Numbered from the stretch's first letter, positions 1 through 64,000 are shown. The stretch is 64,000 bases of DNA from an uncultured Verrucomicrobiota bacterium (GCA_903826865.1 CAIKGD010000012.1:2362-66361); one strand, 5' to 3'. The notes: generated by a model from the letters alone, not told the origin. Made by a program: numbers and translations.

Positions 1-946
1 CTCCATCGCCACGCGCTCGGCCTCCGGCAAAGTTCTGCAGGATCTGGCTAAAGCGGTGCCTTATCTCGTCGGCGGATCGGCCGATCTCGCGCCGAGCAAT
101 AACACCTATCTCAAAGATCTGGGCGACATCAGCAAAAAATCCTTCAAAGGCCGCAACTTCCATTTCGGCGTGCGCGAACTGGGCATGGGTTCCATCATGA
201 ACGGCGTGCAGGTGCATGGCGGTTTCCGTATCTACGGCGCCACCTTCCTGGTATTCGCCGACTATGTCCGCCCGACCACCCGCGTCGCCGCGCTGATGAA
301 ACTGCCGGTTATTTATGTCTACACGCACGACAGCTTTTACGTCGGCGAAGACGGACCGACCCATCAGCCGATTGAAACACTGATGAGTCTGCGTATCACG
401 CCGAACGTCACCGTGATCCGTCCGTCCGATGCGACGGAAACCAAGTGCGCCTGGATTGCGGCGCTCGAAAATAAAACCGGACCGACCGCCCTGCTCCTCA
501 CCCGCCAGAATCTGCCCGTCTTCGACCGCAAAGAGCTGGCGAGCGCCTGCAACCTAAAAAAAGGCGCCTATACAATTTGGGAAAGCACTGCAAGTAATCA
601 CGATATTCTGATTGTGGCGAGCGGCTCTGAAGTCTGGCTATCCATCGAGACTGGTAAAAAACTGGCCGCAGAAGGTAAAGCGGTGCGCGTCGTAAGCTTC
701 CCGAGCTGGGAACTGTTCGAAGCGCAAAGTGCAGAATACAAAGCCTCTGTTTTCCCGCCTGAATGCAAAACCCGCCTCGCCGTCGAAGCGGGACATTCGC
801 AGGGCTGGGAGAAATATACCGGCGACAAGGGTCGCGTTATCGGAATTAATCATTTCGGCGCTTCGGCACCGGCCGGCGCGCTGGCCAAGGAATTCGGTTT
901 CACGGCAGACAATGTTTATAAAACGGCGAAAGAAATGCTGGGTTGA
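1..946 (+). CDS. tkt: transketolase, C-terminal ~315 aa (5' end lies upstream of the window)
   Basis: Frame 2 is open from nt 2 (SIATRSASGKVLQDLAKAVPYLVGGSADLAPSNNT...). It contains GEDGPTHQPIE and the transketolase C-terminal region. Stop at 944-946. Confidence 0.95.
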   Translation, partial: SIATRSASGKVLQDLAKAVPYLVGGSADLAPSNNTYLKDLGDISKKSFKGRNFHFGVRELGMGSIMNGVQVHGGFRIYGATFLVFADYVRPTTRVAALMKLPVIYVYTHDSFYVGEDGPTHQPIETLMSLRITPNVTVIRPSDATETKCAWIAALENKTGPTALLLTRQNLPVFDRKELASACNLKKGAYTIWESTASNHDILIVASGSEVWLSIETGKKLAAEGKAVRVVSFPSWELFEAQSAEYKASVFPPECKTRLAVEAGHSQGWEKYTGDKGRVIGINHFGASAPAGALAKEFGFTADNVYKTAKEMLG

Positions 947-968
947 CTCTAAGCCTTTCACCGGCTGA

Positions 969-1003
969 AAAAGCTCACCATTACCGGTGAGCTTTTTTAT
1001 TTT
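969..1003 (+). terminator. Rho-independent terminator after tkt
   Basis: Stem agctcacc (972-979) pairs with ggtgagct (986-993) across a 6-nt loop, followed by ttttttatttt. Confidence 0.7.
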
Positions 1004-1052
1004 TAACTGTAAAGCACAGCCTGTTGCCACTAAACTCTGACTTAATTATGGA

Positions 1053-2633
1053 GTGTCACACATTATGGAGCAGAACGGTGTTTCTCCTCAACACGCGCAT
1101 GATCAGGAAATCTCTGAAGAGCTTCGTTCCGTACTGATTTCTCTGGGAAGAGGTTTGGGTACCGTTTCGGTTTACGGCATGGAACACCCCTCCGTAGAAC
1201 TGATCATTGATGCCACTTTTGAAAATCTGCACGCCGCTCTGCAAAACCGGAAATCAATCACCATCGGTACGTTCAAAGGAACACTGACCGTTGATGACCA
1301 ACCCGTCGTTGCGCGCGATGTTCCGATCCGCACACTCGAAAAACGGCTGGCTTCCCTGAGAGTATCCCACCTGGCACTCAGCAAAGGGCTCACCAGAAAC
1401 GAACTGAAAAAACTGCTTGCCGCTCTCTGCACGCCCGGCGATTCGCAACTGAAGGAAACTCTTTCCGCAGCCGGGCTTGATCATGTCGAAATGAGCGACG
1501 TTAAATACGTCGCGCTGCACAACGGTGAACAGAAAACCGGTAGTGGCGGCAACGGGAAAAATGATGACGAAACCGGTTCCGGCGCTGATGAATTTTCCCC
1601 CTTGAAAGTCAGCCGGATCGTTGCCTTCCTCAAAGGCGAGGCCTCCGGAGCCGAAGTCTCCGGCGATGTCAAAAAAATGCTTTCCGATCCGGAGCGGCTT
1701 GGACAGATGATCATGGAAGCCGCTGCTATCCGTCAATCGACTGCGGGTGTGCAGGATGGCGAGGCCTTCGCCGATGTCGTGATCGGCTGCCTGCGCCGCA
1801 CATTCGGCGGGTTGCGCAAAGAAGCCGACTTTCAGACCCCGAAAGGCAGAGTCAATCTGACCAAAGCCTTGATGCTACTCGAAAAAACCGTGCTGGATAA
1901 AATCCATCTGGCACTCGGTGCGCAGCATCCGGAAATCGACCGGCGCATCTTCGATGCCGTCCGTGAAATGGAGGAGCAACAGCAGTTTGAAATACTTACC
2001 GCCCACTATTTCGACCAGCGCCGCAAAATGGATGACGTGGAATCGAAAATGATCAAAAGCATCAGGGAGCAAGGCGCAGAAAAAGCACGCGAACAGCCGG
2101 GTGCTTCAGATATTCCGCTCAAAAACTGGCAACGTCTGGTGGTCAAAGCCGGCACGGTTCCTGAAAACAGCGGTGGTGCAGAAACCGGTTTGGGACTGGA
2201 CATGAGTGCTCTAGCCGTTGTCCTTGAAAAGCTGGAAGGGCTGATGCGGGTTGAACACAGTGACCCGTTTCAGATTAAAACCACTGTCGATGCCGCACGC
2301 AACGGACTGGGCACCTATGCCGACCGGATTGAAGCGAAGATACAGGAACTTGAAGAACAGATTGAACTGCGCAAACGAAACCCGGTTACGATTGAAGACC
2401 ACGCCGACCATCTGGGCCGGGAAGAACTGATAATTGAAGTGTCTAAACTGACATTGACGCTGCTTCAGCCGCTGACAGTCGTTAACGCGTCGGTAGAAGC
2501 CGCCATTCGTCACGCTGATAAGGAGACGCAAAAAGATCTTCTTAACCTGGCGTACGAAAGCGGCAAACGGATGCAGTCGCTCACTCATCGCCTGATGACG
2601 CTGGTCGGCTATCCGATGCTTTTTAAAAAATGA
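1053..2633 (+). CDS. hypothetical protein, 526 aa, with an acidic/Gly-rich linker and coiled-coil-like C-terminal half
   Basis: Long ORF with no competing ORF of similar length. The start is GTG at 1053 or ATG at 1065. I recognised no catalytic motif. Confidence 0.6.
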   Translation: MSHIMEQNGVSPQHAHDQEISEELRSVLISLGRGLGTVSVYGMEHPSVELIIDATFENLHAALQNRKSITIGTFKGTLTVDDQPVVARDVPIRTLEKRLASLRVSHLALSKGLTRNELKKLLAALCTPGDSQLKETLSAAGLDHVEMSDVKYVALHNGEQKTGSGGNGKNDDETGSGADEFSPLKVSRIVAFLKGEASGAEVSGDVKKMLSDPERLGQMIMEAAAIRQSTAGVQDGEAFADVVIGCLRRTFGGLRKEADFQTPKGRVNLTKALMLLEKTVLDKIHLALGAQHPEIDRRIFDAVREMEEQQQFEILTAHYFDQRRKMDDVESKMIKSIREQGAEKAREQPGASDIPLKNWQRLVVKAGTVPENSGGAETGLGLDMSALAVVLEKLEGLMRVEHSDPFQIKTTVDAARNGLGTYADRIEAKIQELEEQIELRKRNPVTIEDHADHLGREELIIEVSKLTLTLLQPLTVVNASVEAAIRHADKETQKDLLNLAYESGKRMQSLTHRLMTLVGYPMLFKK

Positions 2634-2636
2634 CGC

Positions 2637-3722
2637 TTATGCCTTCCGTCGCCGACGAAGAAACACGACCAGCGCGGCAATCAGCACGGCCAGACCGGCC
2701 AGACCGGCCAGTACCGGCAGAACGAACCCGTGTTTCTTTTCCGTAGATAAATCCGGAAGCGGTTCAGGCACCGGTGCAACAACAGGAGGAGGAGGAGGAA
2801 GCGGCGGAAGTTTAATAAATCCCTTCTCGATCCACTCTGCGGCTTTGGCATCGCGCACATGTTTGTCTTTGCTTCCCATAATCACCGCGATGACACGCCG
2901 GCCGTCGCGCTGGGCAGTGGCCGCAATGGAAAATCCGCCCGCGTAGAAATAACCGGTTTTAAGACCGTCGCAACCGGGCACCTGACCGAGCAGTTTATTC
3001 GAACTCGTCAGCTGAACTGCATTGGTTTCACGGAAAGGACGGGTTGAAATCGAAGTGTACTTCAGTGTTTCAGGATGTTCCGCCAGCAACGCTCTGGACA
3101 GCAAAGCCATATCAAGCGCCGAACCGGTATCCACTTCCTGCCCCGGCCCCGGCGGCAACCCGTGCACGTTATGGAAAACCGTATTGCGAAGTCCGAGTCC
3201 GCGCGCCTTGGCATTCATCCGTTCCGCATGCGCCTCGCGGCTGCCCGAAGCGCGAATCGCCAGTGCTGCCGCTGCATCGTTCGCCGAATGAATTACCATG
3301 GCGTAAATCAGCTCTTCCAGCGGGAAAACTTCACCCTCTTTCAGCCACACCTGCCGTGCGCCGACTTTTGTCACTTCGCGGTCAATGGTCACCGGTTCGT
3401 CCAGACGGAGTTTCCCGGCCTTCACATCGTCAAGCAGTACAAACAGGGTCATCAGCTTGACCATGCTGGCGGGATAGGCCGCCGCCGACGCGTGGTCTTC
3501 CTGAAGAACCGCGCCAGTGGACGCGTCAATGACAACGGCACCGTAGTACGGGTCGCGCGAAATGACGTTCAGCGTCGTCTTTGCCGGAACTGCTGCGGCG
3601 GGAGCAGCAGGTTTCTTCTTCACCGCACCCGCTTTGGAGGGTGTAGCGGCCTGCGCGCAGAATGCGGCGGCCAGCAGGGACAGAATTATCAGCAAAAATT
3701 TTCTGAAATCGGAAAAAATCAT
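2637..3722 (-). CDS. serine-type D-Ala-D-Ala carboxypeptidase (PBP5/6, peptidase S11-like), C-terminally membrane anchored
   Basis: Contains SxxK (ASMVK), SxN (HSAND) and KTG (LKTGY). The signal peptide MIFSDFRKFLLIILSLLAAAFCAQA sets the start at ATG 3720-3722. The tail has a Pro-rich linker plus a hydrophobic anchor and RRRRKA. Confidence 0.9.
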   Translation of the reverse strand: MIFSDFRKFLLIILSLLAAAFCAQAATPSKAGAVKKKPAAPAAAVPAKTTLNVISRDPYYGAVVIDASTGAVLQEDHASAAAYPASMVKLMTLFVLLDDVKAGKLRLDEPVTIDREVTKVGARQVWLKEGEVFPLEELIYAMVIHSANDAAAALAIRASGSREAHAERMNAKARGLGLRNTVFHNVHGLPPGPGQEVDTGSALDMALLSRALLAEHPETLKYTSISTRPFRETNAVQLTSSNKLLGQVPGCDGLKTGYFYAGGFSIAATAQRDGRRVIAVIMGSKDKHVRDAKAAEWIEKGFIKLPPLPPPPPVVAPVPEPLPDLSTEKKHGFVLPVLAGLAGLAVLIAALVVFLRRRRKA

Positions 3723-3789
3723 AAAAAGCTCCTTTACGTTACTGGCACGAGAAACTAGCAAAAGCACGGCGGTGTGCGAAGAAATATCG

Positions 3790-6700
3790 TCAACCAACCT
3801 TTTTAAGCGCTTTTTCGATGCTGGCGTTAAGGCGCGCGGCAAGCACTTGAACGGCGGGCTCGTGAAGCATTCCGCGGTGCTCGCCGGGAACCAGATAGAC
3901 ATCCTGATCGTCAGTCAGCACGGCCCATTCCATGGTCATATCCGGCAGGAACCAGCCGGCCAGTTCGTCGGAACGGAAAAGCGCGGTGCGTCCCGGATAA
4001 TAGCGGGGGTTATATTTGAGCGCGGCTTCACGGTTGCGTCGGTAAACTTCCTCTCGATTGGCCAGCACCCCTTCTTTAGCCTGCACGCCGTCGAGCATGG
4101 TAACGGCATCGGCGGCTTCGTCACGGAAGGAGTTTTTGAAACGATGCAAGATGATCTTTATCCACTGGCGGATACCGATGAGACGCGTAAGCTGGAACCG
4201 CCGCCAGTAGAAGCTGATCCGGCGTTCGGCGGGCGGATAAGCCCAGGCGTCAATCAACGCGAGCAGTTTGACTTCGCAGCCTTGATCCATCAGTTGGCGC
4301 GCCATTTCCATGGCGACATAGCCGCCATAGCACCAGCCGCCGAGCAGATAGGGTCCATCCGGCAGAAATTCGCGCAATACAGAAACGTAGTAAGCGGCCA
4401 TTTGCGGAATGGTGGAATGGACTTTGTCCGGATCAAGCAGTCCGAGGGACTGGAAACCGTACACCGGCTGATCCGGCGGCAGATTGTGCACGAGATTCGA
4501 GTAACCGAGCAGGTCGCCCGGAGCGCTGTGCAGGAGAAACAGCGGCACACGCCCCGGATTGCCTTCTTTGAGACAGACCAGCGATTTGTATTCGGACTCA
4601 CCGCGCAGACTGACCACTTCGACCATCTGCGCAATGGTGGGATACTGAAAGAGCTGTGCGACTGTCAGCGACAGCCCGCAGGCCAGAATCCGCTCGACCA
4701 GCTGTATGGCCAGCAGTGAATGACCGCCGAGATCAAAAAAGTTGTCGTGAATGCCGATTTGATTGATGCCGAGTACCGCCGACCAGATTTCCGCCAGCGT
4801 TTTCTGCTGCGGCGTTGAGGGCTCCACATAATTTTCGCGCGCCCGGACGGCGTTTTTAACCGGCGACGGCAGTGCCTTGCGGTCAACTTTTCCACCCGGT
4901 GCAACCGGAAATTCGTCAAGTTCCATAAAGGCAACCGGAATCATGTATTCCGGCAGACTGGCGGCAAGAAAGGCGCGCAGTTCACTGACAGACGGCGACA
5001 GACCCGGCACAGGAATATAATAGGCCGCCAGTTCTTTCTGCTCCGAAAGATCGTCGCGAGCGACCACAACAGCCTGCGCGATGTCGCTGTGCTGCTCCAG
5101 CACAGCGGCGATTCCGTCGGGTTCGATACGGAAACCGCGGATTTTCACCTGATTGTCCACACGTCCCATAAAGCCGATGCGTCCGTCGGACTGGCGGCAG
5201 ACTAGGTCGCCGGTACAGTAGAGCATCCCCTCGCCCCACGGATTACGGATAAATTTTTCACGGGTCAGATCTGACCGGTTGAGATAGCCGCGGGCAACAC
5301 CTTCGCCGCCGATCAGCAGTTCGCCGGGCATGCTGAGCGATACAAGCTGACGCCGCTCATCCGCCACATAGAGTGCCGTACCCGCAATCGGCAGACCGAT
5401 CGGCACTTCGCCGGTGACCGCGCCGGTCAGTTCGTGAACCGTGGCCACCACCGTGCATTCGGTCGGACCGTACGTATTGAAAAGCCGGACCGCTCCGCCG
5501 CCTTTCTGCAACCAGACGCGGCAGAGTTCCGCCGAAACTTTCTCGCCGCCGATGATAACCGCCCGCAGCGTTTTCGGCACGGTACGCAGATTGCGCACCC
5601 ATTCGTGCCAATAGGCGGTCGGCAGATCAACTGCCGTAATTTTCCGGCGCTCAACGAATTTTTCAAACTCGGATGTCGAACTGGAGATTTCGTCACTGCG
5701 CAGCACCACCGTGCCGCCGGAGGCCCAGGCCGGAAACAGCTCTTCAACCGAGCCGTCAAAATTCATCGAGAAAAACTGAAGAACACGGTCTTTGGCACTG
5801 ATACCGTAAATCTGAATCGAAGCCAGACAGTGATTCACCACATTGCGGTGTTCTACCATCACTCCTTTCGGTTTACCGGTGGAGCCGGAGGTGTAGAAAA
5901 TGTACGCCAGATTGGAGTTTTCACCGCAAACCGACGGTTTGGATGTACTGTCGGTGATCAGATCCACGCAAACGGCGGTGCGCCCGCCGTAAATCCGGTT
6001 GCTCAACGCCTCGACGGTGACAATAATCGGCATAGCCGTTTCACCCATGATAAATTCGAGACGGTCTGACGGATATTCGGGGTCAAGCGGCACATAGGCG
6101 CCGCCCGCCTTAAGAATACCCAGCATGCCGATGCACATTTCCAGAGAGCGGTTCACAAAAAGACCGACGGGTGTGCCGGGCTTGACTCCGAGTTCCTGCA
6201 ACCGTGCAGCCAGCGCATCGGCCCGCGCATCAAGTTCAGCGTAAGTCAGTTTCCCATCTATTCCTTCGACGGCCGTCGCGCGCGGCGTTTTTTCAGCCTG
6301 CGCCTCAAAAAGCTGATGGATGCAGCGGGTTTCACCGAAACCGGGTGTGCGCATCTGGAATTTCTCCAGCTCGCGGCGGTCATGAACCGTTAATACAGAT
6401 TGGGAAAAGAGCGGCTGACTGAGATAGGCCGTATGGCGGAAGGCGCGGAAATGCTCCCACACTTTGGCCGGACAGCGTATTTCGTTTTCGCCGAATACGA
6501 CGTGGTAAACCGGCGGCCTGTGCAGCGCAGGGAACCGCTGGAACAGGTCGCGCGCATAAGTTTTGCGCTTGCGGCAGATTTCGAGCGCCTTTTCAGCCTG
6601 CTGCATATTGTCAAAAAGGGACTGTTCGGCATTGAGCGCAACATGCAGAGGAACCTGATCGGCGAAAAACTCCGGTGCATCTGTTTTCGCTTTCCAGCCG

Positions 6701-9700
6701 ACAGTGAACTGATCCTGCGAGCAGAAGCGGGCCAGAAAACAGAGAAACAGCGGCAGGTCGGTGAGCGTATAGTGATGAATCGAACGGTCAATGCCGGCAG
6801 GAATTTCCAGCGGCTGGAAATTTTCGAAGCGGCGTACCCAGAAACGCTCATGGCCGGCCAGTCCGTCATTAATGGCTTCCAGTTTTTTACCGAGATTTGA
6901 AAATGCCGGTTCATTGACGATCCAGTCGGCGACCTCACCGACAGCGGAGAACCGGATATTCGACGGTTCGCCGTCCAGAGTGAACAGAGAGCCGTCGGAT
7001 TTGATTACATAGATGTCGCCGCCGAATAAAACCTTGGGCAGGCCTAGATCGTTGGGCTGATTACCGAAGTCGAGCGCGCGGCGCAAGGCATCGGTCTCGG
7101 TCTGCGGACGGTTCCAGTCAATAAGACCGCCGTAAGCGGGCCGTTTGTGAAGCGGATAATAGGTGCGCTTCCGCAAATCCTGCGGTGTGCGGACTTCGCG
7201 TCCTTCGACCAGTTCCAGCGCGAGTTCACTGAGAGCGTCAATGGCGGTATCGTAGCAACGGGCGTTAAGCGTAAACGAGGTGTCGTTTTCGTGCACATCC
7301 ACCGTGCGCTGTTTCAGCAGATCGCCCGCATCCACTTCGTCAACCATTACATGCCAGCTGACGCCGTGGAGCCTCTCGCGGTTGATGATCGCCCACGCGG
7401 TGGAATAAACCCCCGCGTAGCGCGGCAGCGGCGCGTCGTGGTAGTTGATCGCATAGCGGCGCGGCATGGCGAGCACGTCCGGCTTAAGGATATAGCTGTT
7501 GACGATGCTGAAGAGAAAATCAAACGGCTGTGCGGAAAGAATTTTTTCAAATCCGTCAGAGGGATGATGCCACGGAACGCCTTTTTCTTTCGCCCAGCGG
7601 CGGTTGGCAGGATCGGGTGAAATGAGGCCGAGCACCCGCATGCCGCGGCGGCGCAGAACTTCGGTGCAGCGCAGGCAGAGCGAGCCTTCGCCAATGACAA
7701 AACAGGTCGGCGCTTCTTGGTCGCCCGTCTGGAGGTACTCGCCAAGCGGACGGTACGGATCTTTGACTACCTGCCGCGCCAGCATCATAAAACCGGCCGT
7801 GATCCGCTCGGCGGTGGCGGCATCGAACAGTTCAGCGTCGTATTCCAGCTGCCCTTCAAGCTGCCCTTCGCGCTCAATGAAATAGAGCAGCATATCCATT
7901 TTCGACGTGTCGTTGCCGATTTCGTCGTCAGTCAGCGTGAGGCCGGCGAACTTTTTGGTCGGCAGCGGCATATTGTGGAGAATGAGCGAATTGCGGAATA
8001 CGGGATAGCGCGTCCCGCCGCTGACCGATTCCATGACTTTTTCAAAAGGAATGTCCTGATTTTCGTAGGCTTCCAGGGCGGTGCGGCGGACGCGCTCGAG
8101 TACGGCGGCAAAAGCCGGCGCGCCGGAAAAATCCGTGCGCAGGGCGAGCGCATTGATGAAGGTACCGATGACTTTTTCGACCTGCGGATGGTTGCGGTTG
8201 GCGATGGCGGTACCGGTGATGATGTCGGCCGAGCCGGTGGCGCGGTGCAGCAGCGTCTGCCAGATGGAGGCAAGCACCATAAACAGCGAGGCGCTTTCGC
8301 GGCGGCCCAGTGCGGTGAGCGCGGCCGTGAGATCAGGCGAAACGGTGAACGCGTGCCGCGCTCCGCGATGCGCGGAAACTTCGGGGCGACCGTGATCCAG
8401 CGGAAAGTGGAGGTCGGGGCGCGGCGCGGCCAGTTTTTCCTTCCAGTAATCGAGTTGCGGCTGCAGCGAACCGCTTTTGATGCGTTCGTCAATCCACACG
8501 GCGATATCGGAATACTGCCGTTCGACCGGCGGCTGCGGTAACGGACACCCGTCGAGAAAAGCCTCATAGATTTCTGCAAACTCCGTCGCAAAGCGGCTGA
8601 TGCCCCACCCGTCAGCAGCGATGTGATGAATGTTGAAGAAAAGATCAAAACGGTTTTCGGCCAGCTTGACCAGTTCGGCATTAATAAGAGGACCGGCGGA
8701 CAGATCAAAAATATGGCGTCCGTTCGCCAGCCGCATTTCGGCGGCCCGGCGGTCGCGCCCGGCGGCATCCATACCGCTCAGATCGGTGAGTTTGACGGGC
8801 ACAGAAACCTTATCAAGCGGCCGCTGTACCATTTCACCTTTTTCCATGGTGTAGACCATGCGCAGTGAATCGTGACGGCGGATGACCTCGTTAAACGCCG
8901 TCTCCAGCACGTCGACGTTCAGCGGACCGTTCAGATGAATCACTTCAGGGATGTTGGACAGAAGGCCTGAACGGTCCGACTGATGCAGCATCCACATGGT
9001 GCGCTGTGACGGTGTCAGCGGATAGAAAGAACGTCCGGCGGCGAGCGGGATCTCTTTGCTTACGGGGCCCGCCCGTCGAAGCAGATCAATCGAGGCAGCC
9101 AGTTTTCCGACGGTCGGATTTTCGTAGATATCCTTCAGCGGAATATCAACCCGGAGTTCCGTATTGATTTTCGACGCCAGCTGCGTGGCCAGCAGTGAGT
9201 GTCCGCCCAGCGCAAAGAAATGGTCGTTCAATCCAGCCGGTCCGGTTTTAAGCACGGCGGTGAACAGTTCCGCGACTGTCTTTTCAGTTGCCGAAACCGG
9301 CGGCTTGAACTCGGCCGCACGCACCTGTTCAAGATCGGCGGCGGCGGGCGGCGGCAGCGCTTTGCGGTCGGTTTTGCCGTTGGCCGTGAGCGGAATATGC
9401 GCAAGCCGGATGAAAAGCGACGGAACCATGTAAGGCGGCAGCTCGCGTCCAAGAGCCTGCCGTATTTTTTCAACCGTAAGAGTGCCGGATCCCTGCACTG
9501 TATAATAAGCGGCAAGGCGGCGGATGCCGGGGATATCCTCACGCACCACCACCGCCGATTCGCGCACACCATTGATCCGGCAAAGCGCCGATTCAATTTC
9601 GCCGGGTTCCACACGATAGCCGAGGAATTTAATCTGCTGATCCGTGCGTCCGGCAAACATCAGGTTGCCGTCGGGCAGACGCACGGCGCGGTCGCCGGTG

Positions 9701-10830
9701 CGGTAGAGCCGCCCGTGCGGTGTTTCAAGAAAGTGTTCCGCCGTCAGGCGGGAACAGTTGAGGTAACCGCGCGCCACTTGCACGCCGCCGATATAAATTT
9801 CGCCCTCTTCGCCATCAGCAACCGGCTCCATCCGGCTGTTGAACAGAAACAGTTCAACGCCGTTAAGCGCCTTGCCGATCGGCGTGTTGCGGCGCGGATC
9901 GCCGGAGCCGTCCACGCAATAGCAGGTGCAGTAAACCGCCGCCTCGGTCGGACCATAGCCGTTGATGATGCACAACTCAGGCACAGCATGGGCAATGTTC
10001 ATCAACCGCCGTTCAGGAACGGGTTCAACACCGGTCAGCAGACGGCGCAAACGGCTCTGTCCGGGGTGCTCGCGAACCCAGACTTCCAGATCAGCGATCA
10101 TAGACGGCGGAACGTAGGCCGAGGTAATTTTTTCCGCACAGAACCAGTCCGACAGTTTTGCCGCATCCAGACGGATATCATCCGGAACAATCACCAGCGC
10201 CGCGCCGCAAATGAGCGGCGCGAAAATTTCATACACCGAAACATCGAAACTTAAACCGGTCCACCAGCTGCATGCGTCTCCGGGACCGAGCGGGTGCCGG
10301 CTCTGTGCATCATCAAGCATATTGAGTGCGCCGCGGTGGTGGCAGAGAACCCCTTTCGGTTTTCCGGTGGAACCGGAGGTGTAAATGATATAGGCCAGAT
10401 CATCGGTTCCCGGCGGTTCCCAGTCAGCCGTAAACGGCAGGGTTTCGTCCGGTGCGACGACCACCGCGTTGGCGATGAAATGAGACCGGTGTGCCGCCGT
10501 GGTGACTGCAACCGGCGCGCCGCCGTCGGCCAGCATAAACAGAAGACGTTCCCGCGGATAGGATGGATCAAGAGCCAAATAAGCACTGCCGGCACGCAGA
10601 ACTGCCAGCAACGCAACAATCAAATCAGGTGAACGGTCCAGACAGACGGCAATCGGCACATCACGCCCCGCCCCGTGCGTGCGCAGCACGCGGGCAAGTT
10701 CCAGCGAACGGCGGTTCAGTTCGTCGTACGAAAGAACGGTTTCGCCGAACCGAACGGCGGCAAGATCAGGAGTTCGGGCAGCCTGCCCGATGAACCGGGC
10801 GATCAAGGTCTGGTCGTCATTTAAATTCAT
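3790..10830 (-). CDS. bimodular non-ribosomal peptide synthetase, 2346 aa: A-T-C-(Fmt-like)-(half C-like)-A-T-TE
   Basis: Two AMP-binding cores (YTSGSTGKPKG twice, NGYGPTE/NTYGPTE, GKxDRKAL twice), two GGHSL carrier motifs, HHIAADG condensation motif, N-x-H...D formyltransferase motifs, and a GWCYG thioesterase. Confidence 0.97.
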   Translation of the reverse strand: MNLNDDQTLIARFIGQAARTPDLAAVRFGETVLSYDELNRRSLELARVLRTHGAGRDVPIAVCLDRSPDLIVALLAVLRAGSAYLALDPSYPRERLLFMLADGGAPVAVTTAAHRSHFIANAVVVAPDETLPFTADWEPPGTDDLAYIIYTSGSTGKPKGVLCHHRGALNMLDDAQSRHPLGPGDACSWWTGLSFDVSVYEIFAPLICGAALVIVPDDIRLDAAKLSDWFCAEKITSAYVPPSMIADLEVWVREHPGQSRLRRLLTGVEPVPERRLMNIAHAVPELCIINGYGPTEAAVYCTCYCVDGSGDPRRNTPIGKALNGVELFLFNSRMEPVADGEEGEIYIGGVQVARGYLNCSRLTAEHFLETPHGRLYRTGDRAVRLPDGNLMFAGRTDQQIKFLGYRVEPGEIESALCRINGVRESAVVVREDIPGIRRLAAYYTVQGSGTLTVEKIRQALGRELPPYMVPSLFIRLAHIPLTANGKTDRKALPPPAAADLEQVRAAEFKPPVSATEKTVAELFTAVLKTGPAGLNDHFFALGGHSLLATQLASKINTELRVDIPLKDIYENPTVGKLAASIDLLRRAGPVSKEIPLAAGRSFYPLTPSQRTMWMLHQSDRSGLLSNIPEVIHLNGPLNVDVLETAFNEVIRRHDSLRMVYTMEKGEMVQRPLDKVSVPVKLTDLSGMDAAGRDRRAAEMRLANGRHIFDLSAGPLINAELVKLAENRFDLFFNIHHIAADGWGISRFATEFAEIYEAFLDGCPLPQPPVERQYSDIAVWIDERIKSGSLQPQLDYWKEKLAAPRPDLHFPLDHGRPEVSAHRGARHAFTVSPDLTAALTALGRRESASLFMVLASIWQTLLHRATGSADIITGTAIANRNHPQVEKVIGTFINALALRTDFSGAPAFAAVLERVRRTALEAYENQDIPFEKVMESVSGGTRYPVFRNSLILHNMPLPTKKFAGLTLTDDEIGNDTSKMDMLLYFIEREGQLEGQLEYDAELFDAATAERITAGFMMLARQVVKDPYRPLGEYLQTGDQEAPTCFVIGEGSLCLRCTEVLRRRGMRVLGLISPDPANRRWAKEKGVPWHHPSDGFEKILSAQPFDFLFSIVNSYILKPDVLAMPRRYAINYHDAPLPRYAGVYSTAWAIINRERLHGVSWHVMVDEVDAGDLLKQRTVDVHENDTSFTLNARCYDTAIDALSELALELVEGREVRTPQDLRKRTYYPLHKRPAYGGLIDWNRPQTETDALRRALDFGNQPNDLGLPKVLFGGDIYVIKSDGSLFTLDGEPSNIRFSAVGEVADWIVNEPAFSNLGKKLEAINDGLAGHERFWVRRFENFQPLEIPAGIDRSIHHYTLTDLPLFLCFLARFCSQDQFTVGWKAKTDAPEFFADQVPLHVALNAEQSLFDNMQQAEKALEICRKRKTYARDLFQRFPALHRPPVYHVVFGENEIRCPAKVWEHFRAFRHTAYLSQPLFSQSVLTVHDRRELEKFQMRTPGFGETRCIHQLFEAQAEKTPRATAVEGIDGKLTYAELDARADALAARLQELGVKPGTPVGLFVNRSLEMCIGMLGILKAGGAYVPLDPEYPSDRLEFIMGETAMPIIVTVEALSNRIYGGRTAVCVDLITDSTSKPSVCGENSNLAYIFYTSGSTGKPKGVMVEHRNVVNHCLASIQIYGISAKDRVLQFFSMNFDGSVEELFPAWASGGTVVLRSDEISSSTSEFEKFVERRKITAVDLPTAYWHEWVRNLRTVPKTLRAVIIGGEKVSAELCRVWLQKGGGAVRLFNTYGPTECTVVATVHELTGAVTGEVPIGLPIAGTALYVADERRQLVSLSMPGELLIGGEGVARGYLNRSDLTREKFIRNPWGEGMLYCTGDLVCRQSDGRIGFMGRVDNQVKIRGFRIEPDGIAAVLEQHSDIAQAVVVARDDLSEQKELAAYYIPVPGLSPSVSELRAFLAASLPEYMIPVAFMELDEFPVAPGGKVDRKALPSPVKNAVRARENYVEPSTPQQKTLAEIWSAVLGINQIGIHDNFFDLGGHSLLAIQLVERILACGLSLTVAQLFQYPTIAQMVEVVSLRGESEYKSLVCLKEGNPGRVPLFLLHSAPGDLLGYSNLVHNLPPDQPVYGFQSLGLLDPDKVHSTIPQMAAYYVSVLREFLPDGPYLLGGWCYGGYVAMEMARQLMDQGCEVKLLALIDAWAYPPAERRISFYWRRFQLTRLIGIRQWIKIILHRFKNSFRDEAADAVTMLDGVQAKEGVLANREEVYRRNREAALKYNPRYYPGRTALFRSDELAGWFLPDMTMEWAVLTDDQDVYLVPGEHRGMLHEPAVQVLAARLNASIEKALKKVG
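3793..4563 (-). other. NRPS thioesterase domain with Cys in the nucleophile position
   Basis: LFLLHSAPGD, GGWCYGG (TGC codon at 4330-4332, aa 2167), LIDAW, PGEHRGMLHEP. Confidence 0.8.
4597..4806 (-). other. NRPS carrier (T) domain 2 (approximate bounds)
   Basis: FFDLGGHSLLAIQL. The Ser codon is at 4717-4719 (aa 2038). Confidence 0.8.
4846..6393 (-). other. NRPS adenylation domain 2 (approximate bounds)
   Basis: LAYIFYTSGSTGKPKGV, FDGSVEE, NTYGPTE, YCTGD, PGGKVDRKAL. Confidence 0.8.
6394..6900 (-). other. condensation-domain C-terminal-lobe-like remnant with no HHxxxDG
   Basis: FWVRRFENFQPLEIP, FTVGW and FFADQVPLHVAL resemble late C-domain motifs. This is a by-eye assignment only. Confidence 0.4.
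6901..7704 (-). other. internal methionyl-tRNA-formyltransferase-like domain (N and C subdomains) inside the NRPS
   Basis: CFVIGEGS..., AINYHDAPLPRYAG (His codon 7438-7440, aa 1131), VDEVDAGDLL, then IDWNRPQTETDALRRALDFG resembling the Fmt C-terminal domain. Confidence 0.7.
7711..9024 (-). other. NRPS condensation domain (approximate bounds)
   Basis: LTPSQRTMW start and HHIAADGWG, with the first His codon at 8626-8628 (aa 735). Confidence 0.8.
9076..9288 (-). other. NRPS carrier (T) domain 1 (approximate bounds)
   Basis: FFALGGHSLLATQL. The Ser codon is at 9196-9198 (aa 545). Confidence 0.8.
9316..10830 (-). other. NRPS adenylation domain 1 (approximate bounds)
   Basis: LAYIIYTSGSTGKPKG, FDVSVYE, NGYGPTE, YRTGD, NGKTDRKAL. 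Confidence 0.8.
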
Positions 10831-10862
10831 AAGTATCCGGCACTCGCATCGCTTGGATTCAG

Positions 10863-11567
10863 ATGCTATATAAAGCGCCGGTTTTAATGAAGAATAATGT
10901 AGAAACTTTTAAAAAATCGATCGAGGTCTGGAATATCCGCCTGCCCGATCACCGCAACGACACCGCCCTCTGCCGCAGTCTATTGTCCGGCGAAGAGCTG
11001 GAGCGTGCCGCTAAATTCTTTAAACCGGCTGATGCCGAAGGCTTCATTCTCGGCCGAGGACTGCTGCGCCGGATTCTGGCAGACTGCCTGAATACCCGGC
11101 CGTCCTGGCTGGAATTCCGCCGTACCGCACTGGGTAAACCGTTTCTGGAAGAGAGCAATGGACTGGAGTTCAACGTGTCCCATTCGCGCGACCGCCTGCT
11201 GATTGCTGTCACCGCCGGACGGGCAGTCGGCGTGGATATTGAGTTCCGGCGCAGCGGATTGGCGATGGAATCCATCGCCAAACGGTGGTTTGCACCGGAG
11301 GAGCAGATGTTTTTCGGGGCCGCAGAAAATCCGGCAGACCGCTTTTTTGAAATCTGGGCGAAAAAGGAGGCCTATGTGAAGGCGCTGGGTGCCGGCATCT
11401 ATAAAGACCTCAATACTTTCGCAGTACCGCTCGGCGGTAAACCGTTTTCCCCGGCTGTCGGACAGGACGGACAGTGGTTTTTCCAAACATTAAAAATTGA
11501 TTCCGGCTATGCGGCGGCTGTAGTTTCCGAAGTGCCGCCGGTACCCGTTAACCTGCGGAAATTTTAG
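10863..11567 (+). CDS. Sfp-type 4'-phosphopantetheinyl transferase
   Basis: FNVSHSRDRLLIAVTAGRAVGVDIE and WAKKEAYVKALG motifs. Divergently oriented 32 nt from the NRPS start. An alternative start is ATG 10887. Confidence 0.9.
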   Translation: MLYKAPVLMKNNVETFKKSIEVWNIRLPDHRNDTALCRSLLSGEELERAAKFFKPADAEGFILGRGLLRRILADCLNTRPSWLEFRRTALGKPFLEESNGLEFNVSHSRDRLLIAVTAGRAVGVDIEFRRSGLAMESIAKRWFAPEEQMFFGAAENPADRFFEIWAKKEAYVKALGAGIYKDLNTFAVPLGGKPFSPAVGQDGQWFFQTLKIDSGYAAAVVSEVPPVPVNLRKF

Positions 11568-11571
11568 CCCT

Positions 11572-12666
11572 ATGAAAATCAGCATCGGCATTCTGGCGTG
11601 GAACGAAGAAGTCAGCATCCGCACGACTATCCACAGCATTTTTGCGCAAAGCCTCATCCGCGATGCGGTAACGAGCGGATTTCAAATCCAGATCGTCTGC
11701 GTACCGAACGGCTGCACCGACAACACCGCGCAGGCCGCCAACGGTGCCATGCTGGCCGCCGCGGAAAAACTGAATTATCCAGAAGGCGTCCGCTGGCAGG
11801 TTCATTCGCTGGAGAAACCGGGCAAAACCAATGCCTGGAACGTGTTTATACACAAACTGGCCGATCCGCAGAGCGATGTCATTTTCATGGTGGATGCCGA
11901 TATTCAGATTTATATGCCCGACACACTGCGGAATATGCTTCAGAAGCTTTACGCGCATGAGGATACCCTGATCTGCACCGACCTGCCGGTCAAACATGTC
12001 GTTTTCAAACAGCGCTACAGTCTGCTTGACCAGATTTCCATGCACGCCGCGACCATCAACCAGTCGGCTTCCGGCCAGCTCTGCGGCCAGCTCTACTGCG
12101 CCCGCGCCGCGTGGCTGCGCCGTCTGTGGATTCCGGAACAGATCATTGTCGAGGACGGCTTCATCAAAAAGATGGCGGTTTCAAACTTTCTCACCGAACC
12201 TGAAAATGCAGCGCGGCGGCTGGTGGTCGCCGAAACGGCCTCGCACGTTTTCGAGGCCTACACCCGCCTGTCCGATGTGCTGGCCACCCACCGGCGGCAG
12301 ATCGCGGGATACATTATCCACCGCTGGATATGGGAATATCTGCAGGAACATCTGAGTGAAGCGCCGGATGCCGCTATGCTGATTGAAAACCTGAACCGCA
12401 CTGCACCGGACTGGTCGCGCCGGTTGATCGCCGGTAAAATCAAAGAGCGTGACTACATCCGCATCTACCGGATTCTTATTTCCACCCGCCTGATCCGGTT
12501 CCGCGGATTCAGCGCTTCGAAAAAAGCGGCCTATATTCCGGCGCTGGCGGTTCAGATTCTGCTCGACTCACTTCAGTTTCTGGCCGCGCTGAATATGCTC
12601 TGCCGCGGGAAACTTCAAAAACTCTGGCGCGACACCCGCACCACCAGCGAGGAGATCAACCGGTGA
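11572..12666 (+). CDS. family 2 glycosyltransferase
   Basis: Typical GT-A N-terminus ISIGILAWNEEVSIRTTIHSIFAQS, then NGCTDNT and the DxD-like MVDAD. Confidence 0.85.
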   Translation: MKISIGILAWNEEVSIRTTIHSIFAQSLIRDAVTSGFQIQIVCVPNGCTDNTAQAANGAMLAAAEKLNYPEGVRWQVHSLEKPGKTNAWNVFIHKLADPQSDVIFMVDADIQIYMPDTLRNMLQKLYAHEDTLICTDLPVKHVVFKQRYSLLDQISMHAATINQSASGQLCGQLYCARAAWLRRLWIPEQIIVEDGFIKKMAVSNFLTEPENAARRLVVAETASHVFEAYTRLSDVLATHRRQIAGYIIHRWIWEYLQEHLSEAPDAAMLIENLNRTAPDWSRRLIAGKIKERDYIRIYRILISTRLIRFRGFSASKKAAYIPALAVQILLDSLQFLAALNMLCRGKLQKLWRDTRTTSEEINR

Positions 12667-13829
12667 AACTGGCCTTTGCTCATCATCTGGACGTGCGGCA
12701 ATCCGCCGAAGCGCGCAAGCCCGGTGCCGTCGGCATCCACAGCGCGGCGGAAAATATCGCGCTGAATCTCAAGGCGGCCTCAAGCGGATTCGACTATCTC
12801 GTTCCGCTGCGCAACATCTGCACACCGCCGGCCGCCGTACGGATTCTGCTGTATCAGAAACTGACGCGGAAAAAATATTACGGCTGGGCGGAACCGTCGC
12901 TGAGCTGCGGCTACGGCCGGCAGCTTTCCCGCAAAATGGCGAACTGCTCCGCGCAGGCCGTACTCTGCACCGAAGTCAAACACGCCGCGTTTCTGAAAAC
13001 AGACCGGCCGGTCGCCATCTGGACCGATTCGCTCTACGGCGGACTTTTCGACTACTACCAGACGTTCACCGGCCTCTGCAGCCGGACGCAGCGCGATTTG
13101 CAGAAAATGGATCGTGCGGCGGTTAAAAACTGTGCACGACTCATCTTCGCATCGGACTGGGCCGCGCAACGCGCCATAGAACTTTACGGCGCTTCGCCCG
13201 AACAGGTGAAAGTGGTGCCGTACGGCGCCAACCTGACTTCCGGTTTTTCGCGGGCCGACGCGGAAAAACTCACGGCGGAAAAAATGTTCGACGGCGTCTG
13301 CCGCCTGCTTTTCACCGGCGTGGAATGGAAACGCAAAGGCGGCGACACCGCCATCAAAACCGTGGAAATTCTGAACGCACAGGGTATCCGTACCGAGATC
13401 ACCTTTCTGGGAACCGACCCGGCCAAACACATGGCAAGCGTTCCGGATTTTGCTAAAAGCGCGGGCTTTCTTTCGCCCGCCAAACCGGACGAACGCGCCC
13501 GGATGGAAAAGCTCTACCGGGAAGCGCATTTCCTGATCCAGCCCTGCCGCGCCGAATGTTTCGGCCACATTTTTCCGGAAGCCAGCAGTTTCGCCCTGCC
13601 CGTTGCCGCCTCGAACACCGGCGGCATTCCAACGGCGGTGCATGAAGGCACCAACGGCTACTGCTTTGATCCGGAATCGGCCGACCGCTTTGCCGAGTGC
13701 ATCGGACGGCTGTTCAGCCGTCCGGACGAATACCGCGCACTGGCGTTAAAAGCCTTCGACGATTACAACGCGCGGCTGAGCTGGCAGCAGGCCGCACGGC
13801 AGGTGATCCGTATTCTGGAAGAATTATAG
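12663..13829 (+). CDS. GT-B glycosyltransferase (GT4/GT1-like)
   Basis: C-terminal EAHFLIQPCRAECFGHIFPEASSFALPVAASNTGGIPTAVHEGTNGYCF (E-x7-E region). The GTG start overlaps the GT2 stop by 4 nt. Confidence 0.85.
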   Translation: MKLAFAHHLDVRQSAEARKPGAVGIHSAAENIALNLKAASSGFDYLVPLRNICTPPAAVRILLYQKLTRKKYYGWAEPSLSCGYGRQLSRKMANCSAQAVLCTEVKHAAFLKTDRPVAIWTDSLYGGLFDYYQTFTGLCSRTQRDLQKMDRAAVKNCARLIFASDWAAQRAIELYGASPEQVKVVPYGANLTSGFSRADAEKLTAEKMFDGVCRLLFTGVEWKRKGGDTAIKTVEILNAQGIRTEITFLGTDPAKHMASVPDFAKSAGFLSPAKPDERARMEKLYREAHFLIQPCRAECFGHIFPEASSFALPVAASNTGGIPTAVHEGTNGYCFDPESADRFAECIGRLFSRPDEYRALALKAFDDYNARLSWQQAARQVIRILEEL

Positions 13830-14498
13830 TTCCGCGCCTTCCGCAATCAGCAGATTGGCGCTGTAGAAAAGCATCAGAAACACCAGTTCAAATGATTCTT
13901 CAAAGCAGGGAAGCAGGCTCAGATTTATCCGCAGAAGGATGCCCCAGCCGGCAGCGACTTCACACAGCACAACCAGCTCAACAGCCGCACAGGCCAGCAA
14001 AAAGCAGATACTGGCAGATCTGTTCCACGACGTTTTGACCATGCGGTGATACAAACGGGCCACAAGCCCGAAAACCACTAAAGCAGCCGGGCCATAAATC
14101 AACACCCAGGAATAACCGAGATCATCCAGTCTGGTGTCTTTGACAATCCCGGTAGCCTGCTCCAGCTGATATCCCATAAACTCATGCAATGACAGCATCT
14201 CATCGGCGGAAAGAAAACAGAAACCAAGCGCCATCAGCACCAGCAGGACTTTCCCGGGCTTTGGAAGCGCGGGGTGGCGGCTGACCAGAAAGAAGGAAAG
14301 TCCGGTAATCACAAAGAGAATGCTTTCGAACCAGGTGCCGATGGTGCGTTCTTCGCGCAGATCAATAATGGAATTGAGATAATCGAGAAGCCGGGACATT
14401 CCCTGTGTGTAGTGCGCGAAAAACATCTGGGCGCTGCAAAGCAGACACAGACCAATCAGCGGCCACAGCAGCAAACGAAGCAGTTCACGGACTTTCAT
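13824..14498 (-). CDS. polytopic membrane protein, function unknown
   Basis: The ORF is trimmed to MKVRELLRLLLWPLIG (ATG 14496-14498) so that it follows the DUF975 gene. It has several hydrophobic helices. Confidence 0.6.
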   Translation of the reverse strand: MKVRELLRLLLWPLIGLCLLCSAQMFFAHYTQGMSRLLDYLNSIIDLREERTIGTWFESILFVITGLSFFLVSRHPALPKPGKVLLVLMALGFCFLSADEMLSLHEFMGYQLEQATGIVKDTRLDDLGYSWVLIYGPAALVVFGLVARLYHRMVKTSWNRSASICFLLACAAVELVVLCEVAAGWGILLRINLSLLPCFEESFELVFLMLFYSANLLIAEGAEL

Positions 14499-14524
14499 AA
14501 ATACACCTCTTTCAGTTGTCTGAT

Positions 14525-15226
14525 TTATGCAACATGCGGAACTGTAAACCCAGTTCTTTTTGACAGATCGTCGTAGAAGGCTGTGGTGGCCGCCATAAAA
14601 TATGGTGCCAGCCAGATGAAGCCGATGCATAACGTCAAAAGGCAAAGCAGCTGCCAGCCGATAAAACGAAGCCACAGCAGTCCCAGTCTCCAGTAATTGC
14701 CTCGCATCAGCTCCACGCTGCGGCGAACTGCCTGCCGGGCACGAATGGACGGGTCATCGGCTACCGCATACAGAGCGAGGCCGTAACGCATCTGCAGAAT
14801 GAGCATGAGCAGCGTCGCGCTGAGGATGAGTACGGCTCCGAGCAAAATAAGCGTCAGCATCGAACTTGATTTCAAAAAGATAAATATCGGGATCGCGAGC
14901 GCAATAAACGGGAACGTCCATGCCAGACAAATCAGGACTATCAGCAGATACGTGCAAAGTGAAGTGCCGAAGCGGTCGAAGCCGGCAAACAGCAGACTGA
15001 ACGGGTTGCTTTGATTCCGCACCGTCGCCAGAAAGTACATGGTCATGCCGACCACCAGCGGGGCGGAAAAAATCAGTTGCAACAGCGGCCCGGCAAAGTG
15101 AATCAGACTCACCCCCGTCAGCAGAATCAGATAGACGGCCAGCACACCGATGGATTTGCCCCAATTGCCGGAAAGCCCGGCGCGGGCGGCGGCGGTCAAA
15201 TCACGAACAGGTGTCGAACTTTTCAT
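14525..15226 (-). CDS. DUF975-family membrane protein
   Basis: LSGNWGKSIGVLAVYLIL..., the C-terminal LAPYFMAATTAFYDDL signature, and multiple TM helices. Confidence 0.75.
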   Translation of the reverse strand: MKSSTPVRDLTAAARAGLSGNWGKSIGVLAVYLILLTGVSLIHFAGPLLQLIFSAPLVVGMTMYFLATVRNQSNPFSLLFAGFDRFGTSLCTYLLIVLICLAWTFPFIALAIPIFIFLKSSSMLTLILLGAVLILSATLLMLILQMRYGLALYAVADDPSIRARQAVRRSVELMRGNYWRLGLLWLRFIGWQLLCLLTLCIGFIWLAPYFMAATTAFYDDLSKRTGFTVPHVA

Positions 15227-15239
15227 GACAGTTCTCCTT

Positions 15240-16010
15240 TCAAGCTAAAGCTTTATCAATATCCGGCACGGCGGAAAGCAGTTTTTGCGTGTAGGAATGC
15301 TGCGGGTTATCGCAAACCTGATCGGATGTGCCGGTTTCAACGATTTCGCCTTTGAACATGACGGCGATACGGTCGCTCATTTCACGCACCACAGCCAGAT
15401 CGTGGCCGATGAACAGATAGGCCAGTCCGCGCGCGCGCTGAATCCGTTTCAGAAGCTGGATGATGTCCGCCTGTACGGAAACATCGAGCGCCGAAACCGG
15501 TTCGTCGGCTACCAGCAGTTTCGGCTCCAGCGCCAGTGCGCGCGCGATGCCGATGCGCTGGCGCTGCCCGCCGCTGAACTCGTGCGGGTAGCGGCCCAGC
15601 CAGTTTTCGTCGAGGCCGACATCCCGGAACAGTTCCGCCGCCCGGTCGCGGCGCGTAGTGCGCGATGCTCCAATTCCATGAACAAAGAGCACTTCTTCAA
15701 TCGCCGAGCCGACACTCATGCGCGGATTGAGCGATCCGAACGGATCCTGAAAAACCATTTGCGCCTGCCGGCGGAACTGTTTTAGCGCCGCCCCTTTCAA
15801 GGCCGTCACACTGTTTCCGTCAAACATCACCCTGCCCGCCGCAACCGGCTCCAAGGCCAGAACAGCGCGCCCGAGCGAGCTTTTGCCGCAGCCGCTCTCG
15901 CCGACCAGGCCGAGCGTTTCGCCCGCCGCCAGCACAAGGCTGACGCCGCGCACCGCTTCGAGTGCGCCGTATCGGACGCTCACATTTTCAACTTGCAGCA
16001 ATTCGTTCAT
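15240..16010 (-). CDS. ABC transporter ATP-binding protein, OppF/DppF type
   Basis: Walker A GESGCGKSS, signature FSGGQRQR, Walker B LLVADEPVSALD, and the Opp-type C-terminal extension (NPQHSYTQKLL). Confidence 0.93.
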   Translation of the reverse strand: MNELLQVENVSVRYGALEAVRGVSLVLAAGETLGLVGESGCGKSSLGRAVLALEPVAAGRVMFDGNSVTALKGAALKQFRRQAQMVFQDPFGSLNPRMSVGSAIEEVLFVHGIGASRTTRRDRAAELFRDVGLDENWLGRYPHEFSGGQRQRIGIARALALEPKLLVADEPVSALDVSVQADIIQLLKRIQRARGLAYLFIGHDLAVVREMSDRIAVMFKGEIVETGTSDQVCDNPQHSYTQKLLSAVPDIDKALA

Positions 16011-16828
16011 GCGGTCTTATGAAGCCGGGGTACGGCTTTAAGCAGTTTCCGGGTGTATTCGTGCTGCGGAGTGCGCAGAACGGTTTTTGTTTCGCCGGAT
16101 TCGACAATTTTCCCGTTATTCATCACATAAACGCGGTCGGCAACATTCGCGACGATGCCGAGATTATGCGTGATCAGCAGAATGGAAAGTCCGCGCTTTT
16201 CGCGCAATTCAACGAGCAGGTCGAGTATCTGTTTCTGAACGGTGACATCGAGTGCCGTGGTCGGCTCGTCGGCGACGAGCAGATCGGGATTGCAGGCGAG
16301 TGCCATGGCAATCATGGCGCGCTGCTGCATACCGCCGGAAAGTTCGTGCGGGTAGGCGCCGGCTGCGCGCGCCGGATCGGGCAGTCCGACTGCGGCAAGC
16401 AGTTTTGCGACCTCGGCCTTGACTTTAACGCCCTTGCGGTGCAGGCGGATCGCCTCGCCGATCTGCCAGCCGACTGTGTAGACAGGATTGAGCGAAGTGG
16501 CGGGCTCCTGAAAAATATAGGCGATGCGCGCACCGCGAAGTTTCCGGAGTTCGGAACTTTTGAGTTTTAAAACTTCCAGACCTTGAAAAATGATCCGGCC
16601 GTCAACGATCCGCCCGGCGGGTTCAGGAATCAGTCGGGCCAGTGAAAGCGCGCTGATGCTTTTGCCGCTGCCGCTCTCGCCGACCAGCGCGACAATTTCG
16701 CCGGGAAAAATATGGAAGTCCACGCCGTCCACCGCACGCACCGGATCAGAAACGGAGCCGAAGTGAACGGAAAGGCTCTGAACATCCAGCAGTGCTTTAT
16801 CTGTTATCGCGCATCCCATATCGTGCAT
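16007..16828 (-). CDS. ABC transporter ATP-binding protein, OppD/DppD type
   Basis: [28 protein letters not shown] and the tail [10 protein letters not shown]. Overlaps the next ATPase gene by 4 nt. Confidence 0.93.
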
Positions 16829-16834
16829 CCCGGC

Positions 16835-17929
16835 TTACCTCATCCGGTAAATGAACAAAGGACTTGCCGCGCCGAAGACGAAAATAGGCAGCCAGCCGCC
16901 GAGCATGGCGGGAATAATTTCCTGCTTACCGAGCGCCTGCGCTATGAGTTGCAGAATATAGAAGCCGAAAAACAGGCTCAGCGCGGCCATGATACCGAAA
17001 AATGCGCCCCGCCGCCCGGTGTGTGCGCCAATCGGAACGCCGATCAGGGTAACGATCAGACAACTGAATGGCGCGGCCAGACGGCTGTGGAGATCCACCA
17101 GCAATCGTGAGCGGGTGGCACCGGAAATATCTTTTTTGGAGCGCAGGTAATGGAGCATTTCGCTCGACGAAAGGTATTGAGGATCTTTGATTTCCGCCAT
17201 GAAGGTCTGCGGAGTTTCACGCAGATCCCGCATTTCTTTCTGGAGAACGATTTCAGGCGGGCCCGAAAGATCACCGTTTTCCTTATAGGACTGAGTTGTG
17301 AGATCCATAAACCACCAGCGCCCGTCAAGCCAGAGTGCTTTTTCGGCCTTGTATTTGAAGGCATCAGAGCCGTCGGGCCGCTGGCCAATCAGCTCGACAT
17401 CATACATGGAATAGTCGCGCATATCGAGTTTCTGAACCATCCAGACATGGTTGCCGTTCTTAATTGCCAGATTGCTGGCAAAAAATATTTTTTCATTGCG
17501 GCCGGCCTTCTGGTATTTGAGAAATTTTTCAGCGTGCCAGGCGGCATCTGGAGCAATTTTTTCATTGATGAAAGCCGTCAACAGGCTGGCGAAAATGCCC
17601 ACACCGATGAAAGGGCTGACAATGCGGTAAATGCTGACCCCGCCGGCGCGCATCGCGGTGATTTCGCTGTGGCGGGTGAGGTGCGAGAGACTGTAGAGCA
17701 TGGCCATCAGCAGGCAGGCGGGCAGAATGAGCACAGTGACGGGCGGCAGAACCTGACTGTAATAATAGAGTATTTCGAGTGGACGGACGTTGCCTTCAAC
17801 AAATTCGCTGAAGTTATCGAAGAGGTCATTAATGATAAAAATCAGGATGAATGCGAGCAGACAGTAGAGCAACGGCCAAAGCAGACTTTTCAGCAGGTAT
17901 TTGGTAAGGATTTTCATGAATTGCGCCAT
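16835..17929 (-). CDS. LptF/LptG-family (YjgP/YjgQ) permease
   Basis: MKILTKYLLKSLLWPLLYCLLAFILIFIINDLFDN start, a central periplasmic beta-jellyroll-like segment, and three C-terminal TM helices. The stop lies 6 nt before the DppD-like start. Confidence 0.85.
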   Translation of the reverse strand: MAQFMKILTKYLLKSLLWPLLYCLLAFILIFIINDLFDNFSEFVEGNVRPLEILYYYSQVLPPVTVLILPACLLMAMLYSLSHLTRHSEITAMRAGGVSIYRIVSPFIGVGIFASLLTAFINEKIAPDAAWHAEKFLKYQKAGRNEKIFFASNLAIKNGNHVWMVQKLDMRDYSMYDVELIGQRPDGSDAFKYKAEKALWLDGRWWFMDLTTQSYKENGDLSGPPEIVLQKEMRDLRETPQTFMAEIKDPQYLSSSEMLHYLRSKKDISGATRSRLLVDLHSRLAAPFSCLIVTLIGVPIGAHTGRRGAFFGIMAALSLFFGFYILQLIAQALGKQEIIPAMLGGWLPIFVFGAASPLFIYRMR

Positions 17930-18114
17930 ACCCTAACGGTAAAGACGTTCCTCGGCAAGTTTGGAAGCACGGGGAGTACGAAATGCTCCCGCCTGCGGGA
18001 TGCACCATGCGGAAAAGCGTATTGTGAAACCGAATCCCGCTTTCTCGCATGACGCTTCGCTTGAAGAGTGCGGATAAATAACCAATACTCCCGGAATCAG
18101 AACGGAGGAAGCTT

Positions 18115-19608
18115 ATGTCCGCATTTGAAGTCCGCATCGAAGAACCCGTGACTTTTGTAATCTCCGGCGCAACGGGAGACCTGACCCGCCGCAAGCTCAT
18201 ACCTGCGCTCTATACCCTGTTCAAAGAGGGCGCGATCACAGAAGATTTTGCTGTTGTCGGCTTTGCGCGGCGCGAATACGACAACTCAGGATTCTGCAAA
18301 CTGATGGCCGAAGCGCTGCGCGAACACAGCCGGACGCCCGTTGATGAAACATCCCTGAAAGCATTCTGTTCGCACCTGAGTTATCACCGCGGCGATCTTT
18401 CGGATGCGGCAGCGTATGCCGGACTGAAAGCGAAATTCGACGACGATACCCTGCCCGCCAACCGGCTGTTTTACCTTTCGATAACGCCCGATCTGATCGA
18501 GTCGGCCGTGAACAATCTCCGGAATGCCGGACTGATTACACTGCCGCATTCCAAACCCTGGACGCGGGTCGTGGTGGAAAAGCCGTTCGGCCGCGATCTG
18601 CAAAGCGCGCAGGCTCTGAACCGGGTTCTGCTCAGCCATCTGGATGAAACGCAGATTTACCGCATTGATCATTACCTCGGCAAAGAGACCGTGCAGAATA
18701 TTCTTTCGTTCCGCTTCGCCAACACCATTTTTGAACCGGTCTTCAACCGCACCTATGTGGATAACATCCAGATCACCGCCGCCGAAACGGTCGGCATGGA
18801 AAGCGGGCGCGGCGCGTTTTATGACCAGACCGGCGCCCTGCGCGATATGGTGGTCAACCATCTTTTCCAGTTGCTCTGTCTGGTAACGATGGAGCCGCCG
18901 GATGGACTGGAGGCACGCTCCATCCGCAATGAAAAGATGAAGGTGTTGCGGGCGCTGCGGCTGGCTGATGCGACTAAACACCATCCGGCGGTCTGCTTCG
19001 GGCAATACGGCGGCGATGGCAAAACCAAAGCCTTCCGCGGTGAAGACCGCGTACGGCCGCAGTCAAAAACCGAAACCTTTGCGGCGCTGAGAATGGAAAT
19101 CAGCAACTGGCGCTGGGCGGGCGTGCCGGTCTATTTGCGCACCGGCAAACGGCTGGCGAAAAAGACGACGGAAATTGCGGTGCAGTTCAAAGTGCCGCCG
19201 CTTTCGCTCTTCCAGCATGTCGCCTGCAAAGGCGACGTATGCGATCTGGCCGGTGTAAAACCCAATACGCTGATTTTCCGTATTCAACCCGACGAAGGTA
19301 TTTTCCTGCAGGTTTCGGCTAAACGTCCGAGCATGCAGCTGGTCGTTGAGAGCGTAAACATGGACTTTTCCTACTCCGGCAAATGGGCAAAGGAGCTGCC
19401 GGATGCCTATGAACGGCTGCTGCTGGATGCCTTGCGCGGTGACTCCACCCTTTTCACCCGCTCCGACGAAGTCGAGGCCGAGTGGGAAGTGGTTGCCGCC
19501 GTCCTTGCCGGCGCGGCGGAAAGAGAACCACTCATCTACGCGCCCGGTTCATGGGGACCGGCCGAAGCAGACCGGTTGCTGTTCACCGATGGATGGAGAA
19601 ACGAATGA
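18115..19608 (+). CDS. zwf: glucose-6-phosphate 1-dehydrogenase
   Basis: GATGDLTRRKL, EKPFGRDL and RIDHYLGKE motifs. A GGAGGA Shine-Dalgarno sits upstream. Confidence 0.95.
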   Translation: MSAFEVRIEEPVTFVISGATGDLTRRKLIPALYTLFKEGAITEDFAVVGFARREYDNSGFCKLMAEALREHSRTPVDETSLKAFCSHLSYHRGDLSDAAAYAGLKAKFDDDTLPANRLFYLSITPDLIESAVNNLRNAGLITLPHSKPWTRVVVEKPFGRDLQSAQALNRVLLSHLDETQIYRIDHYLGKETVQNILSFRFANTIFEPVFNRTYVDNIQITAAETVGMESGRGAFYDQTGALRDMVVNHLFQLLCLVTMEPPDGLEARSIRNEKMKVLRALRLADATKHHPAVCFGQYGGDGKTKAFRGEDRVRPQSKTETFAALRMEISNWRWAGVPVYLRTGKRLAKKTTEIAVQFKVPPLSLFQHVACKGDVCDLAGVKPNTLIFRIQPDEGIFLQVSAKRPSMQLVVESVNMDFSYSGKWAKELPDAYERLLLDALRGDSTLFTRSDEVEAEWEVVAAVLAGAAEREPLIYAPGSWGPAEADRLLFTDGWRNE

Positions 19609-19925
19609 GCGTAAAACTGGTTTACGTAACCGCACCGTCACATGAAGAGGCGCAAAGGATTGCCAAAACCGTCGTGACGGAAAGGCTGGCGGCGTGTGCC
19701 AATATTCTGGACGGCGTCACTTCAATCTTCCACTGGAAGAATAAGCTCTGCCGTGAACAGGAGGCGGTACTGATTCTTAAAACATCAGCCGGCAAAACCG
19801 ATGCACTGACGGCACGGATTAAAGAACTCCATTCCTATGAATGCCCCTGCATCGCTGTTCTGCCGGTCGAGGGCGGCAACCCGGCGTTTCTGCAGTGGGT
19901 CAACGAAGAGACGGCTCAGGATTAG
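19605..19925 (+). CDS. cutA: divalent-cation tolerance protein CutA
   Basis: MSVKLVYVTAPSHEEAQRIAKTVVTERLAACANIL...YECPCI. The ATG overlaps the zwf stop (ATGA). Confidence 0.85.
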   Translation: MSVKLVYVTAPSHEEAQRIAKTVVTERLAACANILDGVTSIFHWKNKLCREQEAVLILKTSAGKTDALTARIKELHSYECPCIAVLPVEGGNPAFLQWVNEETAQD

Positions 19926-19957
19926 GGCATTTAACGGATGAGATGCCATTGCTGGAA

Positions 19958-20047
19958 ACCCACCCCGCCGTCCCGGCACCCCTTCCGCTGGAGGGGAATT
20001 TAAAAGCTCCCCTCCTCTGGAGGGGTGGCCAAAGGCCGGGGTGGGTT
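19958..20047. repeat. palindromic intergenic element, copy 1
   Basis: The termini acccaccccg and cggggtgggt are inverted, with internal ggagggg/cccctcc pairs. The second copy (60991-61089) is in the opposite orientation. Confidence 0.75.
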
Positions 20048-20071
20048 GCGACCTTCCGAATGTGAAGTGCT

Positions 20072-20495
20072 CTAGCGGTTTTCGGTGCGCGGCAGTTCAA
20101 CGATAGACAGCCAGAAGTTTTCGATCACCTTGACCACTTCGATGAAGCGGTTCAGGTCGATCGGTTTGCGGACGTAGCAGTTGGCGTGCATGTCGTATGA
20201 TCTGGCCACATCGTCTTCGGCGTCGGAAGTGGTCAGAATAACCACCGGAATAGAACGCAGTTTTTCGTCTGTTTTAATTTCGGCCAGCACTTCGCGGCCG
20301 TCTTTCTTGGGCAGATTCAGGTCGAGCAGGATCAGGTCGGGGCGCGGTGCGCTTTCAAAGCCGTTTATCTGCCGGACAAACTTCATGGCTTCGACGCCGT
20401 CTTTGGCCACATGCAGGTTGTTGCGGATTTTGTTTTCCTTGAGCGCTTCCTGCGTGAGACGGACGTCACCGGGATTGTCTTCCACCAGCAGTATT

Positions 20496-20518
<23 letters not shown>
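20072..20518 (-). CDS. single-domain response regulator (receiver only)
   Basis: [13 protein letters not shown]...[14 protein letters not shown]...VVILTTS...KP. The start is trimmed to MAVYRAIE (ATG 20516-20518). Confidence 0.9.
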
Positions 20519-22648
<2,130 letters not shown>

Positions 22649-22652
<4 letters not shown>

Positions 22653-25015
22653 GGTCTTGACTCCGGAAGTTGCATGAGCGCTCCGTACAGCCGTTCGGCC
22701 CGGAGCGGCCGGTCAACAAACGCGGAAAAACAGTTTTTCACCTGTTCATCAAGCGGAGCCGTCCATTTTGAGAAAGCAATCCATGGGACATCAGGCCGCA
22801 TTTCCCGGAATTCAAAAAGACGTTCCTTAAGATCCGGCATATCCAGATTGCACAGCACCGCATCCGCAGGAACATCCTTGGACAGGCGGTCGCTGATTGA
22901 ATCTATGCTTTCGGCATAACGGGGCAGGATTCCGCACTGCTCCAGCAGATATTCTGCCGTGCGCATATCGGACGGATCGTCGCTCCATACGCAAACGCAC
23001 TTGCCCCGCCACTGTTCACGGGCTTCGCTTGCCGTAACCTGAATTTGCGGTGCAGCCTGATCCATGATGCTGAAACTGAACAGCGAGCCTTCGCCGAGAC
23101 GGCTTTCAACGTGAATGGTGCCGCCCATCATTTCCACCAGATTCTTAGAAATCGCCAAACCCAGTCCGGCACCGCCGTGCGAACGGGTGCTGGAGCTGTC
23201 ACCCTGCTGAAAAGGCCTGAAAATCCGTTTCATGGTGGCGGCATCCATTCCTTCACCGCTGTCCTTAACCGAGAATTCGACACGGCGGCTCCCGGCGGGC
23301 GTTACCTGTCCGCACACCGTCAACCGCACAAAACCTTTGCCCGTGAATTTAACCGCGTTATTGAGCAGGTTCACCAGCACCTGCTGTAAACGGGCGGGAT
23401 CACCGGTGATTTTTTCCGGAACAGTTTCTTCAACCGCACAGGTCAGCTCAAGTCCGTTTTTAGCGGCCAGAGGAACAAGCAGTGCAACGGCTTTCCCGGC
23501 CAGTTTACGCAGATTGAACACCTCTTTTTTAACTTCCATTTTACCCATCTCGATTTTGGAAAGATCGAGCAGATCGGCCACAAGGGTCAGCAGCGATTCA
23601 CCGCTGGCACCGATAGTCTGGATATAATCGAGCTGTTCTTCATCCAGCTTTGAGTCTTCGAGCAGTTCAGTGAGCCCGATGATGGCGTTGAGCGGTGTGC
23701 GCAGTTCGTGGCTCATATTGGCCAGAAACTGCGTTTTAGCCAGATTGGCCGCCTCGGCGGTTTCCAGTGCGTGCTGAACCGCCGTTTCGGCATTCTTCTG
23801 CACCGTAATGTCGTTGAAGATAGTGGCGAACTTTCCTTTTTCCGGTGAATACGCAGAAACGGAATAATGCCGGCCCAGAGAGCCGGAAAAATCATCAATT
23901 CGAACCGGCACGCCGGTCAGCGCCACTTTTCCATAAATTTCAATCCAGCGGGACTCCGTATCGGGCATAACTTCTTTGACCGTCCGTCCGATCAGTTCTT
24001 CCTCTTTGAGACCGGTCAGCATTTCAAAAGCCGGGTTGATTTCCAGAAAACGGTAGTCGCAAGGAACACCTTTCCCGTCAAAGATGATTTCGTGCAGCGC
24101 AAAGCCGGACTGCATGGATTCAAAAAGCTGACGGTAGCGCACTTCGCTCTCTTTAAGTGCCTGCGCAGCTTTTCGTCTGACCGTTATATCATGCGCCACA
24201 TGAATCGCGCCGATCAGCCGTTCGTTTTCGTAGATCGGTGAAACGCTGACAATAAACCAGCCGCCCAGCCGTTCCTCGTACAGCTCGGTCGTATGCGCCA
24301 ATCCATCCCTGCACATCGCCTCATGCGGACAACCATCAACCGGACCCGCCGTGCCGTGACAATACGTATAATATTTCTTGCCGGTCAGCTCAGTCTCAGG
24401 AACACCCAGCCGGTCCGCCATCGCTTTGTTAACGCGCACAATGGAATGGTCTGCATCAAAAATAGCCACCAGATCGGGCATGGCGTCGAACGTCTTCTCC
24501 CACATCGCATAAGCCTGATTCATCTGAAGGTCATCGTTCGCGTGCAGGTTGCTTAGAACACTCAAATCACGCTGGCGCTGTTCAATCTTCTCGATCTGCT
24601 CGTTAGCCTTTACCAGCTGGGACGCCGCCGTCTGAAGCGCCACTTCGCCCGTATTCGAAGAAAGCGTCAGCTTCCGGACTGTTTCCGCCACCATTTCAAA
24701 TTCAGATGACTTGTCGAAAAAAAAGTCCGCACCCGCATCGAGACACTTGCGGCGGTATTGCGCATAGGGATAGTTGGTCATAACCATGACCGTCGTGCCG
24801 GAAAAATTCTTTTTTATCTCCTGCAGCGCCTTGATGCCGCCGCCGCCCGGCATACGGATATCCAATACCGCCACATCGGGCTTAAAGGTTATCATCTGCA
24901 TGAGAGCGCCCGGCGTATCCACCGCCTCGGAAACCTGTATATCCGGAATACGCAACAGCCGTTCGACCAGCCGTACACGGATCGGTTGCGAATCATCTGC
25001 AACAAGCACCCTCAT
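22649..25015 (-). CDS. hybrid sensor kinase: N-terminal receiver, two PAS, HisKA-HATPase, degenerate C-terminal receiver-like domain
   Basis: [11 protein letters not shown]...[50 protein letters not shown]. The C-terminal ~140 aa contain CNLDMPD. Confidence 0.9.
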
Positions 25016-25103
25016 AGGTGCATGATAATACCCGTGTTTTAGATTATATCAATATCAGGCCGGTTGTTCTTTGCGTAAGGGAAACCCTGACGGTCGTGCC
25101 GTT

Positions 25104-27320
25104 TTACAGGAGAGAAGTCGCATCGACATCAACGGTGACTTTGACTGTTTTCGGCCACTTCAGCATTCCGAAAGCTGCGTGGACCGCCCTGTTCATCGTC
25201 TTCGTTCGCGCCGCACGCAGCAGAATCTGCCAGCGATATTCGCCGCGCATCCGGGCGATCGGCGCAGGAATCGCCGGCGAAAGCGCCGCCTTGCCGGAAA
25301 CACATTTTCCCAAGGCATGGAAAAGTTTTTCCGCCGCCGCCGCCACCTCGGCCTCATCTTTGCCACGCAATATAATGCAGGTGAGATGGGTATAGGGCGG
25401 GTAATCCATTTCCTTACGAAAGGCCAGTTCCTGATCGCAGAAGCCTTCAAAATCCATGCGCCGCGCGGCCTGAACCGCCGGATGGTGCGGCGTGTAGGTC
25501 TGCACAATCACTTCGCCCGCCGCCTCGCCGCGCCCGGCGCGTCCCGCCACCTGCGTCAGCAGCTGAAACACCCGCTCGCCCGCACGGAAGTCGGCCATGT
25601 GCAGCGCATGATCGGGATTCACCACGCCGACCAGCGTCACGTTCGGAAAATCAAGTCCTTTGGCGATCATCTGCGTGCCGATCAGGATATCAATTTTCCC
25701 CGTCCGGAATTTACTGAGCACGTCGCGGTGCGCGTTCTTGCGGCGCATCGTGTCGGAATCCATCCGCTCAATCCGCGCCTTCGGAAAAAGTTTCGTCATC
25801 ACCTCTTCGATTTTTTCCGTACCCGCGCCGGCATATTTAAACTGATCGGATTTGCACTCCGGACAGCACACCGGCACTGGCTTTTCTTCACCGCAGATAT
25901 GGCAGACCAGCCGCGCCCGCGCTTTGTGATAGGTCATGCCGACGCTGCAATGCTCGCATTCGGCCACATAACCGCATCCGGGACAGATCAGCGATGACGA
26001 AAAACCGCGCCGGTTCAGGAAAATCATTGTCTGCTCGGCACGGTCAATCCGCGTACGAATGGCCTCAATCAGCTCGCGCGAAAAAATATGAGGCCTGCCT
26101 TCGCGCTGCGCTTCGATGCGCATGTCGATGATGCGGATAGGCGGCATACGGCGGTCGTCCACGCGGATCGGCATATCGATGTAGCGGTACTTGCCGCTTT
26201 TGGCGTTGGCGTAGGATTCCAGTGCAGGCGTCGCTGACCCGAGCACGACCGCGCACTTTTCCATGTGCCCGCGCATCACCGCCGTGTCGCGGGCGCTGTA
26301 GCGCGGTGCCTCTTCCTGTTTATAAGTCGGCTCGTGCTCCTCATCCACCACGATCAGACCCAGATTATGAACCGGCGCGAACAGCGCCGAGCGTGCACCG
26401 ACCACAATCTGCGCCTCGCCTGAACGGATACGGTGCCACTCGTCGTAGCGTTCGCCGTCCGAAAGCGAACTGTGCAGAACGGCCACCCGTTCCGGTTTAT
26501 CGGCAAAGCGCGAGCGGAAGCGATCCACCGTTTGCGGCGTCAGCGCAATCTCGGGTACCAGCACAATCGCGCCCCGCCCCTGCTCCAGTGCGCGGGCAAT
26601 TGCCTGTAAATAGACTTCTGTCTTGCCGGAGCCGGTTACGCCGTGAAGCAGCAGCACCGGCGGCTCCGGTTCGTCCATGGCGTCAAGAATCTGCTTCAGC
26701 GCGGACGCCTGCTGCGGCATCAGCGGCAGCGGCCCGGTCTTGAGCAGTTCAATCCCCTCATGCGGGTCGCGGTAAACCGGCTCGTTCGAAATCGTCACCA
26801 GCCCCTTCTTCTCCAGCGCCTTCACCGGCGCGGCCGTCACGCCGGCAGCCTCCGTCAGCTCCGACAGAAGCATCGGGCCGTTCTCCTGAAGGCATTGGAT
26901 AACCGCCTGCTGTTTTGGCGGTAAAGGTGGAAGCGGCATCCCTGCCGCTTCCACATTACTTACCAGTGAAACGGTCAGCTGTTTTTTTCCGCCGCTCTCT
27001 TTGCGGCGCACCACAGCGGGAAGCAAAGCCCGCACACAGGTTTCGAAGGGAGCCAGATAGTAGGAAGACATCCAGCGTGCCAGTTCCATCACAGATTCAG
27101 TGACCAGCGATTTTTCGCCCAGCACCTTGCCTATGGGCTTCAGGTCGTCAAAAGCAGACTTGTCCGCAAAGCCGACCACAAAACCGGTTACCATGCGTGC
27201 CCGGAACGGGACTTCGACCCGCGAGCCGATCCCGACCAGCGGCCGGAGCGGTTCGGGAATCAGATAGTCAAACTCCCGGTTCAGCGAGAGGTCAACGGCG
27301 ACTTTGGCGATGCGGTTCAT
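25104..27320 (-). CDS. priA: primosomal replication restart helicase PriA
   Basis: LLHGVTGSGKTEVY, DEEHE and the Cys-rich zinc region CPGCGY...CEHCS...CHICG...CPECKS. Confidence 0.95.
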   Translation of the reverse strand: MNRIAKVAVDLSLNREFDYLIPEPLRPLVGIGSRVEVPFRARMVTGFVVGFADKSAFDDLKPIGKVLGEKSLVTESVMELARWMSSYYLAPFETCVRALLPAVVRRKESGGKKQLTVSLVSNVEAAGMPLPPLPPKQQAVIQCLQENGPMLLSELTEAAGVTAAPVKALEKKGLVTISNEPVYRDPHEGIELLKTGPLPLMPQQASALKQILDAMDEPEPPVLLLHGVTGSGKTEVYLQAIARALEQGRGAIVLVPEIALTPQTVDRFRSRFADKPERVAVLHSSLSDGERYDEWHRIRSGEAQIVVGARSALFAPVHNLGLIVVDEEHEPTYKQEEAPRYSARDTAVMRGHMEKCAVVLGSATPALESYANAKSGKYRYIDMPIRVDDRRMPPIRIIDMRIEAQREGRPHIFSRELIEAIRTRIDRAEQTMIFLNRRGFSSSLICPGCGYVAECEHCSVGMTYHKARARLVCHICGEEKPVPVCCPECKSDQFKYAGAGTEKIEEVMTKLFPKARIERMDSDTMRRKNAHRDVLSKFRTGKIDILIGTQMIAKGLDFPNVTLVGVVNPDHALHMADFRAGERVFQLLTQVAGRAGRGEAAGEVIVQTYTPHHPAVQAARRMDFEGFCDQELAFRKEMDYPPYTHLTCIILRGKDEAEVAAAAEKLFHALGKCVSGKAALSPAIPAPIARMRGEYRWQILLRAARTKTMNRAVHAAFGMLKWPKTVKVTVDVDATSLL

Positions 27321-27407
27321 GGCGGCAGAGCATTAACCATCCGCCGTCGCTTTTCAAGCTATGGCGGACAAGTGGAAAATATAAAGCGGTTCAACGATGC
27401 CGGGCGG

Positions 27408-29267
27408 TCAGGAAAGCTCCCTTTTAACCTTTTTCTTTTGCTGCATGCCGAACTTGAGCCGCAGGTCTTCCTGCATGGCCGCTTCGTTACCTTTGAGTTC
27501 CAGCGATTGAACAACGGGCATCAGCGCCCTGCCGTCGTCGCCCATCCAGTCGATGATATTTAAAACCGACAGCATGGCATACGATCCGCTCTTGAGCAGG
27601 GCTTCCATACATTGGAGCCCTTTTTCCTTTTCGCCGGTACGAACCAGCAGCCACGCCGCCATCGCGCGGACTTCGTGCGATTCGTCGTTCAGACACAGGA
27701 GTCCGGCCTTCCGGTCGTTCAGCAGGAAGCAACCGACAAGGCCCCAATAACGCACGCCGGAATCGGAGCTTTTCAGCATCTCTTCAAGGCGGAGAAGATT
27801 TTCCGGCTTTTCTTCAAGTGCAAGATCTGCGGCATCCAGCAGCGCGGGAAGGTTGTAGAGTTTCGGATCGCGCACCATTTGATAAATAGTTGTTTTGCTG
27901 TCAGCCGCCCGCTTGACCATTTCCGATTCGGGCAGCAGACCGGCGTCATAAATCTGCTGCTGCCAGGTACGCAGACCGGCCCGCATCCGCGCAGCAACCG
28001 CTTTATATTCCGGATTATCAATCAGATTATTGACGTTATCCGGGTCTTTGCTCGCGTCGTAGAGTTCCTCGGTGAAGCCTTTGGGCGCGAAGAACCGGGA
28101 CTGCACCCCGGCGGCCTTGCCCTCTTTGACATAGTTTTCCCACGCCACGGTCGCCTTCATTTTCCAGAGAAAGGCGAGATGCTGCATCCACGGGACGTAC
28201 GGCATATAGTTGCGAATGTAGATAAACTGTTTGTCGCAAACCGCCCGCGCGCTTTCGCAACGTTCGTCCATGCGTCCGCGAAAGGCAAAATGGAATTCTT
28301 TTTCAGGCTCGGTTTTCAGGCCAAGGAAAACAGTGCCCTGCATATAATCCGGCACTTGCGACCCGGTAATGCTCAGCCAGGTTTTCGGCATATCGACAAA
28401 ACTGACAAGCCGGTCCACGGTCATCCCCGGCTTCTCCGCCGGCCACAGCGGCTTGAACTGTTCGGGAATGCGGATAATCAGCGGACAATGGAGGCCGCTC
28501 TCAAAAAGGTAACGTTTACTGCGCGGCATCACGCCGCCGTGATCGGAATTGTGAATCACAATCGTATTGCCATCCAGCCCCATCTCTTTGAGTTTTTGAA
28601 GCGATTCGCCGATCCCGGCATCCATTCGTTTCATCGCGTCATGGTACTTCGCATAGTTCTTGCGGATGTCCGGCAGGTCGGGATGGTATGACCGTAAAGC
28701 CGTATCGGCCGGGTCGTGCAGCGTTTTTTCCACATCACCCTGCGCCCTGCTTTCATGGGACTCCACGAAGTTGATGACCTGAAAGAACGGCTGATGTTTT
28801 TTCAACTCGTCCCAGTCCACCTGTTTCGGATTATCCCAGCAGTCGCTGTCTTCCCGTCCACCAATATTATAGTCAGTTTTTTGGTCGTTGCCGCAATAGT
28901 AGCCGTTCGCTCTGAGATAATCCGGATAGTATTTGATCCGGTCGTGCGGGATATCGTAGCGGCTGCGCATCGGGAAAGTTCCCGTTGACAGCGAGCAAAT
29001 GCCGGTGATCCAGGTCGACCGCGAAGGCGCACAAACCGGAGCATTGGCGTAGGCATGGGTGTACCGGAATCCCTCCGCAGCCAGTTTGTCAATATTCGGC
29101 GTATCCGCATGAGGATTGCCGTAACAGCCGACCCATTCGGTACTGTTATCCTCGCACGTCAGCCAAAGAATATTGGGACGGCTGACCGTCTGCGCCGTTG
29201 CGTACTGGACGGTCCCGGTCACAGCGCTTATAGCGGCAGCGGATTTTACCACGTCACTGATTTTCAT
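27408..29267 (-). CDS. secreted formylglycine-dependent sulfatase with C-terminal HEAT-like repeats
   Basis: Signal peptide, C-x-P-x-R motif (PVCAPSRST), SDHGG, and a C-terminal repeat region (SGVRYWGL..., [11 protein letters not shown]). Confidence 0.9.
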
Positions 29268-29713
29268 AGCATTTCTCCTTTACCGCCGTTTAAAGACTGC
29301 TCTCCGATGATTTTGACGAGGACGCGCTTGTCGCGCAGGCCGTCGAATTCGCCGTAGAAAATCTGCTCCCACAGGCCGAAGTCGAGTTTGCCGCCGGTGA
29401 CGGCGCAGACGACCTCGCGGCCCATGATCTGGCGTTTGAGGTGCGCGTCGGCGTTGTCTTCGAAGCCGTTATGGGCGTACTGGCTGTACGGTTTTTCCGG
29501 TGCCAGCTTTTCAAGCCACTTCTCGAAGTCCTGATGCAGCCCGCCTTCGTCGTCATTGATAAAAACGCTTGAGGTAATGTGCATGGCGTTGACGAGGCAA
29601 AGCCCCTCCTTAATGCCGCTTTCGCGCAGACACTCAGTCACATCCGGCGTGATGTTGATAAAGGATCGCCGCTTTGGCGCCTTAAACCAGAGTTCTTTGC
29701 GGTAGGATTTCAC
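29264..29713 (-). CDS. yjbQ: YjbQ/UPF0047 family protein (secondary thiamine-phosphate synthase-like)
   Basis: [22 protein letters not shown]...[12 protein letters not shown]...[16 protein letters not shown]. The stop overlaps the sulfatase start. Confidence 0.85.
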
Positions 29714-29733
29714 AGGTCTCTCCTGTCAACACT

Positions 29734-30165
29734 TCAGACGGCCGGCAGCGCAATGCGCTTGGCGTCTTTCCAGAGTTTTTCGAGGTCGTAGAGACTGCGC
29801 ATTTCAAAACTGAAAACGTGAACCATCACGCCGTCGTAATCCACAATGATCCAGCCGCTGTCGCCGGCACCGGCGGCGCGATAGCCTTCGTACTGTTCGT
29901 TTTTGCAAAGCCGCTGCAGGCCGTCGCTCAGCGACTTGAGGTGCGGCACATTGGCGGCGGTAGCAACGACGAAATAGTCGGAAATATTGGCCACCTTGCG
30001 CAGGTCGAGAATCACAATATTCTCCGCCTTCTTGTCGTCTAAAAATTTAACCGATTTCAAAATGATTTCCGGAAGCTTCGGAGTCCTTTTTACGGCCTTC
30101 GCCTTCGGAGCCTCCGCCGAAACCTTTTTCACTGCCTTCGCTTTTTTAACTTTTTCTTCAGCCAT
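29734..30165 (-). CDS. rsfS: ribosomal silencing factor RsfS (iojap-like)
   Basis: NIVILDLRKVANISDYFVVATA...WIIVDYDGVMVHVFSFEMRSLYDLEKLW. The start is ATG at 30165 or 30174. Confidence 0.85.
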   Translation of the reverse strand: MAEEKVKKAKAVKKVSAEAPKAKAVKRTPKLPEIILKSVKFLDDKKAENIVILDLRKVANISDYFVVATAANVPHLKSLSDGLQRLCKNEQYEGYRAAGAGDSGWIIVDYDGVMVHVFSFEMRSLYDLEKLWKDAKRIALPAV

Positions 30166-30778
30166 ATAATCCATGCTCCGCAATATACATTTCCACTTCT
30201 GGCGGCACAAGGTAGCGGATACTCAGCCCTTCGGCCAGCCTTATCCGGATCTCGGAAGCGGAAATTTCGATCTCGTGAATCCGGATCAACCGCTTCAGAA
30301 GCCGGGTTTTCCAGGGTTCGGCCAGCTGAATCTGCTCCGCGATCCGCGCCGGGTTTTCGCCGCCGCGCGCAAACGGCACCACCGTGCACAATTCGAGCAG
30401 CTGTTCAATATTCCGCCACGAATGGAGAATCGTCAGAGAATCGAGGCCGACGATAAAGAACAGCGCCGCACCGGGATGCTCGAACTGGATCTGCGTCATC
30501 GTATCGAACGTATAGGACACCCCGCCGCGCTGAAGCTCCATATCGGAAACCTCGAAGCTCAGGTTCGCTTCCGTCGCCAGCTGAAGCATTTCAAAGCGAT
30601 GGCGTCCTTCGGCCAGTGTGTGTCCCTGCTTATGCGGAGGAACAGCCGCCGGTACAAAAATCAGCCGGTCGAGCTCCAGTTGCTCCACCGCATCCTGCGC
30701 TATCGCCAGATGTCCCGTATGCACCGGATCAAACGACCCGCCGAACACCCCGATCTGCTCTGGTTTGTTTTCTGACAT
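30158..30778 (-). CDS. nadD: nicotinate-nucleotide adenylyltransferase
   Basis: GVFGGSFDPVHTGHL and SASEIR motifs. A GTG at 30796 is an alternative start, but it lies inside a repeat element. Confidence 0.9.
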   Translation of the reverse strand: MSENKPEQIGVFGGSFDPVHTGHLAIAQDAVEQLELDRLIFVPAAVPPHKQGHTLAEGRHRFEMLQLATEANLSFEVSDMELQRGGVSYTFDTMTQIQFEHPGAALFFIVGLDSLTILHSWRNIEQLLELCTVVPFARGGENPARIAEQIQLAEPWKTRLLKRLIRIHEIEISASEIRIRLAEGLSIRYLVPPEVEMYIAEHGLYG

Positions 30779-30786
30779 ACGGAAAG

Positions 30787-30822
30787 TTTTTACCACAAGA
30801 GCACGGAGACTCAGAGCAGAAA
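30787..30822. repeat. short-motif (CACAGAG-type) repeat arm upstream of nadD
   Basis: tttttaccacaagagcacggagactcagagcagaa closely resembles tttttaccacagaggacacggagatacagagg at 53656-53686. Confidence 0.5.
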
Positions 30823-31281
30823 ACCGCAGTTTCCCGTATTAACGCAGATGCAGTGAGGATACCGCGTCTGCACTTTGGAAAATCTTTAATGCCGCCGCGC
30901 TTGCCCGCGCGTCCGCCAAACAGCCGGAAACCCCCGTTGATCGACCGGCGTAAAGCCTGATCAACCGGATCCCCCAGAAGTTGCGGTCTCAACAGACCCG
31001 GCCGCAGTGCAGCCAATAGTCTGCCGGCTCACTTTTTTTTTCGATAACCGTCTCAGCCATAACATACGGTCTCCGTCAAAACTCCGAATTTCTTCGCGAT
31101 CAGAGCGATCTATTATCAATCGAGGTTCAAAAATAAACCTTGTGTTCTGCGTTATTTGGACTAGAAACCTTTCCCTGTGATGCAGACGCAGTCTGCCGCG
31201 TCAGGTTCAGTTTGCCCTGTTTCACAGTGAAACAGGGGTTTAGTAACACCGGCCAAAAGCCGTCGAGTAAAGAGGTAAAGT

Positions 31282-31491
31282 ATGGGTTCAGTAGTAAATG
31301 GTACAGTTAAGTGGTTCAACGCCGAAAAAGGTTTTGGTTTCATCGCAGAAGACGGCGGCAAGGACGTTTTCGTCCACCACACCGCCATTAACGGAAGCGG
31401 CCGCAAAATGCTGGTCGAAGGACAAAAGGTAACGATGGAAGTTACTCAGGGTGCCAAAGGCCCCCAGGCCGCCAATGTGACTGGCCTGTAA
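31282..31491 (+). CDS. cspA: cold-shock protein (CspA family)
   Basis: [15 protein letters not shown] and DVFVHHTAI (RNP1/RNP2). 69 aa. Confidence 0.95.
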
Positions 31492-31537
31492 AAAAAACAG
31501 ACTCCGAGAGCTTCCAATCTCCGGAGTCTGTTTTTTA
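31492..31537. terminator. bidirectional Rho-independent terminator between cspA and proC
   Basis: Stem cagactccg (31498-31506) pairs with cggagtctg (31522-31530). It is flanked by A7 on the left and T6 on the right. Confidence 0.8.
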
Positions 31538-31580
31538 TTCTAAGAGCCGAGACCGGTTCTTCTAACCGTCCCGGTTTTCT

Positions 31581-32393
31581 TTACCCGTGCGACAATTCGA
31601 TTGATCGCTTTTGTGCGGCAAGTAGCGCCTGCACAACGGCTTCTTTTACGCCCGCTTTGTCGAGCGAACACACAGCGGCTTCTGTCGTCCCGCCTTTGGA
31701 CGTTACTTTGGCGCGCAGAACATCAGCGGTTTCGCCGGAGTCCTCCATCAACCGCGCAGCTCCTTCAACCGTCTTAAGCGCCAACGTACGGGCTGTCGCT
31801 TTATCGAGTCCCATCTTTTCCGCCGCCGCCAGCATTCCTTCGAGCAGGTAAAAAACGTAGGCGGGGCCTGAACCGCTCAGTGCGGTCACCGCATCCAGAT
31901 CACTTTCGGCGACGCGCACAGTTATGCCTACACAGCCTAACATGGCTTCGGCCACTTCAAGATCGGCCTCATCGGCCAGCGTGCCGGCGGCAATCGCTGA
32001 AGCCCCCTGCCCGACCAGCGCAGGTGTGTTGGGCATGACACGCACAACGCGGCATTTTCCGCCGAGTACGGCTTCAATTTTCGCCGCAGGAATGCCGGCC
32101 GCAATACTGATGATCAGCGTTTCGGAACGGATAACCGGCGCGATTCCTTTGAGCACGTCGAGCATCATTTGCGGTTTAACCGCGAGCACAACGATTTCCG
32201 CGTTTTTCACTGTGCGGTTATCTGTCGAGGTTGATACACCGTATTCTTTGGCCAGATCGGCCAGCCGTTCCGGGCGGACATCCGTCATGATGACTTTTTC
32301 CGGCGCACAGAAACCGCCCTCCACCATACCGCTGACGATGGCTTCCGCCATATTGCCTGCGCCAATAAAAACAATCTTCGACTCCATGATCAT
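31581..32393 (-). CDS. proC: pyrroline-5-carboxylate reductase
   Basis: IVFIGAGNMAEAI, RVMPNTPALVGQG and VTSKGGTTEAA. Confidence 0.93.
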   Translation of the reverse strand: MIMESKIVFIGAGNMAEAIVSGMVEGGFCAPEKVIMTDVRPERLADLAKEYGVSTSTDNRTVKNAEIVVLAVKPQMMLDVLKGIAPVIRSETLIISIAAGIPAAKIEAVLGGKCRVVRVMPNTPALVGQGASAIAAGTLADEADLEVAEAMLGCVGITVRVAESDLDAVTALSGSGPAYVFYLLEGMLAAAEKMGLDKATARTLALKTVEGAARLMEDSGETADVLRAKVTSKGGTTEAAVCSLDKAGVKEAVVQALLAAQKRSIELSHG

Positions 32394-32435
32394 AATTCCA
32401 CCTCCAGATCAGCACGGGCAACCTGCATGCTGCCC

Positions 32436-33107
32436 CTATCTATTCCCGAAAATATCCGACCCCACTCTGATAAACGTGGCACCTTCTTCAATCGCGATTT
32501 CGAAATCGTGCGACATGCCCATCGAAAGTTCGGGAAGCGGCGTGCCGGTTTCCTGCTGAAGCCGGTCACGGAGTTTCCAAAGATTGGAAAAATGGATGCG
32601 CGCTTTCTCTGGATCGGGTGTGAACGGCGGAATAGTCATCAATCCGTGCACCTCAATCCGCGAACTGCCGTTGGCGGATTCAATCAGTGCGGCGGCTTCC
32701 GCCGGTGCGCAGCCTTCCTTGGAGCCTTCTCCTGAAACATTGACCTGAATAAGCACCGGCAGCGGCACCGCCGTGTATTCGTCGAGCGCGTGAATCAGTT
32801 TTACAGAATCAACGGAATGAATCATCCGGAAAAGTCCGGAGGCCGCAATGCGCGCCTTGTTGCTCTGCAGATGGCCGATGAGGTGCCACTGCAGGCTGCC
32901 GGGGCAAAGCGGAATTTTGGACTGCGCCTCCTGTACACGGTTTTCGCCGAAAAGAATCTGTCCGGCCCCGGCGGCTTCCAGCACTGCTTCGACCGGTTTG
33001 GTTTTTGAAACGGCGACCAGTTTCACCTCACCGCGCTTTCGCCCGGCTCTTTCACAGGCAGCGGAAATGCGCCGTTCGACTGTTTCGAGATTTCCGCGGA
33101 TACTCAT
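32436..33107 (-). CDS. yggS: YggS-family pyridoxal-phosphate homeostasis protein
   Basis: LVAVSKTKP, FGENRVQE, HLIGHLQSNK and LSMGMSHDF. Confidence 0.9.
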   Translation of the reverse strand: MSIRGNLETVERRISAACERAGRKRGEVKLVAVSKTKPVEAVLEAAGAGQILFGENRVQEAQSKIPLCPGSLQWHLIGHLQSNKARIAASGLFRMIHSVDSVKLIHALDEYTAVPLPVLIQVNVSGEGSKEGCAPAEAAALIESANGSSRIEVHGLMTIPPFTPDPEKARIHFSNLWKLRDRLQQETGTPLPELSMGMSHDFEIAIEEGATFIRVGSDIFGNR

Positions 33108-34192
33108 ACTTTCCCGATCAGCTTGATGACGAGCATTTCAAGAATCAGCTCCGGCGGAACGCCGCTGGAAACGAGCTGTTCGTGGGTTTTCAGCAGCCGT
33201 TTCTGGCCGCGCAGCAGTTCGTCGGCACTGTAATTTCCGGCCTGCTGCGCCACTTTGGAGGTCGGGAACCAGTGGGTTTCGCGGGGGTCGGACGGAAGCT
33301 GTGCAAACATCTTGTCCATTTCCGGATCGCTGCTCCACTGAACGGAGCTGGCACCAAAACCGGAGCTGACCCGCAACCAGTTCTGGTCGAGATATGCACG
33401 AAACTGCATGAGTTTCTGATAATGCTTTTCAACCGCGAACATAATGCCGATAGGCGCTTCGCCCTGGAAAAACAGCTGCCGGAGAATCCGCAGCGCTTCT
33501 TTCAGTTTGCGCTCACCCAGTGCGTCCGTGAAATCCCATGCAACGGCTTCTGCCGTTGAAGAAGTAATCGCTCTGACGTCTTCTGTCGTGATTTCTTTGC
33601 GGTCGCCGATATACAGCGTCAGCTTTTCAACTTCCATGACGAGCTGGCGGGTGTCGGTGCCGACTTTTTCAAGAAACAGATCGAGCGCGCCCTCGCCGAT
33701 ACGGCATTTCGCCTGGGTAAACAGGGTCTGCGCCCGCTCGCGGATGACCGGCTTCTTTTTATAGTCCTGTTCGGGCAGGTCGTAGGCTTCGACAGCACCG
33801 GCGGCTTCGCAGGTTTTGTAGAAAGCGGAGCGGCGGTCTACGCCGGGCGCTGAAATAATCAGGTTCTGACTGTCCGGCAGTCCCTTTTTTATATCGTCGG
33901 TCAGCCGGCCGAGCAGCTCTTTGACCGTTTCATTTTTACCGATGACGGCATCTTTAAAAATAGACACGTCGCAGAACCAGACCGTTTTCTGCCCGCCGAA
34001 CAGTCCGACCGTGCGCACAGCGCCTATGCAGGTTTTGAGGGCCGCTACGGCTTCATCAATGGTTTTAACGTCGCCGTTAACGGTTTCAAGGCAGAGGGTC
34101 TGTTCGGTTTCCGGGCAGAGCGTGTTGACGGCCTTGCGGGCGTTGTAACTCACCAGATATTCGTCGGTACCATGTATCAGTTTTACGGCCAC
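33104..34192 (-). CDS. holA: DNA polymerase III delta subunit
   Basis: Size, position and overall HolA-like sequence (N-terminal clamp-loader fold, ...EKLTLYIGDRKEIT...). Overlaps the yggS start by 4 nt. Confidence 0.8.
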   Translation of the reverse strand: MAVKLIHGTDEYLVSYNARKAVNTLCPETEQTLCLETVNGDVKTIDEAVAALKTCIGAVRTVGLFGGQKTVWFCDVSIFKDAVIGKNETVKELLGRLTDDIKKGLPDSQNLIISAPGVDRRSAFYKTCEAAGAVEAYDLPEQDYKKKPVIRERAQTLFTQAKCRIGEGALDLFLEKVGTDTRQLVMEVEKLTLYIGDRKEITTEDVRAITSSTAEAVAWDFTDALGERKLKEALRILRQLFFQGEAPIGIMFAVEKHYQKLMQFRAYLDQNWLRVSSGFGASSVQWSSDPEMDKMFAQLPSDPRETHWFPTSKVAQQAGNYSADELLRGQKRLLKTHEQLVSSGVPPELILEMLVIKLIGKV

Positions 34193-34245
34193 GGGTTGAA
34201 TTCCTTATTTGCGTTGCGGGTACATCTTAATCATAATCCCCGACT

Positions 34246-34752
34246 ATGAGCAACACGCAGGAGAATGGAATGAAGCGCCCGCTCTGGGCTCCGTGGCGGA
34301 TTGAATATATCCGCAACGAAAAACAGGACGATTGCTTCCTCTGCCGGATGTTCGCCGAAAAGACCGACCGGAAAAACTTCCTGCTTTTCCGCGGAAAGAC
34401 CTGCGCGGTACTGATGAACCGCTATCCCTACAGCAGCGGGCACTTGATGATTGCTCCGTACCGCCATATCGCCGGGATCGACGGACTCACGCCCGCAGAG
34501 AATCTGGAAACGGCCGCGCTCACCGCCCGTGCTGTCACAGTGCTGCGCGAAGTAATGGTGCCGCAGGGCTTCAATATCGGCATAAATCTTGGCGAAGCGG
34601 CCGGCGCGGGTCTGAAAGATCATCTGCACCAGCATATCGTGCCGCGATGGATCGGTGATACCAACTTTATGCCGGTGCTCGGCGGGCCGCGCGTCATGCC
34701 CGAAGCACTCGAAGCAACCTATGCTCTGCTTTTCGAACCATTCAACCGTTAA
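34246..34752 (+). CDS. HIT-family nucleotide hydrolase/transferase
   Basis: Histidine triad HLHQHIVPRW and NRYPYSSGHLMI. Confidence 0.88.
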   Translation: MSNTQENGMKRPLWAPWRIEYIRNEKQDDCFLCRMFAEKTDRKNFLLFRGKTCAVLMNRYPYSSGHLMIAPYRHIAGIDGLTPAENLETAALTARAVTVLREVMVPQGFNIGINLGEAAGAGLKDHLHQHIVPRWIGDTNFMPVLGGPRVMPEALEATYALLFEPFNR

Positions 34753-34765
34753 CCGGAGAAAGCCA

Positions 34766-35665
34766 ATGCCGAAAAATATACCTGTCATCTGTGTGGAAGC
34801 GGAAACCCTGGCGGAAGCGTATGAAAAAGCACTGACCGGACTTTATACGCGCGGAACCCGTTTCAAGACGCAGTATGACAAGCCGGGCGATCCGCTCAGC
34901 CTCGACTGCACCATGAACATCACTATCCTCGATCCGCTGAAAGATCCGATGATTCACAAAGCGTTTCCCGGCGGCATCGCCGATTTGCGCGAATACGTGA
35001 TGGAACTCAAAGGCTTCAAAGACCACTGGGTCAAAAATATGAATGACCCCAAAGATACCCGCTGGGAATACACCTACCACGGACGCCTTGCCGACTACGG
35101 CGTCTGGAAGGAACTCATCGGCGGAAAAAGCACGGAAACCGGTCCCTTCAAAATCCGGCAGCTCGACGGCATTGTTGAAAAGCTCTCCAAACAGCCGTTC
35201 ACCCGTCAGGCGCAGGCGATCACCTGGATGCCCAACCTCGACCTCGAATGCTACGACCCGCCCTGCCTTCAGTCCATCTGGTACCGCATTCTCGAAGACG
35301 ATGAGGGCATCTGGTGGCTCAACACCAATATCCGCTTCCGCAGCAACGATGCGTGGGGCGCCAACTTCATGAATATGTTCGGCTTCACCCTTTTCAGTAA
35401 AGAGGTTATCGCCGATGCCGTTGCCGCAAAAACCGGAAAGACGGTCAAAATGGGCCGCCTGAACTGGCAGGCCGACTCTTTCCATATCTACGGCAAAGAC
35501 ATTCAGGCCGCTAAAGAACGCCTTTTCGACCGGCTCGGCACCACGGACTTCGAGGATCGCGTCTATGAATTTCATGACGAAATGATCAACGAAATGTATG
35601 CCGAGGCTGAAGGGGAAGTGCTCGCCAAAATCAAAGCGTATGATGCCGAACACGCGCGGCCTTGA
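34766..35665 (+). CDS. divergent (archaeal-like) thymidylate synthase family protein
   Basis: Catalytic Cys context DPPCLQSIWYRI, RSNDAWGANFMN (equivalent to R166-S-x-D169...N177) and ADSFHIYGKD. The start is trimmed to MPKNIPV (ATG 34766). Confidence 0.8.
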   Translation: MPKNIPVICVEAETLAEAYEKALTGLYTRGTRFKTQYDKPGDPLSLDCTMNITILDPLKDPMIHKAFPGGIADLREYVMELKGFKDHWVKNMNDPKDTRWEYTYHGRLADYGVWKELIGGKSTETGPFKIRQLDGIVEKLSKQPFTRQAQAITWMPNLDLECYDPPCLQSIWYRILEDDEGIWWLNTNIRFRSNDAWGANFMNMFGFTLFSKEVIADAVAAKTGKTVKMGRLNWQADSFHIYGKDIQAAKERLFDRLGTTDFEDRVYEFHDEMINEMYAEAEGEVLAKIKAYDAEHARP

Positions 35666-35709
35666 GTTTTAAATTATTCACACAACCGGAAAATGAAGGA
35701 GATCGGAAT

Positions 35710-35811
35710 ATGTCAAAATCACGGGAATCGCAAAAAGAAGTAAGAAAAAAACCGGCCAAAACCGCTAAAGAAAAAAAACTGGCCAAGCTCGAAAAAAAGA
35801 AAAACAAGTAA
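35710..35811 (+). CDS. possible small Lys-rich protein (33 aa), not in the ORF track
   Basis: MSKSRESQKEVRKKPAKTAKEKKLAKLEKKKNK. AGGAG lies 8 nt upstream of the ATG. There is no homology evidence. Confidence 0.35.
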   Translation: MSKSRESQKEVRKKPAKTAKEKKLAKLEKKKNK

Positions 35812-35824
35812 CGCCCCGCGCCTG

Positions 35825-36487
35825 CTACAGATCAGGCACGGTTTCGGGATAGACCTGCCCGGAGGCACTTATCTTAAAAACATAGATGAGGCCGGGGCGC
35901 AGTTTTGTATACACCGCATTGCCGTAGATGGCTTTAATACCGTACTGCTGAAGTGCTTCAGGATTGTTGGCCAAATCCCAGACGGCAGTCCAGAACATCT
36001 TCCTCTCGAAAAAATGCAACCGTCCAAGCAGGTTGTTGTAGCGGGCGGGCGGCACACCGTCTTTTTCAATTGCAAAGCCGAATGACGGCGGCTGTTTTTC
36101 TCCGTAGATGCGCCGCCAGAGGTACAGTGAGCGCTCCTTGCCGTCGATGACCGCCTGACCGGGAAAGGTGATGACCAGCGCATCGAAGTGCACGGTATCG
36201 CCTTCAATCTCATATTCCTTTTCGAGAACCGTTTTCAGCCGGTCGTCGCGGGCGGTTTCGACAAAGCGGACAATGGTGTAAAGTCTTCCGGCGCGGGTTT
36301 CCTGCTGGACGACTTTGGCGTAGCCGATCTGGTCTTCTTGCGTCAGCGTCGCCAGCGACTGCTTGAGCTTTTTGTTTTCGCCGAGCAGGTCATGGACGGT
36401 TTTGGTTCCGTAAAAAAGCGCACCGGAAATAAAAATGACCGCCGCCAGCACCAGCAGTCCGAAAATGGTTTTAATCAGCTTTCTCAT
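35825..36487 (-). CDS. membrane-anchored hypothetical protein
   Basis: MRKLIKTIFGLLVLAAVIFISGALFY N-terminal anchor followed by a ~190-aa soluble domain. I recognised no motif. Confidence 0.6.
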   Translation of the reverse strand: MRKLIKTIFGLLVLAAVIFISGALFYGTKTVHDLLGENKKLKQSLATLTQEDQIGYAKVVQQETRAGRLYTIVRFVETARDDRLKTVLEKEYEIEGDTVHFDALVITFPGQAVIDGKERSLYLWRRIYGEKQPPSFGFAIEKDGVPPARYNNLLGRLHFFERKMFWTAVWDLANNPEALQQYGIKAIYGNAVYTKLRPGLIYVFKISASGQVYPETVPDL

Positions 36488-36570
36488 GGACGGAACCCTA
36501 CTCCGTTTTTCCAATCATTGGAAGTAACAGCGTTGCATTTCAGCGCTGTCGCGGCTAACTTCTTTCCACT

Positions 36571-37218
36571 ATGCGCGGAAAATTCATAACGCTGGAAGGG
36601 CCGGAAGGCTCGGGAAAATCAACGCAGGCCAAGATGCTCATCCGGCGGCTGGCCGACTGCGGCATCGAGGCTGTTTACACCCGCGAACCGGGCGGCACAG
36701 CGCTGGGCGAAGAAATCCGCAACATTCTCCAGCACAATCAGGCGGGCGAAGCGCCCTGCGAACGCGCCGAACTGCTTCTGTTCGAAGCCAGCCGCAACCA
36801 GCTGATCGAAAAGGTAATCCGCCCGAATCTCGAAAAAGGCGTCTGGGTGATCTGCGACCGTTTCATGGACTCAACCGCGGCCTATCAGGGTTACGGCCGC
36901 GGTCTGCCGGTCAACGAAATCGAAGCTATCAACCGCTTTACCGTCAATAAGGTCGTGCCCGATCTCACGCTGCTGCTCGATCTGGAAGTCGCCGCCGGAT
37001 TTAAGCGGATCGCGCAGCGGTATCTCGCGCTCGGTGAAACAGCCGACCGTTTTGAACAGGAAGACCGGTCGTTCCACGAACGGGTTCGTGCCGGCTACCT
37101 GAAGCTGGCGGAGAAAGAACCGGAACGCTTCCGTATCATCAACGCCGCGCAGGAACCTGACGCGGTCGCAGTTTCAATTTGGGATACCGTTAACGATGTC
37201 GTCAGGCAGTCAATTTAG
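36571..37218 (+). CDS. tmk: thymidylate (dTMP) kinase
   Basis: FITLEGPEGSGKSTQ, TREPGGT and DRFMDSTAAYQG. Confidence 0.93.
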   Translation: MRGKFITLEGPEGSGKSTQAKMLIRRLADCGIEAVYTREPGGTALGEEIRNILQHNQAGEAPCERAELLLFEASRNQLIEKVIRPNLEKGVWVICDRFMDSTAAYQGYGRGLPVNEIEAINRFTVNKVVPDLTLLLDLEVAAGFKRIAQRYLALGETADRFEQEDRSFHERVRAGYLKLAEKEPERFRIINAAQEPDAVAVSIWDTVNDVVRQSI

Positions 37219-38131
37219 TTCTGCCTGGACAGGCATCGGAAAAAGCTGGCAGAACGGCCAGCTGGCGCATGCTTACCTCTTACAGGGCGCGCCGCACGGT
37301 GCGGCGCTCCGGTTTGCGGAACAGCTGCTCGGCCTCATTTTCAACAATCACCCGCAGGTTAAAACCCGCGCCCATCCCGATATTGTCTGGATCGAACCGC
37401 AGAGCAAAAGCCGGCAGATTGTAATCGAAGAAATCCGCGACCTGATCCGCCAGTTCTCACAAACCCCGTTCGCGGGCGGATGGAAAGCGGGCGTGATTCT
37501 GTGTGCCGACCGCATGACCGATCAGGCGGCCAACGCCCTGCTGAAAACGCTGGAAGAACCGGCGGCTAAAACGCTGCTCATTCTGATCACCGATGAACCG
37601 CAGGCTGTGCTGCCGACGATCTCATCGCGCTGCCAGCGCATTTCGCTCGCCGATGAAGACGAAGAGGTTTCCAAACACTGGAAAGATCCCCTGCTTGATA
37701 TTCTCGGTGAATTGCCGCCGGCCAGCGTGCCGGAAGCCGGACTTTTCGCCATCCGGCTGTTGGCACTGCTGAATGAACTTAAAGAAGAGTTTGAAGCCGA
37801 TGAGGCCGGCCGCCTGCCGGAGGATTTGACGGCCAAAGAGAGCAAGGCGCTGCTGGATGCCCGGTCGACGGCCCGCCTGATCGAGGCCCGCACCGAAATC
37901 CTGCGTACGATGCTCCGCTGGCAGCGCGATGTGCTGATGCTGGTGCTCGGGCAAAATGAGGCGGTGCTGAACTTTTCGGACGACCAGGAACCGCTCAAAC
38001 GGCAGGCGATGCTCTGCACAAGGGCCGAAGCGCTGCGGCGGATCGCCGCCGTGGAGGAAATGGGACAGCAGTTTGAACGCAATCTGCCTGCCGAGCTGGT
38101 GCTCAACAGCTTTTTTTCACAGCTTGTTTAG
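37196..38131 (+). CDS. holB: DNA polymerase III delta' subunit
   Basis: AHAYLLQG, LKTLEEP and PTISSRCQ. Confidence 0.88.
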   Translation: MSSGSQFSSAWTGIGKSWQNGQLAHAYLLQGAPHGAALRFAEQLLGLIFNNHPQVKTRAHPDIVWIEPQSKSRQIVIEEIRDLIRQFSQTPFAGGWKAGVILCADRMTDQAANALLKTLEEPAAKTLLILITDEPQAVLPTISSRCQRISLADEDEEVSKHWKDPLLDILGELPPASVPEAGLFAIRLLALLNELKEEFEADEAGRLPEDLTAKESKALLDARSTARLIEARTEILRTMLRWQRDVLMLVLGQNEAVLNFSDDQEPLKRQAMLCTRAEALRRIAAVEEMGQQFERNLPAELVLNSFFSQLV

Positions 38132-38580
38132 CCGCGCAAATGCTTAACAAGCGCGTCGAGTGCGAGGATGTAGCTGTAACCCTTGAAACCCATGATCTGT
38201 CCGATACAGGCCGGTGCGGTCAGGCTCTTATGCCGGATTTCTTCGCGGGCGTTGGTATTGCTCAAATGCACTTCAACCGCCGGAACTTCTTTTTCGACGG
38301 CTTTCAGCGCATCGGCCACGCCAAGACTGGTATGGGTGAAAGCGGCCGGATTGATGATAATACCGGCGAATTTCCCTCTGGCGGCACCGATCCACGTAAT
38401 CAGGTCGCTCTCGGCATTGCTCTGGCGGAATTCAAGTTCCACGCCGCCCAGTCTGCCGGCACAGGCATTCATATCCTTTGCGATGGAATCGAGCGTTTCA
38501 GTACCGTAAACCTCCGGCTCGCGCGTACCGAGCAGGTTGAGGTTCGGGCCGTTCAGAACAAGAATTTTGAGCGTTTTCAT
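38128..38580 (-). CDS. aroQ: type II 3-dehydroquinate dehydratase
   Basis: ILVLNGPNLNLLGTREPEVYG, INPAAFTHTS and HLSN. Confidence 0.95.
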   Translation of the reverse strand: MKTLKILVLNGPNLNLLGTREPEVYGTETLDSIAKDMNACAGRLGGVELEFRQSNAESDLITWIGAARGKFAGIIINPAAFTHTSLGVADALKAVEKEVPAVEVHLSNTNAREEIRHKSLTAPACIGQIMGFKGYSYILALDALVKHLRG

Positions 38581-38745
38581 GCCGGAAGTTTTACCATAGA
38601 ACCCGCAGATAGCACGGATTTTTTAGAAGAAGGTGGTCTGTCGCCCATTATCCGGAACACCGGAGACTCTCACGTTTTGCGTGAGAGCCTCGAACTTGCA
38701 GTTCCACGACCCCCGACTGCATGAGTCCCCGATGGAAGGTTGCGG

Positions 38746-41700
38746 TTAATACAGAACAGCCGGACGGTAAAAGCGAACCGGCACGTTGGTCGCCGAGGTG
38801 TCCACCCAGACATTTGTTCCGTTTTGCGGATTCCGTGTAATGCTGTTGCTGGCGGTTAAAGTCCAGCCGCCGGTCACCAGATTGGTGCTGACATACATGC
38901 TCCACTTCGATGTGGATCCGTTGCCGGTTCCGTACCATGATACCGACAGACCGCTGCCGGATAATTTTATTCCGGTAAGGTGAAGAAGAGAGGCCGCATT
39001 AGTGGGGTCGGTGCCGGCCAGATACTCCTGCCAGGTCGTAAAACCGTCACCGTCCTGATCCTGCTGATCTGCAACCTCATAGCCGTCACCGGCCAGATTG
39101 TAAGAACTCAGCCACGACCGGGTCGTGCCGTGAGATGTCGAAAAAGGGCCCGGATTGGACGGCCGGGTCGAGGTAACTGCGGTCTGCTTCCGCAGCATGC
39201 GTCCGGTTTCATAAGCAAGCCGCAAATACCAGTCGCTGGGAAGGGTTGTGCCGTCCGCATTCAGCGTCAGCCAATAGCCCTGATCGGGCGCATCGGCTGC
39301 AGTCGGCGCGGTTTTATAAATAGCCGTGGCCTCGTCCACTTCATCAAACATCGCAATATAAAGCATGTTCGTCGCGTTCGCGGACAGGGCATTGTACGCC
39401 TGCCGCCAGAAAAAATCACCGGCGCGTCGTGGAATTTCATTTTTGGTTTTAACAACACCATCTCTGCTCATGAATAAATTATACCACGAAAAGCCGGGCC
39501 AGATGACCGGACAATAGGTGATCCCGGCGGAACTGGTGTTCGCCAGATCCGGGATTATCCTTTGCGTTTTCCAAGAATCCGCGCCGGAGTCGCTATTGTA
39601 ACGCCCGACCGTCCAGGGGCTCACCACATCAAATGCGTGGTAAACGCCGGTCCACCCTGAAGCTGTAAACGAATCTCCGGACAGGGTGCGCCACTCCCCC
39701 GGAACTCCGCCAAATACAGAAGCACGGTATTGTGCCGGCGCGCCGGTCTTAAACCAGTTGATCGCGTCAAGAGCCACCGCCGGGTCGGTCGGTCCATGCG
39801 GATCGGTCTTGAAACCGAATCCCCAGATACCGACCACCGGCTTGCCGTTGTGTTTAAGATAGCGGTCACTGGTGACAATTTCCGAGTCCACCAGCATCTG
39901 CCAGTCGTTGGTCATCACACTCCACCATGTGCTGGTTGATGCCATGCCCGAAACGTCGTACATCACCGCGAAAACCCGACCGTACTCTTCACACCCTGCC
40001 TTAAAGTTCTTCAGGGCGTTGAGCATGTGGTTCTTATAAGACGTATCGCTCCCGGCCTGCGTAACGACGAAACGCTGAACGAAAGCCCCGTCTATGCCGT
40101 ACTCCTGCATCCACCGCACATGGCGCCGGACAGTTTTATACAGGGTCCCGGAATAGAGCATGGCAGGCTGCCCGCCTTTGGTCATCGTGGTGGCGAACAG
40201 CTCGTCCGCGTCGTATTCAGAGATATCCGGATACATTTCAACCGTTAGGTTCGTGCTGGCAGGCGTCCCTCCATTCAAGGCCCAATGAATCCAGCGGGTA
40301 TCGGTTCCGTAATCGCCCGCAGCGGTAAACCAGGCCTGATAGCCGCACATGAGCTTGCCGTTCAGCGTGCTGGAATCCACCGGCGTGAGAGTCACAGCGC
40401 CTGGGTTGAAAACGGTGATTCTTGTCCAGTCTGCGCCGTTCAGGGTAACGTCTGTACAGCTGAAATATGAGGAATCTGCCGCATTGGTTCCGTTAATCTG
40501 TACCTTCCCGGCCGAGACAGCTTTAGCGAGGTTGGTGCGCTGATTGAACCCGGCCAGATACACGGTGCAACCGGGGCCGTTAAAATTGAAATTTTTAGCA
40601 GTGCTTAACCCTCCGGCAAAAACCACCCCGCTGTCGCTGAGATTCAGCGGCTGCGGCACCGCAGTGCTGAATTTGAGTGTACCGGAGCCTGCCACCGTTA
40701 TATTCGTGAAGACAGACGCAGTGCCGCCGAAAATCAACGTGCCCTCATTAACCGCCAGCCAGTTGTTTGTGCCGGTAACATTTTCCGTAACCATCATGGT
40801 GCCCGCACCTTGTTTGATTAAAACATTGGCGAGACATTCGGTGTTGGTTGCCTTCGTCATGGCCAGCACCCCGATTGTCAAATCATAGACGGCGGCGGGG
40901 CTGTCGCCGATGTCCATAATGTACGTGTCCGTGCCGGTCGTTTTATTGGGAGCCGTGCTCATGGGGGACATCGTGAACTTGGCTATGACGGCGCCGGAAC
41001 CGTTGTCCGTGCCGTCAAACACGAGAGTCTGCACGGGATCGGTCAAACCGTCCGGACGAAAATAGAGGCCGCCGGTATTTGTGATGTTGAGCGATCCCGT
41101 GATCAGAGTTTTCATCGTTTCGGTATCGGGGGAAAAAAAGTACAAATTGCCGGCCCCTGTAACGGAGGCTCCCGTATCTAACTTCCCGTATTTGGTGGTT
41201 ATCCCTTTGTCCAGTTGAAGCGTTCCGCCGTTTTGTACCGTGAGCAGACAGCCGGAAGGCAGCCCCAGATTGGCGTTGGTACCGCCGCTCAAGAGAGTGG
41301 CACCGTTTGCAACAATGATGTTCGTGGTGGCAGGCGCGGCGATTTTGACGTGAGCATATTCCAGTGTACCGGCTTTGATCAGCGTAGTTCCGGTGTAGCC
41401 GGAATTGGTGGTAAACGTCAACGTTCCCGGGCCGTCTTTAACCAGCCCTTCCGAGCCGAGCACTTTGACGTTGATTATTACGTTCGTGCCCGCGCCCAGC
41501 GCATTCACCGTGATCGCGGGGGTTCCGCCGGCGAGGGTCAGTGTACGGGTTGACGAAGAGCCGTAACCCAGAGTCCAGCCGGCTGCTGTATTGGTGTCGG
41601 TGTCGCCAAAGATGAGGTTGCCGACGGTCCATGCCGCAGAGAGTTGCACGGCCATATCGTTTGTAATGTTCACGGTGCTGAAGTCGGCCGTGTAAGTACT

Positions 41701-41862
41701 GCCGGTAGCGATGGTTCCGCCGGCCCAGTTGCCGGCTGTGCCCCAGTTCCAGTTCGTACCGCTGACGGAATTCGTCCAGGTGCCGTTCAGCGCCTGCGCT
41801 GCACCGCTCAACACCAGCATCGCCGACAGCACCGCCGCTGATTTTTTATTTGTCTTTCTCAT
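38746..41862 (-). CDS. 1038-aa secreted multidomain protein: autotransporter-associated beta-strand repeats, a glycoside-hydrolase-like central region, a Ca-binding DxDxDG motif and a C-terminal beta-sandwich
   Basis: Signal peptide MRKTNKKSAAVLSAMLVLSGAAQA. Repeats of the type GPGTLTFTTNSGYTGTTLIKAGTLEY. Central LMCGYQAWF...WIHW...EYGIDGAFVQRF. Then DQDGDGFTTWQEYLAGTDP. Confidence 0.85.
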   Translation of the reverse strand: MRKTNKKSAAVLSAMLVLSGAAQALNGTWTNSVSGTNWNWGTAGNWAGGTIATGSTYTADFSTVNITNDMAVQLSAAWTVGNLIFGDTDTNTAAGWTLGYGSSSTRTLTLAGGTPAITVNALGAGTNVIINVKVLGSEGLVKDGPGTLTFTTNSGYTGTTLIKAGTLEYAHVKIAAPATTNIIVANGATLLSGGTNANLGLPSGCLLTVQNGGTLQLDKGITTKYGKLDTGASVTGAGNLYFFSPDTETMKTLITGSLNITNTGGLYFRPDGLTDPVQTLVFDGTDNGSGAVIAKFTMSPMSTAPNKTTGTDTYIMDIGDSPAAVYDLTIGVLAMTKATNTECLANVLIKQGAGTMMVTENVTGTNNWLAVNEGTLIFGGTASVFTNITVAGSGTLKFSTAVPQPLNLSDSGVVFAGGLSTAKNFNFNGPGCTVYLAGFNQRTNLAKAVSAGKVQINGTNAADSSYFSCTDVTLNGADWTRITVFNPGAVTLTPVDSSTLNGKLMCGYQAWFTAAGDYGTDTRWIHWALNGGTPASTNLTVEMYPDISEYDADELFATTMTKGGQPAMLYSGTLYKTVRRHVRWMQEYGIDGAFVQRFVVTQAGSDTSYKNHMLNALKNFKAGCEEYGRVFAVMYDVSGMASTSTWWSVMTNDWQMLVDSEIVTSDRYLKHNGKPVVGIWGFGFKTDPHGPTDPAVALDAINWFKTGAPAQYRASVFGGVPGEWRTLSGDSFTASGWTGVYHAFDVVSPWTVGRYNSDSGADSWKTQRIIPDLANTSSAGITYCPVIWPGFSWYNLFMSRDGVVKTKNEIPRRAGDFFWRQAYNALSANATNMLYIAMFDEVDEATAIYKTAPTAADAPDQGYWLTLNADGTTLPSDWYLRLAYETGRMLRKQTAVTSTRPSNPGPFSTSHGTTRSWLSSYNLAGDGYEVADQQDQDGDGFTTWQEYLAGTDPTNAASLLHLTGIKLSGSGLSVSWYGTGNGSTSKWSMYVSTNLVTGGWTLTASNSITRNPQNGTNVWVDTSATNVPVRFYRPAVLY

Positions 41863-42161
41863 ACTGTGTTTTCAGCTTCCTTGCTTCAAGTTTTCGGGCT
41901 GACCGTGTCCATTAACATTCAGTTCAGAGCAACTATCGAATAAAAAACCGCAAGCGCTGCAGTGCCCTCACCGGGCGGGTTCCGCCGCGTGAAGGCACGC
42001 GGCCTGCAAATAAAACGGCGTCACTTCAAACGTTAACCCGCTTTGATAATATGACATTTTTCCTCAATCGCGGCGAGATCAAAAAAAAATCGGAATTAAT
42101 CGGTTCTGTATCGCAGACTGTCCCTGCCCCGTCTTTGGGGAGGAGCCCGAAGGCGCAAGGC

Positions 42162-42198
42162 ATAAAAGAAAAGAGCCGGAAAATTCATTCCGGCTCTT
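42162..42198 (-). terminator. Rho-independent terminator downstream of tRNA-Met
   Basis: Perfect 10-bp stem, aagagccgga (42171-42180) with tccggctctt (42189-42198), and an 8-nt loop. The minus strand continues TTCTTTTAT. Confidence 0.7.
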
Positions 42199-42203
42199 TA
42201 AGT

Positions 42204-42280
<77 letters not shown>

Positions 42281-42336
42281 GTTATTTGCGAAGTCGAGAA
42301 GGTATCGTTTCCCGGCGCAGTTGCAAGGTGAAACAC

Positions 42337-43107
42337 TCAGTTTCTTTGGCGCACGGCTTCATAGAGCAGAATCGCGGCGGAAACGGACACATTCAGCGAA
42401 TCATTTTTCCCGCGCATTGGGATTTTTATATTCGAATCCGCCTGCCCTTTCCAATGACCGGAAAGCCCGGTGTCTTCCGCGCCGACAACAATCGCGACCG
42501 GATCCGTCAGATCGACTTCCGTGTAAACAGTTCCGGCATCCGGCACGGCAGAATAGATTTTGATGCCTCTGCCTTTGAGAAAAGCAATCGTTTCTTCTGA
42601 TGTCGCCTCAGCAACCGGCAGATAAAACAGCGTACCGATACTTGCGCGGATTACATTGGGATTATTCAGGTCGGTCGCCGAGTCGCAAATAATCACCGCA
42701 TCTGCACCGGCACCGTCGGCCGTGCGCAGCAGCGCACCAAGATTGCCCGGTTTTTCCAAACCTTCAGCAACCAGAATCAGGGGATTTTTTGACAGCTTCA
42801 GTTCAGCCAGCGTTTTGCCGACCAGAGGTCCGACCGCCAGCACGCCGTCCGGCCCTTCCCGGTATGAAATCTTCTCAAATACCGCGCGGGAACATTGAAA
42901 GCATTTTCCGGCTCCGGGTTTTTCGCCGCCGAGCTCAGGACAAAACCACAACTCGACCGGCTGCCAGCCGTTTTCTATTGCCCGCGAAACTTCGCGCGCA
43001 CCTTCGATTACCGTCAGCCCCTCTGCATGGCGCTCAGAGGCTTTGCGCTGGAGCCTGATGATCCGCTTCACGCGCTCATTTTGAACACTGGTGATTTCAG
43101 CACTCAT
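42337..43107 (-). CDS. TrmH/SpoU-family RNA 2'-O-methyltransferase
   Basis: LVAEGLEKPGNLGALLRTADGAGADAVI, NPNVIRASIGT and IPMRGKNDSLNVSVSAAILLYE. The start is taken at MSAEITSVQNERVK. Confidence 0.85.
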   Translation of the reverse strand: MSAEITSVQNERVKRIIRLQRKASERHAEGLTVIEGAREVSRAIENGWQPVELWFCPELGGEKPGAGKCFQCSRAVFEKISYREGPDGVLAVGPLVGKTLAELKLSKNPLILVAEGLEKPGNLGALLRTADGAGADAVIICDSATDLNNPNVIRASIGTLFYLPVAEATSEETIAFLKGRGIKIYSAVPDAGTVYTEVDLTDPVAIVVGAEDTGLSGHWKGQADSNIKIPMRGKNDSLNVSVSAAILLYEAVRQRN

Positions 43108-43375
43108 AATCGCAGACTGACCGCGCCGCCACGAGCGGTTTGACAAAGCCGACAACGGCCTGATGTTCGGGATGGTTCTGATACGCCATCAGATCGTCTT
43201 CGGAAGAAAATTCGGAATAGAGCGACATCGTTCCATTGCCGGCATCAATTCCGACTTCGATCATTCGGAGCTGAGGAATTTTTCCGGCGAGCGCTTCCAG
43301 CCGTTGCTTCATTTCCTGCTTCTGTCCGGCAGTCGTTTCCGGTTTCATAGTCCAAACTACAATGTGTTTTATCAT
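43097..43375 (-). CDS. Dabb (stress-responsive alpha/beta barrel) family protein
   Basis: MIKHIVVWTMKPE...MIEVGID...FSSEDDLMAYQNHPEHQAV. Confidence 0.85.
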   Translation of the reverse strand: MIKHIVVWTMKPETTAGQKQEMKQRLEALAGKIPQLRMIEVGIDAGNGTMSLYSEFSSEDDLMAYQNHPEHQAVVGFVKPLVAARSVCDYEC

Positions 43376-43435
43376 TTTCGATTTCCGATTGATGATTTGC
43401 GATTTATTCCAACAATCCATTCTTCCAATATTCCA
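43376..43435. repeat. short-motif tandem repeat filling the whole Dabb-gcvPB spacer
   Basis: ttttcgatttccgattgatgatttgcgattt is followed by four 8-nt units, ttccaaca/atccattc/ttccaata/ttccatca. Confidence 0.5.
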
Positions 43436-44896
43436 TCATTCCGCAGCCGCAGGCTGCATAAAGGTCAGTTCCATGTTTTTCGCGGCGGCAACCTCGTCGA
43501 GACGGCCGACCGGCGTGGTGATGGGCGCGTTGTGCAGTGCACCGGGATCGGTCTTGGAGAGCTCGAAGATTTCAATCATGTCGGCACAGAACTGATCCAG
43601 CGTTTCGCGCGTTTCGGTTTCGGTCGGCTCGATCATGATGGCTTCCGGCACGTTGAGCGGGAAATAAATCGTCGGCGCATGGCAGCCGCGGTCGAGCAGT
43701 GCCTTGGCGAGGTCGAGCGTATGAACACCTTCGCCCAGCGTCTTGCCGCTGAACACGCATTCGTGCATACAATGTCCTTTGGTAACCGCCGCGAAGTACG
43801 GACGCAGCTTTTCCTGCACATAGTTGGCGTTCAGCACCGCACGGTCGCTGGTGGCGCGCAAGCCGTCGCGGCCGAGCATGAGCAGATAGGCGTAGGCGCG
43901 CACGAGAATGGCGAAGTTGCCGTAGAACGGCGCGATATAGCCGATGCTCTTCGGGAAATCATAGTCGAGCGTATAGGTTCCGTCCTTGGTTTTCGCTACA
44001 CGCGAGATCGGCAGATACGGCCGCAGTTTTTCGCAGACGCCGACCGGACCGGTGCCGGGGCCGCCGCCGCCGTGCGGTGTGGAGAATGATTTGTGCAGGT
44101 TCAGATGGCAGAGATCAAAACCGAGCTCGCCGGGTTTGATGCGGCCCATGATGGCGTTGAAGTTGGCGCCGTCGTAATACATCAGGCCGTCCACCGCGTG
44201 AACCGCTTTGATGATTTCTTTCACCTTCGGATTAAAAACGCCGAGCGTGCTGGGCAGCGTCAGCATTACACCGGCAGTCTCGTCATTGAGCGCCGCCTTA
44301 AATTTGTCGATATCCATGTCGCCGCTGGCGTCCGACGGAATCGTCACCACGCCGTAGCCGCCGAGCGCCGCGCTGGCCGGATTGGTGCCGTGCGCCGAGT
44401 CGGGAATGATGATATGCGTCTTCTTATTGCCGCGGTCGCGGTGATAAGCAGCCATCATCATCACCGCAGTCAGCTCGCCGTGTGAACCGGCCATCGGCTG
44501 GAGCGTGAATTCGGCCAGACCGGTAATTTCCGAAAGCATCCGCTCCAGCGAATAAAGAATCTGAAGCGAGCCCTGCGTCAGTAGTCCGCCATGACGCAAC
44601 TGCGGCCAGAGCGGATGAGTCTCGCACAGATCGGGCAGCGACGCGGCGGCTTCGCAGGCCCGCGGATTATGCTTCATCGTGCAGGAGCCAAGCGGATAAA
44701 AGTGCGTATCGACCGAATAGTTCAGGCGCGACAGTTTGGTGTAATGCCGTACCACTTCGCTCTCGGAAACTTCCGGCAGCTCGGCAGGCGCCGCGCGCAG
44801 CAGATTTTTGCTGATGATGTCGTGTTCAGAAATGCGGTCTTCCGGAATCCGCACTCCGCCGCGGCCTTTTGAACTTAATTCGTAAATCAATTTCAT
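43436..44896 (-). CDS. gcvPB: glycine dehydrogenase (decarboxylating) subunit 2
   Basis: HLNLHKSFSTPHGGGGPG PLP-lysine region and an overall GcvPB-like sequence. Confidence 0.95.
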   Translation of the reverse strand: MKLIYELSSKGRGGVRIPEDRISEHDIISKNLLRAAPAELPEVSESEVVRHYTKLSRLNYSVDTHFYPLGSCTMKHNPRACEAAASLPDLCETHPLWPQLRHGGLLTQGSLQILYSLERMLSEITGLAEFTLQPMAGSHGELTAVMMMAAYHRDRGNKKTHIIIPDSAHGTNPASAALGGYGVVTIPSDASGDMDIDKFKAALNDETAGVMLTLPSTLGVFNPKVKEIIKAVHAVDGLMYYDGANFNAIMGRIKPGELGFDLCHLNLHKSFSTPHGGGGPGTGPVGVCEKLRPYLPISRVAKTKDGTYTLDYDFPKSIGYIAPFYGNFAILVRAYAYLLMLGRDGLRATSDRAVLNANYVQEKLRPYFAAVTKGHCMHECVFSGKTLGEGVHTLDLAKALLDRGCHAPTIYFPLNVPEAIMIEPTETETRETLDQFCADMIEIFELSKTDPGALHNAPITTPVGRLDEVAAAKNMELTFMQPAAAE

Positions 44897-44910
44897 ATAT
44901 TTTTCTTTCT

Positions 44911-44942
44911 ACCACAGAGGACACTGAGACACAGAGAACTCC
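44911..44942. repeat. left inverted arm of the GxxExxY cassette
   Basis: accacagaggacactgagacacagagaa matches the reverse complement of 45333-45360 at 25 of 28 positions. Confidence 0.75.
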
Positions 44943-45319
44943 TAAATGACATAGCGTTTCACGCCGTCTCTCAGTGTGGGTTTATTAAAATTAATCAGCA
45001 GACCGACTTTGCTGCCGGTAATTCTCATATAGGTCAAAAGCTGGGATTCATGAACAGGATCGAAATCTTTCACTGCTTTCAACTCAACAACAACCTTCCC
45101 TTCAACAATCAGATCCAACCTCAGATTCTCTCCGACATGAACACCTTTGTAGTCCAGAGGTAAATCAATCTGCTGTTTATATTTAATTCCGCAGAGTTCC
45201 AGTTCACGGGCGAGACTCTTTTCATAAACGCTCTCAATCAGCCCCGGCCCCCAGTATTTATGCACCTCAATGGCTGCCCCGATGATCTTTTCCGTCAGGT
45301 CTTTTTCCGGATATTCCAT
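44942..45319 (-). CDS. GxxExxY family protein (PD-(D/E)xK-like)
   Basis: IIGAAIEVHKYWGPGLIESVYEKSLARELELCGI...DLIVEGKVVVELKA...LLTYMRITGSKVGLLINF. 125 aa. Confidence 0.88.
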   Translation of the reverse strand: MEYPEKDLTEKIIGAAIEVHKYWGPGLIESVYEKSLARELELCGIKYKQQIDLPLDYKGVHVGENLRLDLIVEGKVVVELKAVKDFDPVHESQLLTYMRITGSKVGLLINFNKPTLRDGVKRYVI

Positions 45320-45330
45320 TACTTACCCTG

Positions 45331-45360
45331 TCTTCTCTGTGTCTCCGTGCACTCTGTGGT
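45331..45360. repeat. right inverted arm of the GxxExxY cassette
   Basis: tcttctctgtgtctccgtgcactctgtggt is the reverse complement partner of 44911-44940. Confidence 0.75.
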
Positions 45361-45368
45361 AAAAATTT

Positions 45369-46709
45369 CTAAAGCACCGCTTCAAGTTTCGCGGCCAGAA
45401 TATCAATTTCCTTCTTCGTCCGTTTCTCTGTACAGGCGACGAGAAGTACGTTTTCCATGCCGGTGTAATAGCGTCCGGCGGGGAAACCGGCGGCGATGCC
45501 TTCGCTGATCAGGTCGCTGACCACTTCACCAGCGTCTTTCGGCAGTTTCAGTGCAAATTCGTTGAAGAAAGGACGGTCATACAGCGGCTCGACACCTTTG
45601 ATCGCTTTGAGGCGCGTCCATGCATAACCGGCGCGATCCATACACTGGCGGGCGACATCGGCGAAGCCGTGTTTGCCGAGCAGTGAAAGATAGATGACCG
45701 AGCGAAGCGCGCAGAGCTGCATGTTGGTGCAGATGTTGGATGCGGCCTTTTCGCGGCGAATGTGCTGTTCCCGCGCCTGAAGCGTCAGCACAAAACCGCG
45801 CCGCCCCTGCCCGTCTTTGGTCGCGCCGACGATACGGCCCGGCATGTTGCGGACATATTTTTTCTTCGTCGCCATGAACCCGAGATACGGCCCGCCGAAT
45901 GAAAGCGGCAGGCCGAGGCTCTGGCCGTCGCCGGTGACAATATCGGCATCCATTTCACCGGGCGTTTTAACGACGCCGAGCGAAACCGGATAAGCCGACA
46001 CGACCGCAATCGCACCGGCGCTGTGCGCCTGTACAATCACATCGGTCAGATCGTCGAGACAGCCGAAAAAGTTGGGATTCTGCAACAGCACCGCGCCGAC
46101 GGTGCTGTCGAGCTGTTTGGCGAAAGCGGCGCGGTCGGCGATACCGCCGGACATCGCCACTTCCCGGTATTCGATTTTAAGGTTGCGGGTGTAGCTGCGG
46201 AGCATGGTGCGGTAGATCGGGCTGACGCCCTCGTCCACCAGCACACGGTTGCGCTTCGTGATGCGCAGCGCCATCATCATCCCTTCGAACAGCGCGGTAC
46301 CGCCGTCGTAGAGCGATGCGTTGGAAACTTCCATGTTCGTCAGGCGCGTGATGGCGGTCTGGTATTCAAACATTGCCTGTAAGGTTCCTTGCGCCGCTTC
46401 CGGCTGGTACGGCGTATAGGCGGTGAAAAACTCGCCGCGCGAAGTGAGCGAGCTGACGGCGGCAGGAATGAAGTGGTCATAAAAACCGGCACCGCAGAAG
46501 TTAGTGAGATCGGACGAGTTTTTGCGCGCTACAGCCCGGATCTGCTGCATCATCTCCATTTCGGAGAGGCCTTCAGCCAGCTTGAAATCGTCTGACTGAA
46601 ATTCGGCAGGAATGTGGGCGAAAAGATCGTCGAACGTTTTTGCGCCGATGGATGCAAGCATCGCTTTCTCGTCGTCGGGACTGGTACAGGCAAACGGTGA
46701 AATTGACAT
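45369..46709 (-). CDS. gcvPA: glycine dehydrogenase (decarboxylating) subunit 1
   Basis: Typical GcvPA sequence (FCGAGFYDHFIPAAV, YTPYQPEAAQGTLQ). Confidence 0.95.
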   Translation of the reverse strand: MSISPFACTSPDDEKAMLASIGAKTFDDLFAHIPAEFQSDDFKLAEGLSEMEMMQQIRAVARKNSSDLTNFCGAGFYDHFIPAAVSSLTSRGEFFTAYTPYQPEAAQGTLQAMFEYQTAITRLTNMEVSNASLYDGGTALFEGMMMALRITKRNRVLVDEGVSPIYRTMLRSYTRNLKIEYREVAMSGGIADRAAFAKQLDSTVGAVLLQNPNFFGCLDDLTDVIVQAHSAGAIAVVSAYPVSLGVVKTPGEMDADIVTGDGQSLGLPLSFGGPYLGFMATKKKYVRNMPGRIVGATKDGQGRRGFVLTLQAREQHIRREKAASNICTNMQLCALRSVIYLSLLGKHGFADVARQCMDRAGYAWTRLKAIKGVEPLYDRPFFNEFALKLPKDAGEVVSDLISEGIAAGFPAGRYYTGMENVLLVACTEKRTKKEIDILAAKLEAVL

Positions 46710-46773
46710 AACAGACTGCTTTCTCCTGATTAGAAAACCAAAATAATTTCGACAGACTAAGCCTGCTCCAGTA

Positions 46774-46848
46774 GGGTGTCAATCGCGCATAAAGAAAGTG
46801 TCGCATGTCGGGTGTCGGGGGGAACATCCCTGCAATAGTGTCGCGTGG
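46774..46848. repeat. left arm (GTGTCG-motif run) of the four-helix-bundle cassette
   Basis: Repeated gtgtc/gtgtcgc/gtgtcgg units. The terminal gtgtcgcgtg (46839-46848) is a perfect inverted copy of 47246-47255. Confidence 0.7.
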
Positions 46849-46861
46849 AATAAGGAAAACC

Positions 46862-47278
46862 ATGAACCGGAACCGTGTTGAAGACTATGGGCCCTATCAG
46901 GATGCCCTGCAACTTTTCGACCAGGTCGTAGAAGACATGGCGATCCTGCAGAAAGATCCCCAATGCTACCGGCTGATCAGCCAGCAAATCGGTAGCGCCG
47001 ACTCTATTGCTGCGAACATCGATGAGGGATTCGGGCGAATTAGCCGCACCGAATACATCCGGTTTCTCGACATTTCACGCGGGTCGGCCCGAGAGACACT
47101 CGGTCGCTACAAACGCCTGAAACACTGGCTCCCACAAGAGACCATTGATGCGCGGGTTGAGCTTGCCGATCGAATCATCGCGCGGCTGACAAAGACCATC
47201 CAAACATTGAAGGCAAATAATCCACTCGCGACACGCGCCTTCCTACACGCGACACCCGTCACCGGAGATCTGTCATGA
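46862..47278 (+). CDS. four-helix-bundle protein (23S rRNA intervening-sequence protein family)
   Basis: YQDALQLFDQVVEDM...QIGSADSIAANIDEGFGRISRTEYIRFLDISRGSARE. The start is trimmed to MNRNRVEDYG. The stop overlaps the trpD ATG (ATGA). Confidence 0.85.
   Translation: MNRNRVEDYGPYQDALQLFDQVVEDMAILQKDPQCYRLISQQIGSADSIAANIDEGFGRISRTEYIRFLDISRGSARETLGRYKRLKHWLPQETIDARVELADRIIARLTKTIQTLKANNPLATRAFLHATPVTGDLS
47227..47263. repeat. right arm (CGACAC-motif run) of the four-helix-bundle cassette, inside the 3' end of its CDS
   Basis: cgcgacacgcgccttcctacacgcgacacccgtcacc. The stretch cacgcgacac is at 47246-47255. Confidence 0.7.
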
Positions 47279-48288
47279 TTCAACAAGCAATCCGATCCCT
47301 GATAGAAGGCAAAACCCTCACCCGTGAAGAGGCTTACCAAACCATCATGGACATCATGAAGGGTGAAGCCGCGCCTGCCCAGATCGGCGGATTTATCACT
47401 GCTGTCCGGATGCACGGCGAAACGCCGGAGATCATCGCCGGAGCGGCACAGGCCATGCGCGAAAACATGGTCAAAATCCGTTGTGACGACCCGAACGCCG
47501 TGGATATCGTCGGTACCGGCGGCGATGGCGCGCATACGTTCAATATTTCCACCGCCGCCGCCTTCGTCACCGCCGGAGCGGGCGTCACCGTCGCCAAGCA
47601 CGGCAGCTACGGTGTTTCCAGCAAGTGCGGCGCCGCCAACGTGCTGTCAGAACTCGGAATCAACCTCCAATACAGCCCGCAGAAAATGGAAGAGTGTCTG
47701 GAAAAAACCGGCATTGCCTTCCTGTTCGCACCTGCCCTGCATCCGGCGATGAAATATGCCGCCGGTCCGCGCAAAGAACTCGGCTTCTGGAGCCTCTTCA
47801 ACATACTCGGTCCGCTCTGCAATCCGGCCGGCGTCAAAAACGGCGTGCTCGGCGTCTTTTCCAAAGAACTGGTTCCGGTGATCGCCGATGCCTGCGCCCA
47901 GCTCGGCGCGACCTATCTTTTTGTCGTCCACGGCAATGACGGGCTCGACGAAATCACGACCACCACCACCAGCCTCGTCACCGAAATCCGCCGCGGCAAA
48001 CTGGAAACCTACGAAGTCCAGCCCGCCGGACTCGGACTCCCGACCGCCCGCACCGCCGATATCACCGGCGGCGAACCGGCAGAAAACGCCAAAATCGTCC
48101 GGGCGATTCTCGCCGGCAAAGAGAAAGGAGCGAAGCGCGACATCGTTCTGCTCAACGCCGCCTTTGCGATTATGGCGGGCGGCAAGGCCAAGACGCCGCC
48201 GGAAGGAATTAAACTGGCCGCCGAATCCATCGACTCCGGCGCCGCGCTCAAAAAACTCGAACAGCTTATCGAACTCTCTAACAAATAA
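47275..48288 (+). CDS. trpD: anthranilate phosphoribosyltransferase
   Basis: VDIVGTGGDGAHTFNISTAAAFV, KHGSYGVSSKCGAANVL and NILGPLCNPA. Confidence 0.95.
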   Translation: MIQQAIRSLIEGKTLTREEAYQTIMDIMKGEAAPAQIGGFITAVRMHGETPEIIAGAAQAMRENMVKIRCDDPNAVDIVGTGGDGAHTFNISTAAAFVTAGAGVTVAKHGSYGVSSKCGAANVLSELGINLQYSPQKMEECLEKTGIAFLFAPALHPAMKYAAGPRKELGFWSLFNILGPLCNPAGVKNGVLGVFSKELVPVIADACAQLGATYLFVVHGNDGLDEITTTTTSLVTEIRRGKLETYEVQPAGLGLPTARTADITGGEPAENAKIVRAILAGKEKGAKRDIVLLNAAFAIMAGGKAKTPPEGIKLAAESIDSGAALKKLEQLIELSNK

Positions 48289-48290
48289 AT

Positions 48291-48358
48291 GCCTCGCAAA
48301 GCCGCGAAGGCGCAATGAAAACATCTTCTACTTGGCGACTTTGCGCCTTAGCGAGAAA
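48291..48358. repeat. cargo-less short-motif inverted-arm element between trpD and the HI0933-family gene
   Basis: The arm cctcgcaaagccgcgaaggcgcaatgaaaa faces ttggcgactttgcgccttagcgagaaaa (reverse complement ttttctcgctaaggcgcaaagtcgccaa). The sub-repeats have an 8-nt period. Confidence 0.65.
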
Positions 48359-48364
48359 ACTCTT

Positions 48365-49411
48365 ATGACAAACACAGATTTGATAATAATCGGCGGCGGC
48401 GCGGCGGGCTTTATGGCCGGCGTCAACGCGGGCGAACGTAAAATCCGCACGGTCATCCTTGAGCGCTGCCCGAAGCCGGGGCGCAAACTGCTCATGTGCG
48501 GCAATAACCGCTGCAACATCACCTCCGCCCTGCCCGTCAGAGAAATGCTGATCGACTTCGGCGATCCGGTCGCGCCGTTCCTTGAACCGGCGCTGACCGC
48601 CTTTCCGCCGTCCGCCCTGCGCGAGTGGTGCCATAAAAACGGACTGGTCACCAAAATGCAGCGCGACAAGCGGGTTTATCCAGCCAGCGAAAAAGCATCC
48701 GACGTCCACCACCTCTTCACCGACCTGCTGGCGAAATACAACATCGGCATCATGCTCAACAGCGCCGTGCATAAAATTATCCCGCTGCAAACCGGCGAAT
48801 GGCTCGTCAAAACCGACAGCGTCGAACTCACCTCGCGCGCGCTCCTGCTCGCCACCGGCGGCGTCAGCTATCCGAAAACCGGCTCCGTAGGCGACGGACA
48901 GAAAATGGCCGCTGCGCTCGGACACAAAGTTACGCCTTATCGCCCCGGCCTCGCCGGATTCGATATGCCGCCCGCGTGGATCGCCGCCAACCCGATGCGC
49001 AGTATCCCGAATGTCGTTCTGAAAATCATGGTCGGCGGCAAAGCCGTCGCCACCACCGAAGGCTTTTTGGAAATCGAAAAATACGGCATCGGCGGACCGG
49101 CAGTCACCAACGCCAGCCGGATCATCGCGCGGCGCGACCTCAAAAACTACAGCTTCGAAGTGGATATGAACGGCAAGAAGTGGACACTCAATCCGCTCCG
49201 CGTCCGTCCGCTCAAAGAAGCGATGGTCACCGTCGGCGGTGTCGCACTCAACGAAGTGGACTCGCGCACCATGGAATCGAAAAAAGTTCCGGGGCTTTTC
49301 TTCGCCGGTGAAATTCTCGACATCGACGGCCCGAGCGGCGGTTATAATTTACAGGCCGCTTTCTCCACCGCCCGCCTCGCCATGGATGCCATCGCCAAAC
49401 GGTTGAGATAG
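48365..49411 (+). CDS. HI0933/BaiN-family NAD(P)/FAD-dependent oxidoreductase
   Basis: DLIIIGGGAAGFMAG, GNNRCNIT, LATGGVSYPKTGS and GEILDIDGPSGGYNLQAAFSTA. The start is trimmed to MTNTDL (ATG 48365). Confidence 0.85.
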   Translation: MTNTDLIIIGGGAAGFMAGVNAGERKIRTVILERCPKPGRKLLMCGNNRCNITSALPVREMLIDFGDPVAPFLEPALTAFPPSALREWCHKNGLVTKMQRDKRVYPASEKASDVHHLFTDLLAKYNIGIMLNSAVHKIIPLQTGEWLVKTDSVELTSRALLLATGGVSYPKTGSVGDGQKMAAALGHKVTPYRPGLAGFDMPPAWIAANPMRSIPNVVLKIMVGGKAVATTEGFLEIEKYGIGGPAVTNASRIIARRDLKNYSFEVDMNGKKWTLNPLRVRPLKEAMVTVGGVALNEVDSRTMESKKVPGLFFAGEILDIDGPSGGYNLQAAFSTARLAMDAIAKRLR

Positions 49412-49600
49412 AGAATTAACCACAGAGGGCACAGAGGCACAGAGAATTCCAGCCAGGTGGAACGTGATCGCCGAGCACGTTCAAACGCGCCGGGATGGCG
49501 CGTTCCACCCAACAGCCGTGAATTGAAACACTGTGCCTTTGTCCCTTTGATTCTTTGTGCCCGGCACTTACGTGCCTTTGCACCTTTGTCCCTTTGCTTC
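49412..49600. repeat. cargo-less short-motif inverted-arm element with a central hairpin
   Basis: The left arm is accacagagggcacagaggcacagagaa (49419-49446). The central stem pairs ggtggaacg (49456-49464) with cgttccacc (49501-49509). The right arm is made of tandem NNCCTTTG 8-mers (49531-49598). Confidence 0.7.
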
Positions 49601-49650
49601 GCGCCCCGCCCGTTTAACACCCGCCGTTCAGCGACTTGAACGGGGAATCT

Positions 49651-51732
49651 CTATTTCATTACATCCAGCAGGTTGCTGTAATCATCCATCCAGGGGCGGA
49701 CATCGCGAACCGCCCGCGCTTTGAGTGAATCCGCCCGGGCAATCGCCGGCTGCTGCAGGAAATCCGGATCACGGCTGAGCAAAACCCATTGGGCATTCGC
49801 GCTGATTTTCATATCGCCGGGGGTGTCAATATAGGCCGCATACAGGTTGAAATGGTTGCGCACCTGCACCAGCACCGGGAGTAAATCGAGATTCCGGTTC
49901 GAAATATGGGCCGCAATAACACCGCCTTCCGCCAGATGCCGGAGATAGAGTTCAAAGGCTTCCAAAGTGAGCGTTTGAACCGGTATCCGGTCACCGCTGA
50001 AGGCGTCCAGCACCAGTACATCAAACCGGTTGGCGGATTCCTGCTCCAGCGAGATCCGCCCGTCGCCGGAGACAATCTCTATTTTTGCCTTGGAATCACG
50101 CAGATACGAAAACCACGGACTGTTTCGCGCCAGCTGAATAACCGCCGGGTCAATTTCGTAGAAGCGGAAAACATCCCCCGCACAACCATGGGCGGAAAGC
50201 ACGCCGATGCCCATACCCAGCAATCCGACGCGCATGGGCCGGCCCGCCAGCCGTTTCGGATGGTTCAGGATGGCCAGTCCGCCGCCGCCTTTTTCCGTGT
50301 AGTAGGTGGTGGTTCTGTTAATAAATTTCGGATGATGTATCTGCATGCCGTGGTTGATTCTCCCGTGCAGCAGACTGTAGATCGGAATACCTTTGTTGCT
50401 TTCAAACGCGACCCGCACACAGCCGAAAAAATTGCGCTCCATATACACCGAGCTGCGTATTTCTTTCATAACGCCCGCACCGAGAAATACAGCGAACGCC
50501 GCCAGAAGCACCGGAAAAACATGGCGGACGGGCCGGAAAGTTTTCCGGGTCTCCGTATCGGTATAGATCAAAAAGACCGCCAGCGCCCCGGACAGGATGA
50601 GCATCAACTGATATTCCCAATAGCCCTTAAAGAGAAACGGAGCCGCCAGCACGGTAAACAGCCCGCCCAGCGCCCCGCCCAGTGAGATGCAGAGATAAAA
50701 GCCGGTCAGATATTCCGGATCGGGTTTTGTCCGGTAGAGCGCATTGTGGCAAAAGAGACAGACCGCCAGCAGGATAAAGCTGTAGGCCGCAATCTGCCGC
50801 CGGATTTCAATTTCCAGCCCCTGCTGCGACAGATACCCGGCCGCCGCGAATGCGCAGATCAGCAGAAAAATGTAACGGCTCTGCCAATTTTTCAGTTTAT
50901 CCATAAACCCGATGATGTAACTCAGCAGGTAAATGGATAACGGCAGTATCCAAAGGAACGGCACAGGAGGAATGTCCTGCGTCATCTGATTGGTAATCGC
51001 CATCAGCGCCAGAACCCCGCAGAACGAAAACAGCGTCCATAGAAACAGCCGGCATCCGGAGTACGGAAGAGACGGCGCAACCGGCGCCGGTGCGGGAGTG
51101 CACGGGCCGGGAGAGTTCCGGACTTTGACGGCGCACCCGGCACACAGAAGCACATAAGCCAGAAAGCCGCCGCTCCATATCCATGCCTGCTGATGGAGTG
51201 TCAGATGCGGCTCAATAAAAAACGGATAGCTCAACAAGGCCAGCAAGGAGGCGGTATTGGAAACTGCGTAGAAAATATAGGGGGACCGTTCCGGTTTCAG
51301 CCGGTGGAACCAGGCCTGCAGAAGTGAAGCACCGGTGGACAGAAGAAAGTACGGAAGCCCGATGCTGACCAGCAGAAGCCGCAGAATGTGCATGGTTGGA
51401 TATTCTGCGCCGCCGGGCCGCCAGGACGGATCCGGAAGAACCGGCGATCCCCATGCAAAAATCAGCAGACTCCCGGTTAGCAGTGCCGCAAGGAGCAGTC
51501 CGGTATGCAAAACAACCTGCCGGCCGGGCCGCAGCCGTTGCAGGAGGTGGGCATAGGTATAACCGCCGAGCAGCAGAAACTGGAAGAACATCAGACAGGT
51601 CAGCCAGACGGCCGGCACGCCGCCGAACCAGGGCAGGAAATATTTTCCAATGACCGGTTGTATCTGGAAAAGGAGAAATGCGCCGAGAAACACGGTGGAA
51701 GGAAACAGGCCGCGGAATTTCAGCATTTTCAT
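49651..51732 (-). CDS. fused polytopic-membrane / spermidine-synthase-like protein
   Basis: About 430 aa of TM helices are followed by a class I methyltransferase/spermidine-synthase-like domain (RVGLLGMGIGV..., DVLVLDAFSGD). Confidence 0.8.
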   Translation of the reverse strand: MKMLKFRGLFPSTVFLGAFLLFQIQPVIGKYFLPWFGGVPAVWLTCLMFFQFLLLGGYTYAHLLQRLRPGRQVVLHTGLLLAALLTGSLLIFAWGSPVLPDPSWRPGGAEYPTMHILRLLLVSIGLPYFLLSTGASLLQAWFHRLKPERSPYIFYAVSNTASLLALLSYPFFIEPHLTLHQQAWIWSGGFLAYVLLCAGCAVKVRNSPGPCTPAPAPVAPSLPYSGCRLFLWTLFSFCGVLALMAITNQMTQDIPPVPFLWILPLSIYLLSYIIGFMDKLKNWQSRYIFLLICAFAAAGYLSQQGLEIEIRRQIAAYSFILLAVCLFCHNALYRTKPDPEYLTGFYLCISLGGALGGLFTVLAAPFLFKGYWEYQLMLILSGALAVFLIYTDTETRKTFRPVRHVFPVLLAAFAVFLGAGVMKEIRSSVYMERNFFGCVRVAFESNKGIPIYSLLHGRINHGMQIHHPKFINRTTTYYTEKGGGGLAILNHPKRLAGRPMRVGLLGMGIGVLSAHGCAGDVFRFYEIDPAVIQLARNSPWFSYLRDSKAKIEIVSGDGRISLEQESANRFDVLVLDAFSGDRIPVQTLTLEAFELYLRHLAEGGVIAAHISNRNLDLLPVLVQVRNHFNLYAAYIDTPGDMKISANAQWVLLSRDPDFLQQPAIARADSLKARAVRDVRPWMDDYSNLLDVMK

Positions 51733-51862
51733 GCAGAGAATCTAAACGGCCTGTGTGCCGACCTCAACATCTTTCCGGATAACAGGTGTGCGGCAGTAAA
51801 AACCGGAATTCATGCAAAAACAGGAGAATTTCTAAAAAATCTCAAATTTAATAAAAATAGAA

Positions 51863-51891
51863 TTGCGTTTTTTCGGCTGTCCCCTTACACT
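51863..51891 (+). promoter_or_regulatory. candidate sigma70-type promoter for the 51922 gene
   Basis: TTGCGT (51863-51868), a 17-nt spacer and TACACT (51886-51891), set in an AT-rich stretch. Sequence pattern only. Confidence 0.3.
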
Positions 51892-51921
51892 GTTTGCATG
51901 AGTAAAAAGGAGTTCAGTCAC

Positions 51922-52704
51922 ATGAAAGCTATACGTTTAGTTGCTCTCGTTACAGTCGCCGCAGGCTGTATGGCACAAGCCGCTACCAACACAGTCTCTT
52001 CCGCCAATATCGTAGGATACGTTCAGCGCACTCTTCCGCCTAATAATAAGTACATTCTTGTCGGCGTCAATTTTACCGCCAATGGCGGCAACCCGACGCT
52101 GAAAGACATCTTCGGCACCAATCAACTCCGCGCTGCTGCCAACTACATACAAGCCGACCGCGTAGTGCTCTGGGACAAGCAGGCTGCCCGCTATCAGATG
52201 TATGCCATGTACACGGACAAGGAGTTCTATCCCTGCAACACTGCGGCACAGTGGAACACTGCTTCCGCCACCAATCCGGTTGTTCCGCTCGGTTCCGGTT
52301 TCTGGATTATTTCTGCCGGGGGAAGCACCACCACCAACACCTTGTATCTCTCCGGCGATGTGGTCATAGAACAATCCCTGCCGTTGAGTCTGAGCGCTGG
52401 CTACCAGCTTGTTTCATGGCCTTTCTCAGCCGATCAGTCTATCGCCACCATGACCACCACCAACCTGACAAAAGCCGCCAATTATATTTTGGCTGATCGT
52501 ATCGTAGTCTGGACCGGAACCGCTTACCAGCAATACGGTCTTTACACGGATGGCAACTGGTATCCCTGTAATACGGCGACAGAATGGAATGATGCGCTCA
52601 CGGAAACCGACCGCAAAATTTCGCTCGGCGAAGGCTTTTGGTTCATTGCCAAGACAGCGAAGACCGTAACCGAACAAAGTCCCTATTACAGCAATCTGCA
52701 ATAA
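51922..52704 (+). CDS. secreted protein made of two tandem homologous ~110-aa modules
   Basis: Signal peptide MKAIRLVALVTVAAGCMAQA, with AAGGAG 8 nt upstream. Internal repeat: AANYIQADRVVLW...YQMYAMYTDKEFYPCNTAAQWN...LGSGFWII against AANYILADRIVVW...YQQYGLYTDGNWYPCNTATEWN...LGEGFWFI. Confidence 0.7.
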   Translation: MKAIRLVALVTVAAGCMAQAATNTVSSANIVGYVQRTLPPNNKYILVGVNFTANGGNPTLKDIFGTNQLRAAANYIQADRVVLWDKQAARYQMYAMYTDKEFYPCNTAAQWNTASATNPVVPLGSGFWIISAGGSTTTNTLYLSGDVVIEQSLPLSLSAGYQLVSWPFSADQSIATMTTTNLTKAANYILADRIVVWTGTAYQQYGLYTDGNWYPCNTATEWNDALTETDRKISLGEGFWFIAKTAKTVTEQSPYYSNLQ

Positions 52705-52734
52705 TTTTAAAACAAACCCGAAAGGATAATCACA

Positions 52735-53280
52735 ATGAAAGCAAAATGGATCATAATGGTAGTGCTGGCTGGTCTGGCATTTAATTCAATGGCTGGTACC
52801 ATTACTTGGGCCAGCTTGGATCTTGGCAGTGGTTATACAGCCGGCTGGCTGGTTGCTCTTTATGAAGATGTCAGCAAAGACGGTTGGGATGCCAGCATGA
52901 TCAATGTGGCCAATGGCGCTACAGACAGCGATGATGCGTACATTGGAGTCACCTCATCGTTGGTCGTCGGTAAAGCTGGCACAATTTGGGGAGATATTTT
53001 TAGTGCTCCGTCAGGTTCGTTGATAACAAACGATAGAGTTTATAGCGTGCTCTTTAATGCTCCGACAATGGCGGCTGCGACGCAGTACAAAGTCTCCACT
53101 ATGACCTCGCAGGGCAACAGTTGGTTCCAGCTTCCGGCTGCGGATGGCGATGACACCTATCAGGTAAACACAATGGGCAGTTTTCAGGCCGTTCCTGAAC
53201 CGGCGACGTTCCTGCTCTTCGGAATGGGCGGATTCGGTGCCTGGCTGATTCGCCGCAAACAGAGAGTTAAAGCAGAATAA
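52735..53280 (+). CDS. PEP-CTERM sorting-domain protein
   Basis: N-terminal signal peptide. The C-terminus is VPEPATFLLFGMGGFGAWLIRRKQR. Confidence 0.85.
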   Translation: MKAKWIIMVVLAGLAFNSMAGTITWASLDLGSGYTAGWLVALYEDVSKDGWDASMINVANGATDSDDAYIGVTSSLVVGKAGTIWGDIFSAPSGSLITNDRVYSVLFNAPTMAAATQYKVSTMTSQGNSWFQLPAADGDDTYQVNTMGSFQAVPEPATFLLFGMGGFGAWLIRRKQRVKAE

Positions 53281-53297
53281 GACCAGCTCTGTTACTC

Positions 53298-53330
53298 AAA
53301 AAAACCCCGGTTTCCACCGGGGTTTTTTTA
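53298..53330 (+). terminator. Rho-independent terminator after the PEP-CTERM gene
   Basis: Stem aaccccggt (53303-53311), loop ttcc, stem accggggtt (53316-53324), then a T-run. Confidence 0.85.
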
Positions 53331-53523
53331 TTGTCATCCCCTGCGGAGCAGACACTCCTGTCTGCTCATTCTGTGTGGAATAAACCAATCATGCCACGTG
53401 CGCATGGTATGGAGTGCGTCGGCTTGACGACGCTTTTTCTGTAATACCAGTTCCGTACAGGATTCGTTATTTATTCGATTGGGTAGGGACGGATCGCCGA
53501 GCCGTCCGCTCTCTGGACCGGCG

Positions 53524-53652
53524 GCGTGCCCGGCGGTCGCGCACAGCCCGCACCGCGTGAATATCACCTTCCTGCCGAAAGGACTGCACGACCTGCCGCC
53601 CGGTCAGATGCCGGTCAAAATGCAGGACGCCATCGCCAAACGGCTCCGGTAA
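53524..53652 (+). pseudogene. chimeric fragment: 5' part of a DUF1638 gene (aa ~17-49) fused to a ...DAIAKRLR-stop module
   Basis: 53531-53627 matches 55803-55899 at 96 of 97 positions. The frame reads CPAVAHSPHRVNITFLPKGLHDLPPGQMPVKMQDAIAKRLR*. There is no start codon or N-terminus. Confidence 0.6.
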
Positions 53653-53660
53653 GATTTTTA

Positions 53661-53686
53661 CCACAGAGGACACGGAGATACAGAGG
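53661..53686. repeat. CACAGAG-type repeat arm
   Basis: ccacagaggacacggagatacagagg belongs to the same family as 44911, 49419 and 30793. Confidence 0.6.
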
Positions 53687-53736
53687 TGTTCAAAGTTCGG
53701 GGAACGGAATGCTTGAATGCGAGAACCCTATCCCCG

Positions 53737-55410
53737 CTATTGTTTCTGGCTCTGAACAAAGGTCTTCCGGTCGCGGGCCTGCCGGACGGTGCGGACAGAG
53801 TCGCCGAGGTCGCAACCTTCCTTGAGCAGGTTGTAACGCACGGCAATGATGTCGTCAAATTCCAGCCAGGCATCGGTTCGCGAGTCGTACGCGGGCCAGT
53901 TGACCAGGCCTTCGCCGTTTGGATTGCCTGTTCTGGCAAAACAAGTCCAGGCCGACAACATCGCTTGCGAAACAGCACGATCTGCCGCAGACGCTCCGCG
54001 TATCGGTGTAAAGGTTTCAGGTGTACCGAAGACGTACGGGATTTCGGAGCTGTGGAAGGCTCCCAGACTCGTCGCGGCAGGCAAGAGAGGAACCCGGCTG
54101 AAGTAATAAAGATAGACCTTGGATCGGCCGGCACGGGAAAGCTCCCGGGCAAGGTGGCGGGCCTCGGAGACAAAGCCGGTGACGCCCGTCATATCGTTAA
54201 AAGCAGCGAGGCAGTCGCCATTGCAAACCGGAAACAGCCGTAACGCTTCAGCGGCCCGATCACCGAAAACCTTTTCCAAAAGAAACCGATAATCCGTCTC
54301 ACTGCGGATCGGTACCTTGCTGGTGAAAACAGTGGCCTCGTCGGCGTTGACCCCGATGATGACCGGCACATCGTCAGCCTGACCGCGCTCGACCATCAAT
54401 TCGGGATCGGTCGGCAGCAGCCAGCCGTCAACGACAGGGGAAAAGCTGACGCCCGAGCCTTCCCGGAACAGACCCACGGTTGGCGAGGCGGCGAGGAGCA
54501 CGTCCTGAGCCGACTTCGCCCGCAGGGCGTCCAGTATGTCCACAGGTTTATCCGGCAGCAGTTTCGCGGCGATCTCCTCACCGACCTGCTCTGCCGGCTT
54601 GGCCTGATACCACGGCTCGCGAAGGTGCCGACCAAAGCCGGCCAATCCTCCGCTCTCAATAATGGCACGGTGAAACAGTCCCTTGGCTTGCGGAACCACC
54701 AGCAGGCGGGCAACAGAACCCGCTCCGGCCGATTCACCGAAGACCGTTACGCAATCCGGATTACCCCCAAAAGCCGCGATGTTCCGGTGCACCCAGCGCA
54801 GGGCCTCGATCTGGTCGAGCATCCCGTAGTTGCCCGAGGTCTTGCTGTCCGCTTCCGCCGACAGCAGCGGGTGAGCAAAAAAGCCGAATGGACCCAGGCG
54901 ATAGTTGATGGTAACCACCACCACGCCGGCCTCAGCGAGGCGGTCTCCGCGATAACCCCGCTGTGAGCCGGAACCGGTCGTCCACCCGCCCCCGTGAATC
55001 CATACCATCACCGGCAGGCGGTCATCCGGGCTTTTAGCCGGAGTCCAGACGTTCAGATAGAGGCAGTCTTCGCTTTGCGATCCGGTTTCCTTTCCGATGA
55101 CCGGCGGCGGCTGCGGACACCAGGAACCGAACTCCGTGCAGGGGCGGACGCCATCCCAGGGCTGTACCGGTTGGGGCGGTTTCCAACGAAGCGGCCCCAC
55201 CGGCGGAGCGGCGAAGGGAATGCCCTTAAAAACCCGGAGATTGCCCCCGGTGCCGGTCTGGCCGGAAATCAGCCCTGAATCAATCCTGACCGTGTTGGCC
55301 GGATCGGCCTCAGGAATCTTCCCGGCGGCAACCGCCTGAACCGCGACGCTCAGAAGCCCCCAGATCAGCAAGCCCGACCGGATGGTTTTTGGATGCGCAA
55401 TTCTCATCAA
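53737..55410 (-). CDS. secreted type-B carboxylesterase/lipase family protein
   Basis: Signal peptide, VMVWIHGGGW oxyanion region and the FGESAGA nucleophile elbow. Confidence 0.92.
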   Translation of the reverse strand: MMRIAHPKTIRSGLLIWGLLSVAVQAVAAGKIPEADPANTVRIDSGLISGQTGTGGNLRVFKGIPFAAPPVGPLRWKPPQPVQPWDGVRPCTEFGSWCPQPPPVIGKETGSQSEDCLYLNVWTPAKSPDDRLPVMVWIHGGGWTTGSGSQRGYRGDRLAEAGVVVVTINYRLGPFGFFAHPLLSAEADSKTSGNYGMLDQIEALRWVHRNIAAFGGNPDCVTVFGESAGAGSVARLLVVPQAKGLFHRAIIESGGLAGFGRHLREPWYQAKPAEQVGEEIAAKLLPDKPVDILDALRAKSAQDVLLAASPTVGLFREGSGVSFSPVVDGWLLPTDPELMVERGQADDVPVIIGVNADEATVFTSKVPIRSETDYRFLLEKVFGDRAAEALRLFPVCNGDCLAAFNDMTGVTGFVSEARHLARELSRAGRSKVYLYYFSRVPLLPAATSLGAFHSSEIPYVFGTPETFTPIRGASAADRAVSQAMLSAWTCFARTGNPNGEGLVNWPAYDSRTDAWLEFDDIIAVRYNLLKEGCDLGDSVRTVRQARDRKTFVQSQKQ

Positions 55411-55614
55411 CTCCTCCTCTCGTCTTCTAACGCCTTATCGTAAGCTTTGCTCTCTCCCAATGACAAGGTTTCCCAACATCCCTCTTCTCCGGTGCGTCAG
55501 AGGCTCGAAGCACTCCACAGACCATGAGTGGAGCCGGTGCCGTGTCGGCAGTTGCAGGCGGCGGCGCGGAGAGCTTCTCCATGGATACCATCGCCAAACG
55601 GCTTCGACACTAAA

Positions 55615-55740
55615 ATCGCCACGAAAAACACAAGAAGTCACAAAAAGGAATCAATGGGATTTCTGTTTTCGTGCGTTTTCGTGTTTTTTGCGGCCAATCC
55701 TCCCGAATTTTGATTCGTGCAAATTCGTGTCGTTCGTGGG
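55615..55740. repeat. cargo-less short-motif element (CACGAAA/TTCGTG type)
   Basis: gccacgaaaaacacaagaagtcacaaaaagg faces ttttcgtgcgttttcgtgttttttgcgg. A third block follows: gattcgtgcaaattcgtgtcgttcgtgg. Confidence 0.6.
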
Positions 55741-55753
55741 TAAATCATGCGCC

Positions 55754-56488
55754 ATGAATCTGAAACTGATCAGTTGCGAAATTTTTTACCGTGAAATGTG
55801 CGCGGCGGTCGCGCACAGCCCGCACCGCGTGGATATCACCTTCCTGCCGAAAGGACTGCACGACCTGCCGCCCGGTCAGATGCCGGTCAAAATGCAGGAA
55901 GCTATTGATGCGGTTGACGGAACCTATGACGCCATTCTGCTCGGCTACGGCCTTTGCAACAACGGACTGGCCGGCGTCCGCGCCCGCAACTGTCCGCTGA
56001 TTCTGCCGCGGGCGCACGACTGCATCACCCTGTTCCTCGGCGGACGCGACCGCTACCGCGAATATTTCGACACGCATCCCGGCACCTACTTTCTCACCAG
56101 CGGATGGCTTGAGCGCGGCGAAACCTCCGGCGATCTGGCTGAACTTTCCGTGCAGGCGCAGCTCGGCATGAATCTGACGTTGCAGGAAATGGTCGAACAA
56201 TACGGCGAAGACAACGCGGAATATCTGTACGAAACGCTCTGTCAGGGAACCCGCAACTACAGTCACTTCGCCTGGATTCCGATGGGCGTCGAACCGCCGG
56301 GCATGGAGCAGACCGCGCGGCAGAAAGCCGGTGAACGCGGCTGGAGTTTTGAAACCGTCCCCGGCGATATGACCCTCATCCGCAAACTGGTCAACGGCGG
56401 CTGGAACGAAAAGGAATTCCTGACCGTTCCGCCCGGCTCTGCCGTCAAAGCCGCCTACGACGGCTCCATCGTCGCCGGCATTCAGTAA
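55754..56488 (+). CDS. DUF1638-family protein
   Basis: MNLKLISCEIFYRE...LHDLP...ILLGYGLCNNGLAGV...LILPRAHDCITLFLGGRDRY. The start is trimmed to ATG 55754. The family name is from memory of the signature. Confidence 0.7.
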   Translation: MNLKLISCEIFYREMCAAVAHSPHRVDITFLPKGLHDLPPGQMPVKMQEAIDAVDGTYDAILLGYGLCNNGLAGVRARNCPLILPRAHDCITLFLGGRDRYREYFDTHPGTYFLTSGWLERGETSGDLAELSVQAQLGMNLTLQEMVEQYGEDNAEYLYETLCQGTRNYSHFAWIPMGVEPPGMEQTARQKAGERGWSFETVPGDMTLIRKLVNGGWNEKEFLTVPPGSAVKAAYDGSIVAGIQ

Positions 56489-56626
56489 AAGATTCCGCAC
56501 CGGCCGCAAAGGCGGACGGTTGCGCCCTGCCTTTGGAATGTCACCATTTTACCGATTATCACGCGTATTCGGTATTAGACCGGATAACGATTGAAACGTC
56601 GTGACGGACGACGGCCGCAACCGTTT

Positions 56627-58336
56627 TCAGGTGCACGCGCCGAACAAATTGCCCGGATTGAGACGCTGTTCCGGATCGAAGACCTGCCTGAGCGCGCGCA
56701 TTTCACCGATGCCGCGCGGGCCGAACATGATTTCCAGCATCGGCGCTTTGAGTTTGCCGATGCCGTGTTCGGCGGAAACGGTTCCGCCAAGCCGCACGGC
56801 GGTGCGCGCCCACTCCAGATACAGTTCACAGCCCTTCCGGCAGTCCGCCGTACTGGACGGCAGAATATTGACGTGCAGGTGATTGCTGCCGATATGTCCG
56901 AAAATCACATAATCCAAACCGGCCGCTTTCAGGTCGCGCCGGTAGCGCTCCAGCATTACGGCAAGGTGTGCATCCGGCACGGCCATATCGGTACCGAGCT
57001 TGGTCAGCGCCGGTTCATTTTTGCGGCGCTCATCAATCAGCCGGTTAACCGCTTCCGGTAATGCGTGGCGGAACGCTTTGAATTTATCCATATCGCGTTC
57101 CGTCGTCGCCAGCCAGGATTGTTTCTCGGCGGCGCCGCAGTCCGATAGTTTCTCCGCCGCAGCGGCGGCCGCGTCGTCATCCGGCGCGTGCAGTTCGGCA
57201 TAGACCGCCGTGTGAAAATGCGGCGGCAGTTCCGGCAGAGCTGAAATTGCGGCAATGTTTGACCGCTCGCGGCGCAGCAGATTCAGTGCATGACTGTCAA
57301 AAAACTCCAGCGCCGCCAGCCGAGTGCCGCCCGTCGCACGTGCGGCGATTACCCACTGCACTGCGGCAGCCTGATCCGGGAAGAAAAACATCAAACCCCA
57401 GCGCACAGCCGGTTCCGGCTGTAACTGAAGTTCGAGTCCGGAGAAAATTCCCAGCGTGCCTTCCGAGCCGATAAACAAATCCACCAAATCCATATTATCG
57501 GCGGCAAAGTAGCCGGCGGCATTTTTCGTGTCCGGCATGGTATAGTCCGGCAACCGTCCGGCCAGCCGACGGTGTCCTTCAGTTTCCAGCATAAAGGCGC
57601 GGCCTTGCGCCCGCACTGCGCCGCGCCGTAACGCAACCACATCGCCGTCCGGAAGCATCAGACGCAGTCCGGCGATGTGCTGCCGCATCGCGCCGTACCG
57701 GAAGGTGCAGGCACCGGAGGCATTACACGCCGCCATGCCGCCGAGCGTGGCGGTAGTCTCCGTGGGGTCGGGCGGAAAAAACTGCGGCGGCGCGGCGCGC
57801 AAGGCCGCAAGCGCCGTGAGCGATTCCATACTCCAGCCGGTGGTATCGAATTCGCGTGCGGTCAGCATCCGGCGCAGATCCTGCAGGATAACACCCGGCT
57901 GCACTGTGACGGTAAACCGGCCGTCACCGGTCTGCCGCATGCCCGAAACGCGGTTCATACGGCTCAAATTAATGATCAGTCCGCCGTCCGGCACGGCGCC
58001 GCCGGTGAGGCCGGTGCGCCCGCCCTGCACCGTTACGGCCCAGCCGCGTTCGCGCGCAACATCCAGTGCTGCAACAATTTCCGACCCGGTATGCGGCAGC
58101 GCCAGCGCCGCCGCGCTGCCGGTACGGCGCGATTCGTCACGCAAAAAATCAGAATGTGTGCAGGCAACGTCTTCAAAAATGCAGTCGCTGGACATGGCAG
58201 AAATATGCTCCAAGACCCGCGCGGAGTCGATGTAACTTCCGGCGAGTCTTCTAATGGCCGGAACTGTTGCAAAAAAAAGTTTCAATGTCTGGATTTTTTG
58301 AAGCAAATCAATATGCTGGTGCGGCTTAAAAAACAA
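56627..58336 (-). CDS. FAD-linked oxidase (GlcD / D-lactate dehydrogenase-like)
   Basis: FAD-binding PCMH region VTVQGGRTGLTGGAVP and a C-terminal GGTVSAEHGIGKLK. The start is uncertain (58336 or an internal Met). Confidence 0.88.
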   Translation of the reverse strand: MFFKPHQHIDLLQKIQTLKLFFATVPAIRRLAGSYIDSARVLEHISAMSSDCIFEDVACTHSDFLRDESRRTGSAAALALPHTGSEIVAALDVARERGWAVTVQGGRTGLTGGAVPDGGLIINLSRMNRVSGMRQTGDGRFTVTVQPGVILQDLRRMLTAREFDTTGWSMESLTALAALRAAPPQFFPPDPTETTATLGGMAACNASGACTFRYGAMRQHIAGLRLMLPDGDVVALRRGAVRAQGRAFMLETEGHRRLAGRLPDYTMPDTKNAAGYFAADNMDLVDLFIGSEGTLGIFSGLELQLQPEPAVRWGLMFFFPDQAAAVQWVIAARATGGTRLAALEFFDSHALNLLRRERSNIAAISALPELPPHFHTAVYAELHAPDDDAAAAAAEKLSDCGAAEKQSWLATTERDMDKFKAFRHALPEAVNRLIDERRKNEPALTKLGTDMAVPDAHLAVMLERYRRDLKAAGLDYVIFGHIGSNHLHVNILPSSTADCRKGCELYLEWARTAVRLGGTVSAEHGIGKLKAPMLEIMFGPRGIGEMRALRQVFDPEQRLNPGNLFGACT

Positions 58337-58381
58337 ACCGGACGGGAAAGTCCGGCACGCTGAAAATCAAAAGGAACGACC

Positions 58382-60040
58382 ATGAATAAGATTCCCGCCA
58401 TTCAAAATGCTGTCCAGCTGATCGGCCCAGACAAGCTGATTCTCAATGCCGCCAAAGCGGTTCACCAGCCCAACGATTATCAGATGCTCTGCAAAGTCAT
58501 TGTCGTGGGTCTCTGCTTTTCCGACCTGAAACTGCTCAAACAGTTTTCCGGACATGTCCGTAAATCGGAAGTACTCAGCGGCATTGATCCGCAGGTTCTC
58601 AAAGAAAACCCGGCCTACGTTCCCGGCGAACTGCCGACCGTCCCCGGTCACGAGCCGGTGGTCGAAATCGTCAGGACCGGCGCCAAAGTCAAAAAATTTA
58701 AAGCCGGCGAACGGTACATGATTCAGGCCGACTGGCGCTGGCTGGCCACAGCCAACTCCAACGGCGCGTTCGGCTATAACTTTGAAGGCGCACTGCAGGA
58801 ATATGTCCTGCTCGATGAACGGATTGTTATCTCTCCCGCCGGCATTTCCATGCTGCTGCCCGCCCCGGCAGGCCAGCGCTCCGCCTCAGCCTTCGCGCTT
58901 TCAGAACCGTGGGCCTGCGGCGAAGACGCCTATCAGGAAGTTCAGCGGCAGGGACTGAAAAAAGGCGGACGCCTGCTGATCGTCTCCAATACCTGCGGCG
59001 ATAAAGAAGCCGGGCGGAAGTTTTTTGCCTCACAGGAAAAACCCGCTGAAACCGTCAAAGTCGGTCTGGCCGGGGGCTGCAAGTGCGAAGGGGCTCTGTC
59101 GAGTCTCGACGAAGTCGCCGACAACTCGTTCGACGACATTATGTACTTCGGCGCGGATGCCGCCGTGGTTGAAAAAATCTTCGCCAAAGGGAAAAAAGGC
59201 GCATTGTTCATTCTCTGCCAGTGCGGCCAAAAATTCGGCAGGCCGGTCATGACTGCGGTCGGCGGCGTGCATTACCGCGGCTTCCGCATCATCGGTACCG
59301 CCGGCAATAACCCCGCCGATGCTGTCGCGGCCATTCCCCTGCGCTGTGAAATGCGCAAAGGTGGCAAAGTCAATGTCATCGGAGCCGCCGGTCCGATGGG
59401 CGTAACCCATGTCATCCGCGACCTCTGCGTCGGCGACGGCGTCACGGTTTACGCAGCCGACCTCAGCGACGAACGTCTCGCCGCGCTTGCGAAAATCGCT
59501 GAGCCGACCGCCAAAATCAACGGAAACACCTACGTGGGATACAACCCGAAAGTCACCCAGCCGGACGTGCTTTTTGATATGCAGGTAGTCATGGCGCCGG
59601 TTCCGGCGCTGGTTGCCGCCGCCATCAAAACCACCGCGCCGAAAGGCGTCATTGATATTTTCGCCGGCATTCCGGCCGACAAGTACGGCGAAATTGATCT
59701 CGATGCCTACTGCGAAAAACAGCTCTATTTCATCGGCACGTCCGGCTCGACCATGGACGACATTCAGATCGTTCTGAATCATGTCGCGGAAGGCCGCATC
59801 GACACCAACGTTTCGGTTGCCGCCGTCAGCGGTCTCGACGAGGCTGTGCTCGGCATCCGCAAGGTGGAGAAACAGGAAGTCCCCGGCAAGATCATGGTCT
59901 ACCCTTCCTGCAAAGGACTCAAACTGACCCTGCTTTCAGACCTCGCCGGCGTCCTGCCCGGCGTTGCCGCCAAGCTGAAAAACGGTGTATGGACCAAAGA
60001 GGCGGAAGAAGCCCTGCTCGCTCATTACGCACAGGCGTAA
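58382..60040 (+). CDS. medium-chain (zinc-type) dehydrogenase/reductase-like protein with extra inserted region, 552 aa
   Basis: GLCFSDLK and PGHEPVVEI GroES-like motifs. Rossmann motif VNVIGAAGPMG. Confidence 0.8.
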   Translation: MNKIPAIQNAVQLIGPDKLILNAAKAVHQPNDYQMLCKVIVVGLCFSDLKLLKQFSGHVRKSEVLSGIDPQVLKENPAYVPGELPTVPGHEPVVEIVRTGAKVKKFKAGERYMIQADWRWLATANSNGAFGYNFEGALQEYVLLDERIVISPAGISMLLPAPAGQRSASAFALSEPWACGEDAYQEVQRQGLKKGGRLLIVSNTCGDKEAGRKFFASQEKPAETVKVGLAGGCKCEGALSSLDEVADNSFDDIMYFGADAAVVEKIFAKGKKGALFILCQCGQKFGRPVMTAVGGVHYRGFRIIGTAGNNPADAVAAIPLRCEMRKGGKVNVIGAAGPMGVTHVIRDLCVGDGVTVYAADLSDERLAALAKIAEPTAKINGNTYVGYNPKVTQPDVLFDMQVVMAPVPALVAAAIKTTAPKGVIDIFAGIPADKYGEIDLDAYCEKQLYFIGTSGSTMDDIQIVLNHVAEGRIDTNVSVAAVSGLDEAVLGIRKVEKQEVPGKIMVYPSCKGLKLTLLSDLAGVLPGVAAKLKNGVWTKEAEEALLAHYAQA

Positions 60041-60042
60041 TG

Positions 60043-60137
60043 AATTTTCGAAACCCGAATTCCGAAGCACGAAAAAAATAAAATCAATATATAGAAAACA
60101 CACTGTTTCAGATTTCGATATTCGTGCTTTGAATTTA
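60043..60137. repeat. cargo-less short-motif element (TTCGAA/CACGAA type)
   Basis: aattttcgaaacccgaattccgaagcacgaaa faces tttcagatttcgatattcgtgctttgaattt across an AT-rich centre. Confidence 0.6.
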
Positions 60138-60154
60138 AAATCAGGAGTTAACCC

Positions 60155-60958
60155 ATGATGCTCAACAATAAAATTGCTGTTGTAACCGGCGCGGCCCAGG
60201 GTCTGGGCGAAGCCCTCTGCCTGCGCCTTGCCAAAGAAGGCTGCCACGTCGTCATCGGCGACATGAATGAAAAAGGCGCCGCCGAAACCGCCGTGAAAGC
60301 CGGCCGGACCGGACGCAAAGCTTTTTCCATGAAAGTGGACGTCTCCAAAGAAGATGACGTCGCCGCCCTCTTTAAAAAAGCAATGGATGAATTCGGGCGC
60401 GTTGATATCGTCATCGCCAATGCCGCCATTCTGATCGCCGAGCCGATTGCCGAGGCCAACGCCGCCAAATGGCAGGCCGTCATGAACGTAAACCTTTTCG
60501 GCTGTTTCCTGACGTTCAAGCACGCCGCCAAAATCATGAAAGCGCAGAAGAGCGGCGTGATGATTCAGATCAACTCCAAGTCGGGCAAAAAAGGCAGCGC
60601 GGCCAACTCCGCGTATGCCGCCAGCAAATTCGGCGGCATCGGCCTCGTCCAGAGCGTCGCACTCGAACTGGCTCCCTTCGGTATCCGCTGCAACGCCGTC
60701 TGCCCCGGCAACCTGCTCAACGGCACGCTCTGGATGGATCCGGAAAAAGGACTTTTCAAACAGTACTTCGAGGCCGGGAAAGTTCCGGGCGCGAAAAGCA
60801 TCGAAGACGTCAAACAGTTCTACATGAACCAGGTTCCGATGCGCCGCGGCTGCGAATATGAAGATGTCGAAAACGTCGTGGTATTCCTCGCCTCCGACCT
60901 GGCTTCCTACATGACCGGCCAGGCGATCAACGTCACCGGCGGTCAGGAAATGAAGTAG
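60155..60958 (+). CDS. short-chain dehydrogenase/reductase, sorbitol-6-phosphate dehydrogenase (SrlD)-like
   Basis: VVTGAAQGLG, INSKSGKKGS, YAASKFGG and the C-terminal YMTGQAINVTGGQ. It resembles E. coli SrlD along its length, by recollection. Confidence 0.9.
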   Translation: MMLNNKIAVVTGAAQGLGEALCLRLAKEGCHVVIGDMNEKGAAETAVKAGRTGRKAFSMKVDVSKEDDVAALFKKAMDEFGRVDIVIANAAILIAEPIAEANAAKWQAVMNVNLFGCFLTFKHAAKIMKAQKSGVMIQINSKSGKKGSAANSAYAASKFGGIGLVQSVALELAPFGIRCNAVCPGNLLNGTLWMDPEKGLFKQYFEAGKVPGAKSIEDVKQFYMNQVPMRRGCEYEDVENVVVFLASDLASYMTGQAINVTGGQEMK

Positions 60959-60990
60959 CTGGCGCAGCCGACACGAATTTTCAGCCGCCA

Positions 60991-61089
60991 ACCCGCCCCG
61001 GCCTGCGGCCACCCCTCCCATGGAGGGGAATGAAAAAGCCCGCCACAAAATCCCCTCCGCCGGAGGGGTGCCGGGACGGCGGGGTGGGT
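60991..61089. repeat. palindromic intergenic element, copy 2 (inverted relative to copy 1)
   Basis: The reverse complement begins acccaccccgccgtcccggcacccct, identical to 19958-19983, and ends ggaggggtggccgcaggccggggcgggt. Confidence 0.75.
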
Positions 61090-61243
61090 CGTTTTTTGTA
61101 TAACTGCATGATAGAGAAAACGCTTCGTATTGACCGTCTGTTCATTTCGCATACAGTTCCGCCTGTTGGTTCGCTTTATGAAAACGCATAAACCGAGGTT
61201 AAAGTTCGTTCAATAATACAGTCCGGTGAGAGAAGAAGGATAG

Positions 61244-61648
61244 ATGAAGAAGCTAATAGCAGTAGTGGCGTGTGCAATGTGTGTGGCAACGGAGTGTGTC
61301 TGGGCGCAAGAGGCATCCGTGACCAGCCTTTCTCCATCCGTGGTGAAGACTGTTCCAGAATCGGGAACCACGAACATTGACGCACAAGCAACAACGCAGA
61401 TCAAAGTGACGTTCAGCAAGGAAATGCTGGATGGCAGTTGGTCGTGGGGGCAGATGTCCAAGGAGACATTCCCGGAAATGGTGGGCAATCCGAAGTATCT
61501 CGAAGACAAGAAGACCTGCGTGATCGACGTCAAGCTTCAGCCGAAGACGACTTATGTGATTTGGCTGAACACTGAGAAGCTCCACGGATTCAAGGACACG
61601 AACAAGAAATCGTCTGCTCCGTATCTCCTTGTTTTTCAAACCGAGTAG
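61244..61648 (+). CDS. small secreted Ig-like (SbsA/Big_5-like) domain protein
   Basis: Signal peptide MKKLIAVVACAMCVATECVWA, then VVKTVPESGTTNIDAQATTQIKVTFSKEM... Its codon usage is atypical for the window. Confidence 0.65.
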   Translation: MKKLIAVVACAMCVATECVWAQEASVTSLSPSVVKTVPESGTTNIDAQATTQIKVTFSKEMLDGSWSWGQMSKETFPEMVGNPKYLEDKKTCVIDVKLQPKTTYVIWLNTEKLHGFKDTNKKSSAPYLLVFQTE

Positions 61649-61757
61649 GATGGGAGAAGATCATCGAACCAGAAACTCCAGACTATCTCGCGCCGCTCGG
61701 AGTCTGAGTTTCGCCGTTGACTGTGTCTCCGTCCGGCCGGTTTAAAGGTTTAGAAAA

Positions 61758-62885
61758 TCAGCGGATTTCGTCGTCGATAATGGCGGCAACGCGACCGGCG
61801 GGACGCCCGGCTCCAAGCAGTTTTTCCAGAGCCTGGAAATTTCCGATCATCGCCGTGCGCAAGGGCGTATCGTTCATCAGCGGATCAATGGCGGCGGCCA
61901 GCCGGATAGGCGTCATATGGTGCTGGATCCGCTCGGGCATGATTTCCCGGCCTGAAACAATATTGGCGATACCGAGCCACGGGATACGGATGAGCGCACG
62001 GCCGAGCAGGTAATTGGGCCAGCTGGCGCGGTAAACCAATACCGTCGGGCAGCGCAGCAGCGCGGCCTCCAGCGTCGCCGTGCCGGAGGCGACAAAAGCG
62101 GCATCGGCCTGTTTGAGCACTTCGCGCGCTTTGCCGGTCACAATCGAAATAGTACGCGGCGCTTTGCCCGTTTTCTGCAGAATAGATTCAACCAGCGCCA
62201 GACGGCGCTCCGGAACCGGGATCAGAAAAGAGAGGTCAGGGCGCGACTGTTCGAGCAGTTGCGCCGCTTCGAGCAGGCCGGGCAGAATATAGACGATTTC
62301 CTGTTTGCGGCTGCCGGGCAGCAGCGCGATTTTCTTTTTGCCGTTCCACGGCAGCGGCACCGGCTCTTCCGCGCGGAATTCGCGCAACTCGTCCACCATT
62401 GGATGGCCGACAAAATCAACCTTAAGGGCAACGTCTTTGAAGACCTCGACCTCGAACGGGAAAATCACCATCAGCCGGTCGATAATTTCAGCCATCTTCG
62501 GAATGCGTCCGCGGTTCCACGCCCAGACCTGCGGGCAGACATAATAGAGCACTTTGATGCCGCGCTTTTTGAGTTCGCGGGCGAGGCGCAGATTGAAGCC
62601 GGGATAATCCACCAGCAGTGCAGCGTCCGGTCTGCGTTTATCCGCTTCCGCCAGCAATTCATTGAACGTTTTTTTGAAAAACGGATAGCGTTTGAGCACT
62701 TCAACAAAGCCGAGCACATCCATCTCTTTGGTATCGTGCAGCAATTCCATTCCTTCAGCGCGGAGCCTGCCGCCGCCGATTCCCCAGAACGTCAGATCCG
62801 GACGCTTTGTTTTCAGTTCGCGGATCACATCCGCCGCGTGCATATCGCCGGAATCTTCGCCTGCTATGACCAGAAGTGATTTCAT
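61758..62885 (-). CDS. lpxB: lipid-A-disaccharide synthase
   Basis: LVIAGEDSGDMHAADVIRELK, YYVCPQVWAWN and ALLPGSR. Confidence 0.93.
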   Translation of the reverse strand: MKSLLVIAGEDSGDMHAADVIRELKTKRPDLTFWGIGGGRLRAEGMELLHDTKEMDVLGFVEVLKRYPFFKKTFNELLAEADKRRPDAALLVDYPGFNLRLARELKKRGIKVLYYVCPQVWAWNRGRIPKMAEIIDRLMVIFPFEVEVFKDVALKVDFVGHPMVDELREFRAEEPVPLPWNGKKKIALLPGSRKQEIVYILPGLLEAAQLLEQSRPDLSFLIPVPERRLALVESILQKTGKAPRTISIVTGKAREVLKQADAAFVASGTATLEAALLRCPTVLVYRASWPNYLLGRALIRIPWLGIANIVSGREIMPERIQHHMTPIRLAAAIDPLMNDTPLRTAMIGNFQALEKLLGAGRPAGRVAAIIDDEIR

Positions 62886-62888
62886 GAA

Positions 62889-63713
62889 TTAATTCTGCGC
62901 CTCAAGAACCGTAACGGCAAGACCCATGGCGTCGGCCTGAGCAACGAGTTCTTCTTTGTGAAGCAGAATGGCACCGCCTGCTTCGATGGCGAGGCAGGAA
63001 GCTTTGGATTTTTTGAGCGACCTGAGCGTCCACTTTCCAATGACCGGAATATCAAAGCGCATATCGTGTCCATGCTTTGGAACTTTAACGACGACCGCTC
63101 CGCGTCCGCCGAGTTTTCCGCCGCGCCGGATGGCTTTATCCGTGCCTTCAAACGCTTCGACGGCGAGAATCATGCCCTCTTTGACAACGACCGTCTGGCC
63201 GATGTCGAGGTGGCTGGTCTCTTTGATAACACGGCGTCCGATGGCGATGTCATTGAGTTCGCGTGCATCCGGTGCGCGGGCGGTGAGGAGTCCGGCGGCA
63301 GGCATGTAATCCTGCATAAAAGAGCTGGCGGGCAGCAGTTTCACGCCGGTTTTTTCGATTTCCGCCGTGATGCCTCCGAAAATGGTGTGGGCATTTTTGA
63401 CCGGCAGGCTTTTAAGCAGATCGAGCAGTACCTTATCCATCCGGACACAGAACAGGTTTTTCGGGTTGATCTGTCCGGCCATGACCGCATGCTTTGCCCC
63501 GTTCTTTTTTAGCGTGTTAAGCAATGCACCCAGACTGCCGACATGCAGCCAGACAACTTCGTCGGCAACCTGCGCGATTTCGCGGCGGGTTTCGCCTTTG
63601 AAGGCGACTGCGAAAATGCGCTTTACGCCGTGCGCACGGGCGGCGCGGGCGAGCAGCAAAGGATAGTCGGCCCGCCCGGCAATCAAAGCAAGTGTTTCGG
63701 GAGTTTCGTTCAT
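62889..63713 (-). CDS. lpxI: UDP-2,3-diacylglucosamine pyrophosphatase LpxI (DUF1009) family
   Basis: LALIAGRADYPLLLARAA..., the position immediately upstream of lpxB, and its size of 274 aa. Confidence 0.75.
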   Translation of the reverse strand: MNETPETLALIAGRADYPLLLARAARAHGVKRIFAVAFKGETRREIAQVADEVVWLHVGSLGALLNTLKKNGAKHAVMAGQINPKNLFCVRMDKVLLDLLKSLPVKNAHTIFGGITAEIEKTGVKLLPASSFMQDYMPAAGLLTARAPDARELNDIAIGRRVIKETSHLDIGQTVVVKEGMILAVEAFEGTDKAIRRGGKLGGRGAVVVKVPKHGHDMRFDIPVIGKWTLRSLKKSKASCLAIEAGGAILLHKEELVAQADAMGLAVTVLEAQN

Positions 63714-63780
63714 GGCATGGAAAATGGCAGAAGTTTACACTCCTTGGAACTTTTTTCTCCAAGGTTTGATAACCTCCGGC

Positions 63781-63808
63781 TTGTTGCAACCGCGCCAATC
63801 TCTATAAT
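63781..63808 (+). promoter_or_regulatory. candidate promoter giving a (near-)leaderless transcript for the 63818 gene
   Basis: TTGTTG (63781-63786), a 16-nt spacer and a consensus TATAAT (63803-63808). The ATG is only 9 nt downstream and has no Shine-Dalgarno. Confidence 0.35.
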
Positions 63809-63817
63809 GCGCCGCCT

Positions 63818-64000
63818 ATGAGTTATTCACCTGAAATCAAACGGGTTTTGCGCAACATCACGATCGGACAGTGCGCCGGGCTGCTCGGCCCGCTTCTTTT
63901 CGGCAACGGTTTTATGCTGGCCTATGTGCTGCGGCTGGGCATTCCCTCCCACCGTATTCTGTTTCTTTTCGCGCTGCTTCCGCTGATCAGCATGGCGCTG
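63818..64000 (+). CDS. membrane (MFS-like) protein, N-terminal 61 aa only (3' end outside window)
   Basis: The frame is open from ATG 63818 to the window end: MSYSPEIKRVLRNITIGQCAGLLGPLLFGNGFMLAYVLRLGIPSHRILFLFALLPLISMAL, which is hydrophobic and helix-like. Confidence 0.5.
   Translation, partial: MSYSPEIKRVLRNITIGQCAGLLGPLLFGNGFMLAYVLRLGIPSHRILFLFALLPLISMAL

Follow-up and report, generated by a model that had tools for sequence, protein, structure and literature searches.

Formyltransferase (F) domains of nonribosomal peptide synthetases (NRPSs) are, according to two reviews, always located in initiation modules (PMC8949500; PMC10510592). In the window, the whole 64,000-nucleotide stretch of DNA that was analysed, there is an NRPS in which the F domain instead starts at aa 1043, behind A1-T1-C. 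What would a formyltransferase do within a module that already has a condensation (C) domain? The gene, its domains and the divergent neighbouring gene are as follows.

3790..10830, minus strand: whole NRPS gene, 2346 aa, A1-T1-C-F-FmtC(reduced)-halfC-A2-T2-TE (ORF list, translation, Pfam)
9355..10815, minus strand: A1 adenylation domain, aa ~6-492, code DVYYLGGVYK (Pfam and NCBIfam, code extraction)
9076..9279, minus strand: T1 carrier domain, aa ~518-585, Ser545 at 9196-9198 (Pfam and motif; GGxS kept in relatives)
7714..9030, minus strand: full condensation domain, aa 601-1039, HHIAADG at aa 735-741 (Pfam PF00668, E 3e-91)
7111..7704, minus strand: formyltransferase catalytic domain, aa 1043-1240 (PF00551, NCBIfam, PDB sequence matches, AF2/Foldseek)
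6931..7110, minus strand: reduced Fmt C-terminal (OB-like) subdomain, aa ~1241-1300 (homologues match PF02911 here)
6331..6930, minus strand: vestigial C-terminal lobe of a condensation domain, aa ~1301-1500 (homologue PF00668 matches, hhalign, Foldseek)
4861..6309, minus strand: A2 adenylation domain, aa 1508-1990, code DGEDIGTVVK, lysine-like (code extraction)
4615..4800, minus strand: T2 carrier domain, aa 2011-2072, Ser2037 (Pfam and motif)
3847..4545, minus strand: thioesterase (TE) domain, aa 2096-2328, GWCYG, Cys2167 at 4330-4332 (Pfam PF00975, motif comparison)
10863..11567, plus strand: Sfp-type phosphopantetheinyl transferase, divergent from the NRPS gene (Pfam ACPS and AASDHPPT_N)

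The NRPS is an intact dimodular synthetase. Pfam finds two AMP-binding and two PP-binding domains, Condensation, Formyl_trans_N and Thioesterase, which together with the translated ORF bears out the 2346-residue A1, T1, C and A2-T2-TE protein proposed in the first-pass annotation. The full C domain (aa 601-1039) covers positions 3-451 of the 456 in PF00668. Nearly all of the motifs quoted earlier were found in place in the translation: YTSGSTGKPKG, the A3 motif, occurs twice (aa 150 and aa 1646), NGKTDRKAL is at aa 484-492, GGHSL of T1 at aa 542-546, CFVIGEGS at aa 1043-1050 (7681-7704), AINYHDAPLPRYAG at aa 1127-1140, VDEVDAGD at aa 1163-1170, IDWNRPQTETDALRRALDFG at aa 1237-1256, FWVRRFENFQPLEIP at aa 1330-1344 and FFADQVPLHVAL at aa 1388-1399. 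HHIAADG is also present, at 8608-8628, the 8611-8628 given for it being one codon short. The TE nucleophile in the GWCYG motif is a cysteine. The phosphopantetheinyl transferase gene occupies the same position in the relative L003.

The identity of the F domain is clear. Formyl_trans_N (PF00551), the superfamily of N10-fTHF-dependent formyltransferases that takes in Fmt, ArnA, WbkC and PurN, matches aa 1113-1200 with an E-value of 6.8e-15, and the score of 55.7 bits, against a cut-off of 26.1, is far above chance, so that the HMM scan of aa ~1043-1310 supports the formyltransferase that had been read there. The NCBIfam models PRK06988 (E 1e-27) and ArnA (E 5e-24) also match, both under their equivalog cut-offs, and the block retrieves WbkC, ArnA and Fmt from the PDB by sequence. 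The AlphaFold2 model of the domain (pLDDT 92.2) is most similar in Foldseek to WbkC (E 6e-19, TM on target 0.84), followed by Fmt and ArnA (TM ~0.70), with the hydrolase domain of FDH also ranking high. The profile match, the predicted structure and the fold search therefore agree on an Fmt-like domain following an intact C domain. The expected catalytic residues, N-x-H and the aspartate of VDEVDAGD, are Asn1129 (7444-7446), His1131 (7438-7440) and Asp1167 (7330-7332), which align with the WbkC motif NLHPSLLP...DTG; in 50 homologues the Asn and His are invariant and the Asp is at least 90% conserved.

The block had been described as a complete Fmt. While this holds for the N-terminal catalytic domain, the C-terminal domain is reduced: Formyl_trans_C (PF02911) gives no match in the NRPS even at E<=10, though homologues do match it, and alignment with these places a deletion of ~35 aa in a subdomain of which four short strands are left in the AF2 model. 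The folate-loop motif, HDAPLPRYAG, departs from the consensus HxSLLPxxRG, with the Arg replaced by Ala, and this had been taken as a hint of another donor or chemistry. In the homologue alignments, however, the whole NRPS F-domain family has HD(A)PLPxYAG without variation, and there is therefore no evidence in it for a different donor or chemistry.

The ~190 aa that follow the F/Fmt-C region are predicted to adopt the fold of a condensation domain's C-terminal lobe. Inspection of motifs and profiles showed neither HHxxxDG nor an N-lobe in aa ~1301-1500. The corresponding region of homologues matches positions 191-456 of the PF00668 profile (E 1e-10 to 2.5e-11), and hhalign sets it in register with the C-lobe of the same protein's own C domain over residues 187-430, though weakly (E 0.006). 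A model of the remnant by itself, with a pLDDT of only 74.6, gave top Foldseek matches that are all NRPS C domains (RzmA Cs best at E 2.7e-6, LgrA, EntF and Txo1). The three methods thus concur with the earlier reading of a C-terminal lobe without HHxxxDG leading into A2-T2-TE. Relative to homologues this lobe is trimmed by 24 + ~45 aa (about 70 aa). The piece is evidently not special to the present NRPS but a standard part of a large family of N-terminal F domains.

At E<1e-30 a search for this family yielded 1,341 cluster representatives with the unit of F, Fmt-C and half-C, which in most of them is N-terminal. F, half-C, A and T form a conserved unit, with F directly upstream of an A-T pair, F-halfC-A2-T2 in the present protein and likewise in more than 1,300 of the family representatives; such a unit suggests that F works with the T domain of its own module. 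N-terminal F units are paired with A codes of many kinds (Asn, Cys, Gly, Gln, Thr, Ser, Tyr, Pro), which also fits F serving its own T. Placement of the unit downstream of a full C domain is seen in ~10 of the 150 top relatives and in 8 of 80 genome loci, mostly from Kiritimatiellota, Verrucomicrobiota and Lentisphaerota. The first-pass annotation could match an F domain after a C domain to no described system. Our literature searches likewise found no described synthetase with the order C-F-A, but the arrangement is not a one-off, as it recurs in several phyla and contexts: A-T-C-F-..-TE, C-F-..-A-T-C-A(Pro)-T-TE, C-F-..-A-T-TE and F-halfC-C-A-T. In P0117, P0168 and L065 the protein begins with the C domain of the C-F arrangement, and in P0148 F lies N-terminal to C within one module. 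The C domains of these C-plus-F modules are no closer to one another than to ordinary C domains, and this, together with the differing contexts, suggests that the arrangement arose more than once.

Relatives of only 32-48% identity keep the HHxxxDG, N-x-H-D and D-x-GD motifs, the serines of both carrier domains and the nucleophile of TE; for the C domain, HHxxxDG persists throughout the clade, where identity is 32-38%. With 43-45% identity F ranks among the regions conserved best, above C, T and TE, and half-C is the least conserved (23-28%). NYHD.PLP.YAG and the Asn/His/Asp triad are retained in all members down to ~43% identity. On sequence evidence both catalysts, C and F, are under selection. 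The neighbouring genes show no conservation beyond close relatives, so that genomic context offers no functional clue.

The A2 code, DGEDIGTVVK, is identical at 9 of 10 positions to the lysine code DGEDHGTVVK of pyoverdine synthetases (DGEDHGTV(VK); PMC3207962; PMC12283262), and at 7 of 10 to the Arg consensus, whose Ala322 and Thr/Asp331 it does not have; a 90%-identical Orn code also exists. A2-T2 also scores well against the NCBIfam model of MxcG. A2 appears to activate lysine, as predicted from the Stachelhaus code; were the substrate arginine, the second acylatable amine would be gone. In every C-plus-F module the A code is basic and Lys-like: DGEDIGTV(V/I)K in the present NRPS and in P0058, P0080, P0084, P0089, P0137, L001, L002, L003 and L007; DLEDVGSVIK in P0130, DAESVGTIAK in P0168 and DAEDIGTVVK in P0148; and DIEDAGTVIK, DIENVGTVIK, DIEDVGTIIK and DTEDIGSVAK in L019, L028, L057 and L065. 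Lys-like codes accompany 8/8 C-plus-F against 9/93 N-terminal F representatives (Fisher p 1e-7), and 8/8 against 2/19 at the level of genome loci (Fisher p 2e-5), counts that are phylogenetically non-independent, since most C-plus-F cases are orthologues of one dimodular synthetase. The A1 code is conserved in P0058, P0080, P0084, P0089 and P0137, and we take it to be nearest to aliphatic codes.

The two amines of lysine may explain how formylation and peptide-bond formation occur side by side. A1 would load probably an aliphatic amino acid onto T1, and A2 lysine, or another basic diamino acid, onto T2. F, with its fused half-C lobe sitting against the A domain, would move a formyl group from N10-formyl-tetrahydrofolate to one amine of Lys-S-T2, while the full C domain would join residue 1 from T1 to the other. 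TE, with its Cys nucleophile, would then release an N-formylated X-Lys dipeptide, carrying either an N-alpha-formyl group and an N-epsilon isopeptide bond or an N-epsilon-formyl group and a normal peptide bond. The usual objection, that a formyl group blocks the amine needed for chain extension, would be avoided because the substrate has two amines. We infer the formyl donor and the product, and also that F acts on T2 and not on T1. It seems to us an even call whether in module 2 F and C both act on the T2-held lysine, leaving it doubly N-acylated; that F and half-C form a second catalyst beside the normal C of an elongation module, yielding such a lysine, we would put just short of even. Counting against double acylation, the Fmt C-subdomain and half-C are trimmed in this subclade, which could mean decay. 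Double acylation, if true, would make this NRPS and its kin the first case in nonribosomal synthesis of formylation in cis away from the N-terminus, and their product a conserved small formyl-dipeptide of Kiritimatiellota, Verrucomicrobiota and Lentisphaerota.

The characterised NRPS F domains all formylate an N-terminal alpha-amine (PMC10510592; PMC8949500), and F might do the same here, capping residue 1 on T1 before condensation, as an initiation-type F set behind C, or the free N-terminus of the dipeptidyl-S-T2 after it, to give formyl-X-Lys. The internal F domains share ~50% identity with N-terminal ones from modules of many specificities, and sequence comparison found no residues that set them apart from the latter, presumably alpha-formylating, domains, so that nothing in them points positively to an adaptation for side-chain amines. 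Such capping would, however, leave the Lys-like A domain of every C-plus-F module unexplained. It also sits poorly with the F-halfC-A-T unit that ties F to its own T, with P0148, where F precedes C in a single module, and with the three proteins that start with C, in which the upstream T would need to be served in trans. We therefore consider capping of residue 1 unlikely, though a serious candidate.

Two further explanations seem improbable to us, and about equally so. F could be silent, a spacer or scaffold left when F-halfC-A-T-TE was joined behind A-T-C; proteins consisting of F-halfC-A-T-TE alone are indeed known (L024, L038, L040, L043, L046, L067), and the Fmt C-subdomain and half-C have together lost ~110 aa relative to homologues. 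Against such a relic, the triad and NYHD.PLP.YAG persist in all members, F is better conserved than C, T or TE, and its AF2 model is a well-packed formyltransferase fold. F could also catalyse different chemistry: formation of an N-formyl-N-hydroxy-lysine hydroxamate of siderophore type, S-formylation of phosphopantetheine to provide a formyl starter, or hydrolysis of 10-formyl-THF. Stand-alone formyltransferases make formyl-hydroxyornithine in pyoverdine-type pathways (PMC8949500), the Fmt-like LctF formylates the thiol of CoA (PMC11730586), codes resembling those for hydroxy-Orn, DVENVGAITK for instance, occur in some N-terminal relatives, and the hydrolase domain of FDH resembles F in structure. 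However, the surroundings of the NRPS, here as well as in relatives, showed no N-hydroxylase or other tailoring gene, the nearest genomes are MAGs of Pontiellaceae, Verrucomicrobiota and Lentisphaerota, of which many presumably come from anaerobes, and with an A domain for each T a formyl starter would have no obvious carrier. Of all these readings, double acylation of lysine is the one that we favour.

LgrA of linear gramicidin synthesis (F-A-T; PDB 5ES5 to 5ES9, 6MFZ) likewise has a formyltransferase fold in cis with A-T, where F takes the position of a C domain relative to A and acts on the T-bound amino acid (PMC10510592). Unlike the present F, which within an elongation/termination module comes after an intact C domain, it is at the extreme N-terminus, comprises ~190 aa and is without an OB-like subdomain or C-lobe remnant. 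The similarity between the two is weak (E 4e-6 over ~105 aa), weaker than that to sugar formyltransferases. The long N-terminal NRPS F domains, e.g. Photorhabdus P0030, are nearer, having the same unit and NYHD.PLP.YAG, an F that is 40-50% identical and then A-T, but they start the protein and are followed by A domains of varied specificity, whereas the present unit is internal, after A-T-C, partly trimmed and always paired with a Lys-like A. The initiation modules of anabaenopeptilide and kolossin, listed among NRPS F-domain modules (PMC8949500), probably belong to this long family. The best sequence and structure matches of F, namely WbkC, the ArnA N-domain, Fmt and the FDH hydrolase domain, share with it the Asn/His/Asp triad and a Rossmann-like N-domain followed by a C-terminal subdomain, but have HxSLLPxxRG where F has HDAPLPRYAG; their substrates are nucleotide-sugars, Met-tRNA or water, and they either stand alone or have unrelated fusion partners.

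PvdF provides a precedent for NRPS products in which a basic residue is formylated on an amine other than the alpha-amine (PMC8949500). PvdF-type enzymes, however, are separate proteins that act on free N-hydroxy-ornithine, unlike the in-cis F described here. CchA and Rft carry out side-chain formylation in trans in siderophore pathways. In myxochelin synthesis MxcG has its carrier-bound lysine acylated on both amines; there a single C domain performs the two acylations and F is absent, whereas the present NRPS has both F and C.

The NRPS is one minus-strand gene coding for A1-T1-C-F-reduced FmtC-half-C-A2-T2-TE, where F is a formyltransferase-like domain, half-C a C-terminal condensation-lobe remnant and T1 and T2 are carrier domains. 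The features of the protein and the genes beside it are as follows.

3790-10830, minus strand: NRPS ORF, 2346 aa (ORF call and translation)
NRPS protein: two AMP-binding and two PP-binding domains (Pfam, whole-protein scan)
aa 601-1039: full-length Condensation domain (Pfam, profile positions 3-451 of 456)
aa ~1040-1510: insert separating C from A2
aa 1113-1200: Formyl_trans_N (Pfam, E 6.8e-15, 55.7 bits against a gathering score of 26.1)
aa 2096-2328: Thioesterase (Pfam)
10863-11567, divergent from the NRPS: Sfp-type PPTase
2637-3902, minus strand (that of the NRPS): S11 D-Ala-D-Ala carboxypeptidase, immediately downstream, the listed ORF overlapping the NRPS stop codon

On translation, nearly all of the motifs quoted in the first-pass annotation were found where it had placed them; the HHIAADG of the C domain is present but spans 8608-8628 rather than 8611-8628. 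No NCBIfam equivalog matched the protein, the top scores lying far under the cut-offs. The nucleophile of the TE is Cys2167 (4330-4332, motif GWCYG, aa 2165-2169) instead of serine; among related cluster representatives (P-numbers) it is Cys in P0058 and P0130 and Ser in P0080, P0084 and P0089. Cysteine thioesterases of a few NRPSs are associated with strained-ring or unusual release chemistry. The specificity code of A1 (9355-10815) is DVYYLGGVYK, with DVYYLGG[V/I]CK in relatives, and no match to DVYYLGGVYK was found in a published code compilation and its supplement.

Beyond the PPTase and the carboxypeptidase, GT2 and GT4 genes come next in the flanks. The order transketolase-HK-DD-carboxypeptidase-NRPS-PPTase-GT2-GT4 is retained only in close relatives, including genome locus L003, where the pairing of NRPS and S11 carboxypeptidase (13783-14799) is also kept; this pairing is absent from more distant relatives, and the gene order is not retained in loci L057 and L007, in Lentisphaerota or in a 'Desulfobacterium' MAG. 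As the order is limited to close relatives, the neighbourhood was taken as general synteny and not as a gene cluster, and the NRPS with its PPTase is treated as the functional unit. Elsewhere the window holds sulfatase, LptF/G, PriA and G6PD genes, an ordinary chromosomal setting, together with a 693-aa ORF with no Pfam match at E<=1e-5 (49651-51732, minus strand), a 1038-aa ORF whose sole Pfam match is a PATR autotransporter-type repeat (38746-41862, minus strand) and a tRNA-Met (CAT; 42204-42280, minus strand), the only RNA gene detected.

The significant Formyl_trans_N match bears out the reading of the block behind the C domain as Fmt-like. The nearest NCBIfam models to the insert are the PRK06988 formyltransferase, ArnA and Fmt, and the top PDB sequence matches of F are WbkC, ArnA, FDH and Fmt (E 1e-15 to 1e-11), whereas the F domain of LgrA is a much weaker match (E 4e-6). 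An AlphaFold2 model of F made with 50 homologues (mean pLDDT 92.2, pTM 0.87) folds like WbkC (Foldseek E 6e-19, TM on target 0.84), the FDH hydrolase domain, ArnA and Fmt. In the alignment to WbkC, AINYHDAPLPRYAG lies opposite SVNLHPSLLPAYRG and VDAGD opposite ADTG, which gives N1129, H1131 and D1167 as the catalytic triad. The block had been called complete, which is true of the N-terminal catalytic domain but not of the Fmt-type C-terminal subdomain: this is reduced, being ~35 residues shorter than in the homologues that match PF02911, and Pfam Formyl_trans_C does not match the window protein even at E<=10. The departure of the folate motif from HxSLLPxxRG had been taken as a hint of another donor or chemistry. 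N-Y/F-H-D-(A/G/S)-P-L-P-x-Y-A-G is, however, invariant throughout the family of related NRPS F domains, the genome loci having been collected with this very pattern. The variant thus belongs to the family as a whole and is no sign of unusual chemistry in the window protein.

The suggestion that F is followed by only the C-terminal lobe of a condensation domain also stands. In homologues the equivalent stretch matches Pfam Condensation only at profile positions 191-456 (E 1.3e-10 in P0002, 2.5e-11 in P0062 and 6.7e-10 in P0063), and no HHxxxDG is present in the half-C stretch. A half-C profile aligned with hhalign to the protein's own C domain falls in register with residues 187-430, but weakly (E 0.006), so the identity was based instead on Foldseek and the homologues' Pfam matches. 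Modelled separately, aa ~1300-1500 (pLDDT 74.6) have as their top Foldseek matches only NRPS condensation domains, namely the RzmA starter C (E 2.7e-6), LgrA, EntF, McyB and Txo1. The window half-C is ~70 residues shorter than its homologues. Following the C-A platform concept, the lobe presumably preserves the usual contact between a full C and the A domain.

When the insert was searched exhaustively with phmmer against 1.84 billion cluster representatives, 1,341 related proteins were found at E<1e-30. In the great majority F starts at about residue 8, and Fmt-C, half-C, A and T come after it in this order; judged from these sequences, F plus half-C is what initiation modules of a very large family normally carry at the N-terminus. 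The A codes of this family include those for Asn, Cys, Gly, Gln, Thr, Ser, Tyr, Pro and others, and P0030, from Photorhabdus, may be the initiation module for kolossin that PMC8949500 lists. Among 80 genome loci the open frame 5′ of F is at most 150 codons in 64; more than 1,000 aa are open upstream of F in five (L001, L003, L007, L019 and L057), and contig ends cut L002 and L028. Two reviews state as a rule that F domains of NRPSs are confined to initiation modules (PMC8949500, PMC10510592), the N-terminal position being explained by formylation blocking the amine (PMC10510592). The domain type is known and the family very common, and it is the position that current reviews exclude.

Literature searches for F behind a C domain or in an elongation module returned only N-terminal or stand-alone examples, in keeping with the first-pass view, in which no described system could be matched to an internal F, but the architecture is no one-off. 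Among the best 150 of the 1,341 representatives, the A-T-C-F-..-A-T-TE layout recurs in P0058 (71% identical to the window NRPS and likewise 2346 aa), P0080, P0084, P0089 and P0130, and P0137 adds a Gly module to it. Of the genomes, a Pontiellaceae MAG (86%) and Verrucomicrobiota MAGs (77% and 64%) are among the closest, as are Lentisphaerota/Victivallales MAGs and one 'Desulfobacterium' MAG, so the window is probably from Kiritimatiellota or a relative. Other arrangements are:

P0168: C-F-halfC-A-T-C-A(Pro)-T-TE
P0117: C-F-halfC...
P0185: C-A-T-C-F-halfC...
L065: C-F-halfC-A-T-TE
P0148: F-halfC-C-A-T

In a neighbour-joining tree of F domains the internal-F proteins did not form a clean clade. 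The C domains beside F in P0168, P0185 and P0117 are 27-35% identical to the window C, no closer than ordinary C domains. Together with the differing architectures, this suggests that the C+F arrangement arose more than once.

Other variants occur among the representatives and loci. Very common is a single-module protein of ~1560-1590 aa in which F and half-C lead into an A domain that is split by a luciferase-like monooxygenase (PF00296) and followed by T; it is found at L066 (9989-14683) and ~35 more loci with the label 'F-halfC-A-A-T'. Its hosts range over Anaerolineae, Myxococcota, Gemmatimonadota, Ignavibacteria, Acidobacteriota, cyanobacteria and further groups, and we know of no product. 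L066, from Dolichospermum, was considered as an anabaenopeptilide ApdA-type locus and rejected. Six loci (L024, L038, L040, L043, L046 and L067) encode single-module F-halfC-A-T-TE proteins with Asn-like (DLTKVGEVGK) or Ala/Gly-like (DLFNNALTYK) codes, which could release free N-formyl amino acids. P0126 (1172 aa) has a TE-like domain (residues 24-290) directly 5′ of F and half-C, and P0190 (1549 aa) has ~340 unassigned residues before F, with a full C beyond a short A-C-terminal/T-like segment. Either protein may be a genuine variant or the result of fused gene calls. P0064 and L012 (~1625 aa) carry an N-terminal F-halfC-A(DAEDIGTVVK)-T and a ~430-aa C-terminal extension with no Pfam match.

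Per domain, the window NRPS shares 32-48% identity with its dimodular relatives, which keep HHxxxDG, N-Y-H-D, D-x-G-D, the GGxS motifs of both carriers and the nucleophile of the TE, so that both C and F appear intact in the synthetase and its relatives. By domain the identities are 43-45% for F, 32-38% for C, 26-38% for TE and 23-28% for half-C, the conservation of F being comparable to that of the A domains and above that of the other three.

Specificity codes, taken by alignment, reveal what the modules holding both a full C and F have in common: in every one the A domain has Glu239 and Asp/Asn/Ser278. The code of the window A2 and its orthologues is DGEDIGTV(V/I)K, and the others are DLEDVGSVIK, DAESVGTIAK, DAEDIGTVVK, DIEDAGTVIK, DIENVGTVIK, DIEDVGTIIK and DTEDIGSVAK. 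DGEDHGTV(VK) is the Lys code of pyoverdine synthetases, matched to BacB-M1-Lys DAESIGSV (PMC3207962), and is also placed under Lys in PMC12283262; the features of the Arg consensus in the latter (Ala322, Thr/Asp331) are missing from the C+F codes. Literature searches for DGEDIGTVVK, DAEDIGTVVK and code fragments gave no match, the only related Lys code being DGEDHGTV. In the set of representatives, 8/8 C+F modules but 9/93 N-terminal F modules have basic-type codes (Fisher p 1e-7); for the genome loci the proportions are 8/8 and 2/19 (p 2e-5). These counts are not phylogenetically independent. The 'N-formyl-lysine' of Norine/rBAN was rejected as a precedent, since it arises artefactually from the ureido CO of anabaenopeptin-type peptides.

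As F-halfC-A-T is a conserved working unit, F most likely serves the carrier of its own module, T2. There it would formylate one amine of the predicted lysine, the full C would join residue 1 to the other amine and the TE would release an N-formyl X-Lys dipeptide. With two amines on lysine, the objection that confines F to initiation modules falls away. We put the chances of this reading as a whole at about even. Residues distinguishing internal from N-terminal F domains were sought and none found, and internal F domains share ~50% identity with F domains of widely varying specificity; this weak evidence leans slightly towards unchanged chemistry on the alpha-amine, in which case C would make an N-epsilon isopeptide bond. 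The existence of stand-alone F-halfC-A-T-TE proteins suggests that such a module was fused behind A-T-C.

Formylation of residue 1 by F, on T1 or on dipeptidyl-T2, would be N-terminal capping in agreement with known chemistry, but it leaves the association of C+F modules with Lys unexplained and is awkward for proteins that start C-F; it seems to us rather unlikely. The trimming of the regions adjoining F in the window protein would suit a silent relic of gene fusion, an improbable state for a domain so well conserved and with its catalytic motifs intact, which argues against a dead F. We give equally little credence to a different chemistry, be it hydroxamate formation, thiol formylation as in LctF or hydrolase activity. 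No N-hydroxylase was found near the NRPS in the window or in the relatives' loci, and the hydroxamate-siderophore reading was put aside for this reason.

If lysine is indeed formylated on T2, formylation of a second amine in an elongation module would be a new in-line tailoring for NRPS engineering, the common F and half-C unit might be moved as a cassette, and poorly studied PVC bacteria would have a conserved small formyl-peptide. The system is small (2346 aa, one gene and an adjacent PPTase), which makes experimental work practical. Reviews limit F to initiation modules on the ground that a formylated amine is not extendable (PMC8949500, PMC10510592); the synthetase and its relatives violate this positional rule with both catalysts apparently kept, and the strict pairing with a Lys-type A domain offers a simple, testable rationale for an internal F.
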